Shown: piece by piece, positions 1 through 64,000 of the stretch | Numbering within the stretch: position 1 is the stretch's first letter | How the letters are laid out: each line of letters begins with the position of its first letter | Assembly: GCA_000002435.2 (NCBI GenBank) | Contig: CM018793.1 | Length of the DNA: 64,000 nt | Origin: Giardia intestinalis | Taxonomy: Eukaryota | Strand: one strand, 5' to 3' | The notes under the pieces: model-generated | The model's database searches: none | The model's input: only the letters and a program-made list of their open reading frames with translations | Told to the model about the DNA's origin: nothing | Program-made: the position numbers and the translations under genes

Positions 1-126
1 CTTGCAGATTTCCAGTGAGCCTATGTCGGATCAGCAAGCCCGTAAGTTCAATGAGTGCTCGTCTACACTAGCAGACTTCCTAGACAGATCTATACGTTAC
101 CTGAGTGATCTATTCAGTATTCATTA
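1..126 (+). CDS. Partial 3' end of an upstream + strand gene. Frame 2 is open from the window edge to TAA at 124-126 (...LQISSEPMSDQQARKFNECSSTLADFLDRSIRYLSDLFSIH*). Product unknown.
   Basis: Open frame running off the left edge and ending in a stop; no motif recognised. Confidence 0.2.
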
Positions 127-161
127 AGCAACAAGCCAGTGAAATGCAGAGTGATGGGTCC

Positions 162-2018
162 TCATACTCGGATGCGACACTCTGTTCCTGTGACGTCTCC
201 TATAGGTGTGTAAAGGCTTAAGCTGCTTATATTTTCTCCATATATGCTCTTGCTTGAGGCAACCATCCCGTGAGACACATCTACTCCGTAAATCTCCTTC
301 AGGATTATGAGTAGCCTCCACACGCACGTACTCTTTGGTAAAAGGATCTTCCTAGGACTTTTCTGTTTGGAATGGTGAGGCTCTAACAGAGTAATTTCAA
401 TCAGCTTTCCACGGTATCTTCTTTCCACACTTGATAACTCCCTGTCTTCTTGCTCATCATTCCAATCACTTATCCCCTTTATTCCTTCCTCTCTTATCTC
501 AGGCACAGACTCCAATAGATGCTTAATCCTACTTCCAGGTAATTGCAGGTCATGTTTACGTAAAAGAACAGAGACTTCTGAGGACTCCTTCCAATGCTTT
601 CGGAGATCATCTCCACTAAGTTTCATGGCACCGATAAACCAAATGGAAATGTAAAATCGCTCCTCTGAACTTATGTCTTCGGCAGACAATGGTATCCAGT
701 TGAGGACCTTGAGCTGTGGGCCCAGCACAGCAACGGCATAGGCCTTATGTTCTTTTCGTGGAACAGGTGCGCCGTTCACGTGGATCTCCTCATATATAAC
801 ATCCTCTATTAGTGGGCAAAGCTTGTGCATCAATCGTAGGAGGCTAATATCCAAGCTTCTTCCAGAAAGGTTGAGTGTCGTAAGACTTTGAAATGTATGT
901 AAGTAACTGCATTGCATAGAGGCCTCAATCATACACTTCTGCAGGCAATTAAGCTCTGAATGCTTTGTGTCTGCGCAAAGACTTAAATGTTTAAGCTTTG
1001 GAAATGCTCTAGCCATGGCCACCAATACTTCGGAAAGGGGCTGACTAAAGCTAGAGGTTGCAGACAATTGCAAGAGATCTTGGTGCCTAATCCAGGAAAT
1101 GTCTTTAGGTGAAAGAGCCCAAAAGTCAACGTGTAACTCAGTCAAGTTGGGTAGATAGAGCAGAGCTCTGAGGGAAAGGCCAGTAATACATGTATTAGTG
1201 GCGGTGGTATTGGCATCATGCTCTGGTCTGTGCTTCTGGGCATTAGTATAGATAGCGAACTGGCGTTTTCTACGCCTAAGTTGATGTAATATTCTTACAA
1301 ATTCTTGACGCTTGCTGGGAACACAAGTAGACATGTCTGCATTTGAATTTCTGGCTCTGTCTGGCTTGGTCTCAAACAGCTCATGCCATTTAACGTTGCA
1401 TCCATTCACCAAGATAACTTCAAGAGATGGAATTGCACACAGTAGGGTAAGCACACTAATAGGATCGTTGAGCAATGTAAATGAAAGTTCGAGAAAGCGA
1501 AGGTTAGCTAGGCGCGAAAATACAGAGAGGTCGCCTGTACTGGTTAGGTGCCCGACGTCATATCCTTGAAGATCGATGTCTGTTAGGTTTTCCAGATGTT
1601 GATGGTACTTATCAAGCTTGTCTTGCCCATAGAAGTGCACCCGAGTGTCTCGAATACCATCGGTAACGAACATCGTTTCTAGGCCGTTGACTTCGCGGCC
1701 TGTAACATATCGGTCCAGAATGGCATCCCATAAACTCGTTGCTGGGATAAGCCTTTTTACATGAACAAATGACCCATATAAAGGTGCACAATTGAAGTAG
1801 CGAGTCCCCTGGTATTCTCCGTCGTATTTCCCGACGGACGAATCCCACTCTACCCCACAATAGTTACTGCTCTGTTCCTTAATAGGTCCAACGTATCGTA
1901 TCGTCCCCATCTGTTCTGGATGCTCGCTGTGCCGTACTCTCTGGCTCACAAAGAGTGAGTCATTGGCCAAGGACATTTCCAGTGTCAAAAGTCTAAAACT
2001 TTTATAAAGATAGAGCAT
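162..2018 (-). CDS. TBCE: Tubulin-folding cofactor E-like protein: N-terminal CAP-Gly domain followed by leucine-rich repeats.
   Basis: N-terminal segment YCGVEWDSSVGKYDGEYQGTRYFNCAPLYGSFVHVKRL matches the CAP-Gly signature (GVEWD...GKxDG...GTRYF.C...GSF) and aligns with human TBCE. It is followed by LxxLxL-type repeats (LSGRSLDISLLRL, LNLSG...). ATG start at 2016-2018; 618 aa. Confidence 0.6.
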   Translation of the reverse strand: MLYLYKSFRLLTLEMSLANDSLFVSQRVRHSEHPEQMGTIRYVGPIKEQSSNYCGVEWDSSVGKYDGEYQGTRYFNCAPLYGSFVHVKRLIPATSLWDAILDRYVTGREVNGLETMFVTDGIRDTRVHFYGQDKLDKYHQHLENLTDIDLQGYDVGHLTSTGDLSVFSRLANLRFLELSFTLLNDPISVLTLLCAIPSLEVILVNGCNVKWHELFETKPDRARNSNADMSTCVPSKRQEFVRILHQLRRRKRQFAIYTNAQKHRPEHDANTTATNTCITGLSLRALLYLPNLTELHVDFWALSPKDISWIRHQDLLQLSATSSFSQPLSEVLVAMARAFPKLKHLSLCADTKHSELNCLQKCMIEASMQCSYLHTFQSLTTLNLSGRSLDISLLRLMHKLCPLIEDVIYEEIHVNGAPVPRKEHKAYAVAVLGPQLKVLNWIPLSAEDISSEERFYISIWFIGAMKLSGDDLRKHWKESSEVSVLLRKHDLQLPGSRIKHLLESVPEIREEGIKGISDWNDEQEDRELSSVERRYRGKLIEITLLEPHHSKQKSPRKILLPKSTCVWRLLIILKEIYGVDVSHGMVASSKSIYGENISSLSLYTPIGDVTGTECRIRV

Positions 2019-2177
2019 ACCATGCGGCCTTCGATAGAAGCTATCCCATTGGTGTTAATTATAAGTGAATATTAGGGCCTGAATTAGAGCGCTTATCCAA
2101 GCATCTGAGCTGACATAGCGTTCAGGGATCCTAAAGCATTTGTCAAAATTTCTAAATTTTAACAAGGCAGAGAGCAT

Positions 2178-5100
2178 ATGCCCCAAGTGCTAAGCGCCCA
2201 GGACTGGTTCCTGGCCGTGGACTCTAAAAATCACGCGGGAATTCGCGAGGGGCTTCGTAGATTTGCAGGAATTAGGGACGAGTTGGGAGATACAGCGCTC
2301 ATGCACGCCGCACGTTCAGGGGACTTAGCTGCCGTTAAAATTCTAGTGGACTATGAGAATTCTCTACTAAATTCAGTACAGCAAACTGCTCTCATCCAAG
2401 CCATCCTACAAGAACAGGTCAATGTAGTACGGTTCCTGCGGCCATATGAGAGTCACATTAACACTTCTGATAATCGCACGCCATTCATGGTTGCTGCCAG
2501 TGCTGGATGCAGTCAATCGTTGGCCATTTTGACCCATTATTTTGATCTTTCTACAAATCCAAATGGATTGACAGCGCTAGATTATGCCGTTTTGGGAAAC
2601 AATCTCGGTTGTACAAAGATTATTATAGAAACACAAGATGTGACACTAGATCAGGTAGATTACGCACTACAATTGTCTGAAAGCCAGCATAACAGAGAGC
2701 TATGCATGTACTTATCATCTGTTAAGCAATACATAAAGCAAAAGCTGCAGGGACGTGGCGTTTCGGGGCGAAAGCAGTTGTTCTGTATACCAACAAATGA
2801 GCTGCAAGAAATGGGGACAGTTTTGGACAAGGTAGTTAAAACACGTGTAGAAAGTGCTAGGCGTCCATCATCTGCTAAGGCTTCGCTCACAGTACACGTT
2901 CCACGTAGTAGAGCCCTGGATTCCTCTGCAGACCCACCGCAGCCAACGCTCTCTGCTCTCCAGACAACTCGGAATTCCTCTAAAATTCGGCTTCCAGTAG
3001 TAGGGCCATCTCTCACTCACGGGAAATCGGGATCGGTGGCCAAGTTTCTCCCAAGCGTTGTGCCTTCATCAGCTGTCAGTTCCTTTCTTCAAGCTCAGGC
3101 TCAGGCACAGACCCAATTGGTGGGGAGTGGAGTTAATGCATCTCTACTTTCCTCTAGCTCTGGAGGGAAGAGGTCATCACGCCCGTCATCTGCTAGAGCC
3201 GCGTCACGTCCAGGATCTGCACAGAAGTCACACAGTGTGCACAAGAAGACGAAAGAGCACAGAGAGAGTAGCTCAAGGCATAAGTACGATAGCACACACT
3301 CTAGAGATTACAGAGAATCGGATGCCATGACACTGATAACATCTCTAAATAAAGAGCTGAGCGTTAAAACATATGAGAATCTCCAGCTCGAAAAGGAAAA
3401 CGAAGATCTTAAGAAGACTATCGCCATACTCAGATCCAGTGGCCATTCTTCCGATGAAATGACTTCCCAGATGGATGCGCTGAAACGACAACTTGAGCGA
3501 CAAGATCGCATAATATTAGAATTAGAAGCCTCAAACAAAAGTCTAATGTTATCACAGAAGCATGACGAGTCAGTAGTGAATCCACCAGATCACATGGGAG
3601 TATTAAAAGATGAGTTTAGACAACAGTGCCTTGCCATTCACGAAAAGATCATTGAAATTTCTCAAATTCTTACTACAAGAAGGCAGGATCTTGCAGCACT
3701 TTATTCTTCTGCTTCTGGGCTCACTGTGGATAGTCTCTCCACAGACACCCCTATCAGTGCGTCTAAAGCTAATCTTGTACCACTAACAGATAACCTATTA
3801 TCTATGAGCAGTTCGTTACTGCAGGCACTTGGACTAAAATCCAATGATCGGGCATCTTTTGGCAATGCTCCAGCTGAAGCCCATACAGCAGAAGAGTCCC
3901 ACGCAACATCTAGCACAATGGAACCTAACTTATCACAAAACCAGCAGCTTTCCAGCCTAACAGCAGAGAATCAAGAATTGAAAACAAGATGTATAGAACT
4001 CCTAGAGTCTCTTACAATGGCACAGAGCGAGGTGGCACGACTATCTAGCCTGCAAGCTGATAACGATGTGACGCAGATATCTGAGCTTGTTGATATGAAG
4101 AATAGCCAGATAGGAGAGCTACGGAAAAGAAATGAAGCTCTTGAAAGTACAACTGCGGAAGTCCAGAATTTGTACAATGAACTAAAGGAACGCTATATGC
4201 ACGAGACTGCAGAACACAATACGCTTAAGAAGCTTCATGAAGTAACCGAGCGGGAGCTGGAAGAAACACGGAAAGCACTTGCAGGAAAGAATACAACCAT
4301 TAATAGTCTGATAAAACGAATGGCCACTCTCAGAGCAGAAGCAGAGGCTACTGGGGCTTCTGCGACGCATCAGGGTCATGGAGTTTCTGGTCTAACAGAT
4401 TGTTCTCTGGATCACATATTCTATGAGTCCTCATTGGCCACTGATGCACTATCCACAGAGAACAATCAGCAACCTCAGTCTACTTCATACACTAATGTAC
4501 CGATAGAGTTTCAATCTAAGCCAGAGCAGGATGCACCAGCTGTCTATCTTCGAACTGGAAATAGTAATGTTGCTGAGGCTTATGAGCACGCGCCTATAGA
4601 GTGTCAATCGCCAGTCAAGCCAGAAGGCCAACACCAGAAGCTTACTGGCTCGCCGTTTCCATTAGAAACAGAACATTGTCATTCTGTAACAACAGAGGTG
4701 ACACCCCTTATGAAAGCGATAGTTGAAGGAAATGCTCGGGGTGTTGGTTCTAGTCTGAAGTATCTACAAAAAACACTTCCCGATGGGACTACTGCATTAA
4801 TGCTAGCTGTACAATATGGAAGACAGAGCTTTATCAAGTATCTGCTGGAGAAAGAAGCAAGAATGCACCGATCTGATGGCGTAACAGCTCTTCAACTGGC
4901 CGTCGAATCTGGAAACGTACTTGCTATAACCGCCCTTGAAGACTATGAGGCGCCCCCTTTACCAGATGTGCCCACAGATGATGGTCGCTACACAGAGCTC
5001 ATGCAAGCAATCGAGGAGAATCGTCTGCTAGATGCTTGGAGCTTATCTAGGGTTCAGGCTGGCCTCCGTGATCCACTAGGTCGGACCGCGTTGATGCTTG

Positions 5101-5264
5101 CAGCTCAGCGTGGTTCTGTGTCCGCAATTCGCTTTTTGGTCGACAGTGAAGCACAGTTCCGAGACCACCATGGTCTAAGTGCCCTAGACTATGCACAGAA
5201 ATGCTTCAATCAAACAGCACGAGCAACCTGCATTACTATTCTTCAGAAGCATATTCATTCATAG
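2178..5264 (+). CDS. Ankyrin-repeat + coiled-coil protein, Giardia 'Protein 21.1' family.
   Basis: N-terminal WF..AV motif and ankyrin repeats (GDTALMHAARSGDLAAVKILV; GLTALDYAVLGNN). Long heptad-like Q/E/L/K-rich central segment. C-terminal ankyrin repeats (GTTALMLAVQYGRQSFIKYLL; GRTALMLAAQRGSVSAIRFLV). 1028 aa. Confidence 0.8.
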   Translation: MPQVLSAQDWFLAVDSKNHAGIREGLRRFAGIRDELGDTALMHAARSGDLAAVKILVDYENSLLNSVQQTALIQAILQEQVNVVRFLRPYESHINTSDNRTPFMVAASAGCSQSLAILTHYFDLSTNPNGLTALDYAVLGNNLGCTKIIIETQDVTLDQVDYALQLSESQHNRELCMYLSSVKQYIKQKLQGRGVSGRKQLFCIPTNELQEMGTVLDKVVKTRVESARRPSSAKASLTVHVPRSRALDSSADPPQPTLSALQTTRNSSKIRLPVVGPSLTHGKSGSVAKFLPSVVPSSAVSSFLQAQAQAQTQLVGSGVNASLLSSSSGGKRSSRPSSARAASRPGSAQKSHSVHKKTKEHRESSSRHKYDSTHSRDYRESDAMTLITSLNKELSVKTYENLQLEKENEDLKKTIAILRSSGHSSDEMTSQMDALKRQLERQDRIILELEASNKSLMLSQKHDESVVNPPDHMGVLKDEFRQQCLAIHEKIIEISQILTTRRQDLAALYSSASGLTVDSLSTDTPISASKANLVPLTDNLLSMSSSLLQALGLKSNDRASFGNAPAEAHTAEESHATSSTMEPNLSQNQQLSSLTAENQELKTRCIELLESLTMAQSEVARLSSLQADNDVTQISELVDMKNSQIGELRKRNEALESTTAEVQNLYNELKERYMHETAEHNTLKKLHEVTERELEETRKALAGKNTTINSLIKRMATLRAEAEATGASATHQGHGVSGLTDCSLDHIFYESSLATDALSTENNQQPQSTSYTNVPIEFQSKPEQDAPAVYLRTGNSNVAEAYEHAPIECQSPVKPEGQHQKLTGSPFPLETEHCHSVTTEVTPLMKAIVEGNARGVGSSLKYLQKTLPDGTTALMLAVQYGRQSFIKYLLEKEARMHRSDGVTALQLAVESGNVLAITALEDYEAPPLPDVPTDDGRYTELMQAIEENRLLDAWSLSRVQAGLRDPLGRTALMLAAQRGSVSAIRFLVDSEAQFRDHHGLSALDYAQKCFNQTARATCITILQKHIHS

Positions 5265-5555
5265 GCATAACTTTCCAGTTTTATTTCGGGCTTCGCTTAT
5301 GTCTTGAAGGCTTCATTTTTACATATTACATTAAACGTATCGGATTGGATAATTTATTAAAAGTTTAAATTGCTATCTGTGCCCGCATCCTGTGTAATGT
5401 AGAATTATCGTTATACTGATTGCTTAGGGATGAAGACCTGCAGGTGCTCAGATCCCATATTTTGGTGAATACGTTTGGAGAAAAGCCTACCTAGGAGCTG
5501 TTGTAGACATGTAAATTCTACCTCAAAAAAGAGCTCATTACTCAGTGGGATTTGG

Positions 5556-8357
5556 ATGATTTCCGTATGGTTCGGAGCCGCTCAGCGCGGAGATGTAGCT
5601 GTCATTAAAGAACTCTTGCAGGTGCATGTTCGAACGGTTGAGGAAAATGGGAATACAGCCCTTATGCTTGCAACCCGCAACGGGCATTCCAATATCTGTC
5701 AAATCCTATCTTCGTATGAAGCAGGAATGCGCAACACTGAGGGAATGACGGCCCTGATGATGGCTGCAGTTGCAAATAACGCAGAGCTTTGTGACATTCT
5801 TGCTCCATTAGAGTGGCCGCTAACTCTTTCAGATGGAAAAGACGCTCTCATTTTAGCGGCAGAGCTAGGAAACGCCTATGCCCTCACGGTGCTCTCTGCC
5901 CATGCCGATCTTATCCAGGATGCTTCTGGACATACTGCACTAGATTATGCTGCCCTGCACGACAATATTGCATGTGTCAGGACCATAGTAGAAACACAGA
6001 GGTTATCGACGGGCCAAATAGACTCCGCTATTGAAAAAGCAGAACGGACTAAGAGCACTAGTGTCGTTGACTATCTAGTAACCACTCGACTAGCAATGAA
6101 GAGCAAATCGAAGGACGAGACAGACGTCAAGATACGAGAGTTGGAGCGTGCTGTTGCTTCTTTGCAACTCTGTTTTGCAGAGCGAGAGAACCGCGAATTT
6201 GGTGTACCAAGGTCTGATGCAGCGTGCACAGGTAACTTACCCCCGCGTTCACTTTCTCAACTGGCTGCGCCAAAAAGCTCTATTCCAGAGACAGATATTA
6301 AACTGACAGAACTATTAGAGGAAAACAAAAGGCTCAAGAAGCGGCTAGCAGCATCAATGGACCAATCCACATCGATAGCATCTCAAGTAGTTTCAGGCAA
6401 TGAATCCGACGAGGTAAAGCTTTTGTACAAGGAGTTAGAGTCAGCGGCGACCATTATGAGGGACTATGAGGCGCGCATCGATGACCTCACTTCAACGTTG
6501 AGAGAGCGTGATATGACAATACTTCAGCTGCGCACCTCCCAACTCCGGTTAGTGTCTGCAGATCCAGTTGCTGCAGAGGCAAATTTCTTCTCTTCTGGAC
6601 TTGACTCTTTTCACAGTTCTACAAGAAGTGGAAAACCTCTCGAGACTCCTAAGAAGCGTGCATTTTCTGCTATTAAAAAGTCATTCTGTGGATCAGGACG
6701 TGATGGCCGCTCTCGGTCACGTTCAAAATCTGTAAGAGGAAGCTCTCTTATTCTAGACGATGGCTGCCATAATGCCTCCCTTGGTACTGATTGCACTGGC
6801 CGTGCATCATGCACGATCTGTGGATCCACAAAACTCATGACCATTATTGATAACCTCAAGCTTACAGTCTCAGAGTACGAATCAATACAGGCTTGTATGC
6901 AGGCGCAAGTGGATGAAATAACTAGATTGACTGATGAATTGAACGGATATCATAATGTTAATATTTGTAGCAACATGCCTTCACCGACTAACTCTCATTA
7001 CCAAATGGCTTTGCAGCAACCAGCATCAAACACGTGTTCTCAACAAACAGTCTTAGACATGGAAGCACTAGACACTCTTCTCGTCAATCTTGATTTGTCT
7101 AACACAGAAGAAAAAAAGGCAATGAATCTATGGAACATCGTGTTTCAGAAAACACTAGAGCTCACATCGGACGATACAAGGAAAATGGTTGTCAGAAATT
7201 TACTCATAGCATTAAATAAGGACCTAGTTAAGTGCACTCAATCCTCAGTAGGATCACTGGACAATGAGTCTGACCAGCAGCTAACGTGTCAGTGCTTTAA
7301 AAGACAACAAGCATTCCTTCCTCTCTTTGGATATCTACCCGATCAATACATAAGGTACATTACTAACCTATACCAGTACGCACAGAGTTTGGAAAAGCTA
7401 ACTACACAGAGTAGTAAGAGCTGTACAACGTCGGCAGTCTCCGACACTTTAAGAGAATGCCAGCAAGAACACCCGGACGAAGCATCCAACTTGCAGATAA
7501 AAGACGATCTCTTTGACGGCAGAAACTCCTTGGAAATCTCATCTCTCAAGGACAAGGTTAGATTTGCAGACGCAGAAGCCGTAGTACTTGACGAGTCCAT
7601 CAGTCACAGCCTGAGCATGCCTACATTACTTGCTGATAACACACAGACATCAACCTTTGCTGTTGCACACGCACGACCCACCACACCTGCTTCAGTTATC
7701 CAACCAGAGGACTCCGTTGATACATTAGCGGGAAGCCTGCCCAATATACTCGACGGGATGACAGATGATGATTACAACCCATTGATGCGCGCTATCAAAA
7801 CGAATAATCTCCGTGAGATAGGCACAACTCTACGTTACGCCGGTGAGAGTTTATCAGATGGTAGTACAGCTCTTATGTTGGCGGCAGAACACAACTGTAT
7901 CGTTGCTGTTAAGTACTTACTTTCTGTAGAAGCAAAAAGGGTGCGGTCAGATGGGAAGGTCGCCTTGGATATAGCTTTAGAGAAGGGGCATTATAAGATA
8001 GCTGAGCTATTGAGCGCAGAGTGCCTAGATGTTTCCGCATACTCCCGAGAATCCGGACGCGTAACTGAATTAATGACTGCCGTCTTGGACGGCGACATGA
8101 AGCTCGCGTGGAGTTTGATCCCCCTACAGGCTGGTCTTCAAGACGAAGAGGGGAGGACCGCGCTAATGTACGCTATAACCGAGGGGAAAATGAATATGGT
8201 ACAAATGCTTATCCCTTACGAACACGGGATTATAGACAAAGAAGGCCGGAACATACACGACTTTATAAAGCTCTTCATCAATGATCGCTCACTCATAAGC
8301 CAACTGGAGACATCCCTACTCCGTTGTTCTTTGCGCACAAATTCTCGAGTGCAATAG
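5556..8357 (+). CDS. Ankyrin-repeat + coiled-coil protein, Protein 21.1 family. The ORF is open from 5475, but the family-typical N-terminus MISVWFGAAQRGDVAVIKELL begins at the ATG at 5556.
   Basis: Ankyrin repeats at both ends (GNTALMLATRNGHSNICQIL; GSTALMLAAEHNCIVAVKYLL; GRTALMYAITEGKMNMVQML) with a coiled-coil middle. Confidence 0.75.
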   Translation: MISVWFGAAQRGDVAVIKELLQVHVRTVEENGNTALMLATRNGHSNICQILSSYEAGMRNTEGMTALMMAAVANNAELCDILAPLEWPLTLSDGKDALILAAELGNAYALTVLSAHADLIQDASGHTALDYAALHDNIACVRTIVETQRLSTGQIDSAIEKAERTKSTSVVDYLVTTRLAMKSKSKDETDVKIRELERAVASLQLCFAERENREFGVPRSDAACTGNLPPRSLSQLAAPKSSIPETDIKLTELLEENKRLKKRLAASMDQSTSIASQVVSGNESDEVKLLYKELESAATIMRDYEARIDDLTSTLRERDMTILQLRTSQLRLVSADPVAAEANFFSSGLDSFHSSTRSGKPLETPKKRAFSAIKKSFCGSGRDGRSRSRSKSVRGSSLILDDGCHNASLGTDCTGRASCTICGSTKLMTIIDNLKLTVSEYESIQACMQAQVDEITRLTDELNGYHNVNICSNMPSPTNSHYQMALQQPASNTCSQQTVLDMEALDTLLVNLDLSNTEEKKAMNLWNIVFQKTLELTSDDTRKMVVRNLLIALNKDLVKCTQSSVGSLDNESDQQLTCQCFKRQQAFLPLFGYLPDQYIRYITNLYQYAQSLEKLTTQSSKSCTTSAVSDTLRECQQEHPDEASNLQIKDDLFDGRNSLEISSLKDKVRFADAEAVVLDESISHSLSMPTLLADNTQTSTFAVAHARPTTPASVIQPEDSVDTLAGSLPNILDGMTDDDYNPLMRAIKTNNLREIGTTLRYAGESLSDGSTALMLAAEHNCIVAVKYLLSVEAKRVRSDGKVALDIALEKGHYKIAELLSAECLDVSAYSRESGRVTELMTAVLDGDMKLAWSLIPLQAGLQDEEGRTALMYAITEGKMNMVQMLIPYEHGIIDKEGRNIHDFIKLFINDRSLISQLETSLLRCSLRTNSRVQ

Positions 8358-8427
8358 CTGCATGCATAATTTTAGAGTTTCCCGCGTTAAAAAATCCATT
8401 AAATTCCGCCAATGTGGAAAATTTAAA

Positions 8428-10872
8428 ATGTTCAAGATCAAGGACTCCGACAGCTGGTTTTCTGCGGTCTCCGAAGGGAAGGCGAAGCTCGTTGCAGCGT
8501 CGGCCAAGTCCTTCAAGGGTTTTCGTAATGAGAACCAAGAAACTGCTCTCATCCTAGCAGCGAAGCTCAACCATCCGGATATTGTTGAAGCCTTAGCTGT
8601 GCACGAGGCGAGGCACACAGACAGCAATGGATATACTGCGCTTATGTGGGCAGCTAAGAACGGAGACGCCAGAATGGTCCGGGCCCTCATTAATAGCGAG
8701 CGTGATATTGTCTTGCCCGATGGGCGTGATGCGCTATCCTTGGCTGCAGAGGCGGGAAATTTGGAAACCACAAATGCCCTTGTCCCCTTCTTCGAGCTCG
8801 CTAGGCCTTCTACTGGACTTTCGGCTCTTGACTATGCGGCCCGTGCAAACCATGGAGAAGTAGTTAAGGCGCTCATTGCAGAGTTCGATCCGGCTGTGCA
8901 CGTACTCGAAGCAGCACTTCGGCAGGCAGAGATTATGAACCACGGGGAGCTAGCGTCCTACCTTAGGAGTGTTGTTGACTCTAAAGCAGATGGAGTTTCC
9001 CCCATAGGCTCCGCGGGTAGTAATTTTGTCTCTCGCCTAGCAACTCCGAATACTCATTCGCCGTGTGCTAGTGTTGTTCCTTTACAGACACACGCAAGCT
9101 ATGCAGACTGCGAACGGATGGCGGCCTATGCGCACAAGCTTGAGGATGAACTTAGGGAGGAGCGCAGTAAGACGCATATCGATGCTAACCGCATTCTAGG
9201 TAAGTCATACACCGACGAGGATCTTCGCATGTACATTGCGACAATGGAGGCCAAATTGGAAGCATCGGATCGTGAGCGTGTAAAGCTGCACGCAGAGATC
9301 ATGGAGCTTCGTCGGCACTACGGAGATTCGAAGAAGGCTGGTGCAGGTGATATGAATGTGGTTTCTCGTTCTCTAACCGAGCTTCAAAAGCTTAGAAAAG
9401 AAAACTCTGACCTTCAGGATGTTATCAAGAGCCAGACTAGCCGCATAAATGGTTTGGTTGCAACTAGCAAGCGTCAGAGTGAGTTGTTGCGTAGCATTAA
9501 CAAGTCTGGTGCTGATGGAGATAGCGCAATGGGGGCGACCAAGAGTATGCGTGAGTTACATAGTCTGGAGGAAAAGTTGCAGGAAACGGACACACAGTAT
9601 ACAAAACTAAGGAAAGAGCATGGGCGTTTGCGTGGAGAGCATGAAGATCTTAAGGAAAAGTACGAGGAGGCTTGCAAAATGCTGGCCACCAAAGAAAATG
9701 GCGAAGATGCAGTAAAGACCCTGAATGCGATGGAGTCTAAGTCAAGGGCGGAGCGTCAGAGAATGAATGACACGAAAATGATGTCGCACCGAAATAGAAG
9801 TAGCGCTAGCCCGAGCCATCGTGCTTGTGCTGAGCCTAAGAGCATAATTGAATCTCCCAAACGTGGTAGTTCTTATGGAACGATGGGACCGCCTAGACGC
9901 ACCGTTAGCAGGCTGACTGAGCAGAACATTCCTGTAATTGCGCCATCTAGTGGGGATGCAGATAGTTTCGCTGCCGCATTTGATAACACGTTGTCGAAGA
10001 CTCCAAAGGACTCCACTTATAAAACAGCCGGAACATATCAGGCGATAAAGAGTTCCAAGGAAAAAGACAAGGAAATTGCCCAACTTAAGGATGAGCTTTT
10101 TAATTGCTATTCTGCAGACGAGGTTGAAAAGCTGCACCGTGTAATTGAACTCCGTGAGGCTCAACTCGCAGATGTTACAAAGGAGCGTGATGCCTTAGGT
10201 GCTTACCTGGATCGTTACAACACGTCGCAGTATAATGCGCAACAGGTGGCAGACGAGAACGACCACTTGAAGCGAAGGATTGCTGCACGCGACGAGGCCA
10301 TCCATAAGATGACACGTGAGCTTTGTACCGTGGCGCGTGCCTCTAGATCAACCATGGAGTCCAAATTGCAGGAAAAGGACCAAGAAATTGCACGACTTAA
10401 TGAGAAGATTACTGCCTTACATGATGATTATATGCGTTTGAAGAATGACCCCAATATTCCGCAGCAGACCGCGCTCGGGATCGAGTCCCGGGAGAAGTAC
10501 CTCCGGATGATCGCAGACACGGAGCAGCAGAATCACGTCTACCGGAAGCTCATCCAGGACCAGCAGGCGCAGATCGGCATGCTGGTCGCGCAGCTGGGGG
10601 CGGCCGAGAGCCAGGCGCAAGCCCTCGCTGCTGACGGGCTTCGGGGGTCGGCAACCTGGGCCCCCAGCGAGGCGCAGCCAGCTCTGGGGCCGTTCCCGCA
10701 GTGCCCGCCCCAGTCCTCTGCCCGCAGCCCTCTGGATGCCCGTCTGCAGGACGTCGAGATCCTCGAGCGGGAGCAGATGGCGGCACAAAGCGGCGCAAAG
10801 GCAGCCTCTGACCGTCCCTGGACACCACCGAGCGCAGAGGGCTGTGCGCGGCCCGCAAGCTCATACTCATAA
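8428..10872 (+). CDS. Ankyrin-repeat + coiled-coil protein (21.1-like). Its last ~137 codons (10461-10872) lie inside inverted-repeat arm A and are visibly GC-rich. The ORF is open from 8362, 5 nt after the previous stop; the AT-rich stretch ending ...aaaatttaaaATG at 8428 looks like the real start (MFKIKDSDSWFSAV...).
   Basis: WFSAV N-terminal motif. Ankyrin repeats (ETALILAAKLNHPDIVEALA; GYTALMWAAKNGDARMVRALI). Long coiled coil. C-terminal Q/A-rich tail duplicated at 21947-22357. Confidence 0.7.
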   Translation: MFKIKDSDSWFSAVSEGKAKLVAASAKSFKGFRNENQETALILAAKLNHPDIVEALAVHEARHTDSNGYTALMWAAKNGDARMVRALINSERDIVLPDGRDALSLAAEAGNLETTNALVPFFELARPSTGLSALDYAARANHGEVVKALIAEFDPAVHVLEAALRQAEIMNHGELASYLRSVVDSKADGVSPIGSAGSNFVSRLATPNTHSPCASVVPLQTHASYADCERMAAYAHKLEDELREERSKTHIDANRILGKSYTDEDLRMYIATMEAKLEASDRERVKLHAEIMELRRHYGDSKKAGAGDMNVVSRSLTELQKLRKENSDLQDVIKSQTSRINGLVATSKRQSELLRSINKSGADGDSAMGATKSMRELHSLEEKLQETDTQYTKLRKEHGRLRGEHEDLKEKYEEACKMLATKENGEDAVKTLNAMESKSRAERQRMNDTKMMSHRNRSSASPSHRACAEPKSIIESPKRGSSYGTMGPPRRTVSRLTEQNIPVIAPSSGDADSFAAAFDNTLSKTPKDSTYKTAGTYQAIKSSKEKDKEIAQLKDELFNCYSADEVEKLHRVIELREAQLADVTKERDALGAYLDRYNTSQYNAQQVADENDHLKRRIAARDEAIHKMTRELCTVARASRSTMESKLQEKDQEIARLNEKITALHDDYMRLKNDPNIPQQTALGIESREKYLRMIADTEQQNHVYRKLIQDQQAQIGMLVAQLGAAESQAQALAADGLRGSATWAPSEAQPALGPFPQCPPQSSARSPLDARLQDVEILEREQMAAQSGAKAASDRPWTPPSAEGCARPASSYS

Positions 10873-10877
10873 GTAAA
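10871..10877 (+). promoter_or_regulatory. Putative Giardia-type polyadenylation signal AGTAAAC overlapping the TAA stop of the 8428-10872 gene.
   Basis: Matches the AGTRAAY consensus described for Giardia 3' ends and sits at the stop codon. Confidence 0.35.
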
Positions 10878-10939
10878 CACTTCTGTAAGTACTTCTGATA
10901 AAAAGAATTAAAATATAAATATATCTGGCGCGCCCCCAG

Positions 10940-11011
10940 TCCGGCGTAGTATAACGGCTAGAATGGTTGGTTCTCACCCAACAGATCCGGGTTCGATTCC
11001 CGGCGCCGGAG
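10940..11011 (+). tRNA. tRNA-Glu, anticodon CUC.
   Basis: Cloverleaf by hand. Acceptor TCCGGCG/CGCCGGA. Anticodon stem GTTGG/CCAAC with loop TTCTCAC (U33, CTC at 34-36, A37). T-arm CCGGG-TTCGATT-CCCGG. Discriminator G at 11011. 72 nt including discriminator. Confidence 0.85.
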
Positions 11012-12222
11012 CGTTTCCCGCCTTCCTTCGTCTTAGCATACGCCGCCCCACGGTGGGCCCAGACCCTAAGTATCGATTTGCAAAGACAGCTGACCGGACT
11101 GTCGCACAAGTAAGTAAGCTCGTGATCTGCAGCCAGTGATGATGCATCCATATTTAGTGAACAATAAACCAATTCCTAGAACTCCGGAATATAACTGGCT
11201 GTACTATGAGCCGACACAAGCCTTGAAGATAGATCTGCCACAACGTAATTAACTCTGCGCTGGGCGCCAAAGGTAGCCAGTCTATAGTGAGCTAGGCTCC
11301 ACAGGTCACATTTAGTATTGCATGCATGAAACGTGCTACTCCTCTACACGGCAAGTATAGCTTGTGAAAGAATGCACACTTGATTCTCGGTGTCTAGCTG
11401 CAAAGGTGATACATCTTTTAATGCATAGATGAATGGGTTTTTTGTAGCTCAGATAAAAAAGGTAGAATGGGCATTGGAAGAGCAAAACTCTAGAAGATAG
11501 GTTGGCATTCATTAAAAGGTAAGCTTCGAAGTGCACAAGTCTTTCAACCACATTCTCACTTTTAGTTTGAAGATTGTTCCACCTCATACAATCGGATTCT
11601 TTTGCAATCGCTGAAATTGTCATACCATCTCTTTCTAATTCTAACTTAATAGGAAACGCAACTACAAAGCCATTGGTTAATGGCCAACGTCACTATCATT
11701 ACATGAGCTATTAACTACTCATCTCACCATCTTTGTACTATGTTTAGCTTATCTTTTCGAAGAAGACTAGCCCGAGGTCAAATCTCTATAGCACCAGCTG
11801 GGCGTACCTCATAGGTATGCAGATTACTAGAAGTATACATTAATACTATGCTTAGTTTCCCCTTTAGTTATATTATTTACCTACATAGTAGAGAGATTGT
11901 AAATCGCTCGGAAGAAGAGTGAACTTCTAAAACAAATACTTAGTAGAATAAGATATGCGACACTACTGTTAGCTGTAGCGTCTACCGCAAAAGCGCCGGC
12001 CCAACGAATCTTTCTACAGTGGCGCGCAAAGTGTACTCGCGCACGCTACTGTCCTGACCTAGACATGGGACAGAAAATAGCCACTGATAAGAATTTATAC
12101 CTAACAAGATTTAGAGCGGTTTCAGTCGAATACTAATAAAGCGGAACCATTTATCTAGTCTAACTAGGGTAAGAATAGGTCCCGATTGTTCCAGTTTCAC
12201 AGAAACAGGAACGTAGATCTGC

Positions 12223-15200
12223 TCAAGCTGTCAATGGCCGGAGCCCGCTGGCCTGAGATTTATGCTTGGATGCCATCAAACTAAATGTGAGCCCGATGGT
12301 CCCGCCTACAAGAACGGTCACGCCAAGGGTGATCCCTGTGATCGCGCCTGGGCCGAGGCGGCGCTTGACCGACGAGCCTCCGCAGTAGTTCTCCAGGGGG
12401 AGGTTTCCGTCCGCACAACGGAGGCAGAGGACGGCGCCTGACCCTGCCTGCGCCTGGCAGAGCCCGCACCCGTGGATGCCTGCCATCCGAAGCCCCTGGG
12501 GCGCCGTCTGGTCGCAGGGCACACAGTCCCGGGGGCCTCCGAGGGGCGTCGCCTGGAAGTACCTGTCGGCACAGGCCAGACAGCTGGCTGCCGACGAGCA
12601 GGCGGCGCACGGAGAGGGGCATGCCAGGCAGCGGTCGCCCGCCAGGTGCCAGCCCCTCTTGCAGGAGGTGCAGACACCCCCGTCGCAACGGGCGCAACCG
12701 GCCGCGGTGCACGGGCTGCACGAGCCCCCGGAGAGCCCGTAGCCTTCCGCGCAGGCGTGGCACGTGACCCCCGCCCTTGCCCGGTCTGCCGCGCACACGG
12801 CACAGTGTGGAATTCCCGTGAAACCGTTCTGGCTTGTCACATCATCGCACGGGCGGCAATCGGACGGAGCAGAGACAGAGCTCTGCGTCGAGTAGTATCC
12901 CTGGCTGCACGCGCTGCATGTGGTGGCAGATGTGCAGCGGAGGCAACCAGGCGCGCAGGGGATGCATTCGCTGCCGCTTGTCCAGAAGCCCTCTGTCGGA
13001 CAGTCGCGGGGGCACAGGAGCATCCCGTCCAGAGTCAGCGCCTTGCGTCCACTCTCGCACGCCAGACAGACGACCGGGCCCACGCGATCAGCGAGGCGGC
13101 ACCTCTGGCAGCCGTCGACCCCTGTCCATCCTCCGCCTGCCCCCGCGTCGTTGCACAGCAGGCACCTGCTGGCGCTGGAGTGGGTCGGCCTGACCTCGAC
13201 GGCATTCTCGTTGCATCCTATGCACGCTATACTTTGCTCCCTACAGAGGCATTGCGGAGGGCAGATCTTGGGGACGCACTCTTCGCCGTTCCAGATGTGC
13301 TCTGGGACGCAGCTGGTGCATCTCGTGCTTGTACACGTTGCACAGTTGTCGATCGCGCACGGGATGCAGCTGTCAGCGGCCTCGTAGTACGTCATTGGAC
13401 AGACTGCATGGCAGGTCACCTCTGTCCCGGTCGAGAGCGCCTTGTAGCCCGGGAGACAGTCCTTGCACAGTGCGGGGCCCGCTACCTTCGGAGCCTCACA
13501 GAGCCTGCAGCCACTCACTCCCACCCAGCTGTCCCTGCCAGACGTGTCCGAGCAGGCAAGACAGGCTCCCAGGCCAGGCGTGGTGAACGTGCCAAAGTAT
13601 CCCTCGGCGCACTCTTTGCATTTATCAGCCCCCATACCATCGCACGTCTTGCACGCTGGGTGGCACGCAATGCAGGACGTGCTCTGGAGATAGTATCCGG
13701 CCCTGCAAGCAGTGCACGTGTTGGGGTCGTCTACGCACGCGCCGCAGTTGGGATCGGAGCAGCGCACGCAGCCCTTATCTGTCTTGGAAAAGCCTGCCTT
13801 GCATGCAGTGCACCCGGACGTCGACTCCGTGGTGTCTCCACAAATGCTCGTCCCCGGCGCCCTTTCCTTTGTGTAGCAGGCGCCCTCGAAGAGGAACATC
13901 CCGTCTCCGCAGTGCGAGCACACGCCCTTGCTGCAGATAAGTCCCTCCTTCGGCTCTGCGCACGTGCCATCCAGAGGAACCTCTCCGTCGATCAGGCAGC
14001 GCCCGCAGACGACCTGGCCGTCGACGACCACTGCATCGCGCTCATCGCAGATACCCGTGCCGGGGTACTCGCCTGCGGAGTAGCAGCCCCCCTGGTGGAG
14101 GAAGTAGCTCCCTCGGCACGCGGTGCAGCGGCCCTTCTTGGCGTCCTTTACGCATGGACCGGCAAGTGAGCGAGCTTCTCCAGGATAGAGTGTGCAGACG
14201 CCGTCGATCGGCACATAATCACTCGACGCGCACTGCGAGCACAGAGACCCGTCCATGACTGTGCAGGAGCCCCAACTGCAAGCGTCCTGCCCCACTCTTT
14301 TGCAGGGCTTCGTGCAGTATGCCCCGGCCCCGACGCCTGTCAGCGTGTAGGGCTGAATGCATTCTGTGCAGTACTTCACGTCTATCTCGCAGCTGGCGCA
14401 GTTGGAGACGGCGCAGGACATGCACGTCAGCGTCTCCTTGTTGTGACGGTAGCCGGGTCTGCACCGCCGACAGGTTCCGGCATCGCGGCCTGTTCCAAGG
14501 ACTTCGCAAATCCCACTTCCAGGAGTAGTCGTGATATCATAGCAGCCTCCCTCGTGGAAGAAGTAGTTCTCGGGACATATGACGCATAAACCGCTGGAGC
14601 ACGAGACACCATCTGGCACATCCTTTGTACACAGGCCATTTATTGGAAACTCTCCTGCAAGATTGCACTGCTTGCAATATGTGCGCCTTCCGACTGTCAG
14701 AAGCTCCCTACAAATGCCAGACCCGGGAATCGCGGCAGGGTCATAGCACCCGCCCATGTAGAGCATGTATCCGCGTAGGCACCCTGTGCAGACGCCCTTC
14801 CCCTTCTCGCAAACATAGTCTGTGTCATGCCCCGTGCAAGCCCCGTTGATCGGCCACTCGTCATCCAGCGCACACCTGGAACAGTACAGCGAGCCCATCG
14901 CCGTACAGCTGCCAGCCTTACAGTTACCAGACTCTGATCTACTGTCGTTGCAGCTTTGGATACACCGCGAGCCGTCCTCGCTAGGAATGTGCTTGTCCTT
15001 GCATCGCGTGCAGATGACCCTCTTTGGTGTCTCGCTTGGATAGCACTCTGTGCAGCCGTCAACGCCCGTGTATCCATTTGTTGCACCTGTATCATTACAT
15101 AGGATGCAGGACTCCTTTGTGGGATCGAGCAGGTCTGTGCTGTAGTACCCGGAGGCACACGATGTGCACACCCCTGCAACCGCTGAGTCGACGGCCACCG

Positions 15201-18200
15201 CGCAGACCACCGTTCCAGGCGAGCGTCCTATCTCGTAGCACCCCCCGGCGTGCAGGAAGAACCTTGGCCCGCAGCGTGTGCACGACGTGGGGCTTGGTGT
15301 GGCAGCGACACATTGCGATCTGATTGCCCTAGTGTTAGCCAATGCAACGCACGAGCCGTCGATCGGGACTTCCCCGTCTCGCTTGCATTGCTTGCAGATC
15401 GTGTACGGGCCCAGCGTAGCCTGGTGCTGGCTGTCACATATGGCAGTCCCAGCTGTTGCGCCTTTAGCATAGCAGCCCCCATAGTAGAGGAGGTGCGTGT
15501 CCTTGCAAGCCGCACACGTCCCGCTGGATGGGGTTGTACGGATGCAAGCGTCGTCATTTGCCTTGCACTTTCCGTCGATGATAACGCTGCTTAATAGCGC
15601 ACAGCGGCTGCATGCGAGCGTGCCGTTGACATTGCAGTATCCTGCAGCACAGGACGTGGGAAGCAATCCAACGGGGCATTCCTCAGTACATATGTTATTC
15701 CTCAGTGCAAATCTATCCTTGCAGACCTTACACCCAGTACTATCGCACTTCTTACACCCGGGTGTGCATGCAACACACGAGTTCCCACTGGCATAGTACC
15801 CATCCTGGCAAGAGGCGCAGGTATTTGCCGCATCGCACGTCAAGCAGTGGAGCACGCTGCAAGCAACACACTTTCCGGCCGCAAGATAGAAGCCGTCTGC
15901 GCATCCCGTGCATTTTGTTGCACTATCCTGGCACGTCTTGCAGCTCTTATCACACATCTGACAGAACTCAGCAGACTCATACATCCCATCCGGACACTTA
16001 GTAAAGCATGCAACCGTTGCAGGACTTCCATCCTTGGTTATCTGGAATGACTTAACACCCTGTTTGCACGACCTGCAGATGCCATCTCCCTTGACGGTGC
16101 AGTCATCCGAGACCTTGCACTCCCCATCAACGGGCACCTCATCCTTCTGCTTACACTTCGCACAAAACGACCCTGCGCCCGATGTCACGACATCCTGGGC
16201 GTCGCAGATGTCCCCCGCCTCGAACGACCCCGCTTCATAGCAGCCACCCTTGTACTTGATGTATCTGTGGGTGCAGTATTTGCAGGTGCCATTAGCTTGT
16301 TTATATTGTATGCACACGCCTGCGGCCACTGAAGCACACACGCCGTTGACTGGGCCCTCGGCGTCAGCAGCGCACTGGGAGCAGTAGAACGTGCCCAGGA
16401 CATCACACTTGTCCTTTCTGCACCTGTGCTCCTTGGGGTCTGCCTCTGCCTCAACGCACGTTTGCACGCACTCCGTTCCCCCGTTCATTGGTCTGTAGAA
16501 CTGCTCGCAGGCAACACAGACCAGGAGTCCGTTGGAAACCTTGCAGCTCTTGCAGTGGGGTATGCCCTTCAGCGTGTCGCTGTTCTCTGTGCACGGAACA
16601 CACGAGTCGCTGATACTTGAGCGGTCGGGGGGCGCGTAGTATCCCTCTTTACAAATATCACAGATCCCATTGTCAGATCCGATGCTTTTGCATAGTATAG
16701 TTCCGGGAGCAAGGTCTGCTGAGACACAACTCCCTTTAAGCAGAAAATGATTGTCAACACAATAATAACATCGTCCAGTAGGCACACGGGCCAAAACGCA
16801 CGGAGAAAGCTTGCTGTCAGACATAGGAATGCAGTGCCCATTAACTGGCAGATCAGATAAAATGCTACATCGGAAGCAATACGTCACGCCATCCATTACA
16901 GCATACTCGCCACAAATGGCGTTTCCTGGATAGGTCTTTGGATTATAGCAACCATTCTTATAATAAAAGAATAATCCTGCGCATCCAGTGCATGTACCAT
17001 TTGGCACACCCGACTTCTTACATATATTCTCCTTATCGACACTAGTACATTTGCCATCGATAAGAGCATCTGTATTCAACGCGCACTTTGAACAAAAGGT
17101 AGCTCCAAGCACATTACAAAAATCAACGGCACACTGACCTGATCTAGGTTGTAGCGAGTCAGTCGGGAGAGGGCAGCTTTCCTCGCATACACCGTTAACC
17201 AATAAATAGCGATCTAGACAGCTTGTGCAGTGTCCTGGACCAGAGATTAGGGGAGCTAAACACGTTCTACAAAAAGCTATACCGGTGTAGCCGAAAATTC
17301 CACCTACATCGCTACAGTGAATGCACGATTGAATCGTTGAGCTTCGAACAGGATTGAGATAATAAGTTGGTCCACATACTTCGCAAACGCCTGCTCTTGC
17401 TTTAGTGCATATCTGTGGATAAAATTCTGGTGTAAAGCAAACTGTACGGTGCAAGAAATATCCAGCTCCACAACCAGTGCACACTCCCTCTTTGCACGTA
17501 TTTCCATAAGTTTCGGTGGTGCAAGATCCGTTAATAGGATATTCTGTTTCGAGAGTGCATTTCTTACAATATGTAAATCCATAACCTGTAAGTGTGTGTT
17601 CCTTTTCACATATCGGTATTACTGGCTTAATCGTATTGTAACATCCACCGTAGTAGAGAAGATAGCCTTTTGAGCATCTCCGGCATCTACCGCCCTCCAT
17701 AACAGCACACTCGGGAGCATCTTCCCGTAGAGGCCGGCAAACCCCATCTATGGGAACCTCACGTTCTATACTACACCTTTCGCAGAATGTCTTATCACGA
17801 ACAACACATCCTCCGTAAATGCAGCCCCCAGGCGTGAGTTCCTCCGTGCAAGCTTTAACACATGAGTCCTTACCTTCATTCTTTTGAAGCTGATAACTAT
17901 AAGCGCAACTATTGCAAACGTCCACGCCCCCATCACAGTTTACGCAGTACTTGATGTTACATGGTCTGCATTCTGATCCAACATGGGTATATCCAGAGGC
18001 ACAAACTGAACAAGTAGCTGTGTCGTCGACATCCTTACAAATACTGAGGCCGATGGGCGTTCCTTTTTCATAGCATCCTCCTTTGTAAGGAAAATACCGA
18101 GGTGGACACTCTGTGCAGCGGCCAGATACTACTTTGGCGCCCATTAAGGCAGATGTGCACTGTCCATTTATGGGGCACTCATTATCATTTGCGCAACAAG

Positions 18201-19812
18201 AACAAAGTGCAGACGAGAAAATGTTGCAATGATCAGACTTACATGACCCCGGAGCAAGACCGTTTGTCCAGCACGATATTTCGCAGTGATTTTCTGTTAG
18301 GAGATATCCCCTTTCGCAGACTGTGCATTGCGCTCGTTGGCCTCGTGGAAGAGGTAAGCATTTTGCACAGTGAGCTATGCCAGCGTTATCGTACTGAAGA
18401 AGTACATCATTACAATACTTGCACATACCTTTCCCCATCGAAAACACTTGAAAGAATATTTCTGGAGCACAAGAAGTACAATCATTCGCGTTAGGACCAA
18501 GGCATGAAGCACAATTTGAATGGCATGGAATACAATCTCCTCTGTTGCGAAAATAGTTGTCTACACACGCTTTGCATTTCCCAGCATTATCCACCTCGTT
18601 ACATATGACGTTTCCTGGAGCAGATTCTGGGGAATAACATCCACCTTGGTAAATGAAGTAATTCTTACCACAAGAGGTACACTTAATAGAGACAGGTGTT
18701 GGTAGACCGCCGGCTGAATCTCGACAACCAGAAGTTACAACTAGCGGATTATTGTATGGCACACATACTCCGTTGATTGGAACGAAACCAGGCGTACCAC
18801 ATTTCGCACAAAAGGTTGCACCCCTAATATCAGTAGTGTAGGCACATGCCTTAAGTCCTAGCTCAGTATCCACACGATAACATCCGCCTTGAAAAAGGAT
18901 GTATCCCTTTCCACAGTTATCACACATTCCCAACGAGATGGATATATGGAGACAAATATTCTGGTCATTAGAAGTGCAAACTCCGTTAATCGGTACTTCG
19001 GTGCCAAGAGAACAGTGGGCACAGAGTTTGTTCTCAAAAGCAGTACATCCATCTTCAGCACACTTTCCAGACTTGGCTATTTTACTTTTATCACAAGTGA
19101 GAATACATGTACGAGTCTGTGAATCATATGAATAGTTATCAATACAAAGAAGACACTCATTAGGCGTTGCACCCGTACACATCAAGCAATTGCTAGGGCA
19201 AGTAAGACACTGATTTCCAGCCAAATAATATTGTGCTTGACAAGAGAGGCATTTCAAAGAATCACTGGTACTCATTGTACAAGAGCGACAATTTTCTATA
19301 CCGTAAGGTTTATCTGAACACCTTTTACAGAGAGACCCATCAAGAAAACGATCCGGAGGACAACTCAGGCACTGATTTTCAGAACTTCCAGAACAAGAAC
19401 TGCAGTGAGCATGACAGGTCTTACAAGTCTGAGGAGTTGCTTGAGTGTCGAGATAGTAACCTAAAGAGCATATTTTGCAAAGATTCCTGGCTAGATCAAC
19501 GCAAATAAGATTTCCAGGACTATAAAGTATATTGTAACACCCGCCCTCATGAATGAAATAATTCTTTTCTACACATGAAGAACAGGTTTTAGCAGAGTTT
19601 TTAAGAGGCTTACCTGCCTCAGAAGCGCAGCCGGAGGCCACAGCCCTGGGGTCGTCGTACGGGATACAGAGTCCGTTTATAGGAACCTCACCAGGGGTGG
19701 CACACTCAGAACAATACCGGCCCTCTAAAATAGTGCATTTTCCTATAGCGCACTCTCCAGGTCGATTCCCATGGGTACATGAGAGTGCAAGTCCAAAAAT
19801 GATCGCCAGCAT
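12223..19812 (-). CDS. High-cysteine membrane protein (HCMP), 2529 aa. It has a signal peptide, dozens of CXXC/EGF-like modules, one C-terminal TM helix and a short cytoplasmic tail.
   Basis: N-terminal MLAIIFGLALSCTHG signal-like segment. Pervasive C-x2-C and GGCY motifs (e.g. CTSCGKNYFIYQGGCY). C-terminus GITLGVTVLVGGTIGLTFSLMASKHKSQASGLRPLTA (TM + tail). ATG at 19810-19812. The 3' ~4.4 kb is visibly GC-rich; the 5' ~3.1 kb is AT-richer. Confidence 0.85.
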   Translation of the reverse strand: MLAIIFGLALSCTHGNRPGECAIGKCTILEGRYCSECATPGEVPINGLCIPYDDPRAVASGCASEAGKPLKNSAKTCSSCVEKNYFIHEGGCYNILYSPGNLICVDLARNLCKICSLGYYLDTQATPQTCKTCHAHCSSCSGSSENQCLSCPPDRFLDGSLCKRCSDKPYGIENCRSCTMSTSDSLKCLSCQAQYYLAGNQCLTCPSNCLMCTGATPNECLLCIDNYSYDSQTRTCILTCDKSKIAKSGKCAEDGCTAFENKLCAHCSLGTEVPINGVCTSNDQNICLHISISLGMCDNCGKGYILFQGGCYRVDTELGLKACAYTTDIRGATFCAKCGTPGFVPINGVCVPYNNPLVVTSGCRDSAGGLPTPVSIKCTSCGKNYFIYQGGCYSPESAPGNVICNEVDNAGKCKACVDNYFRNRGDCIPCHSNCASCLGPNANDCTSCAPEIFFQVFSMGKGMCKYCNDVLLQYDNAGIAHCAKCLPLPRGQRAQCTVCERGYLLTENHCEISCWTNGLAPGSCKSDHCNIFSSALCSCCANDNECPINGQCTSALMGAKVVSGRCTECPPRYFPYKGGCYEKGTPIGLSICKDVDDTATCSVCASGYTHVGSECRPCNIKYCVNCDGGVDVCNSCAYSYQLQKNEGKDSCVKACTEELTPGGCIYGGCVVRDKTFCERCSIEREVPIDGVCRPLREDAPECAVMEGGRCRRCSKGYLLYYGGCYNTIKPVIPICEKEHTLTGYGFTYCKKCTLETEYPINGSCTTETYGNTCKEGVCTGCGAGYFLHRTVCFTPEFYPQICTKARAGVCEVCGPTYYLNPVRSSTIQSCIHCSDVGGIFGYTGIAFCRTCLAPLISGPGHCTSCLDRYLLVNGVCEESCPLPTDSLQPRSGQCAVDFCNVLGATFCSKCALNTDALIDGKCTSVDKENICKKSGVPNGTCTGCAGLFFYYKNGCYNPKTYPGNAICGEYAVMDGVTYCFRCSILSDLPVNGHCIPMSDSKLSPCVLARVPTGRCYYCVDNHFLLKGSCVSADLAPGTILCKSIGSDNGICDICKEGYYAPPDRSSISDSCVPCTENSDTLKGIPHCKSCKVSNGLLVCVACEQFYRPMNGGTECVQTCVEAEADPKEHRCRKDKCDVLGTFYCSQCAADAEGPVNGVCASVAAGVCIQYKQANGTCKYCTHRYIKYKGGCYEAGSFEAGDICDAQDVVTSGAGSFCAKCKQKDEVPVDGECKVSDDCTVKGDGICRSCKQGVKSFQITKDGSPATVACFTKCPDGMYESAEFCQMCDKSCKTCQDSATKCTGCADGFYLAAGKCVACSVLHCLTCDAANTCASCQDGYYASGNSCVACTPGCKKCDSTGCKVCKDRFALRNNICTEECPVGLLPTSCAAGYCNVNGTLACSRCALLSSVIIDGKCKANDDACIRTTPSSGTCAACKDTHLLYYGGCYAKGATAGTAICDSQHQATLGPYTICKQCKRDGEVPIDGSCVALANTRAIRSQCVAATPSPTSCTRCGPRFFLHAGGCYEIGRSPGTVVCAVAVDSAVAGVCTSCASGYYSTDLLDPTKESCILCNDTGATNGYTGVDGCTECYPSETPKRVICTRCKDKHIPSEDGSRCIQSCNDSRSESGNCKAGSCTAMGSLYCSRCALDDEWPINGACTGHDTDYVCEKGKGVCTGCLRGYMLYMGGCYDPAAIPGSGICRELLTVGRRTYCKQCNLAGEFPINGLCTKDVPDGVSCSSGLCVICPENYFFHEGGCYDITTTPGSGICEVLGTGRDAGTCRRCRPGYRHNKETLTCMSCAVSNCASCEIDVKYCTECIQPYTLTGVGAGAYCTKPCKRVGQDACSWGSCTVMDGSLCSQCASSDYVPIDGVCTLYPGEARSLAGPCVKDAKKGRCTACRGSYFLHQGGCYSAGEYPGTGICDERDAVVVDGQVVCGRCLIDGEVPLDGTCAEPKEGLICSKGVCSHCGDGMFLFEGACYTKERAPGTSICGDTTESTSGCTACKAGFSKTDKGCVRCSDPNCGACVDDPNTCTACRAGYYLQSTSCIACHPACKTCDGMGADKCKECAEGYFGTFTTPGLGACLACSDTSGRDSWVGVSGCRLCEAPKVAGPALCKDCLPGYKALSTGTEVTCHAVCPMTYYEAADSCIPCAIDNCATCTSTRCTSCVPEHIWNGEECVPKICPPQCLCREQSIACIGCNENAVEVRPTHSSASRCLLCNDAGAGGGWTGVDGCQRCRLADRVGPVVCLACESGRKALTLDGMLLCPRDCPTEGFWTSGSECIPCAPGCLRCTSATTCSACSQGYYSTQSSVSAPSDCRPCDDVTSQNGFTGIPHCAVCAADRARAGVTCHACAEGYGLSGGSCSPCTAAGCARCDGGVCTSCKRGWHLAGDRCLACPSPCAACSSAASCLACADRYFQATPLGGPRDCVPCDQTAPQGLRMAGIHGCGLCQAQAGSGAVLCLRCADGNLPLENYCGGSSVKRRLGPGAITGITLGVTVLVGGTIGLTFSLMASKHKSQASGLRPLTA

Positions 19813-19999
19813 GTGATGCTATTTTTACATAAACGCCTTTATACATTAGAATCACACATCATAAATTTGGCTTTTCCAGAGCTAATTTCCTATTTTTGAA
19901 TACAAAAATATATTCCCATCTTTCAATCTGGTCTATTTATCACACTACAGTAGTGTTATTTAAACGCTCGTATGTGATGCTCCTAAAGATGGTTGAATC

Positions 20000-20596
20000 G
20001 TGCTAATTTTGCATTGTATTATGTGCGCGGCAGACCGGGCAAGGGCGGGGGTCACGTGCCACGCCTGCGCGGAAGGCTACGGGCTCTCCGGGGGCTCGTG
20101 CAGCCCGTGCACCGCGGCCGGTTGCGCCCGTTGCGACGGGGGTGTCTGCACCTCCTGCAAGAGGGGCTGGCACCTGGCGGGCGACCGCTGCCTGGCATGC
20201 CCCTCTCCGTGCGCCGCCTGCTCGTCGGCAGCCAGCTGTCTGGCCTGTGCCGACAGGTACTTCCAGGCGACGCCCCTCGGAGGCCCCCGGGACTGTGTGC
20301 CCTGCGACCAGACGGCGCCCCAGGGGCTTCGGATGGCAGGCATCCACGGGTGCGGGCTCTGCCAGGCGCAGGCAGGGTCAGGCGCCGTCCTCTGCCTCCG
20401 TTGTGCGGACGGAAACCTCCCCCTGGAGAACTACTGCGGAGGCTCGTCGGTCAAGCGCCGCCTCGGCCCAGGCGCGATCACAGGGATCACCCTTGGCGTG
20501 ACCGTTCTTGTAGGCGGGACCATCGGGCTCACATTTAGTTTGATGGCATCCAAGCATAAATCTCAGGCCAGCGGGCTCCGGCCATTGACAGCTTGA
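20000..20596 (+). pseudogene. Detached copy of the HCMP C-terminal ~190 codons (cysteine modules + TM + ...KHKSQASGLRPLTA tail). It has no signal peptide and no upstream gene body. Probably a gene fragment created by the inverted duplication, but an ATG at 20000 abuts the shared AT-rich promoter region.
   Basis: Protein identical to the C-terminus of 12223-19812 from CAADRARAGVTCHACAEGY onward. The first 8 codons (MLILHCIM) are unique. Confidence 0.5.
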
Positions 20597-21807
20597 GCAG
20601 ATCTACGTTCCTGTTTCTGTGAAACTGGAACAATCGGGACCTATTCTTACCCTAGTTAGACTAGATAAATGGTTCCGCTTTATTAGTATTCGACTGAAAC
20701 CGCTCTAAATCTTGTTAGGTATAAATTCTTATCAGTGGCTATTTTCTGTCCCATGTCTAGGTCAGGACAGTAGCGTGCGCGAGTACACTTTGCGCGCCAC
20801 TGTAGAAAGATTCGTTGGGCCGGCGCTTTTGCGGTAGACGCTACAGCTAACAGTAGTGTCGCATATCTTATTCTACTAAGTATTTGTTTTAGAAGTTCAC
20901 TCTTCTTCCGAGCGATTTACAATCTCTCTACTATGTAGGTAAATAATATAACTAAAGGGGAAACTAAGCATAGTATTAATGTATACTTCTAGTAATCTGC
21001 ATACCTATGAGGTACGCCCAGCTGGTGCTATAGAGATTTGACCTCGGGCTAGTCTTCTTCGAAAAGATAAGCTAAACATAGTACAAAGATGGTGAGATGA
21101 GTAGTTAATAGCTCATGTAATGATAGTGACGTTGGCCATTAACCAATGGCTTTGTAGTTGCGTTTCCTATTAAGTTAGAATTAGAAAGAGATGGTATGAC
21201 AATTTCAGCGATTGCAAAAGAATCCGATTGTATGAGGTGGAACAATCTTCAAACTAAAAGTGAGAATGTGGTTGAAAGACTTGTGCACTTCGAAGCTTAC
21301 CTTTTAATGAATGCCAACCTATCTTCTAGAGTTTTGCTCTTCCAATGCCCATTCTACCTTTTTTATCTGAGCTACAAAAAACCCATTCATCTATGCATTA
21401 AAAGATGTATCACCTTTGCAGCTAGACACCGAGAATCAAGTGTGCATTCTTTCACAAGCTATACTTGCCGTGTAGAGGAGTAGCACGTTTCATGCATGCA
21501 ATACTAAATGTGACCTGTGGAGCCTAGCTCACTATAGACTGGCTACCTTTGGCGCCCAGCGCAGAGTTAATTACGTTGTGGCAGATCTATCTTCAAGGCT
21601 TGTGTCGGCTCATAGTACAGCCAGTTATATTCCGGAGTTCTAGGAATTGGTTTATTGTTCACTAAATATGGATGCATCATCACTGGCTGCAGATCACGAG
21701 CTTACTTACTTGTGCGACAGTCCGGTCAGCTGTCTTTGCAAATCGATACTTAGGGTCTGGGCCCACCGTGGGGCGGCGTATGCTAAGACGAAGGAAGGCG
21801 GGAAACG

Positions 21808-21879
21808 CTCCGGCGCCGGGAATCGAACCCGGATCTGTTGGGTGAGAACCAACCATTCTAGCCGTTATACTACGCCGGA
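21808..21879 (-). tRNA. Second copy of tRNA-Glu (CUC), inside IR arm B.
   Basis: Exact reverse complement of 10940-11011: ctccggcgccgggaatcgaacccggatctgttgggtgagaaccaaccattctagccgttatactacgccgga. Confidence 0.85.
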
Positions 21880-21946
21880 CTGGGGGCGCGCCAGATATAT
21901 TTATATTTTAATTCTTTTTATCAGAAGTACTTACAGAAGTGTTTAC

Positions 21947-22312
21947 TTATGAGTATGAGCTTGCGGGCCGCGCACAGCCCTCTGCGCTCGGTGGTGTCCA
22001 GGGACGGTCAGAGGCTGCCTTTGCGCCGCTTTGTGCCGCCATCTGCTCCCGCTCGAGGATCTCGACGTCCTGCAGACGGGCATCCAGAGGGCTGCGGGCA
22101 GAGGACTGGGGCGGGCACTGCGGGAACGGCCCCAGAGCTGGCTGCGCCTCGCTGGGGGCCCAGGTTGCCGACCCCCGAAGCCCGTCAGCAGCGAGGGCTT
22201 GCGCCTGGCTCTCGGCCGCCCCCAGCTGCGCGACCAGCATGCCGATCTGCGCCTGCTGGTCCTGGATGAGCTTCCGGTAGACGTGATTCTGCTGCTCCGT
22301 GTCTGCGATCAT
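21947..22312 (-). pseudogene. Orphan copy of the GC-rich C-terminal tail of the 21.1-like gene (MIADTEQQNHVYRKLIQDQQAQ...PASSYS). It lies immediately 3' of, and out of frame (+2) with, the stop of the 22363-27345 gene.
   Basis: 121-aa ORF identical to the C-terminus of 8428-10872. Preceded by the TAG stop of the upstream ankyrin gene, with no start context. Confidence 0.5.
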
Positions 22313-22362
22313 CCGGAGGTACTTCTCCCGGGACTCGATCCCGAGCGCGGTCTGCTGTGAAA

Positions 22363-25300
22363 CTACCGTGCTTTTTCGAAGGGAAGTAACAAGCGAATAA
22401 TTTCAGTTCTTTCTGCCTTTATAGCCAAATCAAGTGCAGTAGCCCCGTCAGCCCTCTCCACGCCAGATTCGTATTCTCTGAGCACACTTACGGCATTTTT
22501 GTTTCCCATTTGTGATGCGAGCATTAAGGCTGTTGTACCATCTGGCCTGACACATCCTACATGGCGCAACTGTCGCCTCAAAACTCCAATTGGTGCATTC
22601 GAAAGTACAGCTCTCATCAGAGGAGTATCATCATGGTGTTCTTTAAGTAGAGCATCGCCATAAGAATCTTCGGTCTCGATCTTATGATTCGTTGCTGTAT
22701 TAATGGAGGAAGCAATGCCAGATGAAGACTCTAGATATCCATCTAGTTTCCTATCTGCCATGAGCATTCTTAGCTTCTTATTAGTTTGAGAAAGAGCATC
22801 AAGTCTTTGTAATGCTCCATCATGCTCCTTGCTTAGCTGCTCATATGACTCCTTATACTCACTTAAATGGTTTCTAGTGGAAATAAGTTGCTGTTCGATA
22901 TCATGGACCTGCCTATTTAGAGCTGTCGTCGTTTCATCCATATGAGATTTGAGATTGATAAATGAATGCACTGTTCTATTCAGTTTATCTTGTAATTCCT
23001 GCTTCTCTGACTCTAATAGCTCAACTGTACTAGATAAATTAATATCAGGCTCGGTAGCAGTGTCTGTCTGTGTCTGCGCTATAAGTGCTGTTAATGCTAG
23101 GTTTTCGTTAGCAAGTTGAGAAGCAGATGTGCGTAACTCTAATTGCTCTCTACGAGCTACCTGAAGCTCTGATGTGATATTGGACAGTTCCCTCTCAAGT
23201 TGAAGCCCTCGGCTAGTTTCTAACTCCAGCTGCCTCTTGGCAGATTCTAATTCTATAGAAATCTCGTAATTCTTACCCTTTAGTTCATCTTTCTGTTGTT
23301 TGAGGTCCAGTAACTCTGCATTCCTCTTGTCACTTATAATGTTATCATGTTCAGTCAAAGCTATGCGCTCTTGAAGCTGATTTTCTGCCTTCCTTAGCAA
23401 TGCTGTAACGGTGCTTATTTGATTTTCCTTTGAAGCTAGCTCTTCACGAAGATACCGTATTTCGTTCTGATGAATAGATAGCTCATTCTCAGCGTTATCT
23501 ATGATATCACGTGTCGCTTCAGTTTCTAGTAATTCATGACGTAAAGAGCGATTGAGAAGTTCTGTCTGGTGCAACTTAGATTGTATAGATGCCATCTGAA
23601 TACTCAGATGTTGGACAGTTTGAACAAGTGAGTTAGGAACGGCTACTTTATCTACTTCTGTGTATTTTTGTATTGAGTTGGAAAGTGTGCGACTGAGAGA
23701 TAAATGGTTAAATGCAGAGTTTCTTGCATCTGTGCTTATATTACAAAGATCTAATGCTGAATCTTCCTCGTTTCCACCACAAATACTCTGTAGCAGCTCC
23801 GCATATTGTATCCCCGAGAGTGTTATAATAGAATCAGCAGGAGAAAGCTCCGAATAACAGTCATGTAAAGATACGTTCAGATCGCTCTTCTTTACCGTGG
23901 TTGTTTGAGAAGTGCTCCGGGGAACTATAATGTTAACAATACTCGGGTCAGCATCATATTCATTAATCTCATTCAAATTCTCTGCTTGTTGCATTATAAC
24001 ATCGCGTGCTGGCTGGTTGTCAACGTCTGCATTGGAATGCAATTTTGTTGATGTAGACTGATATATTGCTGTTTGAACAATCTTGTCGCTGAATTGTATC
24101 ACATCGTGGTTTTCTAAATTATCCACGGTTTGAGTCTCTGTTGAAATAGCATTTTGGCGTTGCAAAATGGTGCGCCGCAACTCAACTAATTGTGCATTAA
24201 CATCTAAGAGCTCATCTTGTAACTCATCATTTCGTATCTGTAATTCCTGTCTATTTTTAATTATAGAATCAGATGCATCTCTTGCACGTTGAACTTCACT
24301 TTGCAATTGCTGGATTCGAAGATCCTTTTCTTGCACTTCAAGGTTAAGCTTATGGATATGCTGTTGAAGCGTTTCTTCAGTCGTTTTGTTCGCTGACGCT
24401 AATAGCTGACCTGCTATTTGCTCATTTGCAATGGATAACTTATTCTGAAGGTCATCATTTTGAGTATTGAGGGAGTCACATAATTCCTCAAGGTAACGTA
24501 GTCGTGCAGAGGTATCAGATGTGGGCACATGTCCTTTGACATCATGTTCTTGAGATAAACTATATAGGCCTTTTGGAGCAGAGGCTATTTGGGTTTCTAG
24601 TTGTAAACTGGAAACATGAGGCTCAGGATTGGCCGATCCGGATGTATCTAGATGTACAAGTACAGATGAAAGTTGTATGGTATCTGAATCTGATATCGCA
24701 GGACGTTTGTCTGTCTGTGTAAGAGTTAGCACGTTGGCTGATTCTTCTAAATCTAAATAGTCTCGAATAATGTGTGTCGTCTGTCCATATGCATTATCTG
24801 ATCCACTAGACCTAGAGATACTTCTAGACAATATTAGGCTTTGAGCCATGATAGACCGATCAACCAGTTGACATGATTGATCCGAGATTTGTCTTAGCTT
24901 CTCTGATAGCTGCACAATCGTATCATTTGCTAACAGCAGATCGTGTTCTGCTTGGGTATTCAGAGCAATTTGTTCAGTAAGTTGAATAATTTGAACATCC
25001 TTGGCTTTAAGTAAAGGTATCATCTCCTGTAGGTTCTCTACTTCTAGCATCTTTTCTTCTAACTGTTTTTTTAAATCGACTAGGTCATCTGTCGAGTGGG
25101 CAGATGCAACAGTCTCGTATTCTGCTAATTTTGCATCTAAAATGTGAACCAGTTTGGATAGCTCATCATTCTCATCTCTCACTTGCTGTAGTTCTAACAT
25201 CACGGATTTGACATCAGTATTATCAGAAACATCAGCAAGTTTATCAGACACTGCACAATCTGGGGTACGTTGTAGCTCTTCCTCCCGACGTTTCTCTAAC

Positions 25301-27345
25301 TCTGTGATTTGCTCCTTGCTCTTTCTGAGCTCATCTTCTACAGATAACTTTGATAGCTTAACCTCCTCAAGCTGAAGAGAAAGGCTGGCTATCATTCTGG
25401 ACGTTCCTGAGGCATTTGTTACCTGACTAAGCTCCTCCAAGTCACGAATCTTCAAACGCTGATCATCAATAAGCTTTTCCTGTTCTGCCACTTTATCTCT
25501 TAGTTGGGTGATTGTCTCATCAACGGGAAATACTTCATTAACTGCGCTTTTTTCTAAAAATCTATAAATACTACTGTTCTTATCTATAACAATCGATGGA
25601 CTGGAAAACAAATTTGGAGCATTTAAGTCCAAGCCAAGACAATCGTTTTCCTGCATGCTTTTCAGGGTGTTCATAGATGCTCCCGATAGTCCACCATTAG
25701 GGCTAAGTAAAGAGTTGGTACTTTGAGAATCCTCCAAAATACTGCTCAGATCAGTTGGAGCAGCAATAGTAATCTTGGGTGACTCAGAGACTGCAGTTAA
25801 CACGGCGGAATTGTGGACAACCGAGGGTATGCCTGTGTGCTCATACGGGCTTGCAGTCCTAGTGAGTTGTCGTGAGGGTTCAATTGGAGAAAATGATAGA
25901 GGTTCTTCCTTTAATAAAAGAATAAGAGATTGTAAAACAGAAGACATTGCATCTGGTAGATTGGAATCGTAAATATTTGCAGATTGCACTAAAGCTTTAA
26001 GAGATTGGATTAAACCAGTGTGTTCTTGCGTCAGTGTATTAAGCTGTTCAGCCTGGTGCTGTGAGAGAGACTCGTGCTCAGACAACCGGGCCGTGAGATC
26101 AGTGATTGCTTTTTCCTTTTCTTCTAATTGGCCAAACAACAAACTGATTGCATCGTCTTCTTGTGTGAGTACCTGTTGAATATTTCCATTCTCATCCGTC
26201 AAAATAAGCTCCTTAGGAGCCTGCTCTGTATTCAGGCCAATGTTATCAGAAGCTATAGTCATAGAAGTGGACGCAGACTTGCGTTCAATCTGAATTTCTG
26301 CCTTCAAGTCAGTAATAGTCTTAGTTAGTATAGCAATAGTTCCATTTCTGAGCTCTAGCTCTTGATTTAGCAGAGCTATTTCGGCTTCCAACGTAACCTT
26401 GGCTGCTTCGTCGCTAGTTATCAGAAGGGGGTCGTTTTTAAGCAAAATATGGCCAATTTGCGATTGCATTTCTGATAGAGACAGCCGTAATCGAGTGTTT
26501 TCCTTCATTAAAGAGGCCAATTCAGGAGTTTGATTAGTCTGTAAAGATGCAGACTTAACTACTTGTTCTCCCGATGAGGTAATTATTTTATGGTCTAAAA
26601 TGTGGGCGCCTATTGTTAGAGATGCTACTTGTAATCTGAGACGTTCCAATTCTTCTTTTTGTGAACAAATAAGTGATGCTGCTGGGTATTCTTGCAACTT
26701 CCCATGTATCAATGACTCCAGCTGTTTCATCTCGTTATTCTGTCGAACAAATACATCACGAAGAACCGTGTTTGCATTCAGAAGCGCTTTGAGATCGTCG
26801 CGCTGCCGTACAACAAGAGATTGAAGGGAATCCAATTGAACATAAGCCTCAGACAGCTCGCTAACCATCTTCTTGACCTGCTCAGCGTTATACTCCTGAA
26901 CGCACGCAACGGTTTCAACCCGAAAGAGGAGTTCACCACTACCTTCACTGTCAGTGGAATTCTCCGTAGGAAGTTCCTTACTATAATACTGAGCCATAGC
27001 TCTCATAGCACGATAGCTACGAGACCAATGTGCCACATTGTATGCGGTGTATAGGTCCTTTAGGAGAATGTGGCCTTCCAAATCCAATAGGCAAAGACAC
27101 ACTTCCGGATTATCAGCTTCAGCAGCAAGCATTAGTGCTGTATAGCCCCGGTTGTCACAACAGCCTGCCTCGTGCTGCTTGAGAATATGCACCATACGAT
27201 AATCATTGCGCATTGCAGAGTACATAAGGCCTGTGAGACCGCTGGGAGTCTTAGTTCCCTTGTACCTAGCAAGGGAATGCTGAACAACTGCATAATCGGA
27301 CCGAAGAATGGCGTCAAACCAGCCTTCTTCATTCTCAATTAGCAT
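22363..27345 (-). CDS. Ankyrin-repeat + very long coiled-coil protein, Protein 21.1 family, 1660 aa.
   Basis: N-terminus MLIENEEGWFDAILRSDYAVVQ plus ankyrin repeats (GLTGLMYSAMRNDYRMVHIL; GYTALMLAAEADN). >1000 aa of heptad-rich sequence. C-terminal ankyrin repeats (GTTALMLASQMGNKNAVSVL; GATALDLAIKAERTEIIRLLL). Stop TAG ~5 nt from the IR boundary. Confidence 0.8.
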   Translation of the reverse strand: MLIENEEGWFDAILRSDYAVVQHSLARYKGTKTPSGLTGLMYSAMRNDYRMVHILKQHEAGCCDNRGYTALMLAAEADNPEVCLCLLDLEGHILLKDLYTAYNVAHWSRSYRAMRAMAQYYSKELPTENSTDSEGSGELLFRVETVACVQEYNAEQVKKMVSELSEAYVQLDSLQSLVVRQRDDLKALLNANTVLRDVFVRQNNEMKQLESLIHGKLQEYPAASLICSQKEELERLRLQVASLTIGAHILDHKIITSSGEQVVKSASLQTNQTPELASLMKENTRLRLSLSEMQSQIGHILLKNDPLLITSDEAAKVTLEAEIALLNQELELRNGTIAILTKTITDLKAEIQIERKSASTSMTIASDNIGLNTEQAPKELILTDENGNIQQVLTQEDDAISLLFGQLEEKEKAITDLTARLSEHESLSQHQAEQLNTLTQEHTGLIQSLKALVQSANIYDSNLPDAMSSVLQSLILLLKEEPLSFSPIEPSRQLTRTASPYEHTGIPSVVHNSAVLTAVSESPKITIAAPTDLSSILEDSQSTNSLLSPNGGLSGASMNTLKSMQENDCLGLDLNAPNLFSSPSIVIDKNSSIYRFLEKSAVNEVFPVDETITQLRDKVAEQEKLIDDQRLKIRDLEELSQVTNASGTSRMIASLSLQLEEVKLSKLSVEDELRKSKEQITELEKRREEELQRTPDCAVSDKLADVSDNTDVKSVMLELQQVRDENDELSKLVHILDAKLAEYETVASAHSTDDLVDLKKQLEEKMLEVENLQEMIPLLKAKDVQIIQLTEQIALNTQAEHDLLLANDTIVQLSEKLRQISDQSCQLVDRSIMAQSLILSRSISRSSGSDNAYGQTTHIIRDYLDLEESANVLTLTQTDKRPAISDSDTIQLSSVLVHLDTSGSANPEPHVSSLQLETQIASAPKGLYSLSQEHDVKGHVPTSDTSARLRYLEELCDSLNTQNDDLQNKLSIANEQIAGQLLASANKTTEETLQQHIHKLNLEVQEKDLRIQQLQSEVQRARDASDSIIKNRQELQIRNDELQDELLDVNAQLVELRRTILQRQNAISTETQTVDNLENHDVIQFSDKIVQTAIYQSTSTKLHSNADVDNQPARDVIMQQAENLNEINEYDADPSIVNIIVPRSTSQTTTVKKSDLNVSLHDCYSELSPADSIITLSGIQYAELLQSICGGNEEDSALDLCNISTDARNSAFNHLSLSRTLSNSIQKYTEVDKVAVPNSLVQTVQHLSIQMASIQSKLHQTELLNRSLRHELLETEATRDIIDNAENELSIHQNEIRYLREELASKENQISTVTALLRKAENQLQERIALTEHDNIISDKRNAELLDLKQQKDELKGKNYEISIELESAKRQLELETSRGLQLERELSNITSELQVARREQLELRTSASQLANENLALTALIAQTQTDTATEPDINLSSTVELLESEKQELQDKLNRTVHSFINLKSHMDETTTALNRQVHDIEQQLISTRNHLSEYKESYEQLSKEHDGALQRLDALSQTNKKLRMLMADRKLDGYLESSSGIASSINTATNHKIETEDSYGDALLKEHHDDTPLMRAVLSNAPIGVLRRQLRHVGCVRPDGTTALMLASQMGNKNAVSVLREYESGVERADGATALDLAIKAERTEIIRLLLPFEKAR

Positions 27346-27638
27346 TTTTCGGAACGTTAGAAGTAGTTTGTTTTGGCTTACGTCGACCCGGTACGTTAGC
27401 TCTTACTGATGTTGTTATCCTTATAGGCCATGACATCTAGTAAACATCTTTATGCTGTCTTTTGTGTAAACGAGCTGAGTCCTGCCAAATTGAACGGTTA
27501 ATTGTTATGATTAGTTGACACTCATAGAAGAGCCAGAGAAAGAAACCTGTATCTATGCATGTACTACTTGTACTGTTTGAATGAATAAGTTTCAGGCGTA
27601 GAACATGGAGATAGACCTAAAAGCTGATACAAAAGTTT

Positions 27639-29684
27639 ATGGAGAATGACGAGCGGAAAGCCAGCCTGTCAAGCCTTTTGAGGGAATTAGAGGACAATGC
27701 AGCCCTCAGGCTAAGGTGCTTAGCTCTTGAGGAAGAGATCCAGCGGCTTAGTTTAGTCTTACAGAATACACAACAGGCAAATGATATCTTCTCTCCAAGA
27801 CTCAATGACACTAGCAATACTGCAAATATTCCATGTGGTCTCTGCACTAGCATGCTTCCAAAAGTAGCAGAATTGCAGGGAGTAGTCAACGTGCTAAATG
27901 TAGCCGTAAAGGAAGCCGCGGCGTCTAATGACACACCATCATACCGGATTCCATCAACACTAACAGAAAGCCTCAGAGAGGATATTAGAAATGCTTATCT
28001 TTGGCTCCAACGGATGCTGGAGGCACATTCAGAAGAAATCCAAGAAGATTGCAATCTGAAACAAATATCTATAGAGATACTTAAATTGCTTGCGCAGAGG
28101 GGGGAGCATAATAAGTTACTAGAAAACTACAAAGCCTTGGCTGCTGAAAATGCCGAACTTATGAAACGTATTACACAGCTAGAATGTAGAGACAGAGTAG
28201 GGACAGTAGGTGAAAGGTACGAGGAGGACAGCGAAAAAGTTATGCCAGCTGAATGTGACGTTAAGTTATTAAACGATCAGATAACCACTTTGACTCATCG
28301 CGTCGAAGCTTTAACATTTTCGAACAGGTCTCTTAAGAACGAGTTGCTAATTAAAACAAAAAGTGCATCAGCTTTAGAGTCTAAGCTTGAGAACTATATT
28401 GCCATACAGCAAAGCTATCTGGCTGTATGCGACAAGATAGAGGAGCTATGCGAGCGCACCGTTTACAGCAATAGAGAAGATGATGCCAATCTGAATAATA
28501 ATTTATTAGTTCACAATATTTGTAATACTCTGACAATCGTAGCAGATCAGCTATTTGAGATCTCTGCCCTATTCACTCAAACCAGCCCTGCAGAAATGCA
28601 GCCAGTCCTTCATCAACAACCCCATTCCTGGGGAGTAACTAGCATAATAGCCCGGTGTGCTCAGCTTAAGGATATTAACCAAAGGCTGCAAATAGAATTG
28701 GAAACAACAAAATATGAACAGTTGCATAAATTTAAGGAGCAACAGGAAATAATTGGTGCTAAAGAGAGGTATATAGAAGAGCTACTTACGAAATTATCAA
28801 TAGAAAATACTCTGTGTGCACATAGTACCGATTCCCATCAGTCACCCCTTTCAGACAGCATCGACGATGTAAAAAATATTGAAGATCTACAGAAATTTAT
28901 AGAACACTTAGAACACACAGAAAGATCTACGGCCACTTTGAGCATAAACTCTTTGAAGCAGATTTTGGCCGCCGCAAAGTCTAACTCTCTGATGGCTGAG
29001 AGTGTATTAACTAGCATATCGTCATTACGAAATGATTTACCCATAGATACGTTGAGAAATCTATCAGTAACTCTGTCAACCGGTATCCGGGATGGCACAG
29101 AGCATTCTCTATCCATTGTCACGACATCAGAAGGAACTAATACTCCAATACGTTTAACTGAGAAGGAATACCATACCCTAAAGGAAACGATTTCTGGCTT
29201 GACCCATTTATTGTTGTGCTCCTCTGATACCCTTGGGGATCAAAAAGTTGAAGAGGAGTGTGAAGCTGAAGGATGTGGTGAACGTGACTATGTACTCGAA
29301 AATAAGCAATCTCCTGGCTCAATAGAAGAAGAGTTGCCCTTGGAAGAGACAAGCAAGGTGGCCTTAAGTGAAGCTGAGAGTATATTGTTGGATAAAGGTA
29401 AAAGCGATATAGCAAGTGAAGATAAAGACACAAGTCCTCCAGAGCAGTGCTCTTCTGACTCTGGAAAAACCACTGAGAAAGGTAGCACAAGCAAACCAAC
29501 TATAATAATTAAATCCTTGAAAAAGCCTGCCCATCAGAAGCGAAAAATAAGTGTCTGTCTTTCATCACCAAGTTCAAATCAGAGCTCCCAGAAGACGATA
29601 GACTCAAATTCCGAGGATGAGTTCAGCAAAGAAAAGTCTACAACAGATAGATGGAGGGCCCTAGATACCGAAGATATATGGTAA
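27639..29684 (+). CDS. Hypothetical coiled-coil protein, 681 aa, with an acidic/Ser-rich C-terminus. No recognisable catalytic domain.
   Basis: Long ORF with heptad-like leucine spacing (LRLRCLALEEEIQRLSLVLQNTQQ...). Divergently arranged from the upstream 21.1 gene. Confidence 0.55.
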   Translation: MENDERKASLSSLLRELEDNAALRLRCLALEEEIQRLSLVLQNTQQANDIFSPRLNDTSNTANIPCGLCTSMLPKVAELQGVVNVLNVAVKEAAASNDTPSYRIPSTLTESLREDIRNAYLWLQRMLEAHSEEIQEDCNLKQISIEILKLLAQRGEHNKLLENYKALAAENAELMKRITQLECRDRVGTVGERYEEDSEKVMPAECDVKLLNDQITTLTHRVEALTFSNRSLKNELLIKTKSASALESKLENYIAIQQSYLAVCDKIEELCERTVYSNREDDANLNNNLLVHNICNTLTIVADQLFEISALFTQTSPAEMQPVLHQQPHSWGVTSIIARCAQLKDINQRLQIELETTKYEQLHKFKEQQEIIGAKERYIEELLTKLSIENTLCAHSTDSHQSPLSDSIDDVKNIEDLQKFIEHLEHTERSTATLSINSLKQILAAAKSNSLMAESVLTSISSLRNDLPIDTLRNLSVTLSTGIRDGTEHSLSIVTTSEGTNTPIRLTEKEYHTLKETISGLTHLLLCSSDTLGDQKVEEECEAEGCGERDYVLENKQSPGSIEEELPLEETSKVALSEAESILLDKGKSDIASEDKDTSPPEQCSSDSGKTTEKGSTSKPTIIIKSLKKPAHQKRKISVCLSSPSSNQSSQKTIDSNSEDEFSKEKSTTDRWRALDTEDIW

Positions 29685-29686
29685 CA

Positions 29687-32290
29687 TCATAGTATTTTAT
29701 TAGAAAACCTCATGTTTACGTAGTCACACGTTTCCTTGGTAAATTGATATCTCTTAGACAAGTATAAGACCCCTTCTAAATCCCCATCAGAGCAGAGCTG
29801 TACCACAAAGCTATGTAGAGCAGCCTGCAGAAGCCATTTGCGCGTCTCAGCGGATTCACCCGATACGTCCCGACTCAGCATAAGGTTGACTGCATCACCA
29901 TAAGCTTTTACACGCATCTCCACGTCTGTGCTAAAAAGACAGGTATGCTCATATGCCCTCGAAGGCATGGAGTACGCTTTGGTATAGTGTGTGAGTGGCC
30001 GCACCGATTCATTTAGGCGACATGCAGGGCCTTTATGTCCAGGTAGATCAGTGGCCAAGGGTGCTTCCGATTCACACTGCTCCTTAAAGGCGTCGCCAGG
30101 TGTGTCACTGTCAGATAGCGTTTGAGAGCTGTGGTTACTAGTATCAGCTACATTACTTACACCGGTGTTTATCAGTAGGTGAGACAGAGTTGAAGAAGCT
30201 TCATATAGAACGTCGAAAGCACCTTGTTGATGCAAGGATGGTTTAGCCCCGAAGCTCCTCTCTATAGGTCGTTGATGAGTTGAGCAAGAATTTGCTCTAG
30301 AAAGTAAGCCTTTCGGGACTTGACTCCACAAGTCCTTTACGCATCTTTTCGCAGCACTCTTCAGAATGTGATAATCTGGTTTGGGAGTGGTAGAAACAGT
30401 AACATTGAAAAGTTCTGTAGTTGCAGTAATAGAGTAGTGATCTGTATTAGGCTCATTCTGGATTTCATTCGCTAAAGGGTTGGACTGTTTCAATTGAAGT
30501 GTGATGGTGAGCTTTGTTTCAGATGTCAGTGAAAGGTTTTTGCGTAGCATTCGTAAATAGAGTTCTGTGATCAATGGAGACACAGATTTGTCTAAAGAAA
30601 TATCGTCTTGTAGAGAGTGCACTTGTCCAGGAAGAGGTCTAGTCAGTATGCTGAGGCGCCTTAATGCCTTTGAAGATAGCGTTTCTGTAGACTTTTTGTG
30701 TATCTGTTTGCTTTCCAAGGTGTTGAGGAAAAGCTTGCGAGCTCTAGGTTGAAGCCCTTCTGTTCTGACAGGAAAAAATCCTTTCGATGCGTCATCAGTG
30801 CGCCCCTTCAGCATGGAAATTAGCTGCTTCGCTTGGTCTACGCTAATTATTTGGCAGATATCTCCAATTTGTGCACTTAGAATCTCTCCACACTTGGTAA
30901 TTCCAAGTTGTTCAGCAAATTGCTGCTCTACCTCTGAAGAAAGGCCTGGAAGAAAAGACAGAGGTCTATTAATTAACAGTGTTCTACAGGTAGATGACGT
31001 AGCAGAGAATATTCCATTAGAACCGGCCAGCTTTGTGGCAATTTGAGCTGCAAAGAGGGAGTCACCAAATCCCAAGGAGCAATGCAAGCCAGTCTCTTGA
31101 AGAACACGCTGTTGCAGTTGTAACCCTAGTGCTAAGCAACTATTACCATTAGCTGCAGAAAGACTAACGTGGCCCGATAAATCTAGAACTGCCTCGTTGT
31201 AATTCATGGGCATGATAGCTTTGCTGAACTGGCCAAGAACTTTAAATAACTCCTGACCTTTAGTATTATACATTTTGGTATCATAGCTTAGAACCTGAGT
31301 AGTGGGACAGCGTTCAAAGGCCTCTCCTACCGTCATACCAGATTCAATTCCCATTTGCTTGGCAGCCTTGGTACAGTCCAGAATAATAGCTCCATCGTTG
31401 GCTTCCTTGCTATCAAATTGGTTGGCAATAATAACGGGTGCTCCAATCAACCGTGTTCTTTCATTAGAAGACAGAAAGCTTAAGGAGGAAGATATGAAAA
31501 ATGCATCAACGTATACGTGACAAAGGACATACATGTTTTTTGAGTGTATTGGAGTGGGACCTGTTGGAGGGTGCGTTAAAAGATAGTCAGTCATTTCGAG
31601 TTTCCACGCAGACATCTGCTGATCAAAATGTTGCTTTTTGCATACAATTGGAGTTGCCCTATATGTATTTGTGACGCCGACATTTTTGTATTTAATGGAT
31701 GGGCCTCCTATGAACGATCCGCTCATCAATCTGGATCTTGGGCGCAGAAAACGCCATTGCAATAGACTCTTAGCCACTCGCATCCTTCCCTCTCTAGTAC
31801 ATTGATAGTAGTCCGCTTTGTTGAGAAACTCCTCTGGGGAAGACGGAAGCTTTTCATTTAGTAACGCCTCAATGGCCTGCAACCTAGTAACGGCTGCAGA
31901 CTCGAAATATGCATCTGGCGACTCGTCATGATTTATTGTTTCGAACTGAGCACTCTCAACTAACCGTTGCTGCGAATGACTATCGGTAGCGAAATAGTTA
32001 CGCTCGTCTAAACGCTTGTTTGAATTGAAGCAATCTATAATCCATCGAGGATGAACAACATGAATTCCAGCATCATCTATATTCCACTGTGGAGTCCTTA
32101 CTGGATCTAAAATCACGTGTGTGACAGCTGAGCTCATCTTGAAGACACAGCGTGCCCCGGCCCTAGTAGCAAGAACTCGAAGCCTGAGGGGCGAGGGAGT
32201 TGTGGGTCCCTTGCAGTAAATAGTGCAGTTGCTGAGAGGAAGATCTGCGGTGTGCAATGGTTGAGCTCGCAACAATAATCGATAGCTCAT
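29687..32290 (-). CDS. REV1: REV1-like protein: N-terminal BRCT domain followed by a Y-family (UmuC/DinB/Rev1) DNA polymerase core.
   Basis: BRCT-like THVILDPVRTPQWNIDDAGIHVVHPRWIIDCFNSNKRL (cf. human REV1 THIIATNLP...VIRPEWIVESIKAGRLL). Y-family motif I YVLCHVYVDAFFISS (cf. IMHVDMDCFFVSV). ILDCTKAAKQMGIESGMTVGEAFERCP (cf. IASCSYEARQLGIKNGMFFGHAKQLCP). Motif III MNYNEAVLDLSG (cf. SCDEALVDIT). Confidence 0.7.
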   Translation of the reverse strand: MSYRLLLRAQPLHTADLPLSNCTIYCKGPTTPSPLRLRVLATRAGARCVFKMSSAVTHVILDPVRTPQWNIDDAGIHVVHPRWIIDCFNSNKRLDERNYFATDSHSQQRLVESAQFETINHDESPDAYFESAAVTRLQAIEALLNEKLPSSPEEFLNKADYYQCTREGRMRVAKSLLQWRFLRPRSRLMSGSFIGGPSIKYKNVGVTNTYRATPIVCKKQHFDQQMSAWKLEMTDYLLTHPPTGPTPIHSKNMYVLCHVYVDAFFISSSLSFLSSNERTRLIGAPVIIANQFDSKEANDGAIILDCTKAAKQMGIESGMTVGEAFERCPTTQVLSYDTKMYNTKGQELFKVLGQFSKAIMPMNYNEAVLDLSGHVSLSAANGNSCLALGLQLQQRVLQETGLHCSLGFGDSLFAAQIATKLAGSNGIFSATSSTCRTLLINRPLSFLPGLSSEVEQQFAEQLGITKCGEILSAQIGDICQIISVDQAKQLISMLKGRTDDASKGFFPVRTEGLQPRARKLFLNTLESKQIHKKSTETLSSKALRRLSILTRPLPGQVHSLQDDISLDKSVSPLITELYLRMLRKNLSLTSETKLTITLQLKQSNPLANEIQNEPNTDHYSITATTELFNVTVSTTPKPDYHILKSAAKRCVKDLWSQVPKGLLSRANSCSTHQRPIERSFGAKPSLHQQGAFDVLYEASSTLSHLLINTGVSNVADTSNHSSQTLSDSDTPGDAFKEQCESEAPLATDLPGHKGPACRLNESVRPLTHYTKAYSMPSRAYEHTCLFSTDVEMRVKAYGDAVNLMLSRDVSGESAETRKWLLQAALHSFVVQLCSDGDLEGVLYLSKRYQFTKETCDYVNMRFSNKIL

Positions 32291-32439
32291 TCGATCTGTA
32301 AAACCTTAGCCTAACGTTGATTCACGCCTGACTGTTTTCTTCAATTGGCTAGACGCTACTTAGACGCCGCCTAGACAAAGACAGTCACCTGAGTTTTGTC
32401 TAGAGTTTTGTTGTTAACAGTTGTCACGAAAAAATTTAC

Positions 32440-33066
32440 ATGATACAGCTGAGTACTGCCGTTCTTGGCCTATGGGGATTTATCAAGGATCTGCCAGAAT
32501 ATTACAAGACCGTTTCCTTTAAGGACCCCCTCTGCGCCGTCATACTCAGCATACACGCAGTGATGATCGTAGGGCTTATATTGTCAATGAAGTCAGCTCT
32601 AGGGTCCTTGGTGATTATATTCATCCTCCTGGGTTTCTCTTATCTCACGTCTTGGATAGACGAATTCCTGCGCAGCAACGTGGCTCTACTTTTGGAGAAA
32701 AAGTACATTTCAACAGACTACTTCTTTGTCAAAGGGAAGTTCGTAGCGGCTGTTTGGACCGTGCCAATCTTCTTTTACACGGTATTTTTCTCGTTGTGTC
32801 TCATCTTAACACTCTTGAAGGAGATATTACAAGAGTGTAGGAAAAGAACTAGCAAGGCTGGATCCTCGCGCAACTCAAGGCACGAGGAAACAGAGGGTGA
32901 AATGAGCGGTTCACGCACCACGGAGAAGAGCGCAGCAAATAATATACATATGCATGGCTCAACGTCCTCTCCTAATGAACATAGTAGACACGACAAGCAT
33001 CATGGTGGACATAACAAGCACTACGCCGGACACGGGACACATGCCAATCATAAGCATGGAAAGTAA
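32440..33066 (+). CDS. Hypothetical polytopic membrane protein with a His-rich C-terminal tail (HDKHHGGHNKHYAGHGTHANHKHGK), 208 aa.
   Basis: Three to four hydrophobic helices (ILSIHAVMIVGLILS; LVIIFILLGFSYLTSW; VPIFFYTVFFSLCLILTLL). Tail with ~11 His in 40 aa. Confidence 0.45.
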   Translation: MIQLSTAVLGLWGFIKDLPEYYKTVSFKDPLCAVILSIHAVMIVGLILSMKSALGSLVIIFILLGFSYLTSWIDEFLRSNVALLLEKKYISTDYFFVKGKFVAAVWTVPIFFYTVFFSLCLILTLLKEILQECRKRTSKAGSSRNSRHEETEGEMSGSRTTEKSAANNIHMHGSTSSPNEHSRHDKHHGGHNKHYAGHGTHANHKHGK

Positions 33067-33152
33067 ATCTTGCTGCATGGCGAAACATCCTTGATATCTT
33101 TTAGAAAAACACATCAAGGTTTATATTGAGAGGGAAGTGATGTGAGTTGGCT

Positions 33153-34937
33153 TTAGGAACTGCTCAACAGGTGCATGATGCGGTCCTTACAATAAGGATC
33201 GTACGTTTTTCCAACAAACGCAGCAATCGAGATAATCTTTCCTTTAATCTCTACTTGTAAGACTGTGCGTAGTGAGTCCACTACTTGCTCAGAAAAGGGC
33301 ACCCCTATGCATATCCTCTGTAACGCAAGTTGATACACAAGTTTCCAAAGCTCTGCGCCTTGTGCCGGTCTTCTACACAACTCCTGAAGTCCTAGAACAA
33401 TCAAATGGTCTACCTCAGTTGGCAGCCCGTCTAAGCAATCTAACCGGGACGATTCCATAGCTGTCTGCGCATACTCAAGGCATTGTATTATTATCTGACG
33501 CTTGCAAGAGATCGGAGCAAAGAGAAGAAGCTTTTTGAGGATAGAGAAGTTACCAAATCTAGAATACTGAAGCAATTGACAAACTGCACATGTAAAGTCA
33601 ATATAAATAGATGGCAAAGATATAGATAAAGATCCCTTAATGTGACCCTCAAGGTGAGAGAGCGAATCACCTATGTTGGATGACATATCAACCAAAACAG
33701 ATGTCCATTCGGCCAGTTGTTCCTTTGGACTGGCATTGGATATGTCCTGTTCATCAGCTGCTTGCGAAATCGATAGACATGATGCTAGTGAAGTGAAGCT
33801 TGTTTCCTTGTTGAGACTTGAGTGCCTGCTCGACAAATCTGCACGAAAGAGCTCGTCGAAGAGGCCAAACCGAACTGCAACATAGACAATCAATAAGTTA
33901 AAGACTTGCGCCAAAGATCTTGCTGTGATATCTGTAAATGACACTGCGGACACAGGAAAAACCCTTAGAAAGCGCGTCACACGTGCCGTGGTTTCCTTAT
34001 CACCGTCGATAGATTGAGGAAGGATCTTTAACACAATATAAAGAGTGTATAGCACAGTGAAGTACTTCAATGCATGCGTTTTAGTCTCGTCGGTTTGCCA
34101 CGAGAAGCTACAATCACTATCAACGTCTAAGAGCACATCTAATAGTGCATCAGTGCAAGATTTTAAACTCTCAGTAAGAGCAGTATGTCTGACGTCTGCA
34201 CTCCCAGTATCGCGAAGCTCACTTGCCCAGAGATCAGCCAAGGCAACCCATGGAGATGCTTTGAAGGTGTCACTTTTAGCAGATTGTGAGTCAGCCAGAT
34301 AATTTCGTAGAGCTACGGATGTGACTGCAAGGAGTGACTGTTTGCGCAGTAGTGATGGAAAGAGTCTTATAATAGAATCATCAAGGCCACTTGTAATAGG
34401 TGCTTGCACTAACCGCAAAGCGTCTGCTACTATGCTGTCGCTGAGGGATCCAAAGGCTAGTTCTAACTTCAGTGAGAACACACGTCCAAGTGCAGAGACT
34501 ACGCACGGAGAAAGTGATGATACAAGGAGCAGCGTGTCTGCGGCACCCTTGCGCACCTTTGCATCTGAATCAAGGATGCTATTAAGGCAAGCATCAGCAA
34601 CCTCCACCCCTTTGTCGTATGCAAATCTTGCTCCGTGCTGCTTACAAAGCCCGTGAAGTGCCAGGACAGCCTCACGGCGTGTTAGCACAGAAGAATTCTT
34701 CAGCTGGGATATAAGAGTGCCTACCGTCTGATGCCGGGCAGATAGATATACCTCCTTACTCTTATCCACGGTGATACTCTGTTGAAGCATGTTGATGCGC
34801 TTGAAGCTCACAGAAGTGTCTGTGTAGTTTGCTGGTTTTGCAGGCTGGTGCCCAACCTTTGTGTGCTTCCGCTTGAAAGTGGCGTGCTTTTGCGAATTAC
34901 CCATTCTGTAAGATCTTTCCGGGCCCAATAAAACCAA
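33153..34937 (-). CDS. IPI1/TEX10-like protein (Rix1-complex, pre-rRNA processing), alpha-helical repeat protein, 594 aa.
   Basis: The N-terminus ATFKRKHTKVGHQPAKPANYTDTSVSFKRINMLQQ fits the Ipi1_N pattern (KKDFxKxKLKVGK...N.TDTSFKSK.I.LP.Q). It is followed by HEAT/ARM-like helical repeats. Confidence 0.5.
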   Translation of the reverse strand: MVLLGPERSYRMGNSQKHATFKRKHTKVGHQPAKPANYTDTSVSFKRINMLQQSITVDKSKEVYLSARHQTVGTLISQLKNSSVLTRREAVLALHGLCKQHGARFAYDKGVEVADACLNSILDSDAKVRKGAADTLLLVSSLSPCVVSALGRVFSLKLELAFGSLSDSIVADALRLVQAPITSGLDDSIIRLFPSLLRKQSLLAVTSVALRNYLADSQSAKSDTFKASPWVALADLWASELRDTGSADVRHTALTESLKSCTDALLDVLLDVDSDCSFSWQTDETKTHALKYFTVLYTLYIVLKILPQSIDGDKETTARVTRFLRVFPVSAVSFTDITARSLAQVFNLLIVYVAVRFGLFDELFRADLSSRHSSLNKETSFTSLASCLSISQAADEQDISNASPKEQLAEWTSVLVDMSSNIGDSLSHLEGHIKGSLSISLPSIYIDFTCAVCQLLQYSRFGNFSILKKLLLFAPISCKRQIIIQCLEYAQTAMESSRLDCLDGLPTEVDHLIVLGLQELCRRPAQGAELWKLVYQLALQRICIGVPFSEQVVDSLRTVLQVEIKGKIISIAAFVGKTYDPYCKDRIMHLLSSS

Positions 34938-34992
34938 AAAAAAGTAACTATTTCAATTTACTTTTTTGCCTTCTAAAACGGGGTCCGCTGAG

Positions 34993-35322
34993 ATGTCCAC
35001 CAAGGTTGCAACAAAGAAGGCGCAGGATTCCATCTCTCTCACGCTCACCCTAGTTGTTAAGTCAGGCAAATACACCCTTGGGACTGATCAGGCTATAAGG
35101 AATATACGAGACGGAAAGGCACAGCTGGTCTTCATGGCCAACAACTGTCCACCTTTGGTAAAGTCTCAGGTTGACTACCTTTGTCACCTATCGAAGACCC
35201 CTGTCCGTGTCTTTGCTGGATCTTCCCGTGAGTTAGGAATAGCCGTTGGTAGACAGTTCAATGTTTCTATCATGACTATTCTCGAAGCGGGGGATGCTGA
35301 TCTCACGAGCATCCTCGGTTAA
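34993..35322 (+). CDS. RPL30: 60S ribosomal protein eL30. The ORF is open from 34966; the likely ATG is at 34993.
   Basis: LVVKSGKYTLGTDQAIRNIRDGKAQLVFMANNCPPLVKSQVDYLCHLSKTPVRVFAGSSRELGIAVGRQFNVSIMTILEAGDADL aligns along its length with eukaryotic eL30 ([84 protein letters not shown]). Confidence 0.9.
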   Translation: MSTKVATKKAQDSISLTLTLVVKSGKYTLGTDQAIRNIRDGKAQLVFMANNCPPLVKSQVDYLCHLSKTPVRVFAGSSRELGIAVGRQFNVSIMTILEAGDADLTSILG

Positions 35323-35363
35323 AAGCGCCGCGACCCACTGGAAAGTAAATAACAGCTGCCGAG

Positions 35364-36755
35364 ATGTCCCATGTTCGGGTTCCCCCCGATGGTTCTCTCG
35401 GGGACGAAAGCTCCGGCTCACCAGAGTCCCCCTTCATATGGACCAGGCCATATGTCCTTCCAAGGCTGCTGGGAACCTACATCCCGGAGAAGCTCATCGG
35501 TCTGGAACAACAGCTCAAGACTGTTAAGCTGCATATTTTGGGAACTGCTCGGCATGGGATATCATCTACGCTACTTATCAGGGGGCTCCGTGGGTCGGGA
35601 AAGACTCAACTGATTGGCCTAGCTATTGCCCAAGCAACGCGAGAACTAAATAGTGATTTAGACAACAATACTTTACCCCATATTATTCAAGCGGATGCCA
35701 TCTCCGTTGACCCATTGCAGCTATGCTCAAGAATATGCTCTGTGCTGGACGAAGGCTTCGATCCTAAGAAGAGAGCGGCAAGGCATTTACTACTTGAAAA
35801 GGCTATGGAGTTGCTTGTTAATGGAGGACCAATTGTGCTAATCATAGAGAATATTGATAACTATCTGGCTTCAGGCTCTTTTCTATACAAATTATTTGAT
35901 TTATGTCACTCTGAGACACGCACGATTTGCGCTATCTACACCACGCGCGTATACAAATTTGTGTCGTCACTACCCATGCGTGTTCAGTCCAGGTTCACGT
36001 ATGAGCTTGTGGACACTATGCAGAACCTATCACTTGCACCGATCCCGACAGGCCACAATCTCAAAGAATTAGCACATAAAGCAAGCATAAGCTTTTTGAG
36101 ACAGTTCATACTAGATAGGCTCACTCTCGCTATCCCTGATAGTCACCCTTTATCAGCTGGATCCCCTGAGCCCACTCTCAAGAAGGTTGTAGACAAACAA
36201 TCTTTACTATCAATAGAATCTTCTAAACTATTTGACGTGATAGCTTGGAATGATGCACTAGAAGAAATTCTGAGGTCTCCCGAGATAGAAGATACCTTAT
36301 CATGGATAGTTTCTCTAATACGTGATTGCTACCTCTATCTGCAATTGACATCAGCGATCTACTTGAGCTTTATGAGATGCCCCAAGAAGCCTTCTGTAGA
36401 TGCATTCAACCATGCTGCAGTTTTATATATTCAATCTTCTCATCCAGATCAGCAAGCGCAAGCGCTCGAGGGTCTTTCGAATGAAGCATGCTATCTTTTG
36501 GGTGCAATAATAGATTATTGCAGATGTCAGAACAGCCCCATGTTTACTCTTTCAAATGTTATCAGCGCATTCAGCTCTGGAAAAGGAGCGCACTTATCTA
36601 CGCAAATGTATCAATTAATGCAAGCATCAATCTTCGAGCTCATTGATGGAAAGATCGTCGTTAAACGTCAAAGTAGTTGGAGGCTTGTTGTTCCAATGCC
36701 GAAGATACTTGAGTTTTCCAAGCGCCTTCCTGAAAGCATACGCATTCTATTCTGA
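35364..36755 (+). CDS. AAA+ ATPase, ORC4-like (origin recognition complex subunit 4) candidate, 463 aa.
   Basis: Walker A context LLIRGLRGSGKTQLIGLAIAQA resembles the ORC4 signature (IFGPRGSGKTMLINHAL). Walker-B-like IVLIIENIDNY. Overall size appropriate. The ORC4-versus-other-clamp-loader assignment is not secure. Confidence 0.45.
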   Translation: MSHVRVPPDGSLGDESSGSPESPFIWTRPYVLPRLLGTYIPEKLIGLEQQLKTVKLHILGTARHGISSTLLIRGLRGSGKTQLIGLAIAQATRELNSDLDNNTLPHIIQADAISVDPLQLCSRICSVLDEGFDPKKRAARHLLLEKAMELLVNGGPIVLIIENIDNYLASGSFLYKLFDLCHSETRTICAIYTTRVYKFVSSLPMRVQSRFTYELVDTMQNLSLAPIPTGHNLKELAHKASISFLRQFILDRLTLAIPDSHPLSAGSPEPTLKKVVDKQSLLSIESSKLFDVIAWNDALEEILRSPEIEDTLSWIVSLIRDCYLYLQLTSAIYLSFMRCPKKPSVDAFNHAAVLYIQSSHPDQQAQALEGLSNEACYLLGAIIDYCRCQNSPMFTLSNVISAFSSGKGAHLSTQMYQLMQASIFELIDGKIVVKRQSSWRLVVPMPKILEFSKRLPESIRILF

Positions 36756-36757
36756 AT

Positions 36758-37201
36758 CTATTCCTCTGTAACATATTTCAACAGCTCATGGACCTTCTCC
36801 TCAGCGTCAGCACTTAGGGGGTCTCGCTCTACATCAAGATATGCCTTCATTTCTGCATCTGTCATATTGGAGAGAAGATCGGACACATATTGCGCACCAC
36901 CATCTAAGAGACTATTGAGTCCAATTCTTTCCGCTATCTCCAATGTAGATAGCAACTCTTCTTTGCTCAGCAATAAGAAGAACTGCTGCCGTAGCTCTTT
37001 GTTTTTCTGTGCGTCCTGCGATGATATGGACCCTTTTCCAAAAGTTGATATCCATTCCACGACGTGCTCGACTATGGCTGAGGGATAATCCAATTTGAGT
37101 TTTCCGTCCTCGACCAACTCCCTGTGATTAGCAAGAAGCGCGTCTAACTCTGCAGCCCCAACTTTCCATGTCTTTCCGTCCGATGCCACCAACTCTAGCA
37201 T
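36758..37201 (-). CDS. SKP1: SKP1 (SCF ubiquitin-ligase adaptor) homologue, 147 aa.
   Basis: N-terminus LELVASDGKTWKVGAAELDALLANHRELVEDGKLKLDYPSAIVEHVVEWI matches the SKP1 POZ-like pattern (L.SSDG..F.V....A..S..I..M.ED......P.PNV...IL.KVI.W). The C-terminal dimerisation region ...SNMTDAEMKAYLDVERDPLSADAEEKVHE parallels [26 protein letters not shown]. Convergent with the previous gene; the stops are 2 nt apart. Confidence 0.65.
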   Translation of the reverse strand: MLELVASDGKTWKVGAAELDALLANHRELVEDGKLKLDYPSAIVEHVVEWISTFGKGSISSQDAQKNKELRQQFFLLLSKEELLSTLEIAERIGLNSLLDGGAQYVSDLLSNMTDAEMKAYLDVERDPLSADAEEKVHELLKYVTEE

Positions 37202-37303
37202 TAACGGTGCTAAATATTTCTATCAGTTTCACCAATTCACCAAAAATGATTATAAATTGCGTAAAGTAACGCTGTTTCAGTCGCTGCTTAGCCCTACTTT
37301 TAA

Positions 37304-38227
37304 ATGCAGACCACAGAAGGTGTAGCGGAGCAGTCTTCTTGCTATGTTGATGATAAAACAGGGCTCCCAATCATGATCGCGGGGTTGCCATATAAGGATC
37401 TTGTTCTCCTACTCACAGCAATCAACGAGAGTGTTTTACAATCAGCTCAAGCGACCGCTAGGTTGGATCCCCTTTCCGTGCCACTTCCTGCAACTCTTCC
37501 AGCCCTACCATCGATCGAAGTGGGCCATTGGCCGGCACCAAACCTGCCTCCGCCGTTGACCACCGTCGCTCCTGCCTTCCTTAGCCCGGTGAAGCAGGCG
37601 CCAATCTCCTGGGCGTATGTGGCAAAGCGGTCATCGCTGCCTGAAGGAATCTGTCGAACCGTTTGGGGCCGGTTGCAGGAGTCAGTAGGTCTCTGCACAA
37701 GCACGAGTAGCACTTCTACACAAGATCACTCTTTGGTTAGAATGCGCCAGCCTGGGCTTTCAGCACTAGGGGGACCGGGCGTACTCGAACCATACAGACA
37801 CTCGTTACTGTCTTCTGGGCGGACAAAGATTTCAGTCTCCACCGCCCCTCCCACAATCGGAGCACAACCTAAACCTGTAGTACCAGAGATATTGCAAAAG
37901 AAGAGGTTTTCAGAGGCGGAGGACCGACTGCTCCTGATGGCACTTCTCCTCCATGACGGAAATTATGAGCTTATTCAAAGCAAATACTTTCCCTTCTATC
38001 AACTTAATTACGTGAAATCACGCTATACAGCCACGCTCAAGAAGCATGCTATGACTAATGCAGGTTTAGTCAAGGCTAGCGATCTAAAGAGCATACTCAG
38101 TGAAAAGTCTGGCACCAAGATCCAGCTGGAGCTTTTATATCTATTCCCATGGTTGAAGTCGGCCCACATCACAGAGGATCTCCTGATAGATACTGCTAGA
38201 AAGATAGGCTGCCTTCCATATCGATAA
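37304..38227 (+). CDS. Hypothetical protein, 307 aa, with a possible SANT/Myb-like helix (FSEAEDRLLLMALLLHDGNYELIQSKYFPF).
   Basis: Long ORF in the dominant coding orientation. The SANT resemblance is weak. Confidence 0.35.
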   Translation: MQTTEGVAEQSSCYVDDKTGLPIMIAGLPYKDLVLLLTAINESVLQSAQATARLDPLSVPLPATLPALPSIEVGHWPAPNLPPPLTTVAPAFLSPVKQAPISWAYVAKRSSLPEGICRTVWGRLQESVGLCTSTSSTSTQDHSLVRMRQPGLSALGGPGVLEPYRHSLLSSGRTKISVSTAPPTIGAQPKPVVPEILQKKRFSEAEDRLLLMALLLHDGNYELIQSKYFPFYQLNYVKSRYTATLKKHAMTNAGLVKASDLKSILSEKSGTKIQLELLYLFPWLKSAHITEDLLIDTARKIGCLPYR

Positions 38228-38263
38228 CCCCAAAGTAAATTTCCTACAACTACTTCAGCTCCG

Positions 38264-40375
38264 GTGTCGCTTCAGAGGACGGAAGACCGGCTGGCACCGG
38301 CTATGAGTTGGTGTACCCTTTATGCAGCGTCTCTAAAGCAGCGTGGACCAGATGTGGAAACGTGTTTAATTGTTCTTGCGCATAACTGTTATTCACGTCT
38401 TGAATATACGTTTAGAGTTCCTGTTATAAGCACTAGCCAGCATCTCCCAGGCATTCTTATAAAAGAGCTGTCTTCGCTTCTTCAAGCGGCTGTTGAATGG
38501 GCAGCAAACCTGATGAATGAAAATGCTCGCTTAGCTGCAATGGGCATAGGCGATGTGTACTACTTTAACCCAATAGCCATGGTTCTACACCCGCATCTTG
38601 ATGGACGAGTCATGACCACTTTAACTAAGATAGCATTGAAGCATGGTTGGGAAGTTCAAAGCCTTTCTACGCGACAAACCTTTAACCAAGAAACGCAACA
38701 CGTTAATAAACTAATCACACCAAAGGATCTCTGCCCACTCTGCTCCGCTCAACTGGGATGCATTCAGTACGATAATCTTGATAAGTTATTGAGCCACAGA
38801 CCCTTTCGAAAGCAATGTAATGCTATTTCTAGCGATACACCTCTTCGTGAAAGAGAACTAGAACGAATTGGGCGAGCAATCGCTAGTGATGGTATGCTTG
38901 CATTCAGACCTATTTTCCAGGATCCCCCTAGCATGAGCTTTTGCGCCAAGACACTAACAGAATTAATGATAGCGATTACAGAAGAGCAGGTATGCTCATG
39001 GAGTCCTTATGATGCCGCCCTATACTTTCTGCTTGATATACTTCAGGACTGCCGCTTGGATGTTCTTTATTTCCTTCATCAAGTTAAAAGCCTGTTTCCC
39101 GATAGCTTGTTTAAAACCATACTAATGTCTATGTCCTCTGACCTCCAGTTCTTACTCCCCCATCTTCCATCTCCGGAGCTTAACTACAATAGTGCCAAGT
39201 ACCTTGAGGAAGACATTAACAGCCATCTGTATACGTTACTTCAATCTCCGTCTCTGCGCATGACAATTTATGAATTTGCAGGATCATTTGTCAGGTTGCT
39301 TCCGTTTTACTTTAAATATGAGAATATTCATAGTACACAGCCCGACTCCAAAGGTTGTGCAAGGAATTATGGGAGTAGCAGCAATTTCTCTTCTTCTGTT
39401 TGTGCATTTGACACGCTACTTGATCTAGATGCATATCTGTCTGATTTGAATCTAGAGCAAAACTTGGCTTCTCCTCTCACTACTTCAAAGCACCACATGG
39501 CAAATAGATTTATCAACCAATCTGTTCCAGATTCTGTAACTAGCTCCTCGTATTTCAATATATGCCACGGTACACGCTTCTTAACCCTACTCAATTGTCT
39601 TACAATGCTGTTTCATGCAAAGCTCATCATGACGCAGATGTTGATGACTAGCTATGAGTCTATGTTTATCCTCCGCTCTTGTGCAGACAAAGACCCTGTT
39701 ATGGTGGAGTCTGTGATCAGGACCCAAATTCCCCTGTCTGTCTCAAGGCGCGAGTTTCTTATAAGGTTTCTAAAAGCCAACTATCTCATACAGAACATTA
39801 TTACTGACATCTGTTTCCTCAAAGATAACATTTTGGTAGAAACAGAGAGAGAGCGCTGTAAAGCTATGAAACTAATAGAGAAGAAACTAGAGGGGGATAC
39901 TGAGAGCTCTACTTCCGAGTCATGTGACAATCCTCAAGAGGTTAACGCTACTAATAAGGAAGGCGTGCTTGATAATACAGATACCGATCATGTCATAGAT
40001 GCCAGTCTTCATCTACTGGAAAGCATTGATACCTGCTCTAGTACTGGCGAAGATAGCTGTATCGAAGATGACGTACCAATAGACGAAAGCTTGTTTCGTG
40101 CTGCTATGCACCCTTCCAACTCGCTCCTTCCAGATTTACCTCTACAACCTGTTCAAGGATACCAGATCAAGCATAAAAATGTTCATAAAGTGGTCCAATC
40201 TGCGTTCAACTCTATCAAAAAGAGCAGCACGGAAAGAGAAAGAGTGGTGACTCGACCCCAGGGTGCAGTATCTGTCGCCTATGCCCGCAGTAATGCCATG
40301 CCTATCCTTCGTCCTGCCATTCAGGATAAGGCTATAAATGTGATATTAAATACTCTAAGGAACTGCTGTACATAG
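38264..40375 (+). CDS. Hypothetical protein, 703 aa. No motif recognised.
   Basis: Long uninterrupted ORF starting 36 nt after the previous stop. Confidence 0.45.
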   Translation: MSLQRTEDRLAPAMSWCTLYAASLKQRGPDVETCLIVLAHNCYSRLEYTFRVPVISTSQHLPGILIKELSSLLQAAVEWAANLMNENARLAAMGIGDVYYFNPIAMVLHPHLDGRVMTTLTKIALKHGWEVQSLSTRQTFNQETQHVNKLITPKDLCPLCSAQLGCIQYDNLDKLLSHRPFRKQCNAISSDTPLRERELERIGRAIASDGMLAFRPIFQDPPSMSFCAKTLTELMIAITEEQVCSWSPYDAALYFLLDILQDCRLDVLYFLHQVKSLFPDSLFKTILMSMSSDLQFLLPHLPSPELNYNSAKYLEEDINSHLYTLLQSPSLRMTIYEFAGSFVRLLPFYFKYENIHSTQPDSKGCARNYGSSSNFSSSVCAFDTLLDLDAYLSDLNLEQNLASPLTTSKHHMANRFINQSVPDSVTSSSYFNICHGTRFLTLLNCLTMLFHAKLIMTQMLMTSYESMFILRSCADKDPVMVESVIRTQIPLSVSRREFLIRFLKANYLIQNIITDICFLKDNILVETERERCKAMKLIEKKLEGDTESSTSESCDNPQEVNATNKEGVLDNTDTDHVIDASLHLLESIDTCSSTGEDSCIEDDVPIDESLFRAAMHPSNSLLPDLPLQPVQGYQIKHKNVHKVVQSAFNSIKKSSTERERVVTRPQGAVSVAYARSNAMPILRPAIQDKAINVILNTLRNCCT

Positions 40376-41089
40376 GACAACCAACTAGGGGATTTTACTT
40401 TTGCATTTATCCAAACAATATGGAGATTGAGGTTGTTATATCTGGTTTGCCTTCATCATATTATGATCTGCTTACTTACATTGACTACGAGAGTGATGTA
40501 ATTAGAGGAAGAAGAATGAAGGAGCTATACTATATACTTTTCTGGTGCTATGTTGTCGGGACCCTGCCTGCAAATGAGATGAAAATTAGTCGTGGATAGT
40601 ATAATGAGAGGCTTCTTTTAATAGCATACTCAGGTCTAGTGCATTCTTCAGTTCTCTGTGTGGCGTGTATACCCGACGTGAGTGTGTACTTCCAGTGATG
40701 CCTTGCTTCTTGGTTCTTCTTCATGTCAAGCAGGAGTTCAGTTTGTCACTGTCCTTTTTAACGATGCTTCTATTCGATTCGGTGACAACAGCCATCAGGT
40801 CTCGGGTTCCACTGGGGGTTGTGGTTCTGTGAGCGTTCATTTTAGCAGTATGAGGTCGGCGAGCTGTGGGTCTATGGTTGGCTAGTACGCGATTGCATCT
40901 ATCATCTCACGCTCACTTGGCCTGCTTATAATCTTTGGGTTACTCCAAAGCTCCAGGTGGTTGATACTTTTTTCCTCACAACCCTTCAGGACTCCAATGT
41001 GGAACCTTGCTGCCAATCTGCAAGTAGTTATCGGGCCCGATGTGGATCCTAAGCATTCACTCACTATAAACTGGCTCGCGCAGCTGTAG

Positions 41090-41620
41090 AGTCAAAACCT
41101 ATCATTGCCATGAGCCTCCTGGTCTCTACTGTCTAGATCCCCTTCGATCCCTGCTGTCGCCGCAGGACAAACCAGCACACAAGAGCAAGGACCACAGGGC
41201 GAGGACGGTGACGATGATCGTTGTGGAGCCGGCCTTCCTGGTCTGAGGGGCGCAGTCGTCATTCTTAAGGCTGTATCCTCGCATGCACGTGCAGAAAGGC
41301 GCAAAGGACTCCACCTGTCCGGCAGCCCGGGGTGCACAATCGCTTATTTGGCTGAACGCTGTTGGCGCTATTCGAGTACGAGAGGCACTCGCTGTCTACG
41401 TCACAGCTCGAGCAGCCCGTGTTCTAGGAGGGACAGTTGCTCGTGGGGACGCACTTCCCGGTGCTGTCTGATCCACAGCCGTTCACGCAGACATACCTGT
41501 TGTCACTGTCCTTCTCTTGATCCGGCTCGTTGCACTGGGCCCAGCTTGTAAATGGAACCACTCCATGGGAGCCTCCTGCGTCACGGACCTGTGCTGATCA
41601 GCGCGCCCCTGCTCTCCATC
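41090..41620 (-). pseudogene. Decayed remnant of a cysteine-rich / EGF-like single-pass membrane protein gene. The cysteine-module pieces sit in two minus-strand frames and the TM/tail lies in an adjacent short ORF.
   Basis: Minus-strand hand translation gives ...YVCVNGCGSDSTGKCVPTSNCPS* and, in a second frame, ...NTGCSSCDVDSECLSYSN.... ORF 41126-41314 (GTG start) reads FCTCMRGYSLKNDDCAP...TTIIVTVLALWSLLLCAGLSCGDSRDRRGSRQ (EGF-like C.C..GY....C plus TM helix). The region is GC-rich like the HCMP/VSP genes and sits in a 1.7-kb stretch (40376-42062) otherwise without a long ORF. Confidence 0.35.
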
Positions 41621-42062
41621 CTGGTGCTGGATGGGTGATGTGTCACACAGGCAGACCTGGAGGCAGAAGAGGAAGGGAGGGGCGGGGCATTTTAATTCGC
41701 AAAATGAACTCGACGGAGAACGCGTAATCGCTTGATGGGGGTCCTGAGGAGGCATTGAACGGCACTCAGTCTGTTCACTGATAGCCAGACAGCACACCTC
41801 TGCCAGCCAAGCAGCCGGTCCTCTGTCTCTTCGTAGGGAACAGGCAGAGCTACACTTGTTGAAGGAGCTCGGGTGTCACGCGACGCACGAGGACGTATCC
41901 CTTCCAGTCTCTTACACGACTTTTCCAGCTTGTACTGCACAGTGCGAGCAGGCAAGGCCGATGCAAAACCGTTTACAAACACCGAACGTGATACTCGGCA
42001 CCCGCTGAGGTAGAGCAGGCACTGCTGCATCACTAGACATACACCGATGAAGCTTGACAACC

Positions 42063-44786
42063 CTATATCGACTTGGAGGGAATGAGCGTCATAGTACTGG
42101 GGGACGCATCGATGCGTCTGCCCCTAAAAATGAACCACCAGCAAAGGAAACCGACCAAGGCACCGATGGCGACCATAGCGACGGAGATTTCCATAATGGT
42201 CCTCATGGAGAGGCTGCTCTTGTTCGTGCTTCTGCCAGTACTGTTGCCATCTTTCATGAGGTAGCAGAGGACGGAGCCAGTATTGCTACCAATAGGAGGG
42301 ACACAGTTTAAGCAACCCTTGACACTAGTGATTGCATTGCCATCAGTTCCACTGTTACTTGTGCATTTCACGCATTTATTGTCAGTGGTTTTGTAATACC
42401 CTGCTAAGCAATCTGTGCAGGTTTCCTTACTACCCGCACACTTCACACATCCTTCAGTACACGCCGGACATTTTCCTCCAGCTGGGCTTTGTCCATTGGC
42501 ACACGTTTGGCATTGTCCCTTATTCTGTGCAGCCGTACATACAGAGCTACCAGGAAGCTTCTGTGTGTTGTAGCATCCGCCCGATAACAGAGCGTAGTTT
42601 GCTCCACACTCAGTGCATTTCCCGCCACTTGCCTTACATCCGGAGGCATCCCTCGCTGTTGCAGGTATGGATGTGCAGACGCCGTCGACTGGGGCGTACC
42701 CCTCCTCGCACTGATCGCAGTACTTCGAGCCTCCGACGTTCAGTGAGCAGCCGTCGGCCTTGCAGTGGGCCATAAAGTCTCCCGTGCACTCTTTTATGCA
42801 CGTTCCTGTGTCATCAGATGACCGACTCAGCACATACCCCGGATAGCAGGCCGTACACGACGTTTCTGCGTTAGTACTACAGCTTGCGCATGTATTGTGA
42901 CAGGAAGCGCAAATGCCGGTACTGTCACGATTATCGGGATATGTGCCGGCAGGGCACTCCTCCAGACATGCATCATTAAGGGGGCTCAGTCTTTTGGTCT
43001 CACACCCAGAGCACGTAACTATTGGACCTGCTCTTGCAGACGCTGCCTTGAGAGAGCACTTTGCACAGTCGGCTATGCCACCATTAGCAGTATCGCTGCA
43101 CTTAGCGCACACCTTCTTGCCCTGTGCATCGGTCGTGGGGAAGAATCCATCCTTACACTCCTCTGCACTGACACAGCTGGGTGTCTCACCAGCTTTGAAG
43201 TAGAGCCCGTCCTTACACTCTTCACATATATTATCCACCACACAGCTCTTGCAGTTGGTGTCAGAGCACAGCACACACCCACTGCCACCCTTGTTGGGCA
43301 CCTTACTATTGTCACAGGAGGTACAGACAGCGGGGGTCATACCACCATCAGATGGAGCTGTCGGGGCCTTACATTGTGAGCAGCCCTCGACCCCCACATA
43401 TGCCTTAGCAGTACCTTGAGGATCTACTAGTGTGCCTAGAGGATTGCCACAAGCTAGCACAGACTGATCAGTAGCCTGTGCCTCTGGTACTACGAAGTAC
43501 TTATTACTTGCCGCTTCTGTGCATATCCCACTACTATCTGCTTTCTTGCACATATGACTACCTGGTACTTGACCAACCTTATAACAGCCATTCATGTACA
43601 AGAAGTAATCAGCAGTACACTGTGTGCATGTATGACTGTCACAAGTATTAGCTCCCTTCTTACCACTATCACTAGTGCATATACCATCTATAGGAGCTTG
43701 TGAACTATCTCCACAATAGGAACAGTAGTGCTTTGCATTGCCCTTATCATCTATTATCATGGCATCGCAGGCACCAGAAGTACCACCACAAGCCGTGGGG
43801 TCCTCGCAGGTCTTCACACATGTATAGTCATCATTTGCATCTTCATTGGACTGCTTCTTATAGTTGGGCTTACAGTCAGTGCACTTGAACCCATTATTGT
43901 TAGAACATAGACTACAGCCTTCGTGGCCCCCATTGGTTGTATCACTACAAGCAACGCACTTCTTCCCCTGTGGATCTGTAGTAGTTACCAAGAAGTATCC
44001 CGGCATGCATGTATCACACTTATTTGGATCACCAGCAACAGAACATGTGGCACAGTTATCACCACAAGCATCACAAGCTGTATCACTAGTCTTAAAGAAG
44101 CCCGGAAGGCACTTAGTGCATTGTTGTGCTGCAGTACAGGTTGCACAATTAGGAACTCCCTTAGATTCATCACCACACAAAAGGCACGCAGTATCACCAT
44201 CTTTGAAATGATAATCATCTTGGCATCCAGAGCTCATATCAACACAGGTTGTTGTCCCATCCAGCTCTGTCTTCACCTTCTTACCGTTACAGGCACTGCA
44301 CACCGGCTTCTGTAGCTTTGCATCGTACGTGCAAGCAGTGCACTCTGGTATGCCCCCCTGATCTGCTGCACCGTTACAGGCTGTGCACTTCCCAGTGCTT
44401 GGGTCGGGGTACTTATCTCCATTACAACTGCTAGCCTCTACACAATTGTTCCCATCGAGATATTTCCCGCTCGCACAGAGAGTGCACTTAGTTGCGCCCT
44501 CACCGCTGCAAGTCAGACAAGCTTTATCGCAGACTTTGCATTCGTTGGTATTGGGTGATTTGTATGATCCGGCAGCACACTCTGTACATGTAACTACTCC
44601 TGCACTCTGTGGTGCCTGACACTGTGCGCAGTTGGCCACTCCCATGACCCCGTTTCTATCTGTAGTATCCCAGCACAAGATGCACTCGCTACCAGGCTTC
44701 GGTGTTGCATCAGGGTTCTGGAATATGTACTTGTTATCTGCCTTACAAGCAGTGCACAGTCCATCACTGGCTGCTGTGCATATCAC
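42063..44786 (-). CDS. High-cysteine membrane protein (HCMP/VSP-like), 907 aa as an ORF, with C-terminal TM + RGRRIDASPSTMTLIPSKSI tail. The ORF has no ATG near its 5' end (the tracked 'M' is GTG at 44784-44786, with an in-frame TAG just upstream at 44793-44795) and no signal peptide. Probably 5'-truncated or a pseudogene.
   Basis: CXXC/EGF-like modules throughout (CTACKADNKYIF; CAKCSDTANGG; CTECGANYALLSGGCY). TM helix AMVAIGALVGFLCWWFIF. First ATG only ~47 codons in. 5' end lies 90 bp from the VSP stop. Confidence 0.55.
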   Translation of the reverse strand: MICTAASDGLCTACKADNKYIFQNPDATPKPGSECILCWDTTDRNGVMGVANCAQCQAPQSAGVVTCTECAAGSYKSPNTNECKVCDKACLTCSGEGATKCTLCASGKYLDGNNCVEASSCNGDKYPDPSTGKCTACNGAADQGGIPECTACTYDAKLQKPVCSACNGKKVKTELDGTTTCVDMSSGCQDDYHFKDGDTACLLCGDESKGVPNCATCTAAQQCTKCLPGFFKTSDTACDACGDNCATCSVAGDPNKCDTCMPGYFLVTTTDPQGKKCVACSDTTNGGHEGCSLCSNNNGFKCTDCKPNYKKQSNEDANDDYTCVKTCEDPTACGGTSGACDAMIIDDKGNAKHYCSYCGDSSQAPIDGICTSDSGKKGANTCDSHTCTQCTADYFLYMNGCYKVGQVPGSHMCKKADSSGICTEAASNKYFVVPEAQATDQSVLACGNPLGTLVDPQGTAKAYVGVEGCSQCKAPTAPSDGGMTPAVCTSCDNSKVPNKGGSGCVLCSDTNCKSCVVDNICEECKDGLYFKAGETPSCVSAEECKDGFFPTTDAQGKKVCAKCSDTANGGIADCAKCSLKAASARAGPIVTCSGCETKRLSPLNDACLEECPAGTYPDNRDSTGICASCHNTCASCSTNAETSCTACYPGYVLSRSSDDTGTCIKECTGDFMAHCKADGCSLNVGGSKYCDQCEEGYAPVDGVCTSIPATARDASGCKASGGKCTECGANYALLSGGCYNTQKLPGSSVCTAAQNKGQCQTCANGQSPAGGKCPACTEGCVKCAGSKETCTDCLAGYYKTTDNKCVKCTSNSGTDGNAITSVKGCLNCVPPIGSNTGSVLCYLMKDGNSTGRSTNKSSLSMRTIMEISVAMVAIGALVGFLCWWFIFRGRRIDASPSTMTLIPSKSI

Positions 44787-44790
44787 ACTC

Positions 44791-44850
44791 CACTATCACC
44801 CATTATCACCCACTATCACCCACTATCACCTTCTATCACACACTATCACA
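44791..44850. repeat. Six imperfect tandem copies of the 10-mer CACTATCACC in the 90-bp spacer between the VSP stop and the truncated HCMP ORF.
   Basis: cactatcacc cattatcacc cactatcacc cactatcacc ttctatcaca cactatcaca, read directly from the sequence. Confidence 0.8.
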
Positions 44851-44875
44851 CATTGTACAGCATTCACTACCTAAG

Positions 44876-47800
44876 TCACGCCTTCCCCCTGCAGAGGAAC
44901 CACCAGCAGAGGAAGCCCACGAGGCCCCCCACGACGACGACCACAGCGACGGAGATCCCCGCGATAGCCCCCGTGGAGAGCCCGCTACTCTTGTTTGTGC
45001 TACCGCTATCATTTATGAGGTAGCAGACGACAGATCCTTGATTATTAGGTGGAGGAGCGCAGCTCATGCAGCCAGCAACTCCCTTGACACTTCCACTGTT
45101 GCTGTCACACGAAATACATGTGTTTGGCCCTGACCCGACCATATAGTACCCAGCTGCGCATGACGTACACTTATCAGAGCTATCTGCAGTCGAGCATGTC
45201 TTGCAGGTCGAATGACACGAGGGGCATGCTCCATCATTGGGCTGAAGACTATTGGCGCACGTCTGACATCCACCATTGCTATCAGCTAGTGTGCATATCT
45301 GTATGCCAGGTTGTCTGCCGAGTTTATAGCAGCCTCCATCTTGAAGGAAATGATCTGCAGCACACTGAGTGCATACGCCACCTGCTGCGTTCGTGCAGAA
45401 TGAATTCCTTGTTACTGAATTAGCGCACACGCCATTCTGAGGTGCCCACTTATCTTCCTTGCATTTTGAACAGTACTTCGTACCGCCGATTACCGCTCCA
45501 CACTCTGCACACCCGTCCACCTCTGCTTTGCACTCATCTACACAAGATCCACCTTGATTAGGATCATCATTGGTGTACTGGAGCCTCTTCCCGGGAGGAC
45601 ACAGCGTGCACTTCGCTGGCCCCTTTGTGGTGCACCCAGCACAGCTAGGATCACAAGGCTCGCACGCTTTGTCTCCATCATAGTAGCTTCCTATTGCTCC
45701 GCAGCTCTGCGTGCACTGCTTTGTCGGGGTGAGGTAATCGCCGTCATTACATTCAGTGCAGATTTCGTTGTCTGTTTTGGGGTTGTCACAGGTCTTACAG
45801 TTGGGAGTATTGCAGGCCGTCTCTGATACGCACGTCGTCCCGTCCGACGAGGGCTTGTTCCCAGGCGTGCACTCGCAGACCCCACTATTTTCTGTGGTCA
45901 CGCTCGGAGGGCACGAAGCGATGCAGCCCTTCTTGTCCGGCCTGACCTTCTTTGAGGACGAGCAGGTGAGGCAGGTTTGTGCGCTACCCGTGCCGGTGCA
46001 GGTCGCACAGCCCGCGGTGGTCAAGGGGTCCTCGCATTGATCTGCGTTTGGGACGCACGTCGTCCCGTCCGACGAGGGCTTGTTCCCAGGCGTGCACTCG
46101 CAGACCCCACTATTTTCTGTGGTCACGCTCGGAGGGCACGAAGCGATGCAGCCCTTCTTGTCCGGCCTGACCTTCTTTGAGGACGAGCAGGTGAGGCAGG
46201 TTTGTGCGCTACCCGTGCCGGTGCAGGTCGCACAGCCCGCGGTGGTCAAGGGGTCCTCGCATTGATCTGCGTTTGGGACGCACGTCGTCCCGTCCGACGA
46301 GGGCTTGTTCCCAGGCGTGCACTCGCAGACCCCACTATTTTCTGTGGTCACGCTCGGAGGGCACGAAGCGATGCAGCCCTTCTTGTCCGGCCTGACCTTC
46401 TTTGAGGACGAGCAGGTGAGGCAGGTTTGTGCGCTACCCGTGCCGGTGCAGGTCGCACAGCCCGCGGTGGTCAAGGGGTCCTCGCATTGATCTGCGTTTG
46501 GGACGCACGTCGTCCCGTCCGACGAGGGCTTGTTCCCAGGCGTGCACTCGCAGACCCCACTATTTTCTGTGGTCACGCTCGGAGGGCACGAAGCGATGCA
46601 GCCCTTCTTGTCCGGCCTGACCTTCTTTGAGGACGAGCAGGTGAGGCAGGTTTGTGCGCTACCCGTGCCGGTGCAGGTCGCACAGCCCGCGGTGGTCAAG
46701 GGGTCCTCGCATTGATCTGCGTTTGGGACGCACGTCGTCCCGTCCGACGAGGGCTTGTTCCCAGGCGTGCACTCGCAGACCCCACTATTTTCTGTGGTCA
46801 CGCTCGGAGGGCACGAAGCGATGCAGCCCTTCTTGTCCGGCCTGACCTTCTTTGAGGACGAGCAGGTGAGGCAGGTTTGTGCGCTACCCGTGCCGGTGCA
46901 GGTCGCACAGCCCGCGGTGGTCAAGGGGTCCTCGCATTGATCTGCGTTTGGGACGCACGTCGTCCCGTCCGACGAGGGCTTGTTCCCAGGCGTGCACTCG
47001 CAGACCCCACTATTTTCTGTGGTCACGCTCGGAGGGCACGAAGCGATGCAGCCCTTCTTGTCCGGCCTGACCTTCTTTGAGGACGAGCAGGTGAGGCAGG
47101 TTTGTGCGCTACCCGTGCCGGTGCAGGTCGCACAGCCCGCGGTGGTCAAGGGGTCCTCGCATTGATCTGCGTTTGGGACGCACGTCGTCCCGTCCGACGA
47201 GGGCTTGTTCCCAGGCGTGCACTCGCAGACCCCACTATTTTCTGTGGTCACGCTCGGAGGGCACGAAGCGATGCAGCCCTTCTTGTCCGGCCTGACCTTC
47301 TTTGAGGACGAGCAGGTGAGGCAGGTTTGTGCGCTACCCGTGCCGGTGCAGGTCGCACAGCCCGCGGTGGTCAAGGGGTCCTCGCATTGATCTGCGTTTG
47401 GGACGCACGTCGTCCCGTCCGACGAGGGCTTGTTCCCAGGCGTGCACTCGCAGACCCCACTATTTTCTGTGGTCACGCTCGGAGGGCACGAAGCGATGCA
47501 GCCCTTCTTGTCCGGCCTGACCTTCTTTGAGGACGAGCAGGTGAGGCAGGTTTGTGCGCTACCCGTGCCGGTGCAGGTCGCACAGCCCGCGGTGGTCAAG
47601 GGGTCCTCGCATTGATCTGCGTTTGGGACGCACGTCGTCCCGTCCGACGAGGGCTTGTTCCCAGGCGTGCACTCGCAGACCCCACTATTTTCTGTGGTCA
47701 CGCTCGGAGGGCACGAAGCGATGCAGCCCTTCTTGTCCGGCCTGACCTTCTTTGAGGACGAGCAGGTGAGGCAGGTTTGTGCGCTACCCGTGCCGGTGCA

Positions 47801-50641
47801 GGTCGCACAGCCCGCGGTGGTCAAGGGGTCCTCGCATTGATCTGCGTTTGGGACGCACGTCGTCCCGTCCGACGAGGGCTTGTTCCCAGGCGTGCACTCG
47901 CAGACCCCACTATTTTCTGTGGTCACGCTCGGAGGGCACGAAGCGATGCAGCCCTTCTTGTCCGGCCTGACCTTCTTTGAGGACGAGCAGGTGAGGCAGG
48001 TTTGTGCGCTACCCGTGCCGGTGCAGGTCGCACAGCCCGCGGTGGTCAAGGGGTCCTCGCATTGATCTGCGTTTGGGACGCACGTCGTCCCGTCCGACGA
48101 GGGCTTGTTCCCAGGCGTGCACTCGCAGACCCCACTATTTTCTGTGGTCACGCTCGGAGGGCACGAAGCGATGCAGCCCTTCTTGTCCGGCCTGACCTTC
48201 TTTGAGGACGAGCAGGTGAGGCAGGTTTGTGCGCTACCCGTGCCGGTGCAGGTCGCACAGCCCGCGGTGGTCAAGGGGTCCTCGCATTGATCTGCGTTTG
48301 GGACGCACGTCGTCCCGTCCGACGAGGGCTTGTTCCCAGGCGTGCACTCGCAGACCCCACTATTTTCTGTGGTCACGCTCGGAGGGCACGAAGCGATGCA
48401 GCCCTTCTTGTCCGGCCTGACCTTCTTTGAGGACGAGCAGGTGAGGCAGGTTTGTGCGCTACCCGTGCCGGTGCAGGTCGCACAGCCCGCGGTGGTCAAG
48501 GGGTCCTCGCATTGATCTGCGTTTGGGACGCACGTCGTCCCGTCCGACGAGGGCTTGTTCCCAGGCGTGCACTCGCAGACCCCACTATTTTCTGTGGTCA
48601 CGCTCGGAGGGCACGAAGCGATGCAGCCCTTCTTGTCCGGCCTGACCTTCTTTGAGGACGAGCAGGTGAGGCAGGTTTGTGCGCTACCCGTGCCGGTGCA
48701 GGTCGCACAGCCCGCGGTGGTCAAGGGGTCCTCGCATTGATCTGCGTTTGGGACGCACGTCGTCCCGTCCGACGAGGGCTTGTTCCCAGGCGTGCACTCG
48801 CAGACCCCACTATTTTCTGTGGTCACGCTCGGAGGGCACGAAGCGATGCAGCCCTTCTTGTCCGGCCTGACCTTCTTTGAGGACGAGCAGGTGAGGCAGG
48901 TTTGTGCGCTACCCGTGCCGGTGCAGGTCGCACAGCCCGCGGTGGTCAAGGGGTCCTCGCATTGATCTGCGTTTGGGACGCACGTCGTCCCGTCCGACGA
49001 GGGCTTGTTCCCAGGCGTGCACTCGCAGACCCCACTATTTTCTGTGGTCACGCTCGGAGGGCACGAAGCGATGCAGCCCTTCTTGTCCGGCCTGACCTTC
49101 TTTGAGGACGAGCAGGTGAGGCAGGTTTGTGCGCTACCCGTGCCGGTGCAGGTCGCACAGCCCGCGGTGGTCAAGGGGTCCTCGCATTGATCTGCGTTTG
49201 GGACGCACGTCGTCCCGTCCGACGAGGGCTTGTTCCCAGGCGTGCACTCGCAGACCCCACTATTTTCTGTGGTCACGCTCGGAGGGCACGAAGCGATGCA
49301 GCCCTTCTTGTCCGGCCTGACCTTCTTTGAGGACGAGCAGGTGAGGCAGGTTTGTGCGCTACCCGTGCCGGTGCAGGTCGCACAGCCCGCGGTGGTCAAG
49401 GGGTCCTCGCATTGATCTGCGTTTGGGACGCACGTCGTCCCGTCCGACGAGGGCTTGTTCCCAGGCGTGCACTCGCAGACCCCACTATTTTCTGTGGTCA
49501 CGCTCGGAGGGCACGAAGCGATGCAGCCCTTCTTGTCCGGCCTGACCTTCTTTGAGGACGAGCAGGTGAGGCAGGTTTGTGCGCTACCCGTGCCGGTGCA
49601 GGTCGCACAGCCCGCGGTGGTCAAGGGGTCCTCGCATTGATCTGCGTTTGGGACGCACGTCGTCCCGTCCGACGAGGGCTTGTTCCCAGGCGTGCACTCG
49701 CAGACCCCACTATTTTCTGTGGTCACGCTCGGAGGGCACGAAGCGATGCAGCCCTTCTTGTCCGGCCTGACCTTCTTTGAGGACGAGCAGGTGAGGCAGG
49801 TTTGTGCGCTACCCGTGCCGGTGCAGGTCGCACAGCCCGCGGTGGTCAAGGGGTCCTCGCATTGATCTGCGTTTGGGACGCACGTCGTCCCGTCCGACGA
49901 GGGCTTGTTCCCAGGCGTGCACTCGCAGACCCCACTATTTTCTGTGGTCACGCTCGGAGGGCACGAAGCGATGCAGCCCTTCTTGTCCGGCCTGACCTTC
50001 TTTGAGGACGAGCAGGTGAGGCAGGTTTGTGCGCTACCCGTGCCGGTGCAGGTCGCACAGCCCGCGGTGGTCAAGGGGTCCTCGCATTGATCTGCGTTTG
50101 GGACGCACGTCGTCCCGTCCGACGAGGGCTTGTTCCCAGGCGTGCACTCGCAGACCCCACTATTTTCTGTGGTCACGCTCGGAGGGCACGAAGCGATGCA
50201 GCCCTTCTTGTCCGGCCTGACCTTCTTTGAGGACGAGCAGGTGAGGCAGGTTTGTGCGCTACCCGTGCCGGTGCAGGTCGCACAGCCCGCGGTGGTCAAG
50301 GGGTCCTCGCATTGATCTGCGTTTGGGACGCACGTCGTCCCGTCCGACGAGGGCTTGTTCCCAGGCGTGCACTCGCAGACCCCACTATTTTCTGTGGTCA
50401 CGCTCGGAGGGCACGAAGCGATGCAGCCCTTCTTGTCCGGCCTGACCTTCTTTGAGGACGAGCAGGTGAGGCAGGTTTGTGCGCTACCCGTGCCGGTGCA
50501 GGTCGCACAGCCCGCGGTGGTCAAGGGGTCCTCGCATTGATCTGCGTTTGGGACGCACGTCTGCCCGTTCGCCGACGGCGTGTTCCCAGCCTTGCAGTTT
50601 GCCCGTGCTACTGTACAAAATAGAAGAAGCCCTAGCAACAT
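44876..50641 (-). CDS. Variant-specific surface protein (VSP), 1921 aa. It has a signal peptide, 21 identical 75-aa tandem repeats plus one divergent N-proximal copy, and a membrane-proximal Cys-rich region. The C-terminus is a TM helix plus the invariant CRGKA tail.
   Basis: N-terminus [14 protein letters not shown]. Repeat unit [75 protein letters not shown] with CXXC motifs. C-terminus ...[23 protein letters not shown]. ATG at 50639-50641. Confidence 0.9.
   Translation of the reverse strand: [1921 protein letters not shown]
45830..50555. repeat. Tandem array of 21 x 225 bp inside the VSP coding region. The units appear identical at nucleotide level. There is a divergent extra unit at the 5' (N-terminal) end, and the junction at the 3' end also differs.
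   Basis: Period measured directly: 'gcacgtcgtcccgtccgacgagggc' recurs at 45830, 46055, ... with constant 225-nt spacing. The + strand antisense ORFs (MFPGVHSQTPLF...) recur every 225 nt from 46080 to 50355 with identical translations. The last unit diverges at 50555 (gcacgtctgcccgttcgccgac). Confidence 0.9.
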
Positions 50642-50787
50642 TAGCCGGAACCTACACTCGGTTATCGACTCGCATCTGCTCTTCGAAGGATTGCAACAGT
50701 AAAACTATGGACTACCACCAACCTAATTGTAGATCAATGCGTTGAGAATAACGAGCTCTAATGGATGTGTCACCATTCAGTGGCTAG

Positions 50788-51036
50788 CTACTGCCATGAC
50801 TCTGCCTCTGAAGCCAAGAACGGGCTTTCATCGTTGACGTAGCAGGTTCCTGTTTCAATAGCAAAGCCTCTAGCCCACTTGTATCTGTTCTGATTCCCTC
50901 GGTGGTTCTCTGCACAAATGTATTCAGAGGACTGACCCTCGTACAATCTTACCTTTGCTATGTTTATCACCGGTGATCCTGCCGGCTTCTTCTGTGGTGG
51001 TTTCTCCGCTGCGGGAAACCACGACACAATACTCAT
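50788..51036 (-). CDS. Small hypothetical ORF, 82 aa, in the VSP / GTPase intergenic region. Function not recognised.
   Basis: ORF only; no motif recognised; could be spurious. Confidence 0.2.
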   Translation of the reverse strand: MSIVSWFPAAEKPPQKKPAGSPVINIAKVRLYEGQSSEYICAENHRGNQNRYKWARGFAIETGTCYVNDESPFLASEAESWQ

Positions 51037-51476
51037 TCAGATAGCAAATACGCCAGCTAATATTACCGTACGCTTATTATCTTTTTCATGCTCACACAGG
51101 TAGCTGGGCTCTGCACCTCTCTTCGTTGTAGTCGTTGCCTACACTAGTTGTGTGCACTAGACACCTGCTCTGCTCACTGTCTGCGAGGAGCAGCAGACCA
51201 ATGAGCTCGGCGACTAGCCACGTGTTTTGCATGGGCAATGGATGGTATAGACTTACACTTGTGCATCCTGCTCGATCATTGCTAGCGATGCCACGTTGCC
51301 AGAGAGTAAGCTCGAATATCAAAAATGGATTACAGGCCACTCGTGGAGCTAACCATGTGCGCCAAGGACTGTCACATGCATAAGACACAGCTGACCTGTG
51401 CAATTGAAATCTTGTGCAGCATTATAAACCAATGACTTAAAATTATTTAACGCTAAAAAATCAGTATGAGATAAAA

Positions 51477-52148
51477 ATGAGTCTTGGCGCGACTGGCGAA
51501 AATGAGTTTCAGTACTACACAATAGAGCGGATTATCCAAGGATGTATAATAGGCGACAAAAAGGTGGGAAAAACAACGATCATCCGCAGATTGTCCTGTT
51601 TGATGAATACTCTGAGCGGCGACATACGCGACGACTCCATTAACAAGGTTTCAGGCATTTATAGCTATCAGGAGTTATCCATTGGGATCCGCTTGTTTGA
51701 CTACCCGCGCCTCGGGGCACTGGACTCCGATGAAATTTTTCAGCTCCTCACAGATATGCAAGGCGTCATCTTTGTTTGTGATATCAATGATAAGGAGTCT
51801 ATAGCTACTGCAGCCAGGGGCGCTGAGTGCATTCGCGCCAAGCGCCCAGAACTAGTTATCTTACTGGTCTTCAACAAGGATGACGGAGACTATGATCGCT
51901 TGGTTCCCACAAACGTCGAATTGCAGGCCGTTGCCGCAAAGAGCGGATCCATCTGCCTACGCTGCAGTGCAAAAGAGAACTACAACATGGAGGACCTCTT
52001 GTTCAATTTTGTGGATAACATTGTGAATCCCAATCAGCAATATATGAAGTTTTGTCTGGCCAAGTCCATAAGTTTGACAAAACTTAAGACAGGGGAGTCC
52101 CAAAAGAATAACGCACACGGGGACAAGAAAGGCTGCTCCGTGATGTGA
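51477..52148 (+). CDS. Divergent Ras-superfamily small GTPase with a C-terminal CAAX box, 223 aa.
   Basis: G1 GDKKVGKT. G4 NKDD (VFNKDDGD). G5 CSAK. C-terminal CSVM prenylation motif. Switch II reads LFDYPRLGA instead of WDTAGQE, i.e. no catalytic Gln. Confidence 0.6.
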   Translation: MSLGATGENEFQYYTIERIIQGCIIGDKKVGKTTIIRRLSCLMNTLSGDIRDDSINKVSGIYSYQELSIGIRLFDYPRLGALDSDEIFQLLTDMQGVIFVCDINDKESIATAARGAECIRAKRPELVILLVFNKDDGDYDRLVPTNVELQAVAAKSGSICLRCSAKENYNMEDLLFNFVDNIVNPNQQYMKFCLAKSISLTKLKTGESQKNNAHGDKKGCSVM

Positions 52149-52236
52149 CCCCGTGAGTTTACTGATTTTCAGCCGTGCACGTTTCCAAAATTATATTAAA
52201 TTTATTAAGTTTCTGCTTAAAGTATTCTAAAAAGAA

Positions 52237-53526
52237 ATGTCTTTGCCCTCCACCGTGCAGCTCAACTGCGGCCAGACGCTTCCGGGCAGGTATGCAAAGT
52301 CTGCCCTGAGTGAGCACCTTTCGGACGATCATGGCATCCCCCTTCCCGAGTACATCAACCTTTATAAACATTTTGCAAGTCAGCCAGGCGTCGGTCTAGT
52401 GATTTCGGGCCACATGATGGTTTCGAGGGAAGGACGAGGAGAACTGGGGAACGTTTGCTTCTCTAAGAGCGACTTTGAGAATGCTGAGACACCCTTGATA
52501 TCTCAGCTCAAGAAAACTGTAGAGGCCTCACGCAAAGGGAACCCTGATGTCAAGTTGCTGGCGCAAATAAACCACTGCGGAAGACAGATACCGAAAAAAG
52601 TCTTGAAGGCCAACTTCACTGAAGATAGCAAGTCTCACTACAAAGGCAAGGCCATCTCCTTTTACGACCGCGCATGTCCAGGGCTCTCGCTGATGTTCCC
52701 CAAACCTCTATGCATCAAGGATGAGCTTCCATTCTTTGAAAAGGGAGATGCTGCCAATTCGCCTATTCTGAACGAGCTCGTGGAGGAGTATAGCCAGACG
52801 GCTGAATGTGTGGTCCACAAATGTGGGTACGACGGGGTCCAACTTCACACAGCTCATGGATATCTGATGAGTGATATAGTCACCAATGGAGGCTGGGCTG
52901 TGTTTAGAAAGACTCTAGAAGCATGTCGAGCGAAAATCGGGTCTAGTTCTATTTTGGGCGTTAAAATTAACATTCCCGACACGGATTTGTCTGTCAAGGA
53001 GTACAGTGATAACCTTATTGCGATCGCTAATGACGAAGCAATCCTCCTTGATTTCATCGAGTTTTCAGCTGGGAGCTATAGCAAGCCTGTGATGATGTCC
53101 TCGGCTGGACACTTCACTCTGGACTTTGGAACCATTTTCAGGCAAGCCCTAGAAACTACCAAGTCGGGTTGCAAGGTTATGGTTACAGGACGATTCACAT
53201 CTGCGGAGATGGCAGACAAGGCAATTAGTGAGTCCAAGGTGGATCTGGTTGGCTTTGGCCGCGCATTCTGCCTCCCCCAGCCGTTTGACGAAAGCACGAC
53301 ACGCATCATCCGTGGAGGGCTGCCACTTTCCAAGTTCTCTGCGTCCATCATTTATCAGCTGGCAAAGCTAGTGCCGATGGTTTCGACCGGCCCCAACACC
53401 ATGTATTGGGCGGGCTGGATGGCTAAAGTTGCACGCGGCGAAGTCTCCACAAACAAGGAGGTTGAGGACTACAAGATAAAGGGCACGGGCCTCACTTGGT
53501 ATATCTCCACGCTGATGAAACTGTAA
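52237..53526 (+). CDS. FMN-dependent NADH:flavin oxidoreductase of the Old Yellow Enzyme / TIM-barrel family, 429 aa.
   Basis: YDGVQLHTAHGYLMSDIV matches the OYE active-site region (DGVEIHGAHGYLL.QFL). Length and N-terminal (S/T)xxLP-type segment are consistent. Confidence 0.55.
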   Translation: MSLPSTVQLNCGQTLPGRYAKSALSEHLSDDHGIPLPEYINLYKHFASQPGVGLVISGHMMVSREGRGELGNVCFSKSDFENAETPLISQLKKTVEASRKGNPDVKLLAQINHCGRQIPKKVLKANFTEDSKSHYKGKAISFYDRACPGLSLMFPKPLCIKDELPFFEKGDAANSPILNELVEEYSQTAECVVHKCGYDGVQLHTAHGYLMSDIVTNGGWAVFRKTLEACRAKIGSSSILGVKINIPDTDLSVKEYSDNLIAIANDEAILLDFIEFSAGSYSKPVMMSSAGHFTLDFGTIFRQALETTKSGCKVMVTGRFTSAEMADKAISESKVDLVGFGRAFCLPQPFDESTTRIIRGGLPLSKFSASIIYQLAKLVPMVSTGPNTMYWAGWMAKVARGEVSTNKEVEDYKIKGTGLTWYISTLMKL

Positions 53527-53545
53527 ATGATCGTTTATTGAAGAG

Positions 53546-56500
53546 TCATCCAATGTGCTGGCGAAGCAGGGCCTCGATTGACTTCTTAATCTCTGCATTG
53601 GCATGTCTAGCGGCTTCTGTGGCATAATGAAGAGCGGATCTGCCCCTTCTGTCGCGAAGCCGAATCTCCTTAGGGATAAGCATACGAACGCAGTCTATGT
53701 GGCCAAACTGGCAAGCCCACATGAGGGCTGTTGTGCCCCATGCAGTCTGAATCTTAGCCTCACTTCCTATCAGCAGAGCAACTATCTGTTTATGGCCTGC
53801 GCCTGCAGCCAGCATAAGAGCGGTAATCCCCTCGGCATCCTGCAGCGCGCCCTGCGTTGGTATAAGAGACCACACTGCGTAAACATCATTGTTCTCGGCC
53901 GCAGACATGAGCTGTGTCCTTGTTCCGTTCACGCGCTCGATGGGTTCTACTTCAAGGCCCTCAGCCTTGCGCAGCTTCTCTGCAACTTCGTAGTGTCCTC
54001 GGTGAAGGGCAATGTGGATTGCCATTTGCCCTGATGAATCCTTTATCCCAGCTTCTTTTTCCAACAGAAGAGGCACGGAGCTCACTCTATTGTATTCAGC
54101 CGCAAGCATAAGTGCCGTCTTGCCATCTGGGGCAACTTGTCCGGCATACTCCAGGTTAGCTTCGATGTCTGATGCCTTGCCTTTCATAATGGCTCTCATA
54201 AGAGGAGTGTATGTAGCCAATCGTGCCTCTAGTAACGCGCTAGCTTGTTCGCCCGATAGTCCGAACGTCATCTTAAGTGCTCCCTTAGATCTCTCCTCCA
54301 GCTTTGGAGCAACGTGGTTGTCTGTGTCATAAAACTCTATGTGGTGCGAAGCCGAAACCTTGGAGGTCTTTTGCGAGGATTTATGCGAAGAAGACACATG
54401 CTTGGAAGAAGAGGCACTGGATCGAGAACGCGATTTCGATGACGAGCGCACAGAATTCCTACTAGCATTAGCCGCGGAACCCTTTTTGTCCTCAACCATC
54501 TGCAGCTCTCCGCCGATAGCATTGGTCAGCTCGTGTTTGAGCTTTTCGTTTTCCTCAGCTAGTTCGTCTATCTGCTCCTCGAGCTTTGTTGTGGTGTCCA
54601 CCAAGGCCTTGACCACGATGTCATGGTTGAAGGTTTCTTCCTCAGTTATTCTAGCAATTGCAGCAACGACCTTGGCTGCGGCTGAGACAGACCGAACATT
54701 CCGGCTAATGGCTGAAGGCTGCGCCTTCGCAGCCTTCTTCATCTTCTCGTTCTCCTTTTCTAGGGTTTCCAGGCGGTTCACGACATTATCAAGCTGCTTC
54801 TTCTGCTTTTTGAGAGCCGACTCTTGCGACTTTGAGTGAGCAAGGCTACTATCGAGTGCCGCGAGTATTTGTTTCTTTTCGTCAATGGTGCGTTGTAGAC
54901 AGTCTTCCACAATCTTTAGTTCATTGATGTGCTGTTGTCGGTTCTCTGCAGTATCTGTTTCTTTCTCCAAATCAATCCCCACGCTACGTGCCGGGGGCAC
55001 ATTCATATCGATAAGACCGCTCTTCACCAACATCGAATCAGTGCCTCCGTGGCTACCAAAACTCTTGTGCACTGCAGCCTCTGCATCAGGAGTCTCAGTG
55101 CGCACATTTTCAAGTGTAGCACAATGGTGCGATTCTGTATGATTGCCTTCATCTTTTGTGCTCCCTGGACGCGGTTGTGCAGACGTAGCACTATGAAGCT
55201 TCTTCTCTGTTATGCGAAGAAGATCCTTGGTTTCACTGAGCTGCTCGGATTGGAGCCTAAACTCAAGATTAAGCGACTGATATTTCTGTTCAAGGCTTTC
55301 GTTTTTCGCCGTTAGACGATCTAGCTTTCCTTTCAACAGCTTCAGCTGAGTTTCTTGTGTCTCTACCTGCATTTGCAGCTCATCACGCTCCTGTCTAAGG
55401 TCACTTAGTTCTGCCTCATTAGACTCATTCTGTGTAGCGTTGTTACCAATTGCTGACTCTATGTCTGCAATTGCCTTGAACATATTTTCTTTCTTGAGTG
55501 ATTGCTCTGTCTCCTCTAGTTTTTGTTCTAAGACATTGCACTTGTCCTTGGCATCTCTAAGAGCTTCCTGGAGCGCTACTATTTCAATCTGCTTAGCGTC
55601 CAGCTCTGCACTCTTCTCCCCATGCTCTAATGTTTTGTTTGCAAGCCTGTTTTCTGTGTCTACTAAAGTGTTCTCGGTATTCTTCAAAGTACATAACAGT
55701 TGGTCATTTTCTGCCCTCAGATCATTCACCTCTGCCTGAAGCTTCTCTTGAATTGCAGATTGCTCTGCTAGTTGAGCAGAAAGATCATCAATGGAGTTCT
55801 GCTGACCATTCTTCTCCAACAGCTCTGCCACTTGGTGAGTTGCATCACTCAGCTTATCTGTTAGCTCTTGCACCTCTCTACGCAAGCACTCTTCCTGACC
55901 AGTGAGTGTGTCCCTTTGTTCCTTTAACTCCACTACTTCATCTCGGGCGCTGGAGAGGTTCACAACTAGCTCAGAGTTACGGCCCTCAAGCTCCTGCAAA
56001 AGAGCCTGAAGTCTCTCGATTTCAGCATCCTTGTCAGCAGCAAGAGCTTCAATGGCTGACGCATCAGAATCCTTCTTGTCAGTGATGTTCATTATGTAAA
56101 GAGCAAGGCTGTCATGTCCATTTGCTTGAGCATTTTCTGCAGCTGCCATTCGTGCTGATGTGTCAAAGGGACACTCATGCAGTAGACTCTCCACACACTC
56201 ATGATGTCCGGCCCTCGACGCATAGTCCAACGCAGTTAGTCCCATGTTATCAGACTCGTTCCCGTAATGGAAGAATAGAACACGGAGCGCGTGTATACTT
56301 CCTGCTTCTGCTGCAACCATTAGAGGAGTCACGGAGTCATCTCTTCGGCAATCTGAAAGATAGGGGAGGAGAATTGGAATGCACGACGATACATCCAGCT
56401 TAGCGGCCAGCATGAGCGCATTGTCCCCATCATTGTTTGTAAGCTTTGCTTCTTGCTCAACTAATAGTCTGACCATTTTCGGATCATCGTTTTGTACTGC

Positions 56501-56620
56501 GAGCATCAGACCCGTAAGCCCGTCTGCATTCTGGGTCCCAGCAAACAAGGAGATGCCTTCCTGGACTGTGTGGTAGTCACGCGACACAATAGCGTCAAAC
56601 CAGCGCTCTGGGTCGTCCAT
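53546..56620 (-). CDS. Ankyrin-repeat + coiled-coil protein, Protein 21.1 family, 1024 aa.
   Basis: N-terminus MDDPERWFDAIVSRDYHTVQ. Ankyrin repeats (GLTGLMLAVQNDDPKMVRLLV; GLTALDYASRAGHHECVESLL). Long coiled coil. C-terminal ankyrin repeats (GKTALMLAAEYNRVSSVPLLL; GITALMLAAGAGHKQIVALLI; GRSALHYATEAARHANAEI). Confidence 0.8.
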   Translation of the reverse strand: MDDPERWFDAIVSRDYHTVQEGISLFAGTQNADGLTGLMLAVQNDDPKMVRLLVEQEAKLTNNDGDNALMLAAKLDVSSCIPILLPYLSDCRRDDSVTPLMVAAEAGSIHALRVLFFHYGNESDNMGLTALDYASRAGHHECVESLLHECPFDTSARMAAAENAQANGHDSLALYIMNITDKKDSDASAIEALAADKDAEIERLQALLQELEGRNSELVVNLSSARDEVVELKEQRDTLTGQEECLRREVQELTDKLSDATHQVAELLEKNGQQNSIDDLSAQLAEQSAIQEKLQAEVNDLRAENDQLLCTLKNTENTLVDTENRLANKTLEHGEKSAELDAKQIEIVALQEALRDAKDKCNVLEQKLEETEQSLKKENMFKAIADIESAIGNNATQNESNEAELSDLRQERDELQMQVETQETQLKLLKGKLDRLTAKNESLEQKYQSLNLEFRLQSEQLSETKDLLRITEKKLHSATSAQPRPGSTKDEGNHTESHHCATLENVRTETPDAEAAVHKSFGSHGGTDSMLVKSGLIDMNVPPARSVGIDLEKETDTAENRQQHINELKIVEDCLQRTIDEKKQILAALDSSLAHSKSQESALKKQKKQLDNVVNRLETLEKENEKMKKAAKAQPSAISRNVRSVSAAAKVVAAIARITEEETFNHDIVVKALVDTTTKLEEQIDELAEENEKLKHELTNAIGGELQMVEDKKGSAANASRNSVRSSSKSRSRSSASSSKHVSSSHKSSQKTSKVSASHHIEFYDTDNHVAPKLEERSKGALKMTFGLSGEQASALLEARLATYTPLMRAIMKGKASDIEANLEYAGQVAPDGKTALMLAAEYNRVSSVPLLLEKEAGIKDSSGQMAIHIALHRGHYEVAEKLRKAEGLEVEPIERVNGTRTQLMSAAENNDVYAVWSLIPTQGALQDAEGITALMLAAGAGHKQIVALLIGSEAKIQTAWGTTALMWACQFGHIDCVRMLIPKEIRLRDRRGRSALHYATEAARHANAEIKKSIEALLRQHIG

Positions 56621-56790
56621 AGCTTACTCTAATTTTAAATTTTGAACTTTATCGCAACTTATAACTTCTTGCTAGAACTCTGGAATCTCCTTAAACCGGG
56701 AGGTGTATGATGGCAGTCGATTGATCGGGAGTTAGTACCATGTTTTTATGACTTTACATAAGGTCTTGCCACTTCACAATCGAGGAGTAT

Positions 56791-59700
56791 TTACATGTTT
56801 GACTCCACATAGGATAAAACCTTTGCTCGCGTCTTAAAATCAACGCTACTACAGGGGTATCTTGCATAGGAAAGGGCCGTCTTTCCACTGGTGCTGACTA
56901 TAGATTTTTCTTTGTGGAAAAGAAGACGCACAATGGACAAGTGCCCATAGAAACACGCTAACATCAATGCAGTTTGATGGGGAGCTAACAGTGAATCGGG
57001 AGACCCGACAAGACCGCATTCTTTGTCTGCTAGAAACTGGCAGATTGAGAGGTGGCCATTGCGGGCTGCCAACATCAGGGCAGATCCGCCCTGTAAATTT
57101 TGTTTCCCCGCTTCATCTCCCAATTCGGCCAAGATGCGAACAATGGGATACGCTCCTTTTTCCGCAGCATACATGAGTGCCGTATAGCCATTTCGGTCTT
57201 GAACTCCTGCTTGGAGCGGCAGCAGGCAGTAGACAGCAACAATATCATTGCGCTGGACAGCCATCATTAGGTCTGTAAGGCCATTATCAGGCGTCATCAA
57301 GGTGGTGATACTAAGAGAGCTAGTCGCAAGACTCTCTGTACAATTGCCTTTGGCTCTCCTTAAGACAGGAACACCTGCTGTATTTATCCCTTCCCTCTTC
57401 ACAAGGAGATCTGCGATGGCGAAGTGACTATTATGTAGGCTTATACTAAGGGCTGTCTCCCCCGCCTTACTGACCATTCCTGCCTCAGAACTAAGTAGCC
57501 GTGTCACGGCATCAAGATTGTTACACTCAGCAGCAACCATGAGGGCAGTCTTTCCATCAGGAGTTGTCATTCCTGCTTGGTCAATATAGACTGAAAGCCC
57601 TACTCGATCTCGTTTTAGGACAGCAGTCATAAGGTCTGTGTAACCTGACAGCTTACTTAGCGACGGGGCCTCTGCACTAGTATCAGCATTATTCTGATAC
57701 ACCAGTGCTCTGTATGCCTCTTTGATTTGACTCAACTCAGCCGATAGCTGACTGTTCTCGTACTGCAAATTCCGAATGTCACTGGCATTATCAGATAGAG
57801 ACTTATGTTCGTTGATAATATCGTGCGGTTCTTCTTGATTAGAAGGTTCAGAATGCACATTACTGACATCCATGGTATAGTGAGACATAAGACATGCCTG
57901 CTGAGAACGGATCGACTGTTCTCCCTCATTGTAATTTAACGACTTTTCATTGATGCCGATCCCAATAGACCTATTTGCCATCAAAGACGTATTCAATGAG
58001 GCACTCTTGTTTAGTAAGCTTGTTTCTATGCTACGATTAACTTGCTCAATTAGATTATTATATTGTTCCTCATCAATGTTCAAAGCGGAAAGAGCAACGT
58101 CTTCCATGGCCTTCTGCAAATCAGGTGACTCTCCTTGGAGTTTAGAAATAAGAAGCTTAAGCCCATCAATTTCGTTTTCCTTTTCTAAAATAACGCGTAT
58201 ATGTGCTTCTAGTTGTTCTCTCGTTGATAGAAGTTCCTCACGCACGATGTTATAATTGTTCAAATACTCTTCTGCGCGAGTCCTAAAATACGACGTTTCT
58301 TGAATCTGTTCATTGAGACGTGTGTTGAGGTCATTAACTATATTATCATACTCGGCATCATGTTGGGGCTCATCGCATGCTAACGTTGCACATGCTGAGC
58401 CAGGAGTTACTTTTTTGCTGTCACGACTTGCAGGACACGTTTGAATGGATACGTCTGCACTTGTTACTATCCGTGATTGCGCGCTGATCGTCTTGGGTTC
58501 CTTTCTCAGACCCTCGAGCTCTTTCTCAAGCTCCTCAAGTTGCTTGCACTTCCGTACATATCCATCCTTATACTTCTTTGACTTGTGCTTTAGGTCCTCT
58601 GCCTCTGTGCTACGGGATTGCACAATTTCCAAAGCTGCCTTTAGCTCGGCATTGGCCATCCGAAGCTCTAGAACCTCCTTGTGCGCGATCTCCAATCCAT
58701 GCTCATACTTTGCAAGCTCTTGTGCAGTAGCTTCCTTAATGGCATCACTGCTGAAACTCTTTGAATCGATATATGCGGTCTTATACTTCTTAACCTTTTG
58801 CTTCAGCTCACTAATCTCATCCTCTTTGGAACGAATAGTGGAGGAAAGCTCGTCTGTAATTTTATTGATGGATAGAGTCTTTACCTCTAACTCAGAGCGC
58901 AAATGCATGAGCTCTCTATTCATTTGGTCCTCTAGTGACTGTTTAGCATCTAAGGTTGCTCTGCTCAGCTCTGTTGAAAGTTTGTGATTTTCATTACGAA
59001 GCAGGTCTAACTCAGACCGAAGAACTTGGTGATGATCCAATAGTTCCGAATGCTCTATGGAGAGATGCCTGAGACGATTGTCGGAATCTTCCATTGCAAC
59101 TTTAGCTTCATCTAGAGCCTTTTTCATGGTGCTATTCTCAGCTGTTACAACCTTAAGTGTGGCCTCTAATTCAATTACTTTAGACTTAGCTGTTGCCACA
59201 CTCTCGTTAGTGGCGTCCAATCTTTTCAGAAGGTCCTCATTAAGAATTAGGGTAGAATCTAGCTTTACCTCTTTCGAAATTAAGTCCTGTCGCGTTTGTG
59301 ACAAGGTATCTTCGACTGCCTTTTTATCATGTGCTAGCTCAAGATTATCTCTCTTTAAGGCAAAGATCTCTTGATCAAGGGCACTGAGTCTTGCTTGAAG
59401 CTCTTCATTAGTCATCTTCTCTGTCTCTAGCATGCGTTTATTGACCATGTCAGTAGTTGCAAGGTCCAACTTATGCTCTAGTGTACTAATCTGAATCTCT
59501 TTCATGTGCTTTTCTTCAGTAAGGCCCTCCACCGCACGCGTCTTGCTATCCAGCTCTGCATGGAAGGCGTGTGATTGTGCAGATAGAAGGTTTCTCAATT
59601 CATCTATCTGCGAATCCTGTGTATTCTTAAGAGCGGTTACCTCGTCAAAGGCCGCTCGTAGTTCTTGGTAGCTGGTCATGAGGGTGTCTCTATCTAGCCT

Positions 59701-62259
59701 TAGTGTCTCCGTGATCTGTTTCAAATGTAAATTTTCATGGTTCATTTCCATGACTGAGTCACGACAGTGGTTGAGTTCTTCTTCGTAGACCCCTATTCTT
59801 TCTGTCAAAAGCTGGTTATCTTCGATAACCTGAGTTAGCAGTAATTCTTTCTTTTTAAGCTCGTCATACCTCATTACTACCTCCATATGCTCCTCCTTAA
59901 GCTTATGTATCTCTTCTGACTCAACGTGGAGAGTCTGCACGGAAGTCTCGAAGAGCTCTGGCTTAGCGTCCACGAAGGATGTCTGAATTATATTTGATGA
60001 TAGAAGTGGGGACGGGGGCAGCTGTACCAGTTGTGTTGAGGTGGAGAGACATGCATCTGAAACCAGCATACTAGTTTGGATCTCTACACACGATTGAGGC
60101 GGCACATATTGCTTAGCAGTCGGCACTAGCTCTGTTACAGACTCTTGCTGCTGAACCATAGAGAGGTGATTACTGTTCTCCTCTGGCAACTGCTTGACTT
60201 GTTTTTCCGTTGCGTCATGTGGAGACTTACTCGTTAATAACGGTGTGAATAGCTGAAGAGAATGCTCTAGCTCATGGCCCTTGGATACAGAGGCAGTAGA
60301 GTCGCTGTCATGAATAGCACTAATAGATCTGTCCGTGAGCTTCGGAGATAGAGGCTGCTCCATACTGGTGGAATGTGAAACAACTAGCTTAGCTTTGGAA
60401 GGGGAGTCTAACAGAAGAGTTAATCGCGCAATTTCAGCGTCTTTGCCTTTGATGATCTGTTCAACCTCCGCTTCAAATTGAATCTTTTCGTCCTTGACTC
60501 CTATCAATTCTTCACTGAGAAGCTGAACAGTGTCTGTTAGCTGAGCAATTTCAAGTTTTAGTTGTTCAATCTCAACGTCGTTACCACAGTCTTTGAGTCC
60601 AGAGGGCAATGGAGTATGAGAAGTGGGCATTAAGGTGGCTACCTGGGATAGTGGAGCAGTAGGAATCTTAGACGTGGAGAACCGCTTGGGCTGTACTGGA
60701 GCTGGGATGGCCACTGAGCACTCTAGCGAAGTCTCGCACACCTGGATGCCAAGGGAATCTGTAAGGGTCTTAGGTAAACCCCGTTGGGTATCAGCAGTCG
60801 TAAGCGCCAAAAGTTCGTCCTGAAGTGTCATGTTTCTCCTTTCCAAATCAGAGATACTCTGTCGAGCAGTTTCCAACTCAGTTTGCAAGGCGTGTACATC
60901 TGGCTTACTAGTTGATTGGCTCAGTGCGGATATGTCTGGTGAGGCATATGTAGAAATATGTTGAGGTTGTGGTTTTAAACAATCAATCTCAGCCAGGGTA
61001 GTCGTCTTTATAAAGGCATCTCTTGTAATTGGATAGACCTCAACGGATTTATCGAATGCTTGAGTCTGCGGTGGCGTTACCTTTTCAAGTTCTACCAGCT
61101 TATGCTTCAAACTTGCTACCTCCTCTTGTAAATGGGAGATATCCATGTTCTTGGAAGCCAGGAGCTGATTGTCCTCATCACGAGCAGCAAGTAAAAAGTG
61201 CAAGTCTTCTTTCAGGCCCTTGATTTCATTATCCTTTGTTACAATTAATGCCTCCAGCTCTCTGGTTCTTGTTTTCATCTGTTCGAGCTCCGCTTGGCAT
61301 TGAGTGAGCTTTTCCGGAACGGTATTAAATGTTGACGAATCTATTTTGTTAACAGTATCAGTTAATTGAACAACCCTTCTCTGAGCTTCTGACAAGGTAT
61401 TACGAAGATTGCTATTGTCTAAATTTTCTAGATGCAAGCTAGATTGGGACAAGTGACCTCGTTCAGAGGAGGCGGAGTTCACAAGTCGCTTCCCAGCCGG
61501 GTCCGTGTGTCCATGGTCGCCGTCTTCGTGCATTTCAGATACATCAGAAACGCTTCTGTTTAGTTTCATTGGAGTTTCGGAATACTTTGGAATTTGGGGG
61601 TACTCTAATGTGTCGGGTGCGAACTTGGCAGTACGAGCGATGGTACTTGTGAATAGATCACTAGCAGAGCTGTCGCCAAGTGTTCCTAGAGCTGATTTAA
61701 ACATAGTGTTGCGCACGGTATTCAGATAGGTGACTATATCAAAGTGCTTGCGAGCCATTGCAATGTTGACCGCATGCTCCAGATCGTCTGGGGTGAGATC
61801 CTGCCTCTTAACAATAAGCTGGACACATTCTAAATAGCCCTCACCTGCGGCATAATCCAGGGCGCTGGTTCCGTTATTATCTCGAATGGCCGGAAAATGA
61901 TCCACTAGCGCGTCCACGGCACTAGTATTACCTACTTGCGCGGCAAGCATCAAGGCATCGCGTCCATCACAGAGCAGACAATCCTTTTCGGATGCTACAA
62001 GGAACCTACACGCTTTTGCCTTATCACAAAGAGCAGCAACTATCAGTGCCGTCTGATTATCATCATTAGCCAGCCCTGCTTCATAAGGGAGAAGGATTTG
62101 TATCACTTTTGTATCTCCTTGCCGCGCAGCAAGCATAAGGCCTGTGTCTCCATACTTATCCCGTGAGCCTTGGAAAACAGCGGCCAGCTCTATAATCTTT
62201 GAGTAGTTCTTCTCCTCGATGGCAGAAAACCAGACCATCGCATCCTCCCGCCGTGTCAT
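56791..62259 (-). CDS. Ankyrin-repeat + coiled-coil protein, Protein 21.1 family, ~1822 aa. The ORF is open to 62343, but the family-typical start MTRREDAMVWFSAIEEKNYSKI at 62259 avoids overlap with the upstream gene's stop at 62298.
   Basis: Ankyrin repeats at the N-terminus (GDTGLMLAARQGDTKVIQILL; GTSALDYAAGEGYLECVQLIV) and C-terminus (GKTALMVAAECNNLDAVTRLL; GYTALMYAAEKGAYPIVRIL; GGSALMLAARNGHLSICQFL), with >1000 aa of coiled coil between them. Confidence 0.75.
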   Translation of the reverse strand: MTRREDAMVWFSAIEEKNYSKIIELAAVFQGSRDKYGDTGLMLAARQGDTKVIQILLPYEAGLANDDNQTALIVAALCDKAKACRFLVASEKDCLLCDGRDALMLAAQVGNTSAVDALVDHFPAIRDNNGTSALDYAAGEGYLECVQLIVKRQDLTPDDLEHAVNIAMARKHFDIVTYLNTVRNTMFKSALGTLGDSSASDLFTSTIARTAKFAPDTLEYPQIPKYSETPMKLNRSVSDVSEMHEDGDHGHTDPAGKRLVNSASSERGHLSQSSLHLENLDNSNLRNTLSEAQRRVVQLTDTVNKIDSSTFNTVPEKLTQCQAELEQMKTRTRELEALIVTKDNEIKGLKEDLHFLLAARDEDNQLLASKNMDISHLQEEVASLKHKLVELEKVTPPQTQAFDKSVEVYPITRDAFIKTTTLAEIDCLKPQPQHISTYASPDISALSQSTSKPDVHALQTELETARQSISDLERRNMTLQDELLALTTADTQRGLPKTLTDSLGIQVCETSLECSVAIPAPVQPKRFSTSKIPTAPLSQVATLMPTSHTPLPSGLKDCGNDVEIEQLKLEIAQLTDTVQLLSEELIGVKDEKIQFEAEVEQIIKGKDAEIARLTLLLDSPSKAKLVVSHSTSMEQPLSPKLTDRSISAIHDSDSTASVSKGHELEHSLQLFTPLLTSKSPHDATEKQVKQLPEENSNHLSMVQQQESVTELVPTAKQYVPPQSCVEIQTSMLVSDACLSTSTQLVQLPPSPLLSSNIIQTSFVDAKPELFETSVQTLHVESEEIHKLKEEHMEVVMRYDELKKKELLLTQVIEDNQLLTERIGVYEEELNHCRDSVMEMNHENLHLKQITETLRLDRDTLMTSYQELRAAFDEVTALKNTQDSQIDELRNLLSAQSHAFHAELDSKTRAVEGLTEEKHMKEIQISTLEHKLDLATTDMVNKRMLETEKMTNEELQARLSALDQEIFALKRDNLELAHDKKAVEDTLSQTRQDLISKEVKLDSTLILNEDLLKRLDATNESVATAKSKVIELEATLKVVTAENSTMKKALDEAKVAMEDSDNRLRHLSIEHSELLDHHQVLRSELDLLRNENHKLSTELSRATLDAKQSLEDQMNRELMHLRSELEVKTLSINKITDELSSTIRSKEDEISELKQKVKKYKTAYIDSKSFSSDAIKEATAQELAKYEHGLEIAHKEVLELRMANAELKAALEIVQSRSTEAEDLKHKSKKYKDGYVRKCKQLEELEKELEGLRKEPKTISAQSRIVTSADVSIQTCPASRDSKKVTPGSACATLACDEPQHDAEYDNIVNDLNTRLNEQIQETSYFRTRAEEYLNNYNIVREELLSTREQLEAHIRVILEKENEIDGLKLLISKLQGESPDLQKAMEDVALSALNIDEEQYNNLIEQVNRSIETSLLNKSASLNTSLMANRSIGIGINEKSLNYNEGEQSIRSQQACLMSHYTMDVSNVHSEPSNQEEPHDIINEHKSLSDNASDIRNLQYENSQLSAELSQIKEAYRALVYQNNADTSAEAPSLSKLSGYTDLMTAVLKRDRVGLSVYIDQAGMTTPDGKTALMVAAECNNLDAVTRLLSSEAGMVSKAGETALSISLHNSHFAIADLLVKREGINTAGVPVLRRAKGNCTESLATSSLSITTLMTPDNGLTDLMMAVQRNDIVAVYCLLPLQAGVQDRNGYTALMYAAEKGAYPIVRILAELGDEAGKQNLQGGSALMLAARNGHLSICQFLADKECGLVGSPDSLLAPHQTALMLACFYGHLSIVRLLFHKEKSIVSTSGKTALSYARYPCSSVDFKTRAKVLSYVESNM

Positions 62260-62297
62260 CAAGGTGTCTGTTAGAAATTTAGATTTACTAGTTTGGC

Positions 62298-63833
62298 CTA
62301 ACACTGAACCCGCCCAACACGCCTCACCTGCTCTGCATACCATTGTGCGTTACGCCTTGCGGGTGCGCGGGGTCTGGTTATTGCATTACGCTTTGATTGA
62401 GTTGGAGTAGAGACGTCGACGTGACTGATCATTTTATCTGAGTGGTATGCCCAGCTGTGCCCAGAGGTTATATTAGTAGATAATGAATCTTGTGATAGTG
62501 CCATATTTGCCAGCTTTTGCGCTGGTGACATAGCAGTTGCTCCAGAGCTCATGCTCCTCGGCAATCCAACCGACAGCTTTGTCGACATAGAATCTGTAAG
62601 TACGACTCCTACAGAGGATGGATTAACTGAAGAGCCCTCGTTACTAGTTTGCAACCACTGGACATTGTTGATAGCACTATGTGGAACACTCTTCGATAGA
62701 GAGTCAAGTTTTCCGCTAAGTATTTCTACTGTCTTTTTTAGGCTTATGTTTTCGGTGAAGATCCTCTCTGTGACCTTTCTCTCGGCTAAGTCTGTAGTGC
62801 TGGCTGATAGACGCAACTTATCTTCTAGTTCATTAATTGTCTCTGTTAAGAGATATACTGTTTTTTTGAGATTCTTCACCTCATCGGTATCGTTATTAAA
62901 GCTGTCAATAGCGACGGATTTATCACTAGCCCCCTGTCCGTCTGGTGCTGATACAGATACCATTGTCTTCTTCTGCTCAAGCTTCTCAGTAAGCTCATCG
63001 ATTCTGAGCATTGCTGCAGCAAGGTCAGATTGTAACTTATCCACATTCTCTAATTCTGTGTGATCACTTGTGTGAGTGATTAGGTTAGCCACCTTTAGCT
63101 TCATATGGCTGGACAGCTGCACAAGAAGCGTTTGAAGCCGCAGTATCTCTTGGTCCTTGGCATAAAGAAGAAAGTCATAATCTATCTGACGTGGTCTGTG
63201 GGGAGCCAGCGAGCAACTCCGTGACCCATCGCCAAAGCTGACTGACATGGACAGACTTAGATTTCTGCCATCTGCTGTAATATATGTTCCCGGGGTATCA
63301 CCAATCTTATTCACACCACTAATAGTGGGTCTGATGGAATTTGCTCTACTAGTGTCAGCAGCACCAACCTTGTGTTGCAAAGCTTCCACTACGTCATGGT
63401 AATCCATATCATTGGCAAGTTCTAATGCCCGACTGTAGTCCAGAGCATCATCTTCTTCGCTAAATGCGATAATTTCAAGAGCTGAGCTTTTGGCGTGAGC
63501 CTGCAATGCAAGAAGAAGTGGGTCTTTGCCAGTTTCCTTCATGAAGCGAGCTTCATACTGTAACAATATAGGAATAGATTTTAACTGCTCTTCTAAAATT
63601 GCGTATTCCAACGCACATCGCCCCTCCGGTGATAATATTTTTGCTTCTAATGGCGCAAGAAGAGCTAGAGTATCAAGCGCACCCATTTCTCCTGCAAGCA
63701 TGAGACCCGTCTTTCCAGCCTGATTAACAGAGCCTACGCAGTCAGACTTGTGTTTATTAATGTATTCCTTGTTACCGGTAATAGCGGCAGAAAACCACTC
63801 TTCTAGACGGTCAGGCTCCTTATGAATCTGCAT
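62298..63833 (-). CDS. Ankyrin-repeat + coiled-coil protein, Protein 21.1 family, 511 aa.
   Basis: N-terminus MQIHKEPDRLEEWFSAAITGNKEY. Ankyrin repeats (GKTGLMLAGEMGALDTLALLA; GRCALEYAILEEQLKSIPILL). Coiled-coil C-terminal half. Confidence 0.75.
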   Translation of the reverse strand: MQIHKEPDRLEEWFSAAITGNKEYINKHKSDCVGSVNQAGKTGLMLAGEMGALDTLALLAPLEAKILSPEGRCALEYAILEEQLKSIPILLQYEARFMKETGKDPLLLALQAHAKSSALEIIAFSEEDDALDYSRALELANDMDYHDVVEALQHKVGAADTSRANSIRPTISGVNKIGDTPGTYITADGRNLSLSMSVSFGDGSRSCSLAPHRPRQIDYDFLLYAKDQEILRLQTLLVQLSSHMKLKVANLITHTSDHTELENVDKLQSDLAAAMLRIDELTEKLEQKKTMVSVSAPDGQGASDKSVAIDSFNNDTDEVKNLKKTVYLLTETINELEDKLRLSASTTDLAERKVTERIFTENISLKKTVEILSGKLDSLSKSVPHSAINNVQWLQTSNEGSSVNPSSVGVVLTDSMSTKLSVGLPRSMSSGATAMSPAQKLANMALSQDSLSTNITSGHSWAYHSDKMISHVDVSTPTQSKRNAITRPRAPARRNAQWYAEQVRRVGRVQC

Positions 63834-63913
63834 TGCTCAGCTCTCCTGCGTCTTAGTTTTTTGAGTTGATACGCCATAAAGTGGATTTACTACTATGTAC
63901 GTTTTGATGCTGA

Positions 63914-64000
63914 CTAACAACCTCTCCAAGTGCTGGTTTGGGTCTTCAGAAGATTTGCTATTTCAGTGTGCCCATTTTCTACAGCCAGCTTGTAGGCCGT
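63914..64000 (-). CDS. Partial (3' end only) minus-strand CDS running off the right edge. Its C-terminus is an ankyrin repeat (...TAYKLAVENGHTEIANLLKTQTSTWRGC*).
   Basis: Hand translation of the reverse complement of 63914-64000; stop (cta on + strand) at 63914-63916. Confidence 0.45.
   Translation of the reverse strand, partial: TAYKLAVENGHTEIANLLKTQTSTWRGC

What the first reader, a model, noticed from the sequence alone, without database searches (positions are those of the whole stretch)
10461..22357. Inverted repeat of ~2.33 kb, apparently 100% identical, bracketing a 7.6-kb HCMP gene (arms 10461-12794 and 20025-22357, spacer ~7.2 kb)
The two arms are reverse complements of each other with no mismatch in every place I checked. 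They include non-coding AT-rich sequence, where no selection would maintain identity. Perfect identity over 2.3 kb implies a very recent inverted duplication, ongoing gene conversion, or an assembly artefact; inverted-duplication chimeras are a known long-read failure mode. If real, homologous recombination between the arms would flip the HCMP gene body together with its promoter, a flip-flop like plastid IRs or the yeast 2-micron plasmid. The repeat also provides a substrate for deletions and ectopic exchange in a surface-antigen gene family. Arm A looks like the original copy: both genes read through it in frame. Arm B strands a 190-codon HCMP C-terminal fragment and a 121-codon 21.1 tail as orphan pieces.
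Basis: seen in the sequence. Interest (0 to 1): 0.8.

Follow-up and report, generated by a model that had tools for sequence, protein, structure and literature searches.

The report
Ancient self-correcting inverted repeat in Giardia
The 2.3-kb perfect inverted repeat around this Giardia surface-protein gene is real and old: it is present in at least three deeply diverged Giardia lineages, and its two arms stay identical because they keep copying each other, not because the duplication is recent or misassembled.

Summary
Window 10462-12797 is the exact reverse complement of 20022-22357 (2336 nt, 0 mismatches), with a 7224-nt spacer. The window is Giardia intestinalis WB (assemblage AI).

Each arm carries four things:
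- the last 136 codons of an ankyrin-repeat (protein 21.1/ARP-1) gene;
- an intact tRNA-Glu(CTC);
- 1.2 kb of non-coding DNA;
- the last 190 codons of a 2529-aa HCMP gene.

The repeat is not an assembly artefact. All four arm/unique junctions occur in independent 454 contigs of isolate DH. At least 20 short-read assemblies break exactly k-1 = 30 nt inside arm B.

The repeat is not recent. The syntenic locus in P15 (assemblage E) has the same repeat (2328 nt perfect, boundaries within 5-9 nt of WB). GS (assemblage B) has it too, with arms 99.6% alike. Between lineages the arms differ strongly: WB and P15 arms are 79% identical overall and 74% in the non-coding core. DH arms share 24 derived differences from WB.

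This is concerted evolution by arm-to-arm gene conversion. Transition-saturated homology just beyond the inner (HCMP-side) arm boundary shows that arm B is the copy.

Spacer flip-flop stays untested. WB and P15 have the same orientation. This is a new member of a known kind, comparable to Giardia's identical inverted VSP pairs and to sex-chromosome palindromes.

The parts
10462..12797 (.). Arm A of the inverted repeat (perfect run, 2336 nt)
   Evidence: 0 mismatches against the reverse complement of 20022-22357.
20022..22357 (.). Arm B of the inverted repeat (the derived copy)
   Evidence: The outer junction is confirmed by Logan contigs that end at 22328 and by DH contig L018. The inner junction is confirmed by DH contig L019.
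12798..20021 (-). Spacer of 7224 nt: HCMP codons 1-2338 plus 209 nt upstream of the start codon
   Evidence: It is collinear and in the same orientation in P15. DH contig L019 covers the whole spacer together with both inner junctions.
12223..19812 (-). HCMP 'TMK-like' gene, 2529 aa (KAE8305131.1 / XP_001709278.1). Its last 190 codons and stop codon lie in arm A.
   Evidence: Pfam VSP PF03302, E = 2e-171. The P15 ortholog has the same length and belongs to the same 90%-identity protein cluster.
8362..10872 (+). Ankyrin-repeat protein (Protein 21.1 / ARP-1, XP_001709281.1). Its last 136 codons and stop codon lie in arm A.
   Evidence: Pfam Ank hits; source names.
10940..11012 (+). tRNA-Glu(CTC), copy in arm A
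   Evidence: ARAGORN. Rfam tRNA, 56.4 bits. 97% identical between WB and P15.
21807..21879 (-). tRNA-Glu(CTC), copy in arm B
   Evidence: ARAGORN. Both copies are also present in P15, and a copy lies in GS arm B.
11013..12222 (.). Non-coding core of arm A, 1210 nt (mirror in arm B: 20597-21806)
   Evidence: No Rfam hit and only short ORFs. WB and P15 are 73.8% identical here (312 substitutions, 33 gap columns), yet the two arms are identical within each genome. It cannot be aligned with GS by blastn.
20022..20596 (+). Orphan HCMP 3' fragment in arm B (190 codons plus stop)
   Evidence: Pfam VSP E = 2.7e-14 on the ORF at 20000-20596. Translation shown.
21947..22357 (-). Orphan copy of the ankyrin-gene tail in arm B (136 codons plus stop; the ATG-ORF is 121 aa)
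   Evidence: A 121-aa ORF is called at the same place in P15.
22363..27345 (-). 1660-aa ankyrin-repeat gene (KAE8305134.1). Its stop codon lies 5 nt outside arm B.
   Evidence: The junction directly after the TAG stop is conserved in DH, P15 and GS.
19972..20021 (.). Decayed margin of arm B (inner side): transition-saturated remnant of HCMP coding sequence, matching 12798-12847
   Evidence: In WB the first 17 nt give 9 matches, 8 transitions and 0 transversions. In P15 the first 37 nt give 14 matches, 19 transitions and 4 transversions (P = 5e-7).

Best explanation
This is a genuine, ancient inverted duplication in the Giardia duodenalis species complex. It works like a small chromosomal palindrome.

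Origin (inferred). A 2.3-2.4-kb block was copied in inverted orientation into the short gap between the HCMP promoter and the stop codon of the next ankyrin gene. The block comprised the 3' end of an ankyrin-repeat gene, a tRNA-Glu(CTC), an intergenic stretch and the 3' end of the HCMP gene. This happened before assemblages A, E and B diverged.

Maintenance. Since then the two arms have been homogenised again and again by intrachromosomal (arm-to-arm) gene conversion. A break or stalled fork in one arm is repaired from the other arm. New substitutions are therefore either erased or copied into both arms. The arms evolve at the normal rate between lineages but stay identical within a genome.

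Edges. Conversion cannot run past the end of homology and is inefficient at the last few bases. The margins therefore escape correction and decay, slowly eroding the arms.

Inversion. A crossover between the arms would invert the 7.2-kb spacer. Because the arms are identical, both isomers encode the same full-length HCMP and ankyrin proteins, so inversion would be neutral for coding capacity.

Shown: the repeat exists, it is orthologous across lineages, its arms evolve in concert, and the inner margin has decayed. Inferred: the repair pathway, the frequency of conversion, and whether crossovers or inversions occur.
For: 1. Repeat in WB: a perfect 2336-nt inverted repeat.

2. Source: Giardia intestinalis WB, with all three genes also present in the 2007 Sanger annotation.

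3. P15 (assemblage E): contig ACVC01000185.1 is collinear with window 29765-2206 at 84.6% identity in a single alignment. It carries the same repeat: 2328 nt perfect, about 7.2-kb spacer, boundaries shifted by only 9 nt (outer) and 5 nt (inner).

4. WB arm versus P15 arm: 79% identity, with 440 mismatches and 25 gap openings. By segment: ankyrin tail 88.8%, tRNA 97.3%, non-coding core 73.8%, HCMP 3' end 87.0%. These are ordinary rates for each class of sequence.

5. DH (assemblage AII, 454 assembly): separate contigs cross X|A (L020), A|spacer and spacer|B (L019, 8207 nt) and B|Y (L018). The DH arms have 0 differences over the inner 460 nt and 2 differences over the outer 476 nt. Both differences lie within 15 nt of the edge. 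The arms share 13 + 11 derived differences from WB.

6. GS_B (assemblage B): the repeat is present, with ankyrin tail, tRNA-Glu and HCMP 3' fragment after the 1660-aa ortholog. The two arms differ at 6 transitions and one 2-nt indel over 1415 nt.

7. Short-read contigs: assemblage A contigs from at least 20 runs end at 22328, exactly 30 nt (k-1) inside arm B. An assemblage B contig ends 36 nt after the stop codon, which is 6 nt to the GS repeat boundary plus 30 nt inside it.

8. Decayed margin: it is dominated by transitions, in line with the transition/transversion ratio of 3.8-6.2 measured at this locus.
Against: - No conversion event was observed directly. Concerted evolution is inferred from the phylogenetic pattern.
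- The perfect arm identity in the P15 and DH 454 assemblies could be partly an assembler effect, because repeat reads may be pooled. That would hide only small differences, not the 21% seen between lineages.
- Four Logan contigs (L001-L004) run from the 836-aa gene across the arm A outer boundary without the expected break at 10491. Either the Y|B junction k-mers were missing in those runs (as in L013, which stops at 22345) or those isolates differ. I could not decide which.
- The GS arms are not perfect (0.4% different). That difference may be allelic heterozygosity rather than a real difference between arms.
Confidence: 0.9

Rival explanations
1. Assembly artefact: an inverted-duplication chimera created by long-read assembly of the WB genome.
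For: Perfect identity over 2.3 kb, including non-coding DNA, in a PacBio assembly. Such chimeras are a known failure mode of long-read assembly (own knowledge).
Against: All four junctions exist in 454 contigs of a different isolate, DH. The whole structure is present in the P15 contig and in GS_B contigs. Illumina de Bruijn contigs from at least 20 runs branch exactly at the arm B boundary.
Confidence: 0.01
2. A very recent inverted duplication in the WB lineage that has not yet had time to diverge. This is the explanation Adam et al. 2010 proposed for identical inverted vsp pairs.
For: Zero differences between the arms, with abrupt boundaries. The literature interprets identical vsp pairs as probably recent (PMC2996952).
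Against: The same repeat is present in assemblages AII, E and B, at the same junction directly after the stop codon of the 1660-aa gene and with the same inner boundary. The arms have accumulated about 21% divergence between A and E. The decayed margins are saturated with transitions, which indicates great age.
Confidence: 0.02
3. Purifying selection on both copies, without gene conversion, keeps the arms identical.
For: The arms contain functional pieces: a tRNA, two gene 3' ends and possibly poly(A) signals.
Against: The 1210-nt non-coding core changes freely between lineages. It is 73.8% identical between WB and P15 and cannot be aligned with GS, yet it is identical between arms in each genome. 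Selection cannot make 312 substitutions occur twice in parallel.
Confidence: 0.01
4. Flip-flop element. Homologous crossovers between the arms invert the HCMP body and its promoter frequently, so both isomers coexist in a culture. This would resemble plastid inverted repeats. It would act in addition to gene conversion, and may or may not have a regulatory role.
For: The arms are 2.3 kb of perfect homology in inverted orientation. The promoter-proximal 209 nt travels with the spacer. Either isomer rebuilds an intact HCMP gene because the arms are identical. Many inversions were predicted within WB from nanopore reads (PMC7048089).
Against: WB and P15 assemblies show the same spacer orientation. 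That is only a 1-in-2 coincidence if flipping were free. No data here can separate the isomers, because the junction sequences are identical in both. No functional difference between the isomers is apparent.
Confidence: 0.3

Closest known systems
Identical inverted pairs of vsp genes in Giardia. WB: 14 pairs (Adam et al. 2010, PMC2996952) or 19 pairs (Xu et al. 2020, PMC7000408). G. muris: 7 pairs (PMC7641422).
   Same: Same organism and the same cysteine-rich surface-protein superfamily. Inverted orientation, identity that extends into non-coding flanks up to an abrupt divergence point, a kilobase-scale spacer, and a tendency to break short-read assemblies.
   Different: Here the duplicated unit is not a whole gene. 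It is the last 190 codons of the HCMP, a tRNA-Glu and the tail of a neighbouring ankyrin gene. The spacer is the 7.2-kb body of the HCMP itself, not 2-4 kb of intergenic DNA. The vsp pairs were interpreted as recent duplications. This repeat is shown to be conserved across assemblages A, E and B and to evolve in concert.
Palindromes of mammalian Y and X chromosomes, maintained by arm-to-arm gene conversion (Hallast et al. 2013, PMC3723533; Jackson et al. 2021, PMC8981503).
   Same: Inverted arms separated by a unique spacer. Arm identity is above 99.9% within a genome while the orthologous arms diverge between species. Conversion dominates and inversions are rare (abstracts).
   Different: Scale: 2.3-kb arms against 9 kb to 1.45 Mb. 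The host is a tetraploid, binucleate protist with no demonstrated meiosis. GC-biased conversion was not tested here, and the non-coding core of the arms is AT-rich.
Plastid genome inverted repeats and the yeast 2-micron plasmid flip-flop
   Same: Inverted repeats bracket a segment that can invert by recombination. In plastids the two copies are also homogenised by copy correction.
   Different: 2-micron inversion depends on the site-specific Flp recombinase acting at FRT sites, and nothing of that kind was looked for or seen here. Plastid isomers are equimolar in a high-copy organelle genome. At this locus no isomers have been demonstrated.

Membership tests
Inverted repeat (palindrome) under concerted evolution by gene conversion | Two arms in inverted orientation, nearly identical within one genome | tested here: met
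   WB: 2336 nt, 0 mismatches. P15: 2328 nt, 0 mismatches. DH: 2 differences in the 936 nt compared. GS: 6 substitutions and 1 indel in 1415 nt.
Inverted repeat (palindrome) under concerted evolution by gene conversion | The repeat is orthologous in diverged lineages (same flanks, same junctions) | tested here: met
   The 27.6-kb locus is collinear in P15. Boundaries lie within 5-9 nt of WB. The junction directly after the stop codon of the 1660-aa gene is the same in WB, DH, P15 and GS.
Inverted repeat (palindrome) under concerted evolution by gene conversion | Divergence of arms between lineages far exceeds divergence between arms within a genome, including at unconstrained sites | tested here: met
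   WB and P15 arms are 79% identical, and the non-coding core 73.8% (312 substitutions), against 0 differences within each genome. DH arms share 24 derived differences from WB.
Inverted repeat (palindrome) under concerted evolution by gene conversion | Direct observation of conversion tracts (paralogous variants gained or lost along a genealogy) | not testable with these tools
   This needs population-level long-read or phased data. Only consensus contigs were available.
Giardia identical inverted gene pair (sensu Adam et al. 2010) | Two complete, identical ORFs of the cysteine-rich family in head-to-head or tail-to-tail orientation | tested here: not met
   Only the last 190 codons of the HCMP are duplicated. 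Arm B has no complete HCMP ORF.
Giardia identical inverted gene pair (sensu Adam et al. 2010) | Identity runs into the flanks up to an abrupt divergence point; spacer of 2-4 kb | tested here: inconclusive
   Abrupt boundaries: yes. The spacer is 7.2 kb and is the gene body, so it falls outside the 2190-3847 bp range reported.
Flip-flop invertible segment (plastid inverted-repeat type or 2-micron type) | Both orientations of the spacer coexist in a population | not testable with these tools
   Junction sequences are the same in both isomers, so reads longer than an arm are required. WB and P15 assemblies have the same orientation.
Long-read inverted-duplication assembly chimera | Junctions are absent from independent data sets and technologies | tested here: not met
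   All four junctions are present in DH 454 contigs. The structure is present in P15 and GS_B. Illumina graph contigs branch at the boundary.

The most novel reading that the evidence does not exclude
Arm B is retained by selection, not by inertia, because the inverted repeat has a function. Three possible functions remain open.

(a) Source of long hairpin or antisense RNA. Read-through from the 1660-aa gene into the HCMP gene would give an RNA with a 2.3-kb stem. Transcription leaving the HCMP promoter in the other direction would be antisense to the tail of the 836-aa ankyrin mRNA. Either would feed Giardia's Dicer/Argonaute system and couple HCMP or ankyrin expression to RNA silencing.

(b) Invertible cassette.

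(c) Built-in repair template, whose arm identity tracks the same homogenising process that erases allelic heterozygosity. The arms show 0 differences in the assembled WB sequence and 0.4% in GS; own knowledge puts allelic heterozygosity very low in WB and near 0.5% in GS.

Nothing in my data excludes these readings. A 2.3-kb apparently useless copy has survived in a very compact genome since before assemblages A and B split, which is at least suggestive.
Probability: 0.1. Interest if true: 0.75.

Novelty: new member of a known kind. Interest (0 to 1): 0.5.

Why it matters
Perfectly identical inverted duplicates in Giardia have been called cryptic and were provisionally attributed to recent duplication (PMC2996952). 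This locus shows that at least one of them is old and is kept identical by gene conversion.

That has three consequences:
- Identity cannot be used to date duplicates in this genome.
- The locus provides a naturally occurring reporter for intrachromosomal homologous recombination. Giardia's sexual or parasexual recombination and its near-absence of heterozygosity in assemblage A are long-standing puzzles.
- The locus predicts how such repeats erode, through decaying margins and an edge deletion in assemblage B.

It also settles a practical point. The repeat in the WB reference genome is not a misassembly. Reads mapping to 10462-12797 and 20022-22357 are genuinely two-copy, and the two copies include two tRNA-Glu(CTC) genes.

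Tried and rejected
- Exact look-up of the full HCMP protein in public contigs found nothing. The likely reason is that short-read contigs break inside the gene at the arm boundary.
- The first homolog found for the HCMP (P0001, 68% identity) turned out to be a paralog at a non-syntenic P15 locus without a repeat. The true ortholog came from the cluster listing.
- Look-up of a 95-aa ORF inside the arm, meant to collect arm contigs, returned only one contig.
- I considered a RIP-like or deaminase process to explain the all-transition mismatches at the arm edges. I rejected it because transitions outnumber transversions 3.8-6.2 to 1 everywhere at this locus.
- I tried to find this locus among the inversions and inverted duplications predicted by Pollo et al. 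2020. Their supplementary files held no searchable match.
- A scan of JGI metagenome contigs for the Y|arm B junction gave 0 hits.
- Rfam found nothing in the arm except the tRNA.
- I looked for a poly(A)-signal argument that arm B serves as the 3' UTR of the 1660-aa gene. The motif pattern is suggestive but too weak to use.
- I could not explain why Logan contigs L001-L004 cross the arm A outer boundary without a break.

Full report
**Observation**

The repeat finder reports a single inverted pair in the region, 10457-12814 / 20005-22362. It is the only inverted repeat of at least 60 nt in the whole 64-kb window. A base-by-base comparison shows a mismatch-free run of 2336 nt, 10462-12797 against 20022-22357. 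The run is flanked by a few partially matching bases, and the spacer is 7224 nt.

**Source and anatomy**

Exact-sequence look-ups identify the window as Giardia intestinalis WB clone C6, on the 4.02-Mb chromosome contig of the PacBio reference. The genes are:
- 8362-10872 (+): Protein 21.1 / ankyrin repeat protein 1 (XP_001709281.1).
- 12223-19812 (-): "High cysteine membrane protein TMK-like", 2529 aa (KAE8305131.1 / XP_001709278.1), Pfam VSP E = 2e-171.
- 22363-27345 (-): a 1660-aa ankyrin repeat protein (KAE8305134.1).

Arm A contains, in order:
- the last 136 codons and stop codon of the 836-aa ankyrin gene;
- an intact tRNA-Glu(CTC) at 10940-11012;
- 1210 nt with no Rfam hit and only short ORFs;
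- the last 190 codons and stop codon of the HCMP.

Arm B mirrors all of this. It lies between the 209 nt upstream of the HCMP start codon and a point 5 nt past the stop codon of the 1660-aa gene. Arm B therefore holds a second tRNA-Glu(CTC) (21807-21879, -), an orphan HCMP 3' fragment and an orphan ankyrin tail.

**Not an artefact**

Three kinds of independent data contain the junctions.

First, short-read de Bruijn-graph assemblies (Logan) that carry the 1660-aa gene are 100% identical to the window. Nine of the ten contigs shown end at position 22328, and one of these is an identical contig found in 20 or more runs. Position 22328 is exactly 30 nt (k-1 for k = 31) inside arm B. A graph branch at the repeat boundary would produce exactly this.

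Second, the 454 assembly of isolate DH (assemblage AII) has separate contigs that cross every junction:
- AHGT01000065 (L020) runs from the 836-aa gene 476 nt into arm A.
- AHGT01000136 (L019, 8207 nt) holds 460 nt of arm B, the whole spacer and 523 nt of arm A.
- AHGT01000037 (L018) runs from the 1660-aa gene 503 nt into arm B.

Third, the P15 and GS_B assemblies carry the same structure, as described next.

**Not recent**

The P15 (assemblage E) contig ACVC01000185.1 aligns with window 29765-2206 as one collinear block at 84.6% identity. It contains an inverted repeat with a perfect run of 2328 nt and a spacer of about 7.2 kb. Its perfect run starts 9 nt further in at the outer edge and ends 5 nt earlier at the inner edge than in WB.

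In GS_B (assemblage B), the DNA after the stop codon of the 1660-aa ortholog is an ankyrin-tail fragment, a tRNA-Glu(CTC), a stretch that does not align with WB by blastn, and an HCMP 3' fragment. The other arm follows the 810-aa ortholog of the 836-aa gene on a different contig. The two GS arms differ at six transitions and one 2-nt indel over 1415 nt. The GS arm is about 260 nt shorter at its outer end, although the junction still follows TAG TTT. This looks like a deletion at the edge of arm B. An assemblage B short-read contig ends 36 nt after the stop codon. That is 6 nt to the boundary plus 30 nt inside the repeat.

**Concerted evolution**

The arms are anything but conserved between lineages. 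WB and P15 arms are 79% identical, with 440 mismatches and 25 gap openings. Identity by segment:

| Segment | WB vs P15 identity |
|---|---|
| Ankyrin tail | 88.8% |
| tRNA-Glu | 97.3% |
| Non-coding core (1210 nt) | 73.8% (312 substitutions, 33 gap columns) |
| HCMP 3' end | 87.0% |
| HCMP body (spacer) | 86.5% |
| 1660-aa gene | 87.3% |
| Two unique intergenic stretches | about 79% |

The arms therefore evolve at ordinary rates, yet the two arms of each genome show no differences.

On a shorter time scale the pattern is the same. The DH arms carry 13 (inner 460 nt) and 11 (outer 476 nt) differences from WB that are shared by both arms. Only two differences are arm-specific, and both lie within 15 nt of the outer edge.

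Parallel mutation or selection cannot produce this pattern. Repeated copying of one arm from the other can. From established theory for palindromes (own knowledge), steady-state arm divergence is roughly 2 x mutation rate / conversion rate. Fewer than one difference in 2336 nt then implies a per-site conversion rate thousands of times the mutation rate.

**Decaying margins**

Just beyond the perfect run on the inner side, the two flanks still resemble each other in a peculiar way.
- In WB the first 17 nt show 9 matches, 8 transitions and no transversion.
- In P15 the first 37 nt show 14 matches, 19 transitions and 4 transversions. The probability of 4 or fewer transversions by chance is 5e-7.
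- The arm B side is the A/T-rich version of the arm A side, and the arm A side is HCMP coding sequence.

Transitions outnumber transversions 3.8-6.2 to 1 throughout this locus. This is therefore ordinary mutational decay and needs no special process. The decay has three implications:
- The original copy reached at least 40-50 nt further into the HCMP gene.
- The last bases of homology escape homogenisation, so the arms erode slowly.

The outer edge shows only a short version of this: 5 nt in WB, about 9-12 nt in P15, and the two edge differences in DH.

**Mechanism and function**

The best-supported mechanism is homologous repair of one arm from the other without crossover. Shown: the pattern of concerted evolution. 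Inferred: the repair pathway.

A crossover would invert the spacer. Because the arms are identical, the flipped isomer would again encode a full-length HCMP, which would then read into arm B, and a full-length 836-aa protein. Inversion is therefore neutral for coding capacity. WB and P15 have the same orientation, which is uninformative if flipping is free and weakly favours rarity. Junction sequences do not distinguish the isomers, so only reads longer than an arm can decide.

The visible consequences of the repeat are a second intact tRNA-Glu(CTC) gene and two orphan gene fragments. The fragments stay open only because they are continually overwritten from the functional copies. I found no evidence for a regulatory role.

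**Comparison with known systems**

Giardia genomes are known to contain identical inverted pairs of vsp genes: 14 or 19 pairs in WB and 7 in G. muris. In these pairs identity runs into the flanks up to an abrupt divergence point. The original description considered them probably recent duplications and "cryptic".

The present repeat shares the inverted geometry and the abrupt boundaries but differs in three ways:
- It duplicates gene ends and a tRNA rather than whole genes.
- Its spacer is the 7.2-kb gene body.
- It is demonstrably ancient.

In behaviour it matches the palindromes of mammalian sex chromosomes, whose arms are kept more than 99.9% identical by gene conversion while diverging between species, with rare inversions. 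My literature searches found no report of cross-assemblage conservation or concerted evolution of a Giardia inverted repeat, but the library is incomplete.

**Verdict**

The flip-flop idea is open. The finding is a new, well-documented member of a known kind, with moderate interest. It corrects the assumption that identical means recent for Giardia duplicates and offers a natural reporter for recombination in this organism.

**Unresolved**

- Four Logan contigs cross the arm A outer boundary without a break.
- It is unknown whether spacer inversion isomers exist.
- It is unclear whether the 0.4% arm difference in GS is allelic.

Noticed in passing
window 44876-50641 (-), repeat array 45828-50627: A 1921-aa VSP-family gene (Pfam VSP E = 1.7e-83) contains 21 head-to-tail copies of a 225-bp (75-aa) unit. 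The listed 300-nt windows are 100% identical except the one at the 50.6-kb end (88%). A second VSP-family gene lies next to it at 42063-44786 (-). Tandem-repeat vsp genes are known in WB (PMC2996952).
   Followed up: partly
window 21947 and 22358-22362; L017 7444-7457; L022 near 15138: In WB and DH, the first Giardia-type poly(A) motif (AGTRAAY) after the stop codon of the 1660-aa gene is 416 nt downstream, inside arm B. It is the same motif that overlaps the stop codon of the ankyrin tail. In GS the motif is at +152. In P15, substitutions in the decayed arm edge have created a new AGTAAAC at +7. Arm B may therefore supply the 3' UTR and poly(A) site of the 1660-aa gene. The evidence is weak: the motif occurs 0.21 times per kb per strand by chance, and the HCMP gene has none.
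   Followed up: partly
L001-L004 (window 10462-10888 and 10462-12348): Four short-read contigs run from the 836-aa gene across the arm A outer boundary with no break at 10491. Three of them stop at exactly 10888 and one at 12348. Either the arm B junction k-mers were missing in those runs or those isolates differ at the locus.
   Followed up: no
L022 14987-16949 and L023 12287-13701 (GS_B): In assemblage B the arm starts about 260 nt further inside the ankyrin tail, at ...CGTAGCCCCCTGGAC (encoding RSPLDARLQDV), while the junction after TAG TTT is kept. This looks like a deletion at the outer edge of arm B. The six differences between the GS arms are all transitions and are spread evenly.
   Followed up: partly
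L015 (P15 contig ACVC01000054.1): P15 has a second TMK-like HCMP (2537 aa, 68% identical to the WB protein) at a non-syntenic locus, between a 1671-aa gene and a 282-aa gene. The intergenic gaps there are only 212 and 55 nt, so there is no room for an inverted repeat.
   Followed up: partly
P0036, P0037 (Logan contigs of 18.3-18.4 kb): Orthologs of the 1660-aa protein at 70% and 68% identity, presumably from other assemblages, sit on contigs close in length to the WB contig (18.8 kb) that is bounded by arm B. This hints that the repeat boundary may exist there too.
   Followed up: no
one search hits P0002-P0005: Large Tetrahymena proteins (2941-3855 aa), one of them annotated as leishmanolysin family, match the Giardia HCMP at E = 1e-62 to 1e-77. 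They carry the Pfam VSP domain.
   Followed up: no

What the first reader, a model, noticed from the sequence alone, without database searches (positions are those of the whole stretch)
12223..19812. Compositional mosaic inside a single 2529-aa HCMP ORF: GC-rich 3' ~4.4 kb vs AT-richer 5' ~3.1 kb, with the switch near 16650-16750
Read on the + strand, 12223 to ~16600 is dense in G/C (runs like gcgcctgaccctgcctgcgcctggcagagcccgcaccc). From ~16750 to 19812 the same ORF becomes conspicuously A/T-rich (ataataaaagaataatcctgc, ttacaatatgtaaatcc) while still encoding the same CXXC/GGCY modules. Such a sharp intragenic shift suggests the gene is a recombinant of two HCMP paralogues with different codon usage. 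Alternatively, GC-biased gene conversion has acted on the 3' half, the part nearest to and partly within the inverted repeat. The GC-rich half also produces long spurious antisense ORFs (e.g. 12472-14169 on + strand), which is a gene-calling trap.
Basis: seen in the sequence. Interest (0 to 1): 0.6.

Follow-up and report, generated by a model that had tools for sequence, protein, structure and literature searches.

The report
Gene-conversion boundary inside a Giardia gene
The sharp jump in G+C content inside this giant Giardia surface-protein gene marks the edge of a 4.3-kb stretch that is repeatedly copied between three sister genes on different chromosome-scale contigs; the copying seems to favour G and C, so this is a very clean example of a known process, not a new one.

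Summary
In the 2529-aa ORF 12223-19812(-) (Giardia intestinalis WB 'High cysteine membrane protein TMK-like', KAE8305131.1), GC3 steps from 0.35 to 0.71 at codon 1057 (window ~16642). The log-likelihood ratio is 160, against about 7 in permutations.

The step coincides with a switch in evolutionary history.
- **Upstream (codons 1-1056):** the gene is locus-specific. Orthologues in assemblages A and E are 87% identical in DNA; the two paralogues on other contigs are ~51% identical, with synonymous sites saturated.
- **Downstream (codons 1057-~2504):** copies within one assemblage are 96-97% identical, while every A-E comparison is 86%. No site supports grouping by locus; 433 support grouping by assemblage.

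So the 3' 4.3 kb evolves in concert by inter-locus gene conversion, independently in A and E.

Derived AT-to-GC changes have spread to more copies than GC-to-AT changes (p~1e-8), although new mutations are AT-biased. This points to GC-biased conversion. The AT-rich spacer of the neighbouring inverted repeat argues against a simple form of that model.

The inverted repeat is not the driver. The antisense ORF is spurious.

The parts
12223..19812 (-). Complete ORF, 2529 aa: Giardia intestinalis WB 'High cysteine membrane protein TMK-like' (KAE8305131.1 / XP_001709278.1 / A8B5Q2); here called locus 1
   Evidence: Pfam VSP PF03302, E 2e-171, 17 stretches; exact match in the protein collection; 13% Cys, 110 CXXC, 11 GGCY
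16645..19812 (-). Locus-specific 5' part, codons 1-1056, GC3 0.35. Orthologues A-E are 87% identical in DNA; paralogues are ~51% identical with synonymous sites saturated
   Evidence: (965 sites support the locus split, 20 the assemblage split)
16630..16665 (-). Junction. The homogenised tract starts at codon ~1057 in assemblage A copies and at codon ~1049-1054 in assemblage E copies. The GC3 change-point is at codon 1057 in WB and DH and at codon 1075 in P15
12301..16644 (-). Concerted-evolution tract, codons 1057 to ~2504 (4.34 kb), GC3 0.71. It is shared at 96-97% DNA identity with two paralogues on other chromosome-scale contigs. All A-E comparisons are 86%
   Evidence: 0 against 433 sites; AT-to-GC changes spread more than GC-to-AT
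12223..12300 (-). Locus-specific end of the transmembrane segment, the cytoplasmic tail (SKHKSQASGLRPLTA) and the stop codon. This is the 3' limit of the tract
   Evidence: alignment of the C-terminal ends of 8 sequences
10462..12797 (.). Left arm of a perfect 2336-nt inverted repeat. It holds the GC-rich last 137 codons of ankyrin ORF 8362..10872, tRNA-Glu, a 1.3-kb AT-rich spacer, and the last 191 codons of the HCMP
   Evidence: also present with identical arms in P15 and DH
20022..22357 (.). Right arm of the inverted repeat
20022..20596 (+). Second copy of the HCMP 3' end, annotated as a 191-aa 'High cysteine membrane protein' (KAE8305132.1). Most likely a gene fragment
12472..14169 (+). 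Antisense ORF of 565 codons. It is a by-product of the GC3-rich sense frame
   Evidence: 2-4 stops in the same frame in DH, P15 and two paralogue copies (1 stop in L2_DH). Codon-shuffled controls give a mean of 423 open antisense codons, 95th percentile 550
10940..11012 (+). tRNA-Glu(CTC) in the left arm. Its twin is at 21807-21879(-)

Best explanation
The GC step marks the 5' edge of a tract of concerted evolution. Giardia intestinalis has three full-length, collinear 'TMK-like' HCMP genes of about 2520-2540 aa on three different chromosome-scale contigs. Locus 1 is this window. Locus 2 lies next to a Dopey_N gene and locus 3 next to a lipase gene. Codons 1057 to ~2504 of locus 1 are repeatedly overwritten in patches by, or overwrite, the same stretch of loci 2 and 3 through non-reciprocal recombination (ectopic gene conversion). 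The three copies therefore stay 96-97% identical within a lineage while they drift together away from other lineages. Upstream of codon 1057, locus 1 no longer exchanges with the others. That part has diverged to saturation, so homology-dependent recombination can no longer cross the edge, which keeps the edge sharp and in nearly the same place in assemblages A and E. New mutations in the tract are mostly G/C to A/T, but A/T to G/C variants are the ones that spread to several copies. This holds GC3 near 0.7. The isolated 5' part sits at GC3 0.35, close to neighbouring genes (~0.40). Shown here: the step, the coincidence with the topology switch, independent homogenisation in A and E, and the GC-biased spread. 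Inferred: that the bias comes from GC-biased repair of heteroduplex DNA (gBGC) and not from selection, and that sequence divergence is what freezes the edge. My confidence is about 0.9 for the conversion-boundary part and about 0.6 for GC-biased conversion as the cause of the composition; the figure given is for the two together.
For: - **The step.** Change-point at codon 1057, log-likelihood ratio 160.
- **The family.**
- **DNA identity in the 5' half.** Orthologues WB-P15 0.872; locus 1 against loci 2/3 0.51.
- **DNA identity in the 3' half.** WB locus 1 against DH locus 2 or 3, 0.962 and 0.957; P15 locus 1 against P15 locus 2, 0.973; every A-E pair 0.854-0.870.
- **Substitution rates (Nei-Gojobori).** Orthologue dS is 0.52 and 0.46 and dN/dS 0.12 and 0.17 in the two halves, so rate and constraint are equal. 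Paralogue pS is 0.82-0.87 in the 5' half, against dS 0.04-0.08 in the 3' half.
- **Informative sites.** 965 locus against 20 assemblage before codon 1057; 0 against 433 after it. The switch falls within codons 1050-1075.
- **No locus signal in the tract.** WB proteins of loci 2 and 3 (from the chromosome-scale WB assembly) confirm it: the six A copies are 0.951-0.975 identical, and WB locus 1 is closest to WB locus 3.
- **Shuffling of variants.** The same polymorphisms sit at different loci in WB and DH. 39 sites conflict with orthology. A run of 17 concordant polymorphic sites over 249 nt has p=0.002.
- **Biased spread.** Derived alleles among 4 A copies, polarised by 2 E copies, counted as present in 1, 2 or 3 copies: at third positions AT-to-GC [4,12,17] against GC-to-AT [59,26,9], p=4e-8; at all positions p=2e-8; at non-CpG sites p=0.002. 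Singletons imply a mutational GC3 equilibrium near 0.13, against 0.71 observed. Fixed A-E differences are symmetric, 213 against 193.
- **GC3 rises with the number of partners.** Locus 1 5' part, no partner, 0.36. Locus 2 in P15, where locus 3 is cut down to ~254 codons, 0.55. Loci 2 and 3 in DH, which exchange over nearly their full length, 0.63-0.64. The three-copy tract, 0.69-0.71.
- **Direction of change after partner loss.** In locus 2 codons 255-1050, DH has G/C where P15 has A/T at 139 third positions and the reverse at 71 (p=3e-6). In the shared tract the counts are 170 and 143 (Fisher p=0.008).
- **Against codon-usage selection.** The 5' part of the same transcript has GC3 0.35. First and second codon positions also show the bias (p=0.03), and amino-acid composition shifts.
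- **Literature.** Genes in putative conversion events in assemblage A are GC-enriched and VSP-enriched (PMC12669663).
Against: - **The inverted-repeat spacer stays AT-rich.** The repeat arms next to the gene are homogenised even more efficiently: 0 differences within WB, P15 and DH, against 6-32% between A and E. Yet their 1.3-kb spacer has G+C 0.42, like ordinary intergenic DNA. A simple 'conversion makes DNA GC-rich' rule fails there.
- **The partner-loss comparison is imperfect.** P15 locus 2 has lower GC3 than DH locus 2 even in codons 40-254, where a partner fragment survives (0.49 against 0.57).
- **Polarisation is by parsimony with two outgroup copies.** I estimate about 3-5 spurious high-frequency AT-to-GC sites against 17-25 observed, but no formal correction was made.
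- **Too much divergence between isolates.** WB-DH divergence in the tract (dS 0.083) equals the paralogue distance, which is more than a simple neutral balance predicts (~0.03). The DH and P15 assemblies are 454-era and may switch between paralogues.
- **Missing data.** DNA of WB loci 2 and 3 was not available, only the proteins. No assemblage B homologue was found to serve as outgroup.
- **Selection is not excluded.** Selection for G/C cannot be formally separated from biased repair with these data.
Confidence: 0.7

Rival explanations
1. One-off chimera. A single past recombination joined the 5' half of an AT-rich HCMP paralogue to the 3' half of a GC-rich one. The two halves simply keep their parental codon usage.
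For: The gene really has two histories that meet at the GC step. A founding recombination event cannot be excluded as the origin of the arrangement.
Against: The mosaic is already present in the P15 orthologue at the same position, so a single event would predate the A/E split. Yet the 3' halves of paralogues are 96-97% identical within A and within E and only 86% between them, with 0 sites supporting the locus split. That requires later, separate exchange in each lineage. The paralogues are collinear over the full length, with 10 gaps in 2534 columns. This fits old full-length duplicates, not a splice of unrelated genes. GC3 0.71 is held against AT-biased mutation input, so it is not passive inheritance.
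Confidence: 0.08
2. Unbiased conversion plus decay. The family was GC-rich from the start. Unbiased homogenisation merely slows change in the shared tract, while the isolated 5' half of locus 1 has decayed towards the AT-rich mutational equilibrium. No GC bias in conversion is needed.
For: Mutation input is AT-biased. The 5' part of locus 1 has the GC3 of its neighbours. The inverted-repeat spacer is homogenised but AT-rich.
Against: Unbiased conversion does not alter the substitution rate or the equilibrium composition, and A-E dS is the same in both halves (0.52 and 0.46). With that much turnover and a mutational equilibrium near 0.13-0.22, the tract should have lost G+C. Instead both lineages stay at 0.69-0.71 with symmetric fixed differences. 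AT-to-GC variants are over-represented at high copy frequency (p~1e-8, and 0.002 without CpG sites).
Confidence: 0.12
3. Selection, not repair bias. G/C-ending codons, or G/C-encoded residues, are favoured in the membrane-proximal 3' part, for example for expression or for RNA or protein stability. Conversion only spreads the favoured variants.
For: The GC-rich segments in and around the gene are coding (the HCMP tract and the ankyrin tail with dN/dS 0.16), while the converted non-coding spacer is AT-rich. A skew in derived-allele frequency cannot separate selection from biased conversion.
Against: Translational selection should act on the whole transcript, but the first 1056 codons have GC3 0.35, below the neighbouring genes. 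The edge of the GC-rich part coincides with the conversion edge to within a few codons and not with any module boundary. Homologous 5' positions in loci 2 and 3 differ in GC3 according to whether a partner is present. First and second positions and amino-acid content drift with G+C.
Confidence: 0.12
4. The inverted repeat drives the composition. Arm-to-arm conversion of the 2.3-kb repeat raises G+C in the adjoining 3' half of the gene.
For: The repeat is real, perfect, and homogenised within lineages. The GC3 step of the ankyrin ORF (10459) lies at the outer edge of the repeat (10462).
Against: The repeat contains only 575 nt (12223-12797) of the 4.34-kb GC-rich tract. The tract extends 3.8 kb beyond the inner edge of the repeat with no change in GC3 or in paralogue identity there. 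The spacer inside the repeat is AT-rich.
Confidence: 0.03
5. Assembly artefact. The contig wrongly joins reads from two different HCMP genes.
For: The tract is a 96-97% repeat on three contigs, which is the sort of sequence that mis-assembles. The DH contig breaks inside the inverted-repeat arms.
Against: Three independent assemblies (WB chromosome-scale, DH, P15) have the same junction, gap-free and in frame, in the same syntenic context.
Confidence: 0.02

Closest known systems
Partial concerted evolution of dispersed or duplicated genes with GC enrichment of the converted part, attributed to GC-biased gene conversion (mammalian histone and Hsp70 paralogues and rDNA; from my own knowledge, plus Escobar et al. 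2011 as cited in PMC10123126)
   Same: Paralogues within a lineage are more alike than orthologues between lineages. The converted stretch is GC3-rich compared with the unconverted flanks. Mutation input is AT-biased but fixation is GC-biased.
   Different: The edge lies in the middle of a single 7.6-kb ORF, and nearly the same edge is kept in two assemblages. The partners are on three chromosome-scale contigs. The organism has no demonstrated meiosis in sub-assemblage AI, so the conversion would be mitotic or parasexual. Converted non-coding DNA nearby is not GC-rich.
Recombination and gene conversion among Giardia VSP genes, and GC-rich VSP regions (Adam et al. 2010, PMC2996952; bioRxiv 10.1101/2022.03.07.483299; PMC12669663)
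   Same: Same superfamily (Pfam VSP) and the same organism. Recombination was detected in conserved 3' parts of VSP genes. Genes in putative conversion events of assemblage A are GC-enriched (median 0.541 against 0.488), with a median event length of 3.3 kb.
   Different: Those reports concern VSPs, short 3' regions of 234-657 bp, or AI-to-AII transfer inferred from population data. Here the partners are three identified non-VSP HCMP loci, the tract is 4.34 kb, its two ends are mapped to a few codons, and homogenisation is shown separately in A and E. I found no paper describing this for the TMK-like HCMPs, but the search covered open-access text only.
Identical inverted gene pairs of Giardia VSPs (14 pairs, 2-4 kb apart in PMC2996952; 19 pairs in PMC7000408)
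   Same: A perfect inverted duplication next to, and partly inside, a cysteine-rich surface-protein gene.
   Different: Only the last 191 codons of the HCMP are duplicated, together with a tRNA-Glu gene and the tail of an ankyrin gene. The arms are 7.2 kb apart and enclose the rest of the HCMP gene. The repeat is conserved in assemblage E.
Surface-antigen families in which a conserved C-terminal or membrane-proximal part is homogenised while the exposed N-terminal part diverges (for example trypanosome VSG; from my own knowledge)
   Same: The membrane-distal half is locus-specific and very divergent, while the membrane-proximal half is shared.
   Different: There is no evidence here of switching or of donor arrays. 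Both halves are under similar purifying selection between assemblages (dN/dS 0.12 and 0.17). The very end (transmembrane end and cytoplasmic tail) is again locus-specific.

Membership tests
Giardia high-cysteine membrane proteins (HCMP), non-VSP | VSP-type cysteine-rich ectodomain (Pfam PF03302), more than 10% Cys, many CXXC motifs | tested here: met
   PF03302 E 2e-171 with 17 stretches; 13.0% Cys, 110 CXXC, 11 GGCY
Giardia high-cysteine membrane proteins (HCMP), non-VSP | Single C-terminal transmembrane segment and a short cytoplasmic tail that is not CRGKA | tested here: met
   The sequence ends ...ITGITLGVTVLVGGTIGLTFSLMASKHKSQASGLRPLTA. The hydrophobic stretch was read by eye; no transmembrane predictor was run
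Giardia high-cysteine membrane proteins (HCMP), non-VSP | N-terminal signal peptide | not tested
   The hydrophobic start MLAIIFGLALSC is visible. No signal-peptide predictor was available
TMK-like HCMP subgroup (Davids et al. grouping, as described in bioRxiv 10.1101/2022.03.07.483299) | High score to an HMM built from the ectodomains of Entamoeba transmembrane kinases | not tested
   The name comes from the source annotation. There are only weak hits to Entamoeba kinases: P0040, 40% identity over 7% of the query
Concerted evolution by inter-locus gene conversion | Paralogues within a lineage are more similar than orthologues between lineages, also at synonymous sites | tested here: met
   3' tract: 0.957-0.973 within assemblages against 0.854-0.870 between them; dS 0.04-0.08 against 0.45; 0 against 433 informative sites
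Concerted evolution by inter-locus gene conversion | Tree topology changes at a defined breakpoint, with ordinary orthology in the flanks | tested here: met
   965 against 20 sites before codon 1057; the switch falls within codons 1050-1075; the tail after codon ~2504 is locus-specific
Concerted evolution by inter-locus gene conversion | Mosaic tracts between copies (Sawyer-type runs) | tested here: inconclusive
   Two of six pairs are significant (p=0.002 and 0.028) and the others are not. Polymorphisms are shared across loci, but phasing in the DH assembly is uncertain
GC-biased gene conversion (gBGC) | AT-to-GC variants reach higher frequency than GC-to-AT variants although mutation is AT-biased | tested here: met
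   Third positions [4,12,17] against [59,26,9], p=4e-8; non-CpG sites p=0.002
GC-biased gene conversion (gBGC) | The effect does not depend on coding function: all codon positions, and non-coding DNA inside converted tracts | tested here: not met
   First and second positions do show the bias (p=0.03). However, the homogenised non-coding spacer of the inverted repeat has G+C 0.42, like other intergenic DNA
GC-biased gene conversion (gBGC) | Biased repair of heteroduplex mismatches, observed directly | not testable with these tools
   Needs observed conversion events in clonal lines or crosses
Giardia identical inverted gene pairs | Two identical complete ORFs in inverted orientation, 2-4 kb apart | tested here: not met
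   The arms are identical but carry only gene fragments (191 codons of the HCMP, 137 codons of the ankyrin ORF) and are 7.2 kb apart

The most novel reading that the evidence does not exclude
Ectopic gene conversion with a strong G/C bias may be the general cause of the GC-rich islands at VSP and HCMP genes in Giardia. On this reading GC3 scales with the number of conversion partners (about 0.36 with none, 0.55-0.64 with one, 0.70 with two, as seen here), and GC steps mark tract edges genome-wide. A corollary is that part of what population scans read as AI-AII 'gene conversion' or elevated diversity in GC-rich genes is really exchange between paralogues. Here WB-DH dS is 0.083 in the tract and 0.010 beside it. 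This would give a sequence-only way to map recombination activity in an organism whose sexuality is disputed.
Probability: 0.35. Interest if true: 0.6.

Novelty: new member of a known kind. Interest (0 to 1): 0.45.

Why it matters
- **Annotation and population genomics.** The 4.3-kb tract is a 96-97% repeat on three contigs. Short reads will mis-map there, and 'orthologue' comparisons in it are meaningless: WB-DH dS is 0.083 in the tract and 0.010 next to it. The GC-rich frame also creates a 565-codon antisense ORF, and the inverted repeat creates an annotated 191-aa gene fragment.
- **Giardia biology.** This is a well-delimited case showing that dispersed genes on different contigs exchange sequence in both assemblage A and assemblage E. 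The outcome favours G/C. This bears on why surface-protein regions are GC-rich and on how to read signals of 'recombination' in a supposedly asexual lineage.
- **Limits.** The process itself is known from many organisms, and it has been suggested for Giardia VSPs.

Tried and rejected
1. I first took the P15 protein P0014 for the orthologue. Its 45% then 86% identity profile suggested that the 5' half had been replaced. Missing synteny and the cluster listing showed it is the locus 2 paralogue. The true orthologue is P0053 on L003.
2. A rate difference (a fast-evolving 5' half) is rejected: orthologue dS and dN/dS are the same in both halves.
3. An inversion of the 7.2-kb segment between WB and P15 is rejected: gene order and orientation are the same (one search compared).
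4. DNA of WB loci 2 and 3 is not on record, so DH DNA and WB proteins were used instead.
5. No close assemblage B homologue of the HCMP appeared in the two protein searches. The syntenic B contig (L007) ends 1.1 kb after tRNA-Glu, so no outgroup was obtained.
6. I tested whether the GC-rich ankyrin tail belongs to a larger multi-copy pool. It does not: apart from the orthologue cluster there are only low-complexity hits.
7. The supplementary gene lists of PMC12669663 are not held, so I could not check whether this gene is among its 89 'conversion' genes.
8. No GARD or GENECONV run was possible. Site-split counts and a permutation runs test were used instead.
Full report
**What is there.** The window is Giardia intestinalis WB. 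The 2529-aa product of ORF 12223..19812(-) is identical to KAE8305131.1 / XP_001709278.1, 'High cysteine membrane protein TMK-like', on a 4.02-Mb contig. It has 13% Cys, 110 CXXC and 11 GGCY motifs, and 17 stretches matching Pfam VSP. Its neighbours are ankyrin 'protein 21.1'-type ORFs, a CAP-Gly protein and a BRCT/IMS polymerase.

- G+C is 0.608 for 12223-16641 and 0.443 for 16642-19812.
- GC3 in 100-codon windows is 0.27-0.41 up to codon ~1000 and 0.72 from codon 1051.
- A likelihood change-point lies at codon 1057 (window 16641), with GC3 0.35 before and 0.71 after. The log-likelihood ratio is 160, against at most 6.6 in permutations. No other large ORF in the window comes close.
- The change is a step. 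A slower rise follows, with a second, smaller step near codon 1780.
- GC2 and amino-acid content follow the same trend: G/A/R/P residues rise from 24.5% to 30.2% and F/Y/M/I/N/K residues fall from 24.1% to 16.1%.
- Downstream of the stop codon, G+C falls to ~0.4 within 100-200 nt. The GC-rich part is therefore not a regional feature.

**The gene family.** Protein searches with the two halves gave very different pictures. Together with the cluster listing, they revealed three full-length collinear genes:
- **Locus 1:** this window in WB; L001 in DH (assemblage AII); L003 in P15 (assemblage E), in the same gene order.
- **Locus 2:** next to a Dopey_N gene. L002 in P15, L004 in DH, and protein P0059 in WB on a 1.54-Mb contig.
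- **Locus 3:** next to a lipase gene. L005 in DH, and protein P0063 in WB on a 1.97-Mb contig. In P15 it is cut down to ~254 codons (L006).

I first mistook the P15 locus 2 gene for the orthologue. Missing synteny exposed the error.

**The step is a boundary between two histories.** I used a codon alignment of six DNA copies.

| Comparison | Codons 1-1000 | Codons 1060-end |
|---|---|---|
| Orthologues WB-P15, DNA identity | 0.872 | 0.863 |
| Locus 1 against locus 2 or 3, same assemblage | ~0.51 | 0.957-0.973 |
| All A-E pairs, orthologous or not | n/a | 0.854-0.870 |

Three further results agree:
- Paralogue synonymous sites are saturated in the 5' half (pS 0.82-0.87, dN 0.53), while paralogue dS is 0.04-0.08 in the 3' half. 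Orthologue dS (0.52 and 0.46) and dN/dS (0.12 and 0.17) are alike in both halves, so neither rate nor constraint differs.
- Biallelic sites that support 'locus 1 against loci 2/3' number 965 before codon 1057 and 0 after it. Sites that support 'A against E' number 20 before and 433 after. The switch occurs within codons 1050-1075.
- In the aligned DNA, all A copies become near-identical from codon ~1057 (GGA TAC TAC GCG CCC CCC...) and the E copies from codon ~1049-1054.

The 3' limit is at codon ~2504, inside the transmembrane segment; the cytoplasmic tails are locus-specific and conserved between A and E. The tract is therefore window ~12301-16644. The GC3 change-point is at codon 1057 in WB and DH and at codon 1075 in the P15 orthologue. 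Loci 2 and 3 have no step there.

**Exchange is repeated, not a single event.**
- Homogenisation occurred separately in A and in E.
- Among the six A copies (three WB proteins, three DH), identities in the tract are 0.951-0.975 with no locus signal. WB locus 1 is closest to WB locus 3.
- The same amino-acid polymorphisms sit at different loci in WB and DH.
- 39 sites conflict with WB-DH orthology.
- A runs test finds a 249-nt concordant stretch between DH loci 1 and 2 (p=0.002).
- WB and DH differ by 0.6% in the 5' part and 3.3% in the tract; dS is 0.010 and 0.083.
- A second, nested edge exists. Loci 2 and 3 are locus-specific for codons 1-40 and homogenised from codon ~40 on, again separately in A and E.

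**Why the tract is GC-rich.** I polarised variants among the four A DNA copies with the two E copies.
- GC-to-AT changes are mostly singletons ([108,42,14] for presence in 1, 2 or 3 copies), whereas AT-to-GC changes are spread ([20,20,25]); p=2e-8.
- At third positions the counts are [59,26,9] against [4,12,17], p=4e-8. Without CpG contexts, p=0.002.
- Singleton rates imply a mutational GC3 equilibrium of roughly 0.13. Yet both lineages hold 0.69-0.71, and fixed A-E differences are symmetric, 213 against 193.
- GC3 also follows the number of partners:

| Segment | Conversion partners | GC3 |
|---|---|---|
| Locus 1, 5' part | none | 0.36 |
| P15 locus 2, codons 255-1050 | partner lost | 0.55 |
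| DH loci 2 and 3, same codons | one | 0.63-0.64 |
| Three-copy tract | two | ~0.70 |

- In locus 2 codons 255-1050, DH has G/C where P15 has A/T at 139 third positions and the reverse at 71. In the shared tract the counts are 170 and 143 (Fisher p=0.008).
- Codon-usage selection on the transcript is unlikely, because the first 1056 codons of the same mRNA have GC3 0.35.

I therefore favour GC-biased gene conversion. This is an inference, because selection for G/C gives the same frequency skew.

**What does not fit.**
- The gene's 3' end lies in a perfect inverted repeat (10462-12797 and 20022-22357, 2336 nt, no mismatch). The repeat also has identical arms in P15 and DH, while A and E differ by 6-32%. 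The arms are thus homogenised very efficiently.
- Nevertheless their 1.3-kb spacer has G+C 0.42, like other intergenic DNA. Only the two coding ends are GC-rich.
- One coding end is the last 137 codons of ankyrin ORF 8362..10872. Its GC3 step (10459) lies at the repeat edge (10462). Its GC3 is 0.81 in A and 0.78 in E, with dN/dS 0.16. It is also GC-rich in assemblage B and has no further copies elsewhere. I cannot explain this.
- The repeat covers only 575 nt of the tract, so it is not the cause of the mosaic.
- WB-DH divergence in the tract is higher than a simple neutral balance predicts. Paralogue switching in the DH assembly may contribute.

**Other points.**
- The antisense ORF 12472-14169 is broken by 2-4 stops in DH, P15 and two paralogue copies (one stop in L2_DH). 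Codon-shuffled controls give open antisense stretches averaging 423 codons. It is spurious.
- Independent assemblies share the junction, so the mosaic is not an assembly artefact.

**Comparison with what is known.**
- Recombination among VSP genes and identical inverted VSP pairs are described in PMC2996952 and PMC7000408.
- The higher G+C of VSP regions is noted in bioRxiv 10.1101/2022.03.07.483299.
- A 2025 study found that genes in putative conversion events of assemblage A are GC-enriched and VSP-enriched (PMC12669663).
- GC-biased conversion has been suggested for Giardia rDNA (PMC10123126).
- I found no description of this three-locus HCMP tract, its mapped edges or its independent homogenisation in A and E. 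The search covered open-access text only.

**Verdict.** This is a new, clean example of a known process and is of moderate interest.

Noticed in passing
window 10462-12797 and 20022-22357; L003 ~7458-9785 and ~17021-19348: A perfect 2336-nt inverted repeat flanks the HCMP body. The arms are also identical in P15 and in DH where assembled, yet A and E differ by 6-32%, so the arms evolve in concert. The 1.3-kb spacer inside the arms stays AT-rich (G+C 0.42). The 7.2-kb segment between the arms could in principle invert without breaking the gene; WB and P15 have the same orientation.
   Followed up: partly
window 8362-10872(+), step at 10459: The ankyrin ORF has its own GC3 step (0.49 to 0.80) exactly at the outer edge of the inverted repeat. 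The GC-rich tail is coding (dN/dS 0.16 between A and E), is GC-rich in assemblages A, E and B, and has no other copies outside the repeat. In the right arm the same sequence lies out of frame after the stop of ORF 22363..27345.
   Followed up: partly
window 45828-50596, in ORF 44876..50641(-): A tandem array of 21.2 copies of a 225-nt (75-codon) unit, 99% matching, lies inside a 1921-aa VSP/EGF-like ORF. The GC3 change-point of that ORF (45829; 0.78 inside, 0.54 outside) coincides with the array edge. This is a third case in the window of a GC step at the edge of homogenised DNA.
   Followed up: partly
window 20022-20596(+): The right-arm copy of the last 191 HCMP codons is annotated in GenBank as a separate 191-aa 'High cysteine membrane protein' (KAE8305132.1). 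It has no 5' part and is most likely a gene fragment.
   Followed up: partly
window 10940-11012(+) and 21807-21879(-): tRNA-Glu(CTC) is duplicated within the inverted repeat. It is conserved in P15 (two copies) and in assemblage B (one copy before the contig ends).
   Followed up: no
L001 codon 1280 (aligned to window ~15973-15975): The DH (AII) orthologue has an in-frame TAG where all other copies have TCT or TCC, a change at two bases. This is why it is annotated as a 1279-aa protein. It may be a pseudogene allele or a sequencing error.
   Followed up: no
L006 8926-9654(-); L005 6001-13620: Locus 3 is full-length in assemblage A but cut down to ~254 codons in P15. Loci 2 and 3 show a second sharp conversion edge at codon ~40, where the signal-peptide regions are locus-specific.
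   Followed up: yes
window ~14470 (codon ~1780) and the same position in all paralogues: A secondary GC3 rise (about 0.62 to 0.77) inside the shared tract is present in all six copies. No cause was found. A larger pool of partial partners for the VSP-like distal part is one untested idea.
   Followed up: no
window 42063-44786(-): This VSP-like ORF has GC3 0.74 in its last ~72 codons, against 0.45 upstream. It ends in ...FRGRRIDASPSTMTLIPSKSI and not in CRGKA.
   Followed up: no
L007 (assemblage B, AHHH01000098.1): The syntenic B contig aligns to window 5-11017 at 74.6% identity and ends 1.1 kb after tRNA-Glu. No close B homologue of the HCMP turned up in the protein searches, so either B lacks the gene or it is unassembled.
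   Followed up: partly

What the first reader, a model, noticed from the sequence alone, without database searches (positions are those of the whole stretch)
29687..32290. REV1 homologue with substitutions at both canonical catalytic carboxylate positions (DxD to YxD; SxDE to NYNE)
Aligned by eye to human REV1 and Dpo4, motif I reads HVYVDAFF where Y-family polymerases have HVDMDCFF / VDFDYF; the first, catalytic Asp is Tyr. Motif III reads NYNEAVLD where they have SCDEALVD / SIDEAYLD, so the Asp of the catalytic D-E pair is Asn. If that alignment is right, this protein keeps the BRCT and polymerase fold but has probably lost dCMP-transferase activity. It would retain only REV1's scaffold role in translesion synthesis. 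That would be a natural 'separation-of-function' allele and is worth confirming.
Basis: partly seen in the sequence, partly recalled or inferred. Interest (0 to 1): 0.55.

Follow-up and report, generated by a model that had tools for sequence, protein, structure and literature searches.

The report
Giardia REV1 without its catalytic residues
The Giardia copy of the DNA-damage-tolerance protein REV1 keeps its polymerase fold and probable docking domains but has lost the residues needed to add nucleotides, so it probably works only as a scaffold, a natural version of the "catalytic-dead" mutants made in yeast.

Summary
The 867-aa ORF at 29687-32290 (-) is the Giardia intestinalis assemblage A REV1 orthologue, annotated only as "DNA damage repair protein". 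It has a BRCT domain, a Y-family core and a helical C-terminal domain.

Three independent alignments place Tyr260 on the motif I metal-binding Asp and Asn365 on the motif III Asp. Glu366 is kept. All 102 non-Giardia homologues aligned have Asp at both columns.

The triphosphate-binding residues are also replaced: Tyr to Lys308, Arg to Lys311 and Lys to Gly423.

All five other G. duodenalis-complex lineages sampled share this pattern, with Y/C/H at position 260. G. muris has lost motif I, the Phe-Phe pair and the whole little finger, but keeps Asp-Glu. The free-living relatives Carpediemonas and Kipferlia are canonical.

The gene is not decaying. ORFs are intact and dN/dS is 0.19 overall, 0.13 in the core and 0.07 in the C-terminal domain. 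The model's best structural matches are human and yeast REV1.

Best reading: a pseudo-polymerase REV1 retained as a scaffold or DNA-binding module. Loss of activity is inferred, not measured. Its partners (Pol zeta, PCNA) and any other Y-family polymerase in Giardia could not be checked. No report of this was found.

The parts
29687..32290 (-). Complete CDS of the Giardia REV1 orthologue (867 aa; stop codon at 29687-29689)
   Evidence: ORF list. It is 98% identical to the cluster that contains XP_001709271.1 / A8B5P1, 'DNA damage repair protein' of Giardia intestinalis.
31991..32242 (-). BRCT domain (aa 17-100)
31793..31828 (-). Possible displaced first half of the N-digit: F155-x5-Y161-Y162-x2-T165-R166
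   Evidence: Global MAFFT puts this over the canonical F-x3-YY-x2-S-R, where 95 of 96 sequences with a residue there have Arg. It is invariant in the G. duodenalis complex. HMMER local alignment does not recover it, and the model is low-confidence here.
31577..31615 (-). N-digit helix MSAWKLEMTDYLL (aa 226-238), matching the canonical LSxWKxEL
   Evidence: phmmer against yeast Rev1. HMM alignments.
30791..31645 (-). Polymerase-like core: N-digit helix, palm, fingers and thumb (aa 216-500)
31496..31522 (-). Motif I, CHVYVDAFF. Tyr260 replaces the metal-binding Asp (yeast D362). Asp262 and Phe264-Phe265 are kept.
   Evidence: Column 260 is Asp in 102 of 102 non-Giardia homologues. In Giardia it is Y/Y/Y/C/Y/H, and His in G. 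muris.
31349..31378 (-). Fingers motif DCTKAAKQMG, replacing the canonical SCNYxARxxG. The triphosphate contacts are lost: Tyr to Lys308 and Arg to Lys311.
   Evidence: Tyr in 102 of 102 and Arg in 101 of 102 non-Giardia homologues.
31181..31210 (-). Motif III, PMNYNEAVLD. Asn365 replaces the metal-binding Asp (yeast D467). Glu366 is kept. Asn363 replaces the conserved Ser.
   Evidence: Asp in 102 of 102 and Glu in 102 of 102 non-Giardia homologues. Asn365 is invariant in the six G. duodenalis-complex sequences.
31013..31039 (-). Palm motif ATKLAGSNG, replacing the canonical ATKxAKPNG. The triphosphate-binding Lys (yeast K525) becomes Gly423.
   Evidence: Lys in 102 of 102 non-Giardia homologues.
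30311..30673 (-). Little finger / polymerase-associated domain (about aa 540-660; strand-helix-strand-strand-helix)
   Evidence: AlphaFold2 secondary structure, pLDDT about 75-87 over aa 560-660. Foldseek alignments to REV1 ternary complexes span more than 500 columns. Pfam IMS_C does not match. The domain is absent from the G. muris orthologue.
29996..30310 (-). Poorly conserved, probably disordered linker (aa 661-765). No ubiquitin-binding motif was detected.
   Evidence: pLDDT below 50 over aa 664-786. dN/dS 0.35 for aa 691-765, the highest in the protein. No Pfam hit.
29690..29995 (-). C-terminal helical domain (aa 766-867), the probable equivalent of the REV1 C-terminal four-helix bundle
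   Evidence: Four helices predicted at aa 790-861, pLDDT 75-87. Lowest dN/dS in the protein, 0.07. The QLCxDGDLEG motif is shared with G. muris and with two catalytically canonical relatives from unidentified organisms, P0043 and P0044. hhalign to canonical REV1 C-terminal domains gives E 0.0011-0.0024, collinear, probability 12-21%. No Pfam or PDB sequence hit.

Best explanation
This is the orthologue of REV1 in Giardia intestinalis, and it has become a pseudo-polymerase. It still folds as BRCT, N-digit helix, palm, fingers, thumb, little finger and a C-terminal helical domain. Two of the three metal-binding carboxylates are gone (Asp to Tyr260 and Asp to Asn365). So are three of the side chains that hold the incoming dNTP triphosphate (Tyr to Lys308, Arg to Lys311, Lys to Gly423). 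It therefore most likely cannot catalyse nucleotidyl transfer.

The inferred function is REV1's non-catalytic role. It would be recruited to stalled replication through the BRCT domain and the DNA-binding polymerase-like body. It would then present the C-terminal domain as a docking platform for the polymerase that does the bypass synthesis, Pol zeta via Rev7 in other eukaryotes.

Shown here: orthology, fold, the substitutions, their conservation across Giardia, and purifying selection. Inferred: loss of activity, and the scaffold role and its partners.

The loss began before G. muris and the G. duodenalis complex split (motif I) and then continued separately. G. muris lost the Phe-Phe pair and the whole little finger. 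G. duodenalis lost the motif III Asp.
For: Identity:
- The window protein is 98% identical to the cluster that holds the G. intestinalis 'DNA damage repair protein'.
- The best non-Giardia hits are proteins named REV1 or deoxycytidyl transferase, from Carpediemonas, Kipferlia and fungi.
- The best PDB sequence hit is yeast Rev1, and the alignment includes the BRCT domain.

Substitutions: three concordant alignments. Non-Giardia homologues have Asp 102/102 at column 260, Asp 102/102 at 365, Tyr 102/102 at 308, Arg 101/102 at 311 and Lys 102/102 at 423.

Relaxed constraint exactly at the dead sites: position 260 is Y/C/H and position 308 is K/A/T among Giardia lineages.

Not a pseudogene: there are intact ORFs in six lineages, all starting at MSYRLLL. 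dN/dS against the assemblage-E-like copy is 0.185 (dS 0.57), with 0.127 for the core and 0.069 for the C-terminal domain.

The G. muris orthologue is one uninterrupted ORF. It lacks motif I and has only 56 aa where the window protein has aa 509-770, so it has no little finger.

Precedent: catalytically inactive yeast Rev1 still regulates Pol zeta (PMC13250573).
Against: No enzymatic measurement exists. Glu366, Asp262 and the steric-gate Phe264-Phe265 are retained, and a new invariant Asp305 sits near the nucleotide site. An unconventional metal site therefore cannot be formally excluded.

The core is under fairly strong purifying selection (dN/dS 0.13), which could also reflect some residual chemistry. 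An invariant Arg166 sits in a motif resembling the N-digit.

Homology of the C-terminal domain to the REV1 C-terminal domain is weak statistically: hhalign probability 12-21%, and no Pfam or PDB hit. No ubiquitin-binding motif was detected.

Whether Giardia encodes Rev3, Rev7 or any other Y-family polymerase could not be tested with these tools.
Confidence: 0.75

Rival explanations
1. The protein is still an active nucleotidyl transferase. It would use a rearranged metal site (Asp262, Glu366, Asn365, the new Asp305) and Lys308/Lys311 for the triphosphate.
For: Glu366, Asp262, Phe264-Phe265 and His258 are invariant. Asp305, Lys311 and Asn365 are also invariant within the G. duodenalis complex. 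Core dN/dS is 0.13. A possible N-digit Arg166 is conserved.
Against: The Asp at column 260 is a ligand of both metals in Y-family polymerases (established knowledge). Here it is Tyr, Cys or His in different lineages, so no single chemistry is conserved. The Lys that binds the triphosphate is Gly. G. muris lacks motif I, the Phe-Phe pair and the little finger altogether. No homologue among the 102 compared tolerates any of these changes.
Confidence: 0.07
2. The polymerase-like body has taken on a different job, such as sensing DNA structures or lesions, or organising a non-TLS complex. The REV1-type scaffold role would then be lost or secondary.
For: C-terminal domain homology is only weakly supported, and no ubiquitin-binding motif was found. 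There is a Giardia-specific conserved block at aa 130-182 and an insertion of about 57 aa. The protein evolves fast overall: 80% identity between assemblage A and the assemblage-E-like copy, and 65% between A and B.
Against: The BRCT domain and the C-terminal domain, the parts used for recruitment and docking in canonical REV1, are the most constrained together with the core. The C-terminal motif QLCxDGDLEG is shared with relatives that are otherwise canonical REV1.
Confidence: 0.13
3. The gene is a decaying pseudogene, or the substitutions are assembly or sequencing errors.
For: Catalytic motifs are degraded. Some automated gene calls are truncated at Met52.
Against: There are full-length intact ORFs in six G. 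duodenalis-complex lineages and in G. muris, in conserved gene order next to TMEM18. dN/dS is 0.16-0.20 in every pairwise comparison. The same substitutions appear in independent assemblies.
Confidence: 0.02
4. It is not a REV1 orthologue but another Y-family lineage (DinB/Pol kappa-like) that acquired a BRCT domain.
Against: The N-terminal BRCT aligns specifically to the REV1 BRCT. The LSxWKxEL helix of the N-digit is present. Nearly all of the best 150 HMMER hits carry the REV1-type SRLHHLS N-digit, a few being shorter proteins without it, and the named ones are REV1. The nearest relatives, P0043 and P0044, share both the LLxxxPxGPxP and QLCxDGDLEG motifs and are canonical REV1 in their active sites.
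Confidence: 0.03

Closest known systems
Eukaryotic REV1 (yeast Rev1, human REV1): Y-family deoxycytidyl transferase and translesion-synthesis scaffold
   Same: The domain order is the same: BRCT, N-digit helix, palm/fingers/thumb, little finger, disordered linker, C-terminal helical domain. It gives the best sequence and structure matches. Glu366, Asp262 and Phe264-Phe265 are conserved.
   Different: The metal-binding Asp of motif I is Tyr and that of motif III is Asn. The triphosphate contacts Tyr, Arg and Lys are Lys, Lys and Gly. The SRL of the N-digit is not in its canonical place. There is an insertion of about 57 aa. No ubiquitin-binding motifs were detected. The C-terminal domain is too diverged for Pfam REV1_C.
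Engineered catalytic-dead Rev1 (yeast rev1 D467A/E468A and equivalents)
   Same: The same catalytic positions are disabled while the BRCT domain, the body and the C-terminal domain remain. In yeast such a protein still regulates Pol zeta (PMC13250573). From general knowledge of the field, it also still supports most Pol zeta-dependent bypass.
   Different: Here the state is natural, fixed in a whole genus, and accompanied by loss of the dNTP-binding residues. In G. muris the little finger is lost as well.
REV1 of free-living fornicate relatives (Carpediemonas membranifera KAG9391686.1, Kipferlia bialata GIQ83870.1)
   Same: They are the closest named relatives outside Giardia and share a similar C-terminal motif.
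   Different: They keep HxDxDCFF, S-x-D-E, NYxAR and AKPxG intact.
Pseudoenzymes in general (for example pseudokinases), and inactive polymerase-fold subunits such as the Pol epsilon C-terminal half
   Same: The fold is retained under selection after loss of the catalytic residues, and is used for binding or scaffolding.
   Different: It is a different fold family. No Y-family example was found in the literature searched.

Membership tests
Y-family DNA polymerase (fold) | Palm, fingers and thumb of the IMS/UmuC type plus a little finger | tested here: met
Y-family DNA polymerase (enzyme) | Three metal-binding carboxylates: the Asp of motif I and the Asp-Glu of motif III | tested here: not met
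   The residues are Tyr260, Asn365 and Glu366. Of 102 non-Giardia homologues, 102 have Asp, Asp and Glu.
Y-family DNA polymerase (enzyme) | Triphosphate-binding Tyr and Arg in the fingers and Lys in the palm (yeast Rev1 Y405, R408, K525) | tested here: not met
   The residues are Lys308, Lys311 and Gly423. The homologues have Tyr 102/102, Arg 101/102 and Lys 102/102.
REV1 (orthologous group) | N-terminal BRCT domain ahead of the polymerase core | tested here: met
REV1 (orthologous group) | Closest relatives by sequence are REV1 proteins | tested here: met
   Full HMMER search: nearly all of the best 150 hits carry the REV1-type N-digit, and the named ones are REV1 or deoxycytidyl transferase.
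REV1 (deoxycytidyl transferase mechanism) | N-digit with Ser-Arg-Leu. The Arg pairs with the incoming dCTP and the Leu evicts the template G. | tested here: inconclusive
   The helix LSxWKxEL is present at aa 226-238. In the adjacent register the Arg position is His or Gln. Global MAFFT instead aligns the Arg with the invariant Arg166 in F-x5-YY-x2-T-R, about 57 aa upstream. The model is low-confidence there.
REV1 (scaffold) | C-terminal four-helix bundle that binds Rev7 and the REV1-interacting regions of other polymerases | tested here: inconclusive
   Four helices are predicted at aa 790-861 with pLDDT 75-87. The domain is strongly constrained (dN/dS 0.07). hhalign to canonical C-terminal domains is collinear but weak, E 0.0011-0.0024 and probability 12-21%. 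No Pfam or PDB sequence hit. Binding was not testable.
REV1 (scaffold) | Ubiquitin-binding motifs between the little finger and the C-terminal domain | tested here: inconclusive
   No Pfam UBM hit at E up to 1. The linker at aa 661-765 is poorly conserved apart from a short FKE-x-CE-x-E-x-PL-x-T block. Such short motifs are easily missed.
REV1-Pol zeta translesion-synthesis system | Presence of the partners Rev3, Rev7 and PCNA in the same genome | not testable with these tools
   The Giardia genome outside this 64-kb window is not searchable here. The literature searches gave nothing specific.

The most novel reading that the evidence does not exclude
The genus Giardia has given up Y-family catalysis altogether and keeps REV1 purely as an adaptor. 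The G. muris protein (BRCT, remnant palm/fingers/thumb and C-terminal domain, with no little finger) would then define the minimal REV1 scaffold that evolution tolerates. That would make Giardia a natural system in which all lesion bypass depends on a scaffold-only REV1 plus a B-family polymerase, or on recombination.
Probability: 0.35. Interest if true: 0.6.

Novelty: new variant of a known kind. Interest (0 to 1): 0.5.

Why it matters
Genetics in yeast, chicken and mammalian cells has long indicated that REV1's scaffold role matters more than its dCMP-transferase activity. That evidence rests on engineered mutants.

A whole parasite genus has discarded the catalytic and dNTP-binding residues. 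In one species it has also discarded the little finger. Meanwhile it has kept the BRCT domain, the body and the C-terminal domain under purifying selection. This is an independent evolutionary test of the same idea.

It also shows which parts of REV1 are dispensable in nature. It warns against counting this gene as an active translesion polymerase in inventories of Giardia DNA repair. Finally, it bears on how Giardia tolerates DNA damage, including damage from the DNA-damaging drug metronidazole.

Tried and rejected
- Word-indexed protein searches returned only Giardia orthologues and two DinB-like proteins. The full HMMER scan was needed to reach other REV1s.
- The first AlphaFold2 run with 8 sequences was poor outside the core (mean pLDDT 45.8). 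It was replaced by the 109-sequence run.
- Pfam on the isolated C-terminal domain and on the little-finger region gave no relevant hit.
- I first concluded that the N-digit Arg was lost, from an alignment restricted to the 85 residues upstream of motif I. I withdrew this when the global alignment showed a candidate Arg166 further upstream. HMMER does not settle the matter.
- The pseudogene and sequencing-error explanations were rejected on ORF integrity, synteny and dN/dS.
- Literature searches for Giardia REV1, Giardia translesion polymerases, Giardia Rev3/Rev7 and natural catalytic-dead REV1 found no description of these substitutions. One preprint figure legend flags 'Giardia Rev1-like proteins' (10.1101/2025.09.02.673565), but its held supplement does not mention Giardia.
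- The organisms behind the nearest canonical relatives, P0043 and P0044, could not be identified.
Full report
**What is there.** The interval 29687-32290 holds one uninterrupted 867-codon ORF on the minus strand. The window is Giardia intestinalis. The protein is 98% identical to a cluster that contains XP_001709271.1 / A8B5P1, 'DNA damage repair protein' of G. intestinalis WB. The neighbouring ORFs are VSP-family and ankyrin-repeat proteins typical of Giardia. Pfam finds a Y-family polymerase core (IMS, aa 259-420, E 2.6e-32) preceded by a BRCT domain (aa 17-88, E 8.7e-9). The best PDB sequence match is yeast Rev1 (8tlq_B), over both the BRCT domain and the core.

**Checking the observation.**
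- phmmer puts HVYVDAFF over yeast HIDFDCFF and MNYNEAV over ISIDEAV. In yeast numbering this is D362 to Tyr260, D364 = Asp262, D467 to Asn365 and E468 = Glu366.
- A full HMMER scan of 1.84 billion representative proteins gave 3796 hits. I aligned the best ones with MAFFT. Among 102 non-Giardia sequences, column 260 is Asp in 102, column 365 is Asp in 102 and column 366 is Glu in 102.
- An HMM built only from the non-Giardia sequences aligns the window protein in the same register, with maximal posterior probability in both motifs.

The codons are TAC (31511-31513) and AAC (31196-31198).

Using the yeast numbering:
- The fingers motif SCNYxAR is DCTKAAK here. Ser402 is Asp305, Tyr405 is Lys308 and Arg408 is Lys311.
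- The palm motif AKPNG is AGSNG here, so Lys525 is Gly423.
- In the 102 homologues these columns are Tyr 102/102, Arg 101/102 and Lys 102/102.

From established structural work on Rev1 and Dpo4, these side chains hold the triphosphate of the incoming nucleotide. The steric-gate Phe-Phe pair (Phe264-Phe265), His258 and Asp262 are retained.

**The N-digit is ambiguous.** The helix LSxWKxEL is clearly present (MSAWKLEMTDYLL, aa 226-238). Directly upstream, the canonical Ser-Arg-Leu is replaced: the Arg position is His or Gln in HMMER and L-INS-i alignments. The global alignment, however, matches the canonical F-x3-YY-x2-S-R to F155...Y161-Y162...T165-R166. That stretch is invariant in the G. duodenalis complex but sits about 57 residues upstream. 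The model has low confidence in this region. I leave the point open.

**Evolutionary pattern.** Five further lineages of the G. duodenalis complex were recovered. They are an assemblage-A variant, relatives of assemblage E (P15) and assemblage B (GS), and two more divergent lineages from runs ERR3333378 and ERR3333379. All have a full-length ORF starting MSYRLLL, in the same gene order next to a TMEM18 homologue.
- Asn365, Glu366, Lys311, Gly423 and Asp305 are invariant among them.
- Position 260 is Y/Y/Y/C/Y/H and position 308 is K/K/K/A/T/A. These positions look freed from constraint.
- G. muris (TNJ27705.1, one uninterrupted 1926-nt ORF) keeps Asp-Glu in motif III. It has a collapsed motif I (AHVHDAGLVV, with no Phe-Phe) and has lost Tyr, Arg and Lys as well.
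- The window's aa 509-770, which include the little finger, correspond to only 56 residues in G. muris.
- The closest named relatives outside Giardia (Carpediemonas REV1, Kipferlia) and two unidentified relatives, P0043 and P0044, have fully canonical motifs.

The loss therefore started in the Giardia stem with motif I and the triphosphate contacts. It then proceeded independently in the two branches.

**Not a pseudogene.** Nei-Gojobori dN/dS against the assemblage-E-like copy (dS 0.57, unsaturated) is:

| Region | dN/dS |
|---|---|
| Whole protein | 0.185 |
| Polymerase-like core (aa 216-500) | 0.127 |
| C-terminal domain (aa 766-867) | 0.069 |
| BRCT domain | 0.209 |
| Linker (aa 691-765) | 0.347 |

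The comparison with a second assemblage-A isolate gives the same picture (0.196 overall).

**Structure.** With 109 aligned sequences, AlphaFold2 gives pLDDT 74-95 for the BRCT domain and above 90 for most of aa 220-500. It gives about 75-87 for a little-finger-like unit within aa 540-660 and 75-87 for a helical C-terminal domain (helices 790-806, 814-834, 838-847 and 852-861).
- Motif I lies at the end of strand 256-261, and motif III on the hairpin 359-363 / 366-370, as in other Y-family palms.
- Foldseek's best PDB matches are human REV1 3gqc (E 4.9e-19) and yeast Rev1, then DinB/Dpo4 and Pol eta.

**C-terminal domain.** It has no Pfam or PDB sequence match. It does carry the motif QLCxDGDLEG, shared with G. 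muris and with P0043 and P0044, two relatives from unidentified organisms that are catalytically canonical REV1. hhalign against 58 canonical REV1 C-terminal domains aligns it in the expected register. One run gave E 0.0011 and probability 21% over 24 columns. A more permissive run gave E 0.0024 and probability 12%, collinear over 73 columns spanning all four helices. This is suggestive, not proof.

**Interpretation.** The most economical reading is a REV1 that has become a pseudo-polymerase and is maintained for non-catalytic roles: recruitment through the BRCT domain and the DNA-binding body, and docking through the C-terminal domain. Experimental work supports the plausibility, since a catalytically inactive yeast Rev1 still exerts its regulatory functions on Pol zeta (PMC13250573).

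Loss of activity and the identity of the partners are inferences. I could not test whether Giardia encodes Rev3, Rev7 or another Y-family polymerase. Only this window is available, it contains no other IMS-domain ORF among those scanned, and the literature searches were uninformative.

**Novelty.** The gene is annotated, and one preprint legend flags 'Giardia Rev1-like proteins'. I found no description of the catalytic substitutions or of a naturally catalytic-dead REV1. I class it as a new variant of a known kind. It is of moderate interest as a natural counterpart of the engineered separation-of-function mutants.

Noticed in passing
L008 4001-5926 (Giardia muris CM016927.1), compared with window 29981-30766 (aa 509-770): The G. 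muris REV1 orthologue is a single 641-aa ORF. It has only 56 residues where the window protein has 262, so it lacks the entire little finger and most of the linker. Its BRCT domain, remnant core and C-terminal domain are kept.
   Followed up: partly
window 31622-31828 (aa 155-223): A motif F155-x5-YY-x2-T-R166, invariant in the G. duodenalis complex, resembles the first half of the REV1 N-digit. It is separated from the LSxWK helix by an insertion of about 57 aa. Part of that insertion is highly conserved (EGRMRVAKSLLQWRFL) and part is variable. Its structure and role are unknown.
   Followed up: partly
window 32264-32290 (aa 1-9, MSYRLLLRA): The extreme N-terminus MSYRL is conserved from G. 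muris to G. intestinalis and is predicted helical. It lies just upstream of the BRCT domain, where yeast Rev1 carries the M1 helix that restrains Pol zeta (PMC13250573). Whether it is a shortened M1 motif was not tested.
   Followed up: no
window 29684-29689; also L001 4538/4540, L002 5529/5531, L003 3454/3457: The REV1 gene and the convergent 681-aa ORF (27639-29684, no Pfam match) end tail to tail, with only 1-2 nt between their stop codons. This arrangement is conserved in all orthologous loci examined.
   Followed up: partly
L003 848-1000 and L004 848-1000: Automated gene calls for several orthologues start at the internal Met52 and so cut off half of the BRCT domain (817- and 814-aa models). 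The upstream 51 codons are open and conserved. The deposited P15 and GS proteins are full length.
   Followed up: yes
window 12223-19812 (-), 42063-44786 (-), 44876-50641 (-), 20000-20596 (+): There are VSP-family (cysteine-rich surface protein) ORFs, including a 2529-aa giant with 15 VSP-profile stretches. They coincide with the two GC-rich stretches of the window (GC 0.58-0.64 against about 0.45 elsewhere) and, at 46-50 kb, with a strong AT skew.
   Followed up: no
window 32440-33066 (+): The divergently oriented neighbour is a TMEM18 homologue (Pfam E 4.8e-11) with a His/Gly/Lys-rich C-terminal tail (HDKHHGGHNKHYAGHGTHANHKHGK). It is syntenic with REV1 in all Giardia loci, including G. muris.
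   Followed up: no
window 30083-30121 (aa 724-736 region, FKE-x-CE-x-E-x-PL-x-T at aa 735-747: window 30050-30088): A short acidic block, FKEQCESEAPLAT, is conserved within an otherwise fast-evolving, disordered linker. It lies where canonical REV1 has its ubiquitin-binding motifs. It does not match the UBM profile, and its function is unknown.
   Followed up: no

What the first reader, a model, noticed from the sequence alone, without database searches (positions are those of the whole stretch)
45830..50555. VSP gene with 21 apparently perfectly identical 225-bp (75-aa) tandem repeats
Every unit I compared is identical to the base; only the unit nearest the signal peptide differs (NTPSANGQTCVPNADQ...). 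Each unit carries 10 Cys including two CXXC motifs, so the array encodes ~210 disulfide-capable cysteines in a row. Repeat-containing VSPs are known in Giardia (e.g. CRP170-type with 65-aa units), but a 75-aa unit at zero divergence implies very recent expansion or strong concerted evolution. The array also makes copy number a hypervariable, immunologically relevant character. At 4.7 kb of perfect periodicity, the true copy number in the organism cannot be trusted from a short-read assembly.
Basis: seen in the sequence. Interest (0 to 1): 0.7.

Follow-up and report, generated by a model that had tools for sequence, protein, structure and literature searches.

The report
Known Giardia VSP with 21 repeats
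This is the already catalogued Giardia surface-antigen gene VSP AS7 (vsp21, GL50803_137717), whose 225-bp repeat is present 21 times without a single base difference; that is real but ordinary for this gene family.

Summary
ORF 44876-50641 (minus strand, 1921 aa) contains a 225-bp period that is mismatch-free over 45828-50561, which is 4734 bp or 21.04 units. A 23-nt diverged edge lies next to the signal peptide.

The protein is a canonical Giardia variant-specific surface protein (VSP). It has a signal peptide, 13% Cys, 56 CXXC, GGCY, a transmembrane segment plus CRGKA, a TAatgTT initiator, and Pfam VSP at E=1.7e-83.

It is letter-for-letter KAE8305145.1 / XP_001709261.2 of G. intestinalis WB C6. 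Adam et al. 2010 already list it as vsp21 = AS7 = AY142136 = GL50803_137717, "TR225". They warn that assemblies condense repeat numbers. The older public versions (646 and 721 aa) equal this protein minus exactly 17 and 16 units.

The 21-copy version matches the 2020 PacBio reference (200x, read N50 12.7 kb), which is not a short-read assembly.

Zero divergence is not special to this gene. Six other WB VSPs carry protein-perfect arrays of 65-80 aa x 10-26. The closest paralogue shares the array boundary but has 63-65% identical units. A DH-isolate gene has two DNA-identical units that differ from WB at 19 of 225 nt. This pattern indicates concerted evolution by unequal recombination, which is inferred rather than shown.

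Verdict: already known, low interest.

The parts
44876..50641 (-). Complete CDS of VSP AS7 (vsp21, GL50803_137717). It encodes 1921 aa, about 192 kDa.
   Evidence: ORF list and translation. Pfam PF03302 VSP at E=1.7e-83. Exact identity to KAE8305145.1 / XP_001709261.2. Mass.
50637..50643 (-). Candidate initiator element TAatgTT spanning the start codon.
   Evidence: Sequence read (ggcTAATGTTgct). The PyAatgTT consensus and the 'TAATGTT' entry for vsp21 are in PMC2996952.
50600..50641 (-). N-terminal signal peptide, roughly MLLGLLLFCTVARA. The cleavage site is inferred.
   Evidence: Translation. A 14-17 aa VSP signal peptide is described in PMC2996952. No signal-peptide predictor was available.
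50562..50584 (-). Diverged 5' edge of the array, a partial unit. It has 6 nt differences from the internal units: K>T, S>A, D>N, T>Q and one silent change.
45828..50561 (-). Perfect tandem array of 21.04 copies of a 225-bp (75-aa) unit with no mismatch. Each unit has 10 Cys and 2 CXXC.
44969..45827 (-). Non-repetitive Cys-rich ectodomain region. Its first module has the same Cys spacing pattern as the repeat unit. It contains GGCY.
   Evidence: It is 69% identical to the same region of paralogue P0004.
44894..44968 (-). Hydrophobic membrane anchor (AIAGISVAVVVVVGGLVGFLCWWFL).
   Evidence: Translation. The Pfam VSP best stretch covers residues 1783-1921.
44879..44893 (-). Invariant cytoplasmic tail CRGKA.
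44863..44876 (-). ACTTAGGTAGTGAA, overlapping the stop codon. AGTGAA is the Giardia polyadenylation signal AGTRAA.
Evidence: Sequence read.
44790..44849 (.). Repeat of 10-bp period, 6 copies, filling the short spacer between the AS7 gene and the downstream VSP-like ORF.
42063..44786 (-). Downstream VSP-like ORF, probably a pseudo-VSP and the second member of a short linear array. It has no ATG or signal peptide at its start, and its tail has degenerated to ...FLCWWFIFRGRR...
   Evidence: Pfam VSP at E=4.3e-76. Sequence. Not in the protein collection. The pattern of downstream array members without Inr/ATG is described in PMC2996952 and PMC7000408.

Best explanation
The feature is the coding sequence of a known Giardia intestinalis (assemblage A1, isolate WB clone C6) variant-specific surface protein: VSP AS7, also called vsp21 or GL50803_137717.

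The protein is a type-I membrane protein. It has a cleaved signal peptide and then 21 identical 75-residue cysteine-rich modules. Each module has 10 Cys, which are inferred to form five disulfides, in a furin-like / EGF-receptor-type Cys-rich fold. A 286-residue non-repetitive Cys-rich region follows, then a membrane anchor and the CRGKA tail.

Like other VSPs, it would be one of the roughly 130-300 alternative coat proteins, of which a trophozoite displays one at a time. If expressed, the array would present the same epitope 21 times on a long, protease-resistant stalk.

The zero divergence between units is best explained by continuing homogenisation of the array, that is, concerted evolution. 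The likely routes are unequal sister-chromatid or inter-allelic recombination, gene conversion and replication slippage between 225-bp units. The same processes change copy number. The edge of the array escapes homogenisation and has diverged.

What is shown here: gene identity, anatomy, perfect periodicity, and the paralogue and DH-isolate comparisons. What is inferred: disulfide pairing, surface display of this particular VSP, and the recombination mechanism and its rate.
For: Identity:
- The product exactly matches KAE8305145.1 / XP_001709261.2 'VSP [Giardia intestinalis WB C6]'. It clusters with AAN52110.1 'variant-specific surface protein AS7'.
- Adam 2010 supplement: vsp21, AS7, AY142136, 137717, TR225, chromosome 5, Inr TAATGTT, 646 aa.
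- The 646-aa and 721-aa versions equal the window protein minus exactly 17 and 16 units.

VSP features:
- Pfam PF03302 at E=1.7e-83.
- CRGKA, membrane anchor and GGCY.
- TAatgTT initiator.
- AGTGAA just after the stop codon.

Array.

Generality: P0004 (75 aa x10.2), P0005 (74 x26), P0006 (74 x16.3), P0007 (75 x11.2), P0008 (80 x18.7) and P0013 (65 x10.7) all have protein-perfect arrays. Six of the units (all but the 65-aa P0013 unit) share a 10-Cys skeleton.

Concerted evolution:
- P0004 has a nearly identical signal peptide and the same junction, DGTTCV|SETACNTPNCK. Its C-terminal region is 69% identical and its units 63-65% identical, yet units within each array are 100% identical.
- The DH (assemblage A2) gene P0017 has two DNA-identical units. 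Both differ from the WB unit at the same 19 of 225 nt, 10 synonymous and 9 non-synonymous.
- Only the 5' edge unit has diverged.

Fold:
- An AF2 model of two units, built with a 6-sequence alignment, has pLDDT 79.7.
- This agrees with the Pfam GF_recep_IV and cEGF hits.

Family background: allelic copy-number variation in vspA6 and vspC5, and immunodominance of the vspA6 repeat (PMC2996952). The mAb 6E7 epitope lies inside the 65-aa repeat (PMC7332775).
Against: - No reads were available, so neither the copy number (21) nor base-perfect identity could be checked against raw data. Quiver polishing of a tandem array could in principle erase rare unit-specific SNPs.
- Giardia is tetraploid, and the assembly gives one consensus allele.
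- DNA of the paralogous WB arrays could not be fetched, so their perfection is shown only at protein level.
- The DH gene is not syntenic: it has different flanks and no unique C-terminal region. It comes from a fragmented draft record (AHGT01000036, a 105-kb contig), so its two-unit count may be collapsed.
- I found no evidence that this VSP is expressed. 137717 is absent from the supplements of the WB proteomics paper.
Confidence: 0.9

Rival explanations
1. Assembly or polishing artefact. Under this reading the true locus has a different number of units, or several allelic lengths among the four genome copies. Alternatively the units carry some differences that consensus polishing homogenised.
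For: Three public versions of the same gene carry 4, 5 and 21 units and are otherwise identical. [quoted passage not shown] The reference was polished with Quiver and then patched with 75-bp Illumina reads, which cannot be placed uniquely inside a 4.7-kb perfect array.
Against: The 21-unit version comes from 200x PacBio data with read N50 12.7 kb and 10% of reads >20 kb. The array plus flanks is therefore spanned by many single reads. BridgeMapper found no misassemblies. The Sanger-era sequences also show identical units. Six other arrays in the same genome are protein-perfect, as expected for a real biological property. Collapse explains the shorter old versions better than over-expansion explains the new one.
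Confidence: 0.12
2. A single very recent amplification burst, with no continuing homogenisation. One unit would have been amplified 21-fold so recently that no mutation has yet occurred.
For: There is zero divergence across 4734 bp. Only one edge shows differences.
Against: The paralogue P0004 is about 31% diverged in its unique region. It nevertheless has an array of the same 75-aa unit type ending at the same junction. A repeat, or at least the unit and its boundary, therefore predates the duplication, yet each array is internally perfect. Seven independent arrays would all need simultaneous recent bursts. The DH units share 19 fixed differences from WB while being identical to each other.
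Confidence: 0.15
3. The gene is not a bona fide VSP. It would instead be another Giardia high-cysteine protein (HCMP or HCP), or a pseudogene that is never displayed.
For: No expression evidence was found. Many VSP-like ORFs in WB are pseudogenes (208 pseudo-VSPs). The immediate downstream neighbour looks like one.
Against: All defining VSP features are present: a signal peptide, an intact ORF, the PyAatgTT initiator, a membrane anchor and an exact CRGKA tail. It is annotated as VSP, not pseudo-VSP, in the curated 2020 annotation. By contrast, the HCMP-like protein in the same window (12223-19812) lacks CRGKA and has a long tail.
Confidence: 0.04

Closest known systems
VSP AS7 / vsp21 / GL50803_137717 (GenBank AY142136, AAN52110.1; XP_001709261.1 and .2; KAE8305145.1)
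   Same: It is the same gene. The sequence is identical residue for residue outside the copy number. The 225-bp repeat, the chromosome-5 location and the TAATGTT initiator are all listed in Adam 2010.
   Different: Only the number of units differs: 21 here and in XP_001709261.2, 5 in AAN52110.1, and 4 in the 2007 model. Adam 2010 lists 3.
vspA6 / CRP170 (vsp67, GL50803_221693)
   Same: The architecture is the same: a short 5' leader, more than 20 identical tandem units (195 bp / 65 aa, about 22-26 copies), then about 1.3 kb of unique sequence and the conserved tail (PMC2996952; PMC7332775). P0013 carries a perfect 65-aa array.
   Different: The unit differs in length and sequence: 8 Cys rather than 10, and only 11 of 65 residues align identically. 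For vspA6, the epitope, expression and allelic copy-number variation have been shown experimentally. For AS7 none of this was found.
WB paralogue P0004 (1099-aa VSP, 75-aa unit x10.2). It may be the 'LA_TR225' vsp95 of Adam 2010, but this was not verified.
   Same: The signal peptide is nearly identical, the unit length and 10-Cys skeleton are the same, and the array/unique junction is the same. The C-terminal region is 69% identical.
   Different: The units are only 63-65% identical, and there are 10 copies rather than 21. It lies on a different contig (1.54 Mb).
vspC5 (vsp90) and the P0005-type VSPs
   Same: They carry many identical tandem Cys-rich units and have a documented copy-number uncertainty.
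   Different: In these genes the repeats run directly into the conserved membrane anchor with no unique ectodomain region. vspC5 has a 105-bp unit and P0005 a 74-aa unit.
Furin-like cysteine-rich repeats (R-spondin Fu1-Fu2; EGFR/HER/IGF1R Cys-rich domains; Pfam GF_recep_IV)
   Same: These are disulfide-laddered beta-hairpin modules. They are the best structural matches to the 2-unit model and the source of the Pfam hits.

Membership tests
Giardia variant-specific surface proteins (VSP, Pfam PF03302) | Profile match to the VSP family above the curated cut-off. | tested here: met
   PF03302 scores 281 bits, E=1.7e-83, against a cut-off of 31.4.
Giardia variant-specific surface proteins (VSP, Pfam PF03302) | C-terminal hydrophobic anchor followed by the invariant CRGKA pentapeptide. 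| tested here: met
   The C-terminus reads ...GAIAGISVAVVVVVGGLVGFLCWWFLCRGKA*. The definition is in PMC2996952 and PMC7000408.
Giardia variant-specific surface proteins (VSP, Pfam PF03302) | N-terminal signal peptide of 14-17 aa. | tested here: inconclusive
   A hydrophobic MLLGLLLFCTVARA is present, and near-identical leaders occur in P0004 and P0017. No signal-peptide predictor was available. The curated annotation, which required a SignalP-positive leader for the label 'VSP', calls it VSP.
Giardia variant-specific surface proteins (VSP, Pfam PF03302) | About 11-13% cysteine with frequent CXXC motifs; GGCY motif in most members. | tested here: met
   The protein has 253 Cys (13.2%), 56 CXXC and one GGCY at residue 1769.
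Giardia variant-specific surface proteins (VSP, Pfam PF03302) | PyAatgTT initiator at the start codon. This marks expressed or first-in-array vsp genes. | tested here: met
   TAATGTT lies at 50643-50637. This matches the entry for vsp21.
Giardia variant-specific surface proteins (VSP, Pfam PF03302) | Mutually exclusive surface expression and switching, i.e. antigenic variation. | not testable with these tools
   This needs expression data. None was found for 137717.
Tandem-repeat-containing VSPs (the 30 'TR' vsp genes of Adam 2010; prototypes vspA6 and vspC5) | In-frame head-to-tail repeats of 105-516 bp inside the ectodomain, directly after a 66-99 bp leader. | tested here: met
   The unit is 225 bp. 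The array starts at gene nt 58-81 and is in frame. The gene is listed as TR225.
Tandem-repeat-containing VSPs (the 30 'TR' vsp genes of Adam 2010; prototypes vspA6 and vspC5) | Allelic or clonal variation in repeat copy number. | tested here: inconclusive
   Public records carry 4, 5 and 21 units. This may reflect assembly or cloning collapse rather than real alleles.
Furin-like / growth-factor-receptor cysteine-rich repeat fold | Structural superposition on solved furin-like repeats with a significant score. | tested here: inconclusive

The most novel reading that the evidence does not exclude
At least seven separate VSP arrays in one genome are internally perfect: one at DNA level here and six at protein level. 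Their units are nevertheless only about 14-64% identical to one another. This could mean that Giardia homogenises intragenic VSP repeats unusually fast across all four genome copies. Repeat-number change would then be a second, genetic layer of surface-coat variation, in size and epitope valency, alongside epigenetic VSP switching. The evidence here does not exclude this, but it does not go beyond what was proposed for vspA6 and vspC5 in the 1990s.
Probability: 0.2. Interest if true: 0.4.

Novelty: already known. Interest (0 to 1): 0.12.

Why it matters
The result has little value as a discovery. The gene, its 225-bp repeat, the family habit of identical tandem units and the copy-number caveat are all published.

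It has some practical value:

- The repeat number of this gene rose from 3-5 to 21 between the Sanger-era and PacBio references. Any work that uses the old 646-aa model (mass, peptide mapping, primers, recombinant antigen) is out by about 127 kDa.
- The label 'VSPAS7' is applied in the literature to at least two other loci, GL_137740 and GL50803_101496. Functional claims made under that name do not necessarily concern this gene.
- The set of perfect arrays in the long-read reference is a ready-made data set for measuring homogenisation rates in a tetraploid, apparently asexual eukaryote.

Tried and rejected
- The look-up of encoding contigs failed for the WB proteins P0001, P0004 and P0005 (not on record). 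DNA-level identity of the paralogous arrays and the chromosome coordinates of the window therefore could not be obtained.
- A metagenome scan with one unit plus the C-terminal region found only 26-38% identical Cys-rich proteins in compost and other metagenomes, and no Giardia orthologue.
- A PDB sequence search with the last repeat unit plus the C-terminal region found nothing.
- Single-sequence AlphaFold of three units was useless, with pLDDT 47. It was replaced by a 2-unit model built with a 6-paralogue alignment.
- The primary papers on vspA6 alleles (PMC308127, PMC186261) are not held. Their content is cited only through PMC2996952 and PMC7332775.
- A full-text search for '137717' returned nothing, and it is absent from the proteomics supplements.
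- I checked whether the 'VSPAS7' of PMC10566177 (GL50803_101496) is this gene. Its forward primer is absent from the window. Its reverse primer matches only the conserved CRGKA tail, with 2 mismatches. It is a different gene.
- The Nanopore structural-variant paper (PMC7048089) has no statement about this locus or about intragenic repeats.
- I looked for further copies of the unit in the window and found none.
Full report
**Observation**

The window carries one long ORF on the minus strand, 44876-50641, encoding 1921 aa. Tandem Repeats Finder reports period 225, 21.2 copies, 99% matches and no indels over 45828-50596.

A direct lag-225 comparison is mismatch-free from 45828 to 50336. The perfectly periodic tract is therefore 45828-50561, which is 4734 bp or 21.04 periods.

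The unit count depends on the register:
- In the register TCVPNADQ...SSDGT there are 21 identical units followed by 9 nt of a 22nd.
A first unit differs at six bases (50562-50580), changing NKPSSDGT to NTPSANGQ.

Each unit has 10 Cys and two CXXC motifs. The protein has 253 Cys (13.2%) and 56 CXXC. The array is 63.6% GC against 48.4% for the window.

**What it is**

The protein has the full set of features that define a Giardia variant-specific surface protein:
- a hydrophobic leader, MLLGLLLFCTVARA;
- a Cys-rich ectodomain with a GGCY motif;
- a hydrophobic anchor and the invariant CRGKA tail;
- Pfam PF03302 at E=1.7e-83;
- the PyAatgTT initiator, here TAatgTT, at the start codon (consensus from PMC2996952);
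- ACTTAGGTAGTGAA overlapping the stop codon, which contains the AGTRAA poly(A) signal of Giardia. The reading of that motif rests on my own knowledge.

An exact look-up shows that the product is KAE8305145.1 / XP_001709261.2 / UniRef100_A0A644F945, 'VSP, Giardia intestinalis ATCC 50803 / WB clone C6', on a 4.02-Mb scaffold.

These equal the window protein with exactly 16 and 17 units removed, and nothing else changed.

**Prior knowledge**

The supplementary table of Adam et al. 2010 (PMC2996952) lists vsp21 = AS7 = AY142136 = GL50803_137717. The entry reads 'TR225', 225 nt per repeat, 3 repeats, chromosome 5, complete, Inr TAATGTT, 646 aa, 83 Cys, 22 CXXC.

The paper describes 30 repeat-containing vsp genes with units of 105-516 bp and 2 to more than 20 copies. 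It states that copy numbers are approximate because assemblies condense them. It notes allelic copy-number variation in vspA6 and vspC5 and the immunodominance of the vspA6 repeat.

The 1921-aa version matches the 2020 re-sequencing of WB C6. That project used PacBio RS II at 200x, with read N50 12.7 kb and 10% of reads >20 kb. Assembly was by HGAP/Quiver with optical maps and Illumina correction of homopolymer errors (PMC7000408).

The collapse occurred in the older Sanger-era records.

**Is zero divergence special?**

It is not. Among the homologues returned for the whole protein, six other WB VSPs have arrays that are perfect at protein level:

| Protein | Unit length | Copies |
|---|---|---|
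| P0004 | 75 aa | 10.2 |
| P0005 | 74 aa | 26.0 |
| P0006 | 74 aa | 16.3 |
| P0007 | 75 aa | 11.2 |
| P0008 | 80 aa | 18.7 |
| P0013 (the vspA6/CRP170 unit type) | 65 aa | 10.7 |

The 74-80 aa units share one 10-Cys skeleton, with spacings of about 6-8, 8, 2, 8, 2, 12, 3, 11 and 1 residues. They are only 36-65% identical to the AS7 unit. The first module of the non-repetitive region of AS7 has nearly the same Cys spacing. The repeat is therefore an amplified copy of the ordinary VSP module.

**How the array is kept uniform (inferred)**

Three comparisons bear on this.

1. The closest paralogue, P0004, has almost the same signal peptide. Its array ends at the same junction, DGTTCV|SETACNTPNCK. 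Its unique region is 69% identical and its units 63-65% identical to those of AS7, yet each array is internally 100% identical. The unit and its boundary predate the gene duplication, and each array has been homogenised separately.

2. A VSP in the assemblage A2 isolate DH (P0017; GCA_000498715.1, AHGT01000036) has the same leader and two units that are identical to each other at DNA level. Both differ from the WB unit at the same 19 of 225 nt, 10 synonymous and 9 non-synonymous. This gene is not syntenic and runs straight from the repeats into the anchor. It comes from a fragmented draft record, so its copy number is unreliable.

3. Only the edge of the AS7 array has diverged. This is what unequal exchange predicts, because terminal units take part least.

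Together these are the classic signature of concerted evolution by unequal recombination, gene conversion or slippage. The same processes would change copy number. A single recent burst is the main alternative, but it would have to have happened independently and simultaneously in seven genes.

**Fold of the unit**

Single-sequence AlphaFold failed, with pLDDT 47. With an alignment of the six paralogous units, a two-unit model reached pLDDT 79.7.

- Foldseek against the PDB gave R-spondin Fu1-Fu2 as the best hit (E=0.012, prob 0.89), followed by HER2/HER3, EGFR and IGF1R Cys-rich domains and EGF-like arrays.
- Pfam GF_recep_IV and cEGF hits, summed over the repeats, point the same way.

The resemblance is weak but consistent. 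Each unit looks like a pair of disulfide-laddered furin-like hairpin modules, and 21 of them would make a long rod. The disulfide pairing is inferred. No solved structure is related by sequence to the last repeat unit plus the C-terminal region.

**Surroundings**

Directly downstream lies a 60-bp tract of a 10-bp repeat (44790-44849). After it comes a 907-codon VSP-like ORF (42063-44786, minus strand; Pfam VSP E=4.3e-76). This ORF has no ATG or leader at its start. Its tail has degenerated to FLCWWFIFRGRR.... It fits the 'downstream member of a linear array / pseudo-VSP' class described in PMC2996952 and PMC7000408.

Upstream of AS7, across a spacer with no long ORF, are divergent housekeeping-type genes:
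- a Ras-family GTPase, 51477-52148;
- an FMN oxidoreductase, 52237-53526;
- two ankyrin-repeat proteins.

A 2529-aa high-cysteine membrane protein-like gene lies at 12223-19812. The 225-bp unit has no other copy in the window.

**Nomenclature**

'VSPAS7' is used for GL_137740 in PMC5355454 and for GL50803_101496 in PMC10566177. The GenBank AS7 protein is this gene, and Adam 2010 maps AS7 to 137717. The primers for 101496 do not match the window, except in the conserved tail.

**What could not be done**

- No reads were available, so the count of 21 and the absence of inter-unit SNPs rest on the published assembly.
- DNA for the other WB arrays could not be fetched.
- No close relative exists in the metagenome collection.
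- No expression evidence for this gene was found.

**Verdict**

However, the gene, its 225-bp repeat, the copy-number caveat and the family-wide habit of identical units are all already documented. The 21-unit form is the current reference annotation.

Novelty: already known. Interest: low.

Noticed in passing
window 42063-44786 (-) and 44790-44849: Immediately downstream of AS7 is a 907-codon VSP-like ORF (Pfam VSP E=4.3e-76). It has no start codon or signal peptide at its 5' end, and its tail has degenerated (FLCWWFIFRGRR... instead of CRGKA). It is probably a pseudo-VSP forming a two-member linear array. The 89-bp spacer is mostly a 10-bp repeat, 6 copies of GTGATAGTGG-like units.
   Followed up: partly
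window 12223-19812 (-): A 2529-aa Cys-rich protein with 13% Cys, 110 CXXC and 17 stretches matching Pfam VSP. It has a membrane anchor but a long non-CRGKA tail, so it is high-cysteine membrane protein-like. It accounts for the GC-rich block at 12-16 kb.
   Followed up: partly
literature (PMC5355454, PMC10566177, PMC2996952) versus window 44876-50641: The name 'VSPAS7' is attached to three different locus tags: GL_137740, GL50803_101496 and GL50803_137717. The GenBank AS7 protein (AAN52110.1) is the window gene. The macrophage-pyroptosis study cloned GL50803_101496, which is not in this window.
   Followed up: yes
P0022 (ENA contigs of 3.1 kb or less) versus P0005; P0003 versus P0001: Short 'mini-VSPs' consisting of leader, one or two units and the anchor (P0022, P0018, P0016, P0017) have unit sequences closely related to those of the long-array VSPs; only P0022 versus P0005 was compared directly. 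P0022 is essentially P0005 with 26 units collapsed to one. This suggests that some of them are assembly collapses in short-read data rather than distinct genes.
   Followed up: partly
L005 10001-10690 (G. intestinalis DH, AHGT01000036): An assemblage A2 VSP has the AS7-type leader and two DNA-identical 75-aa units that are 92% identical to WB in protein. The repeats are fused directly to the anchor, and the gene sits in a different neighbourhood (cathepsin-like peptidase, ankyrin protein, Rpb8). It is unclear whether this is a real distinct gene or a chimeric or collapsed assembly.
   Followed up: partly
window 51477-53526 (+), 53546-62343 (-): Beyond the roughly 830-bp upstream spacer of AS7 lie ordinary genes: a Ras-family GTPase, an OYE-type FMN oxidoreductase and two large ankyrin-repeat proteins. 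The VSP therefore sits at a boundary between housekeeping and multigene-family DNA. Xu et al. report that synteny breaks occur at such regions enriched in multigene families.
   Followed up: no
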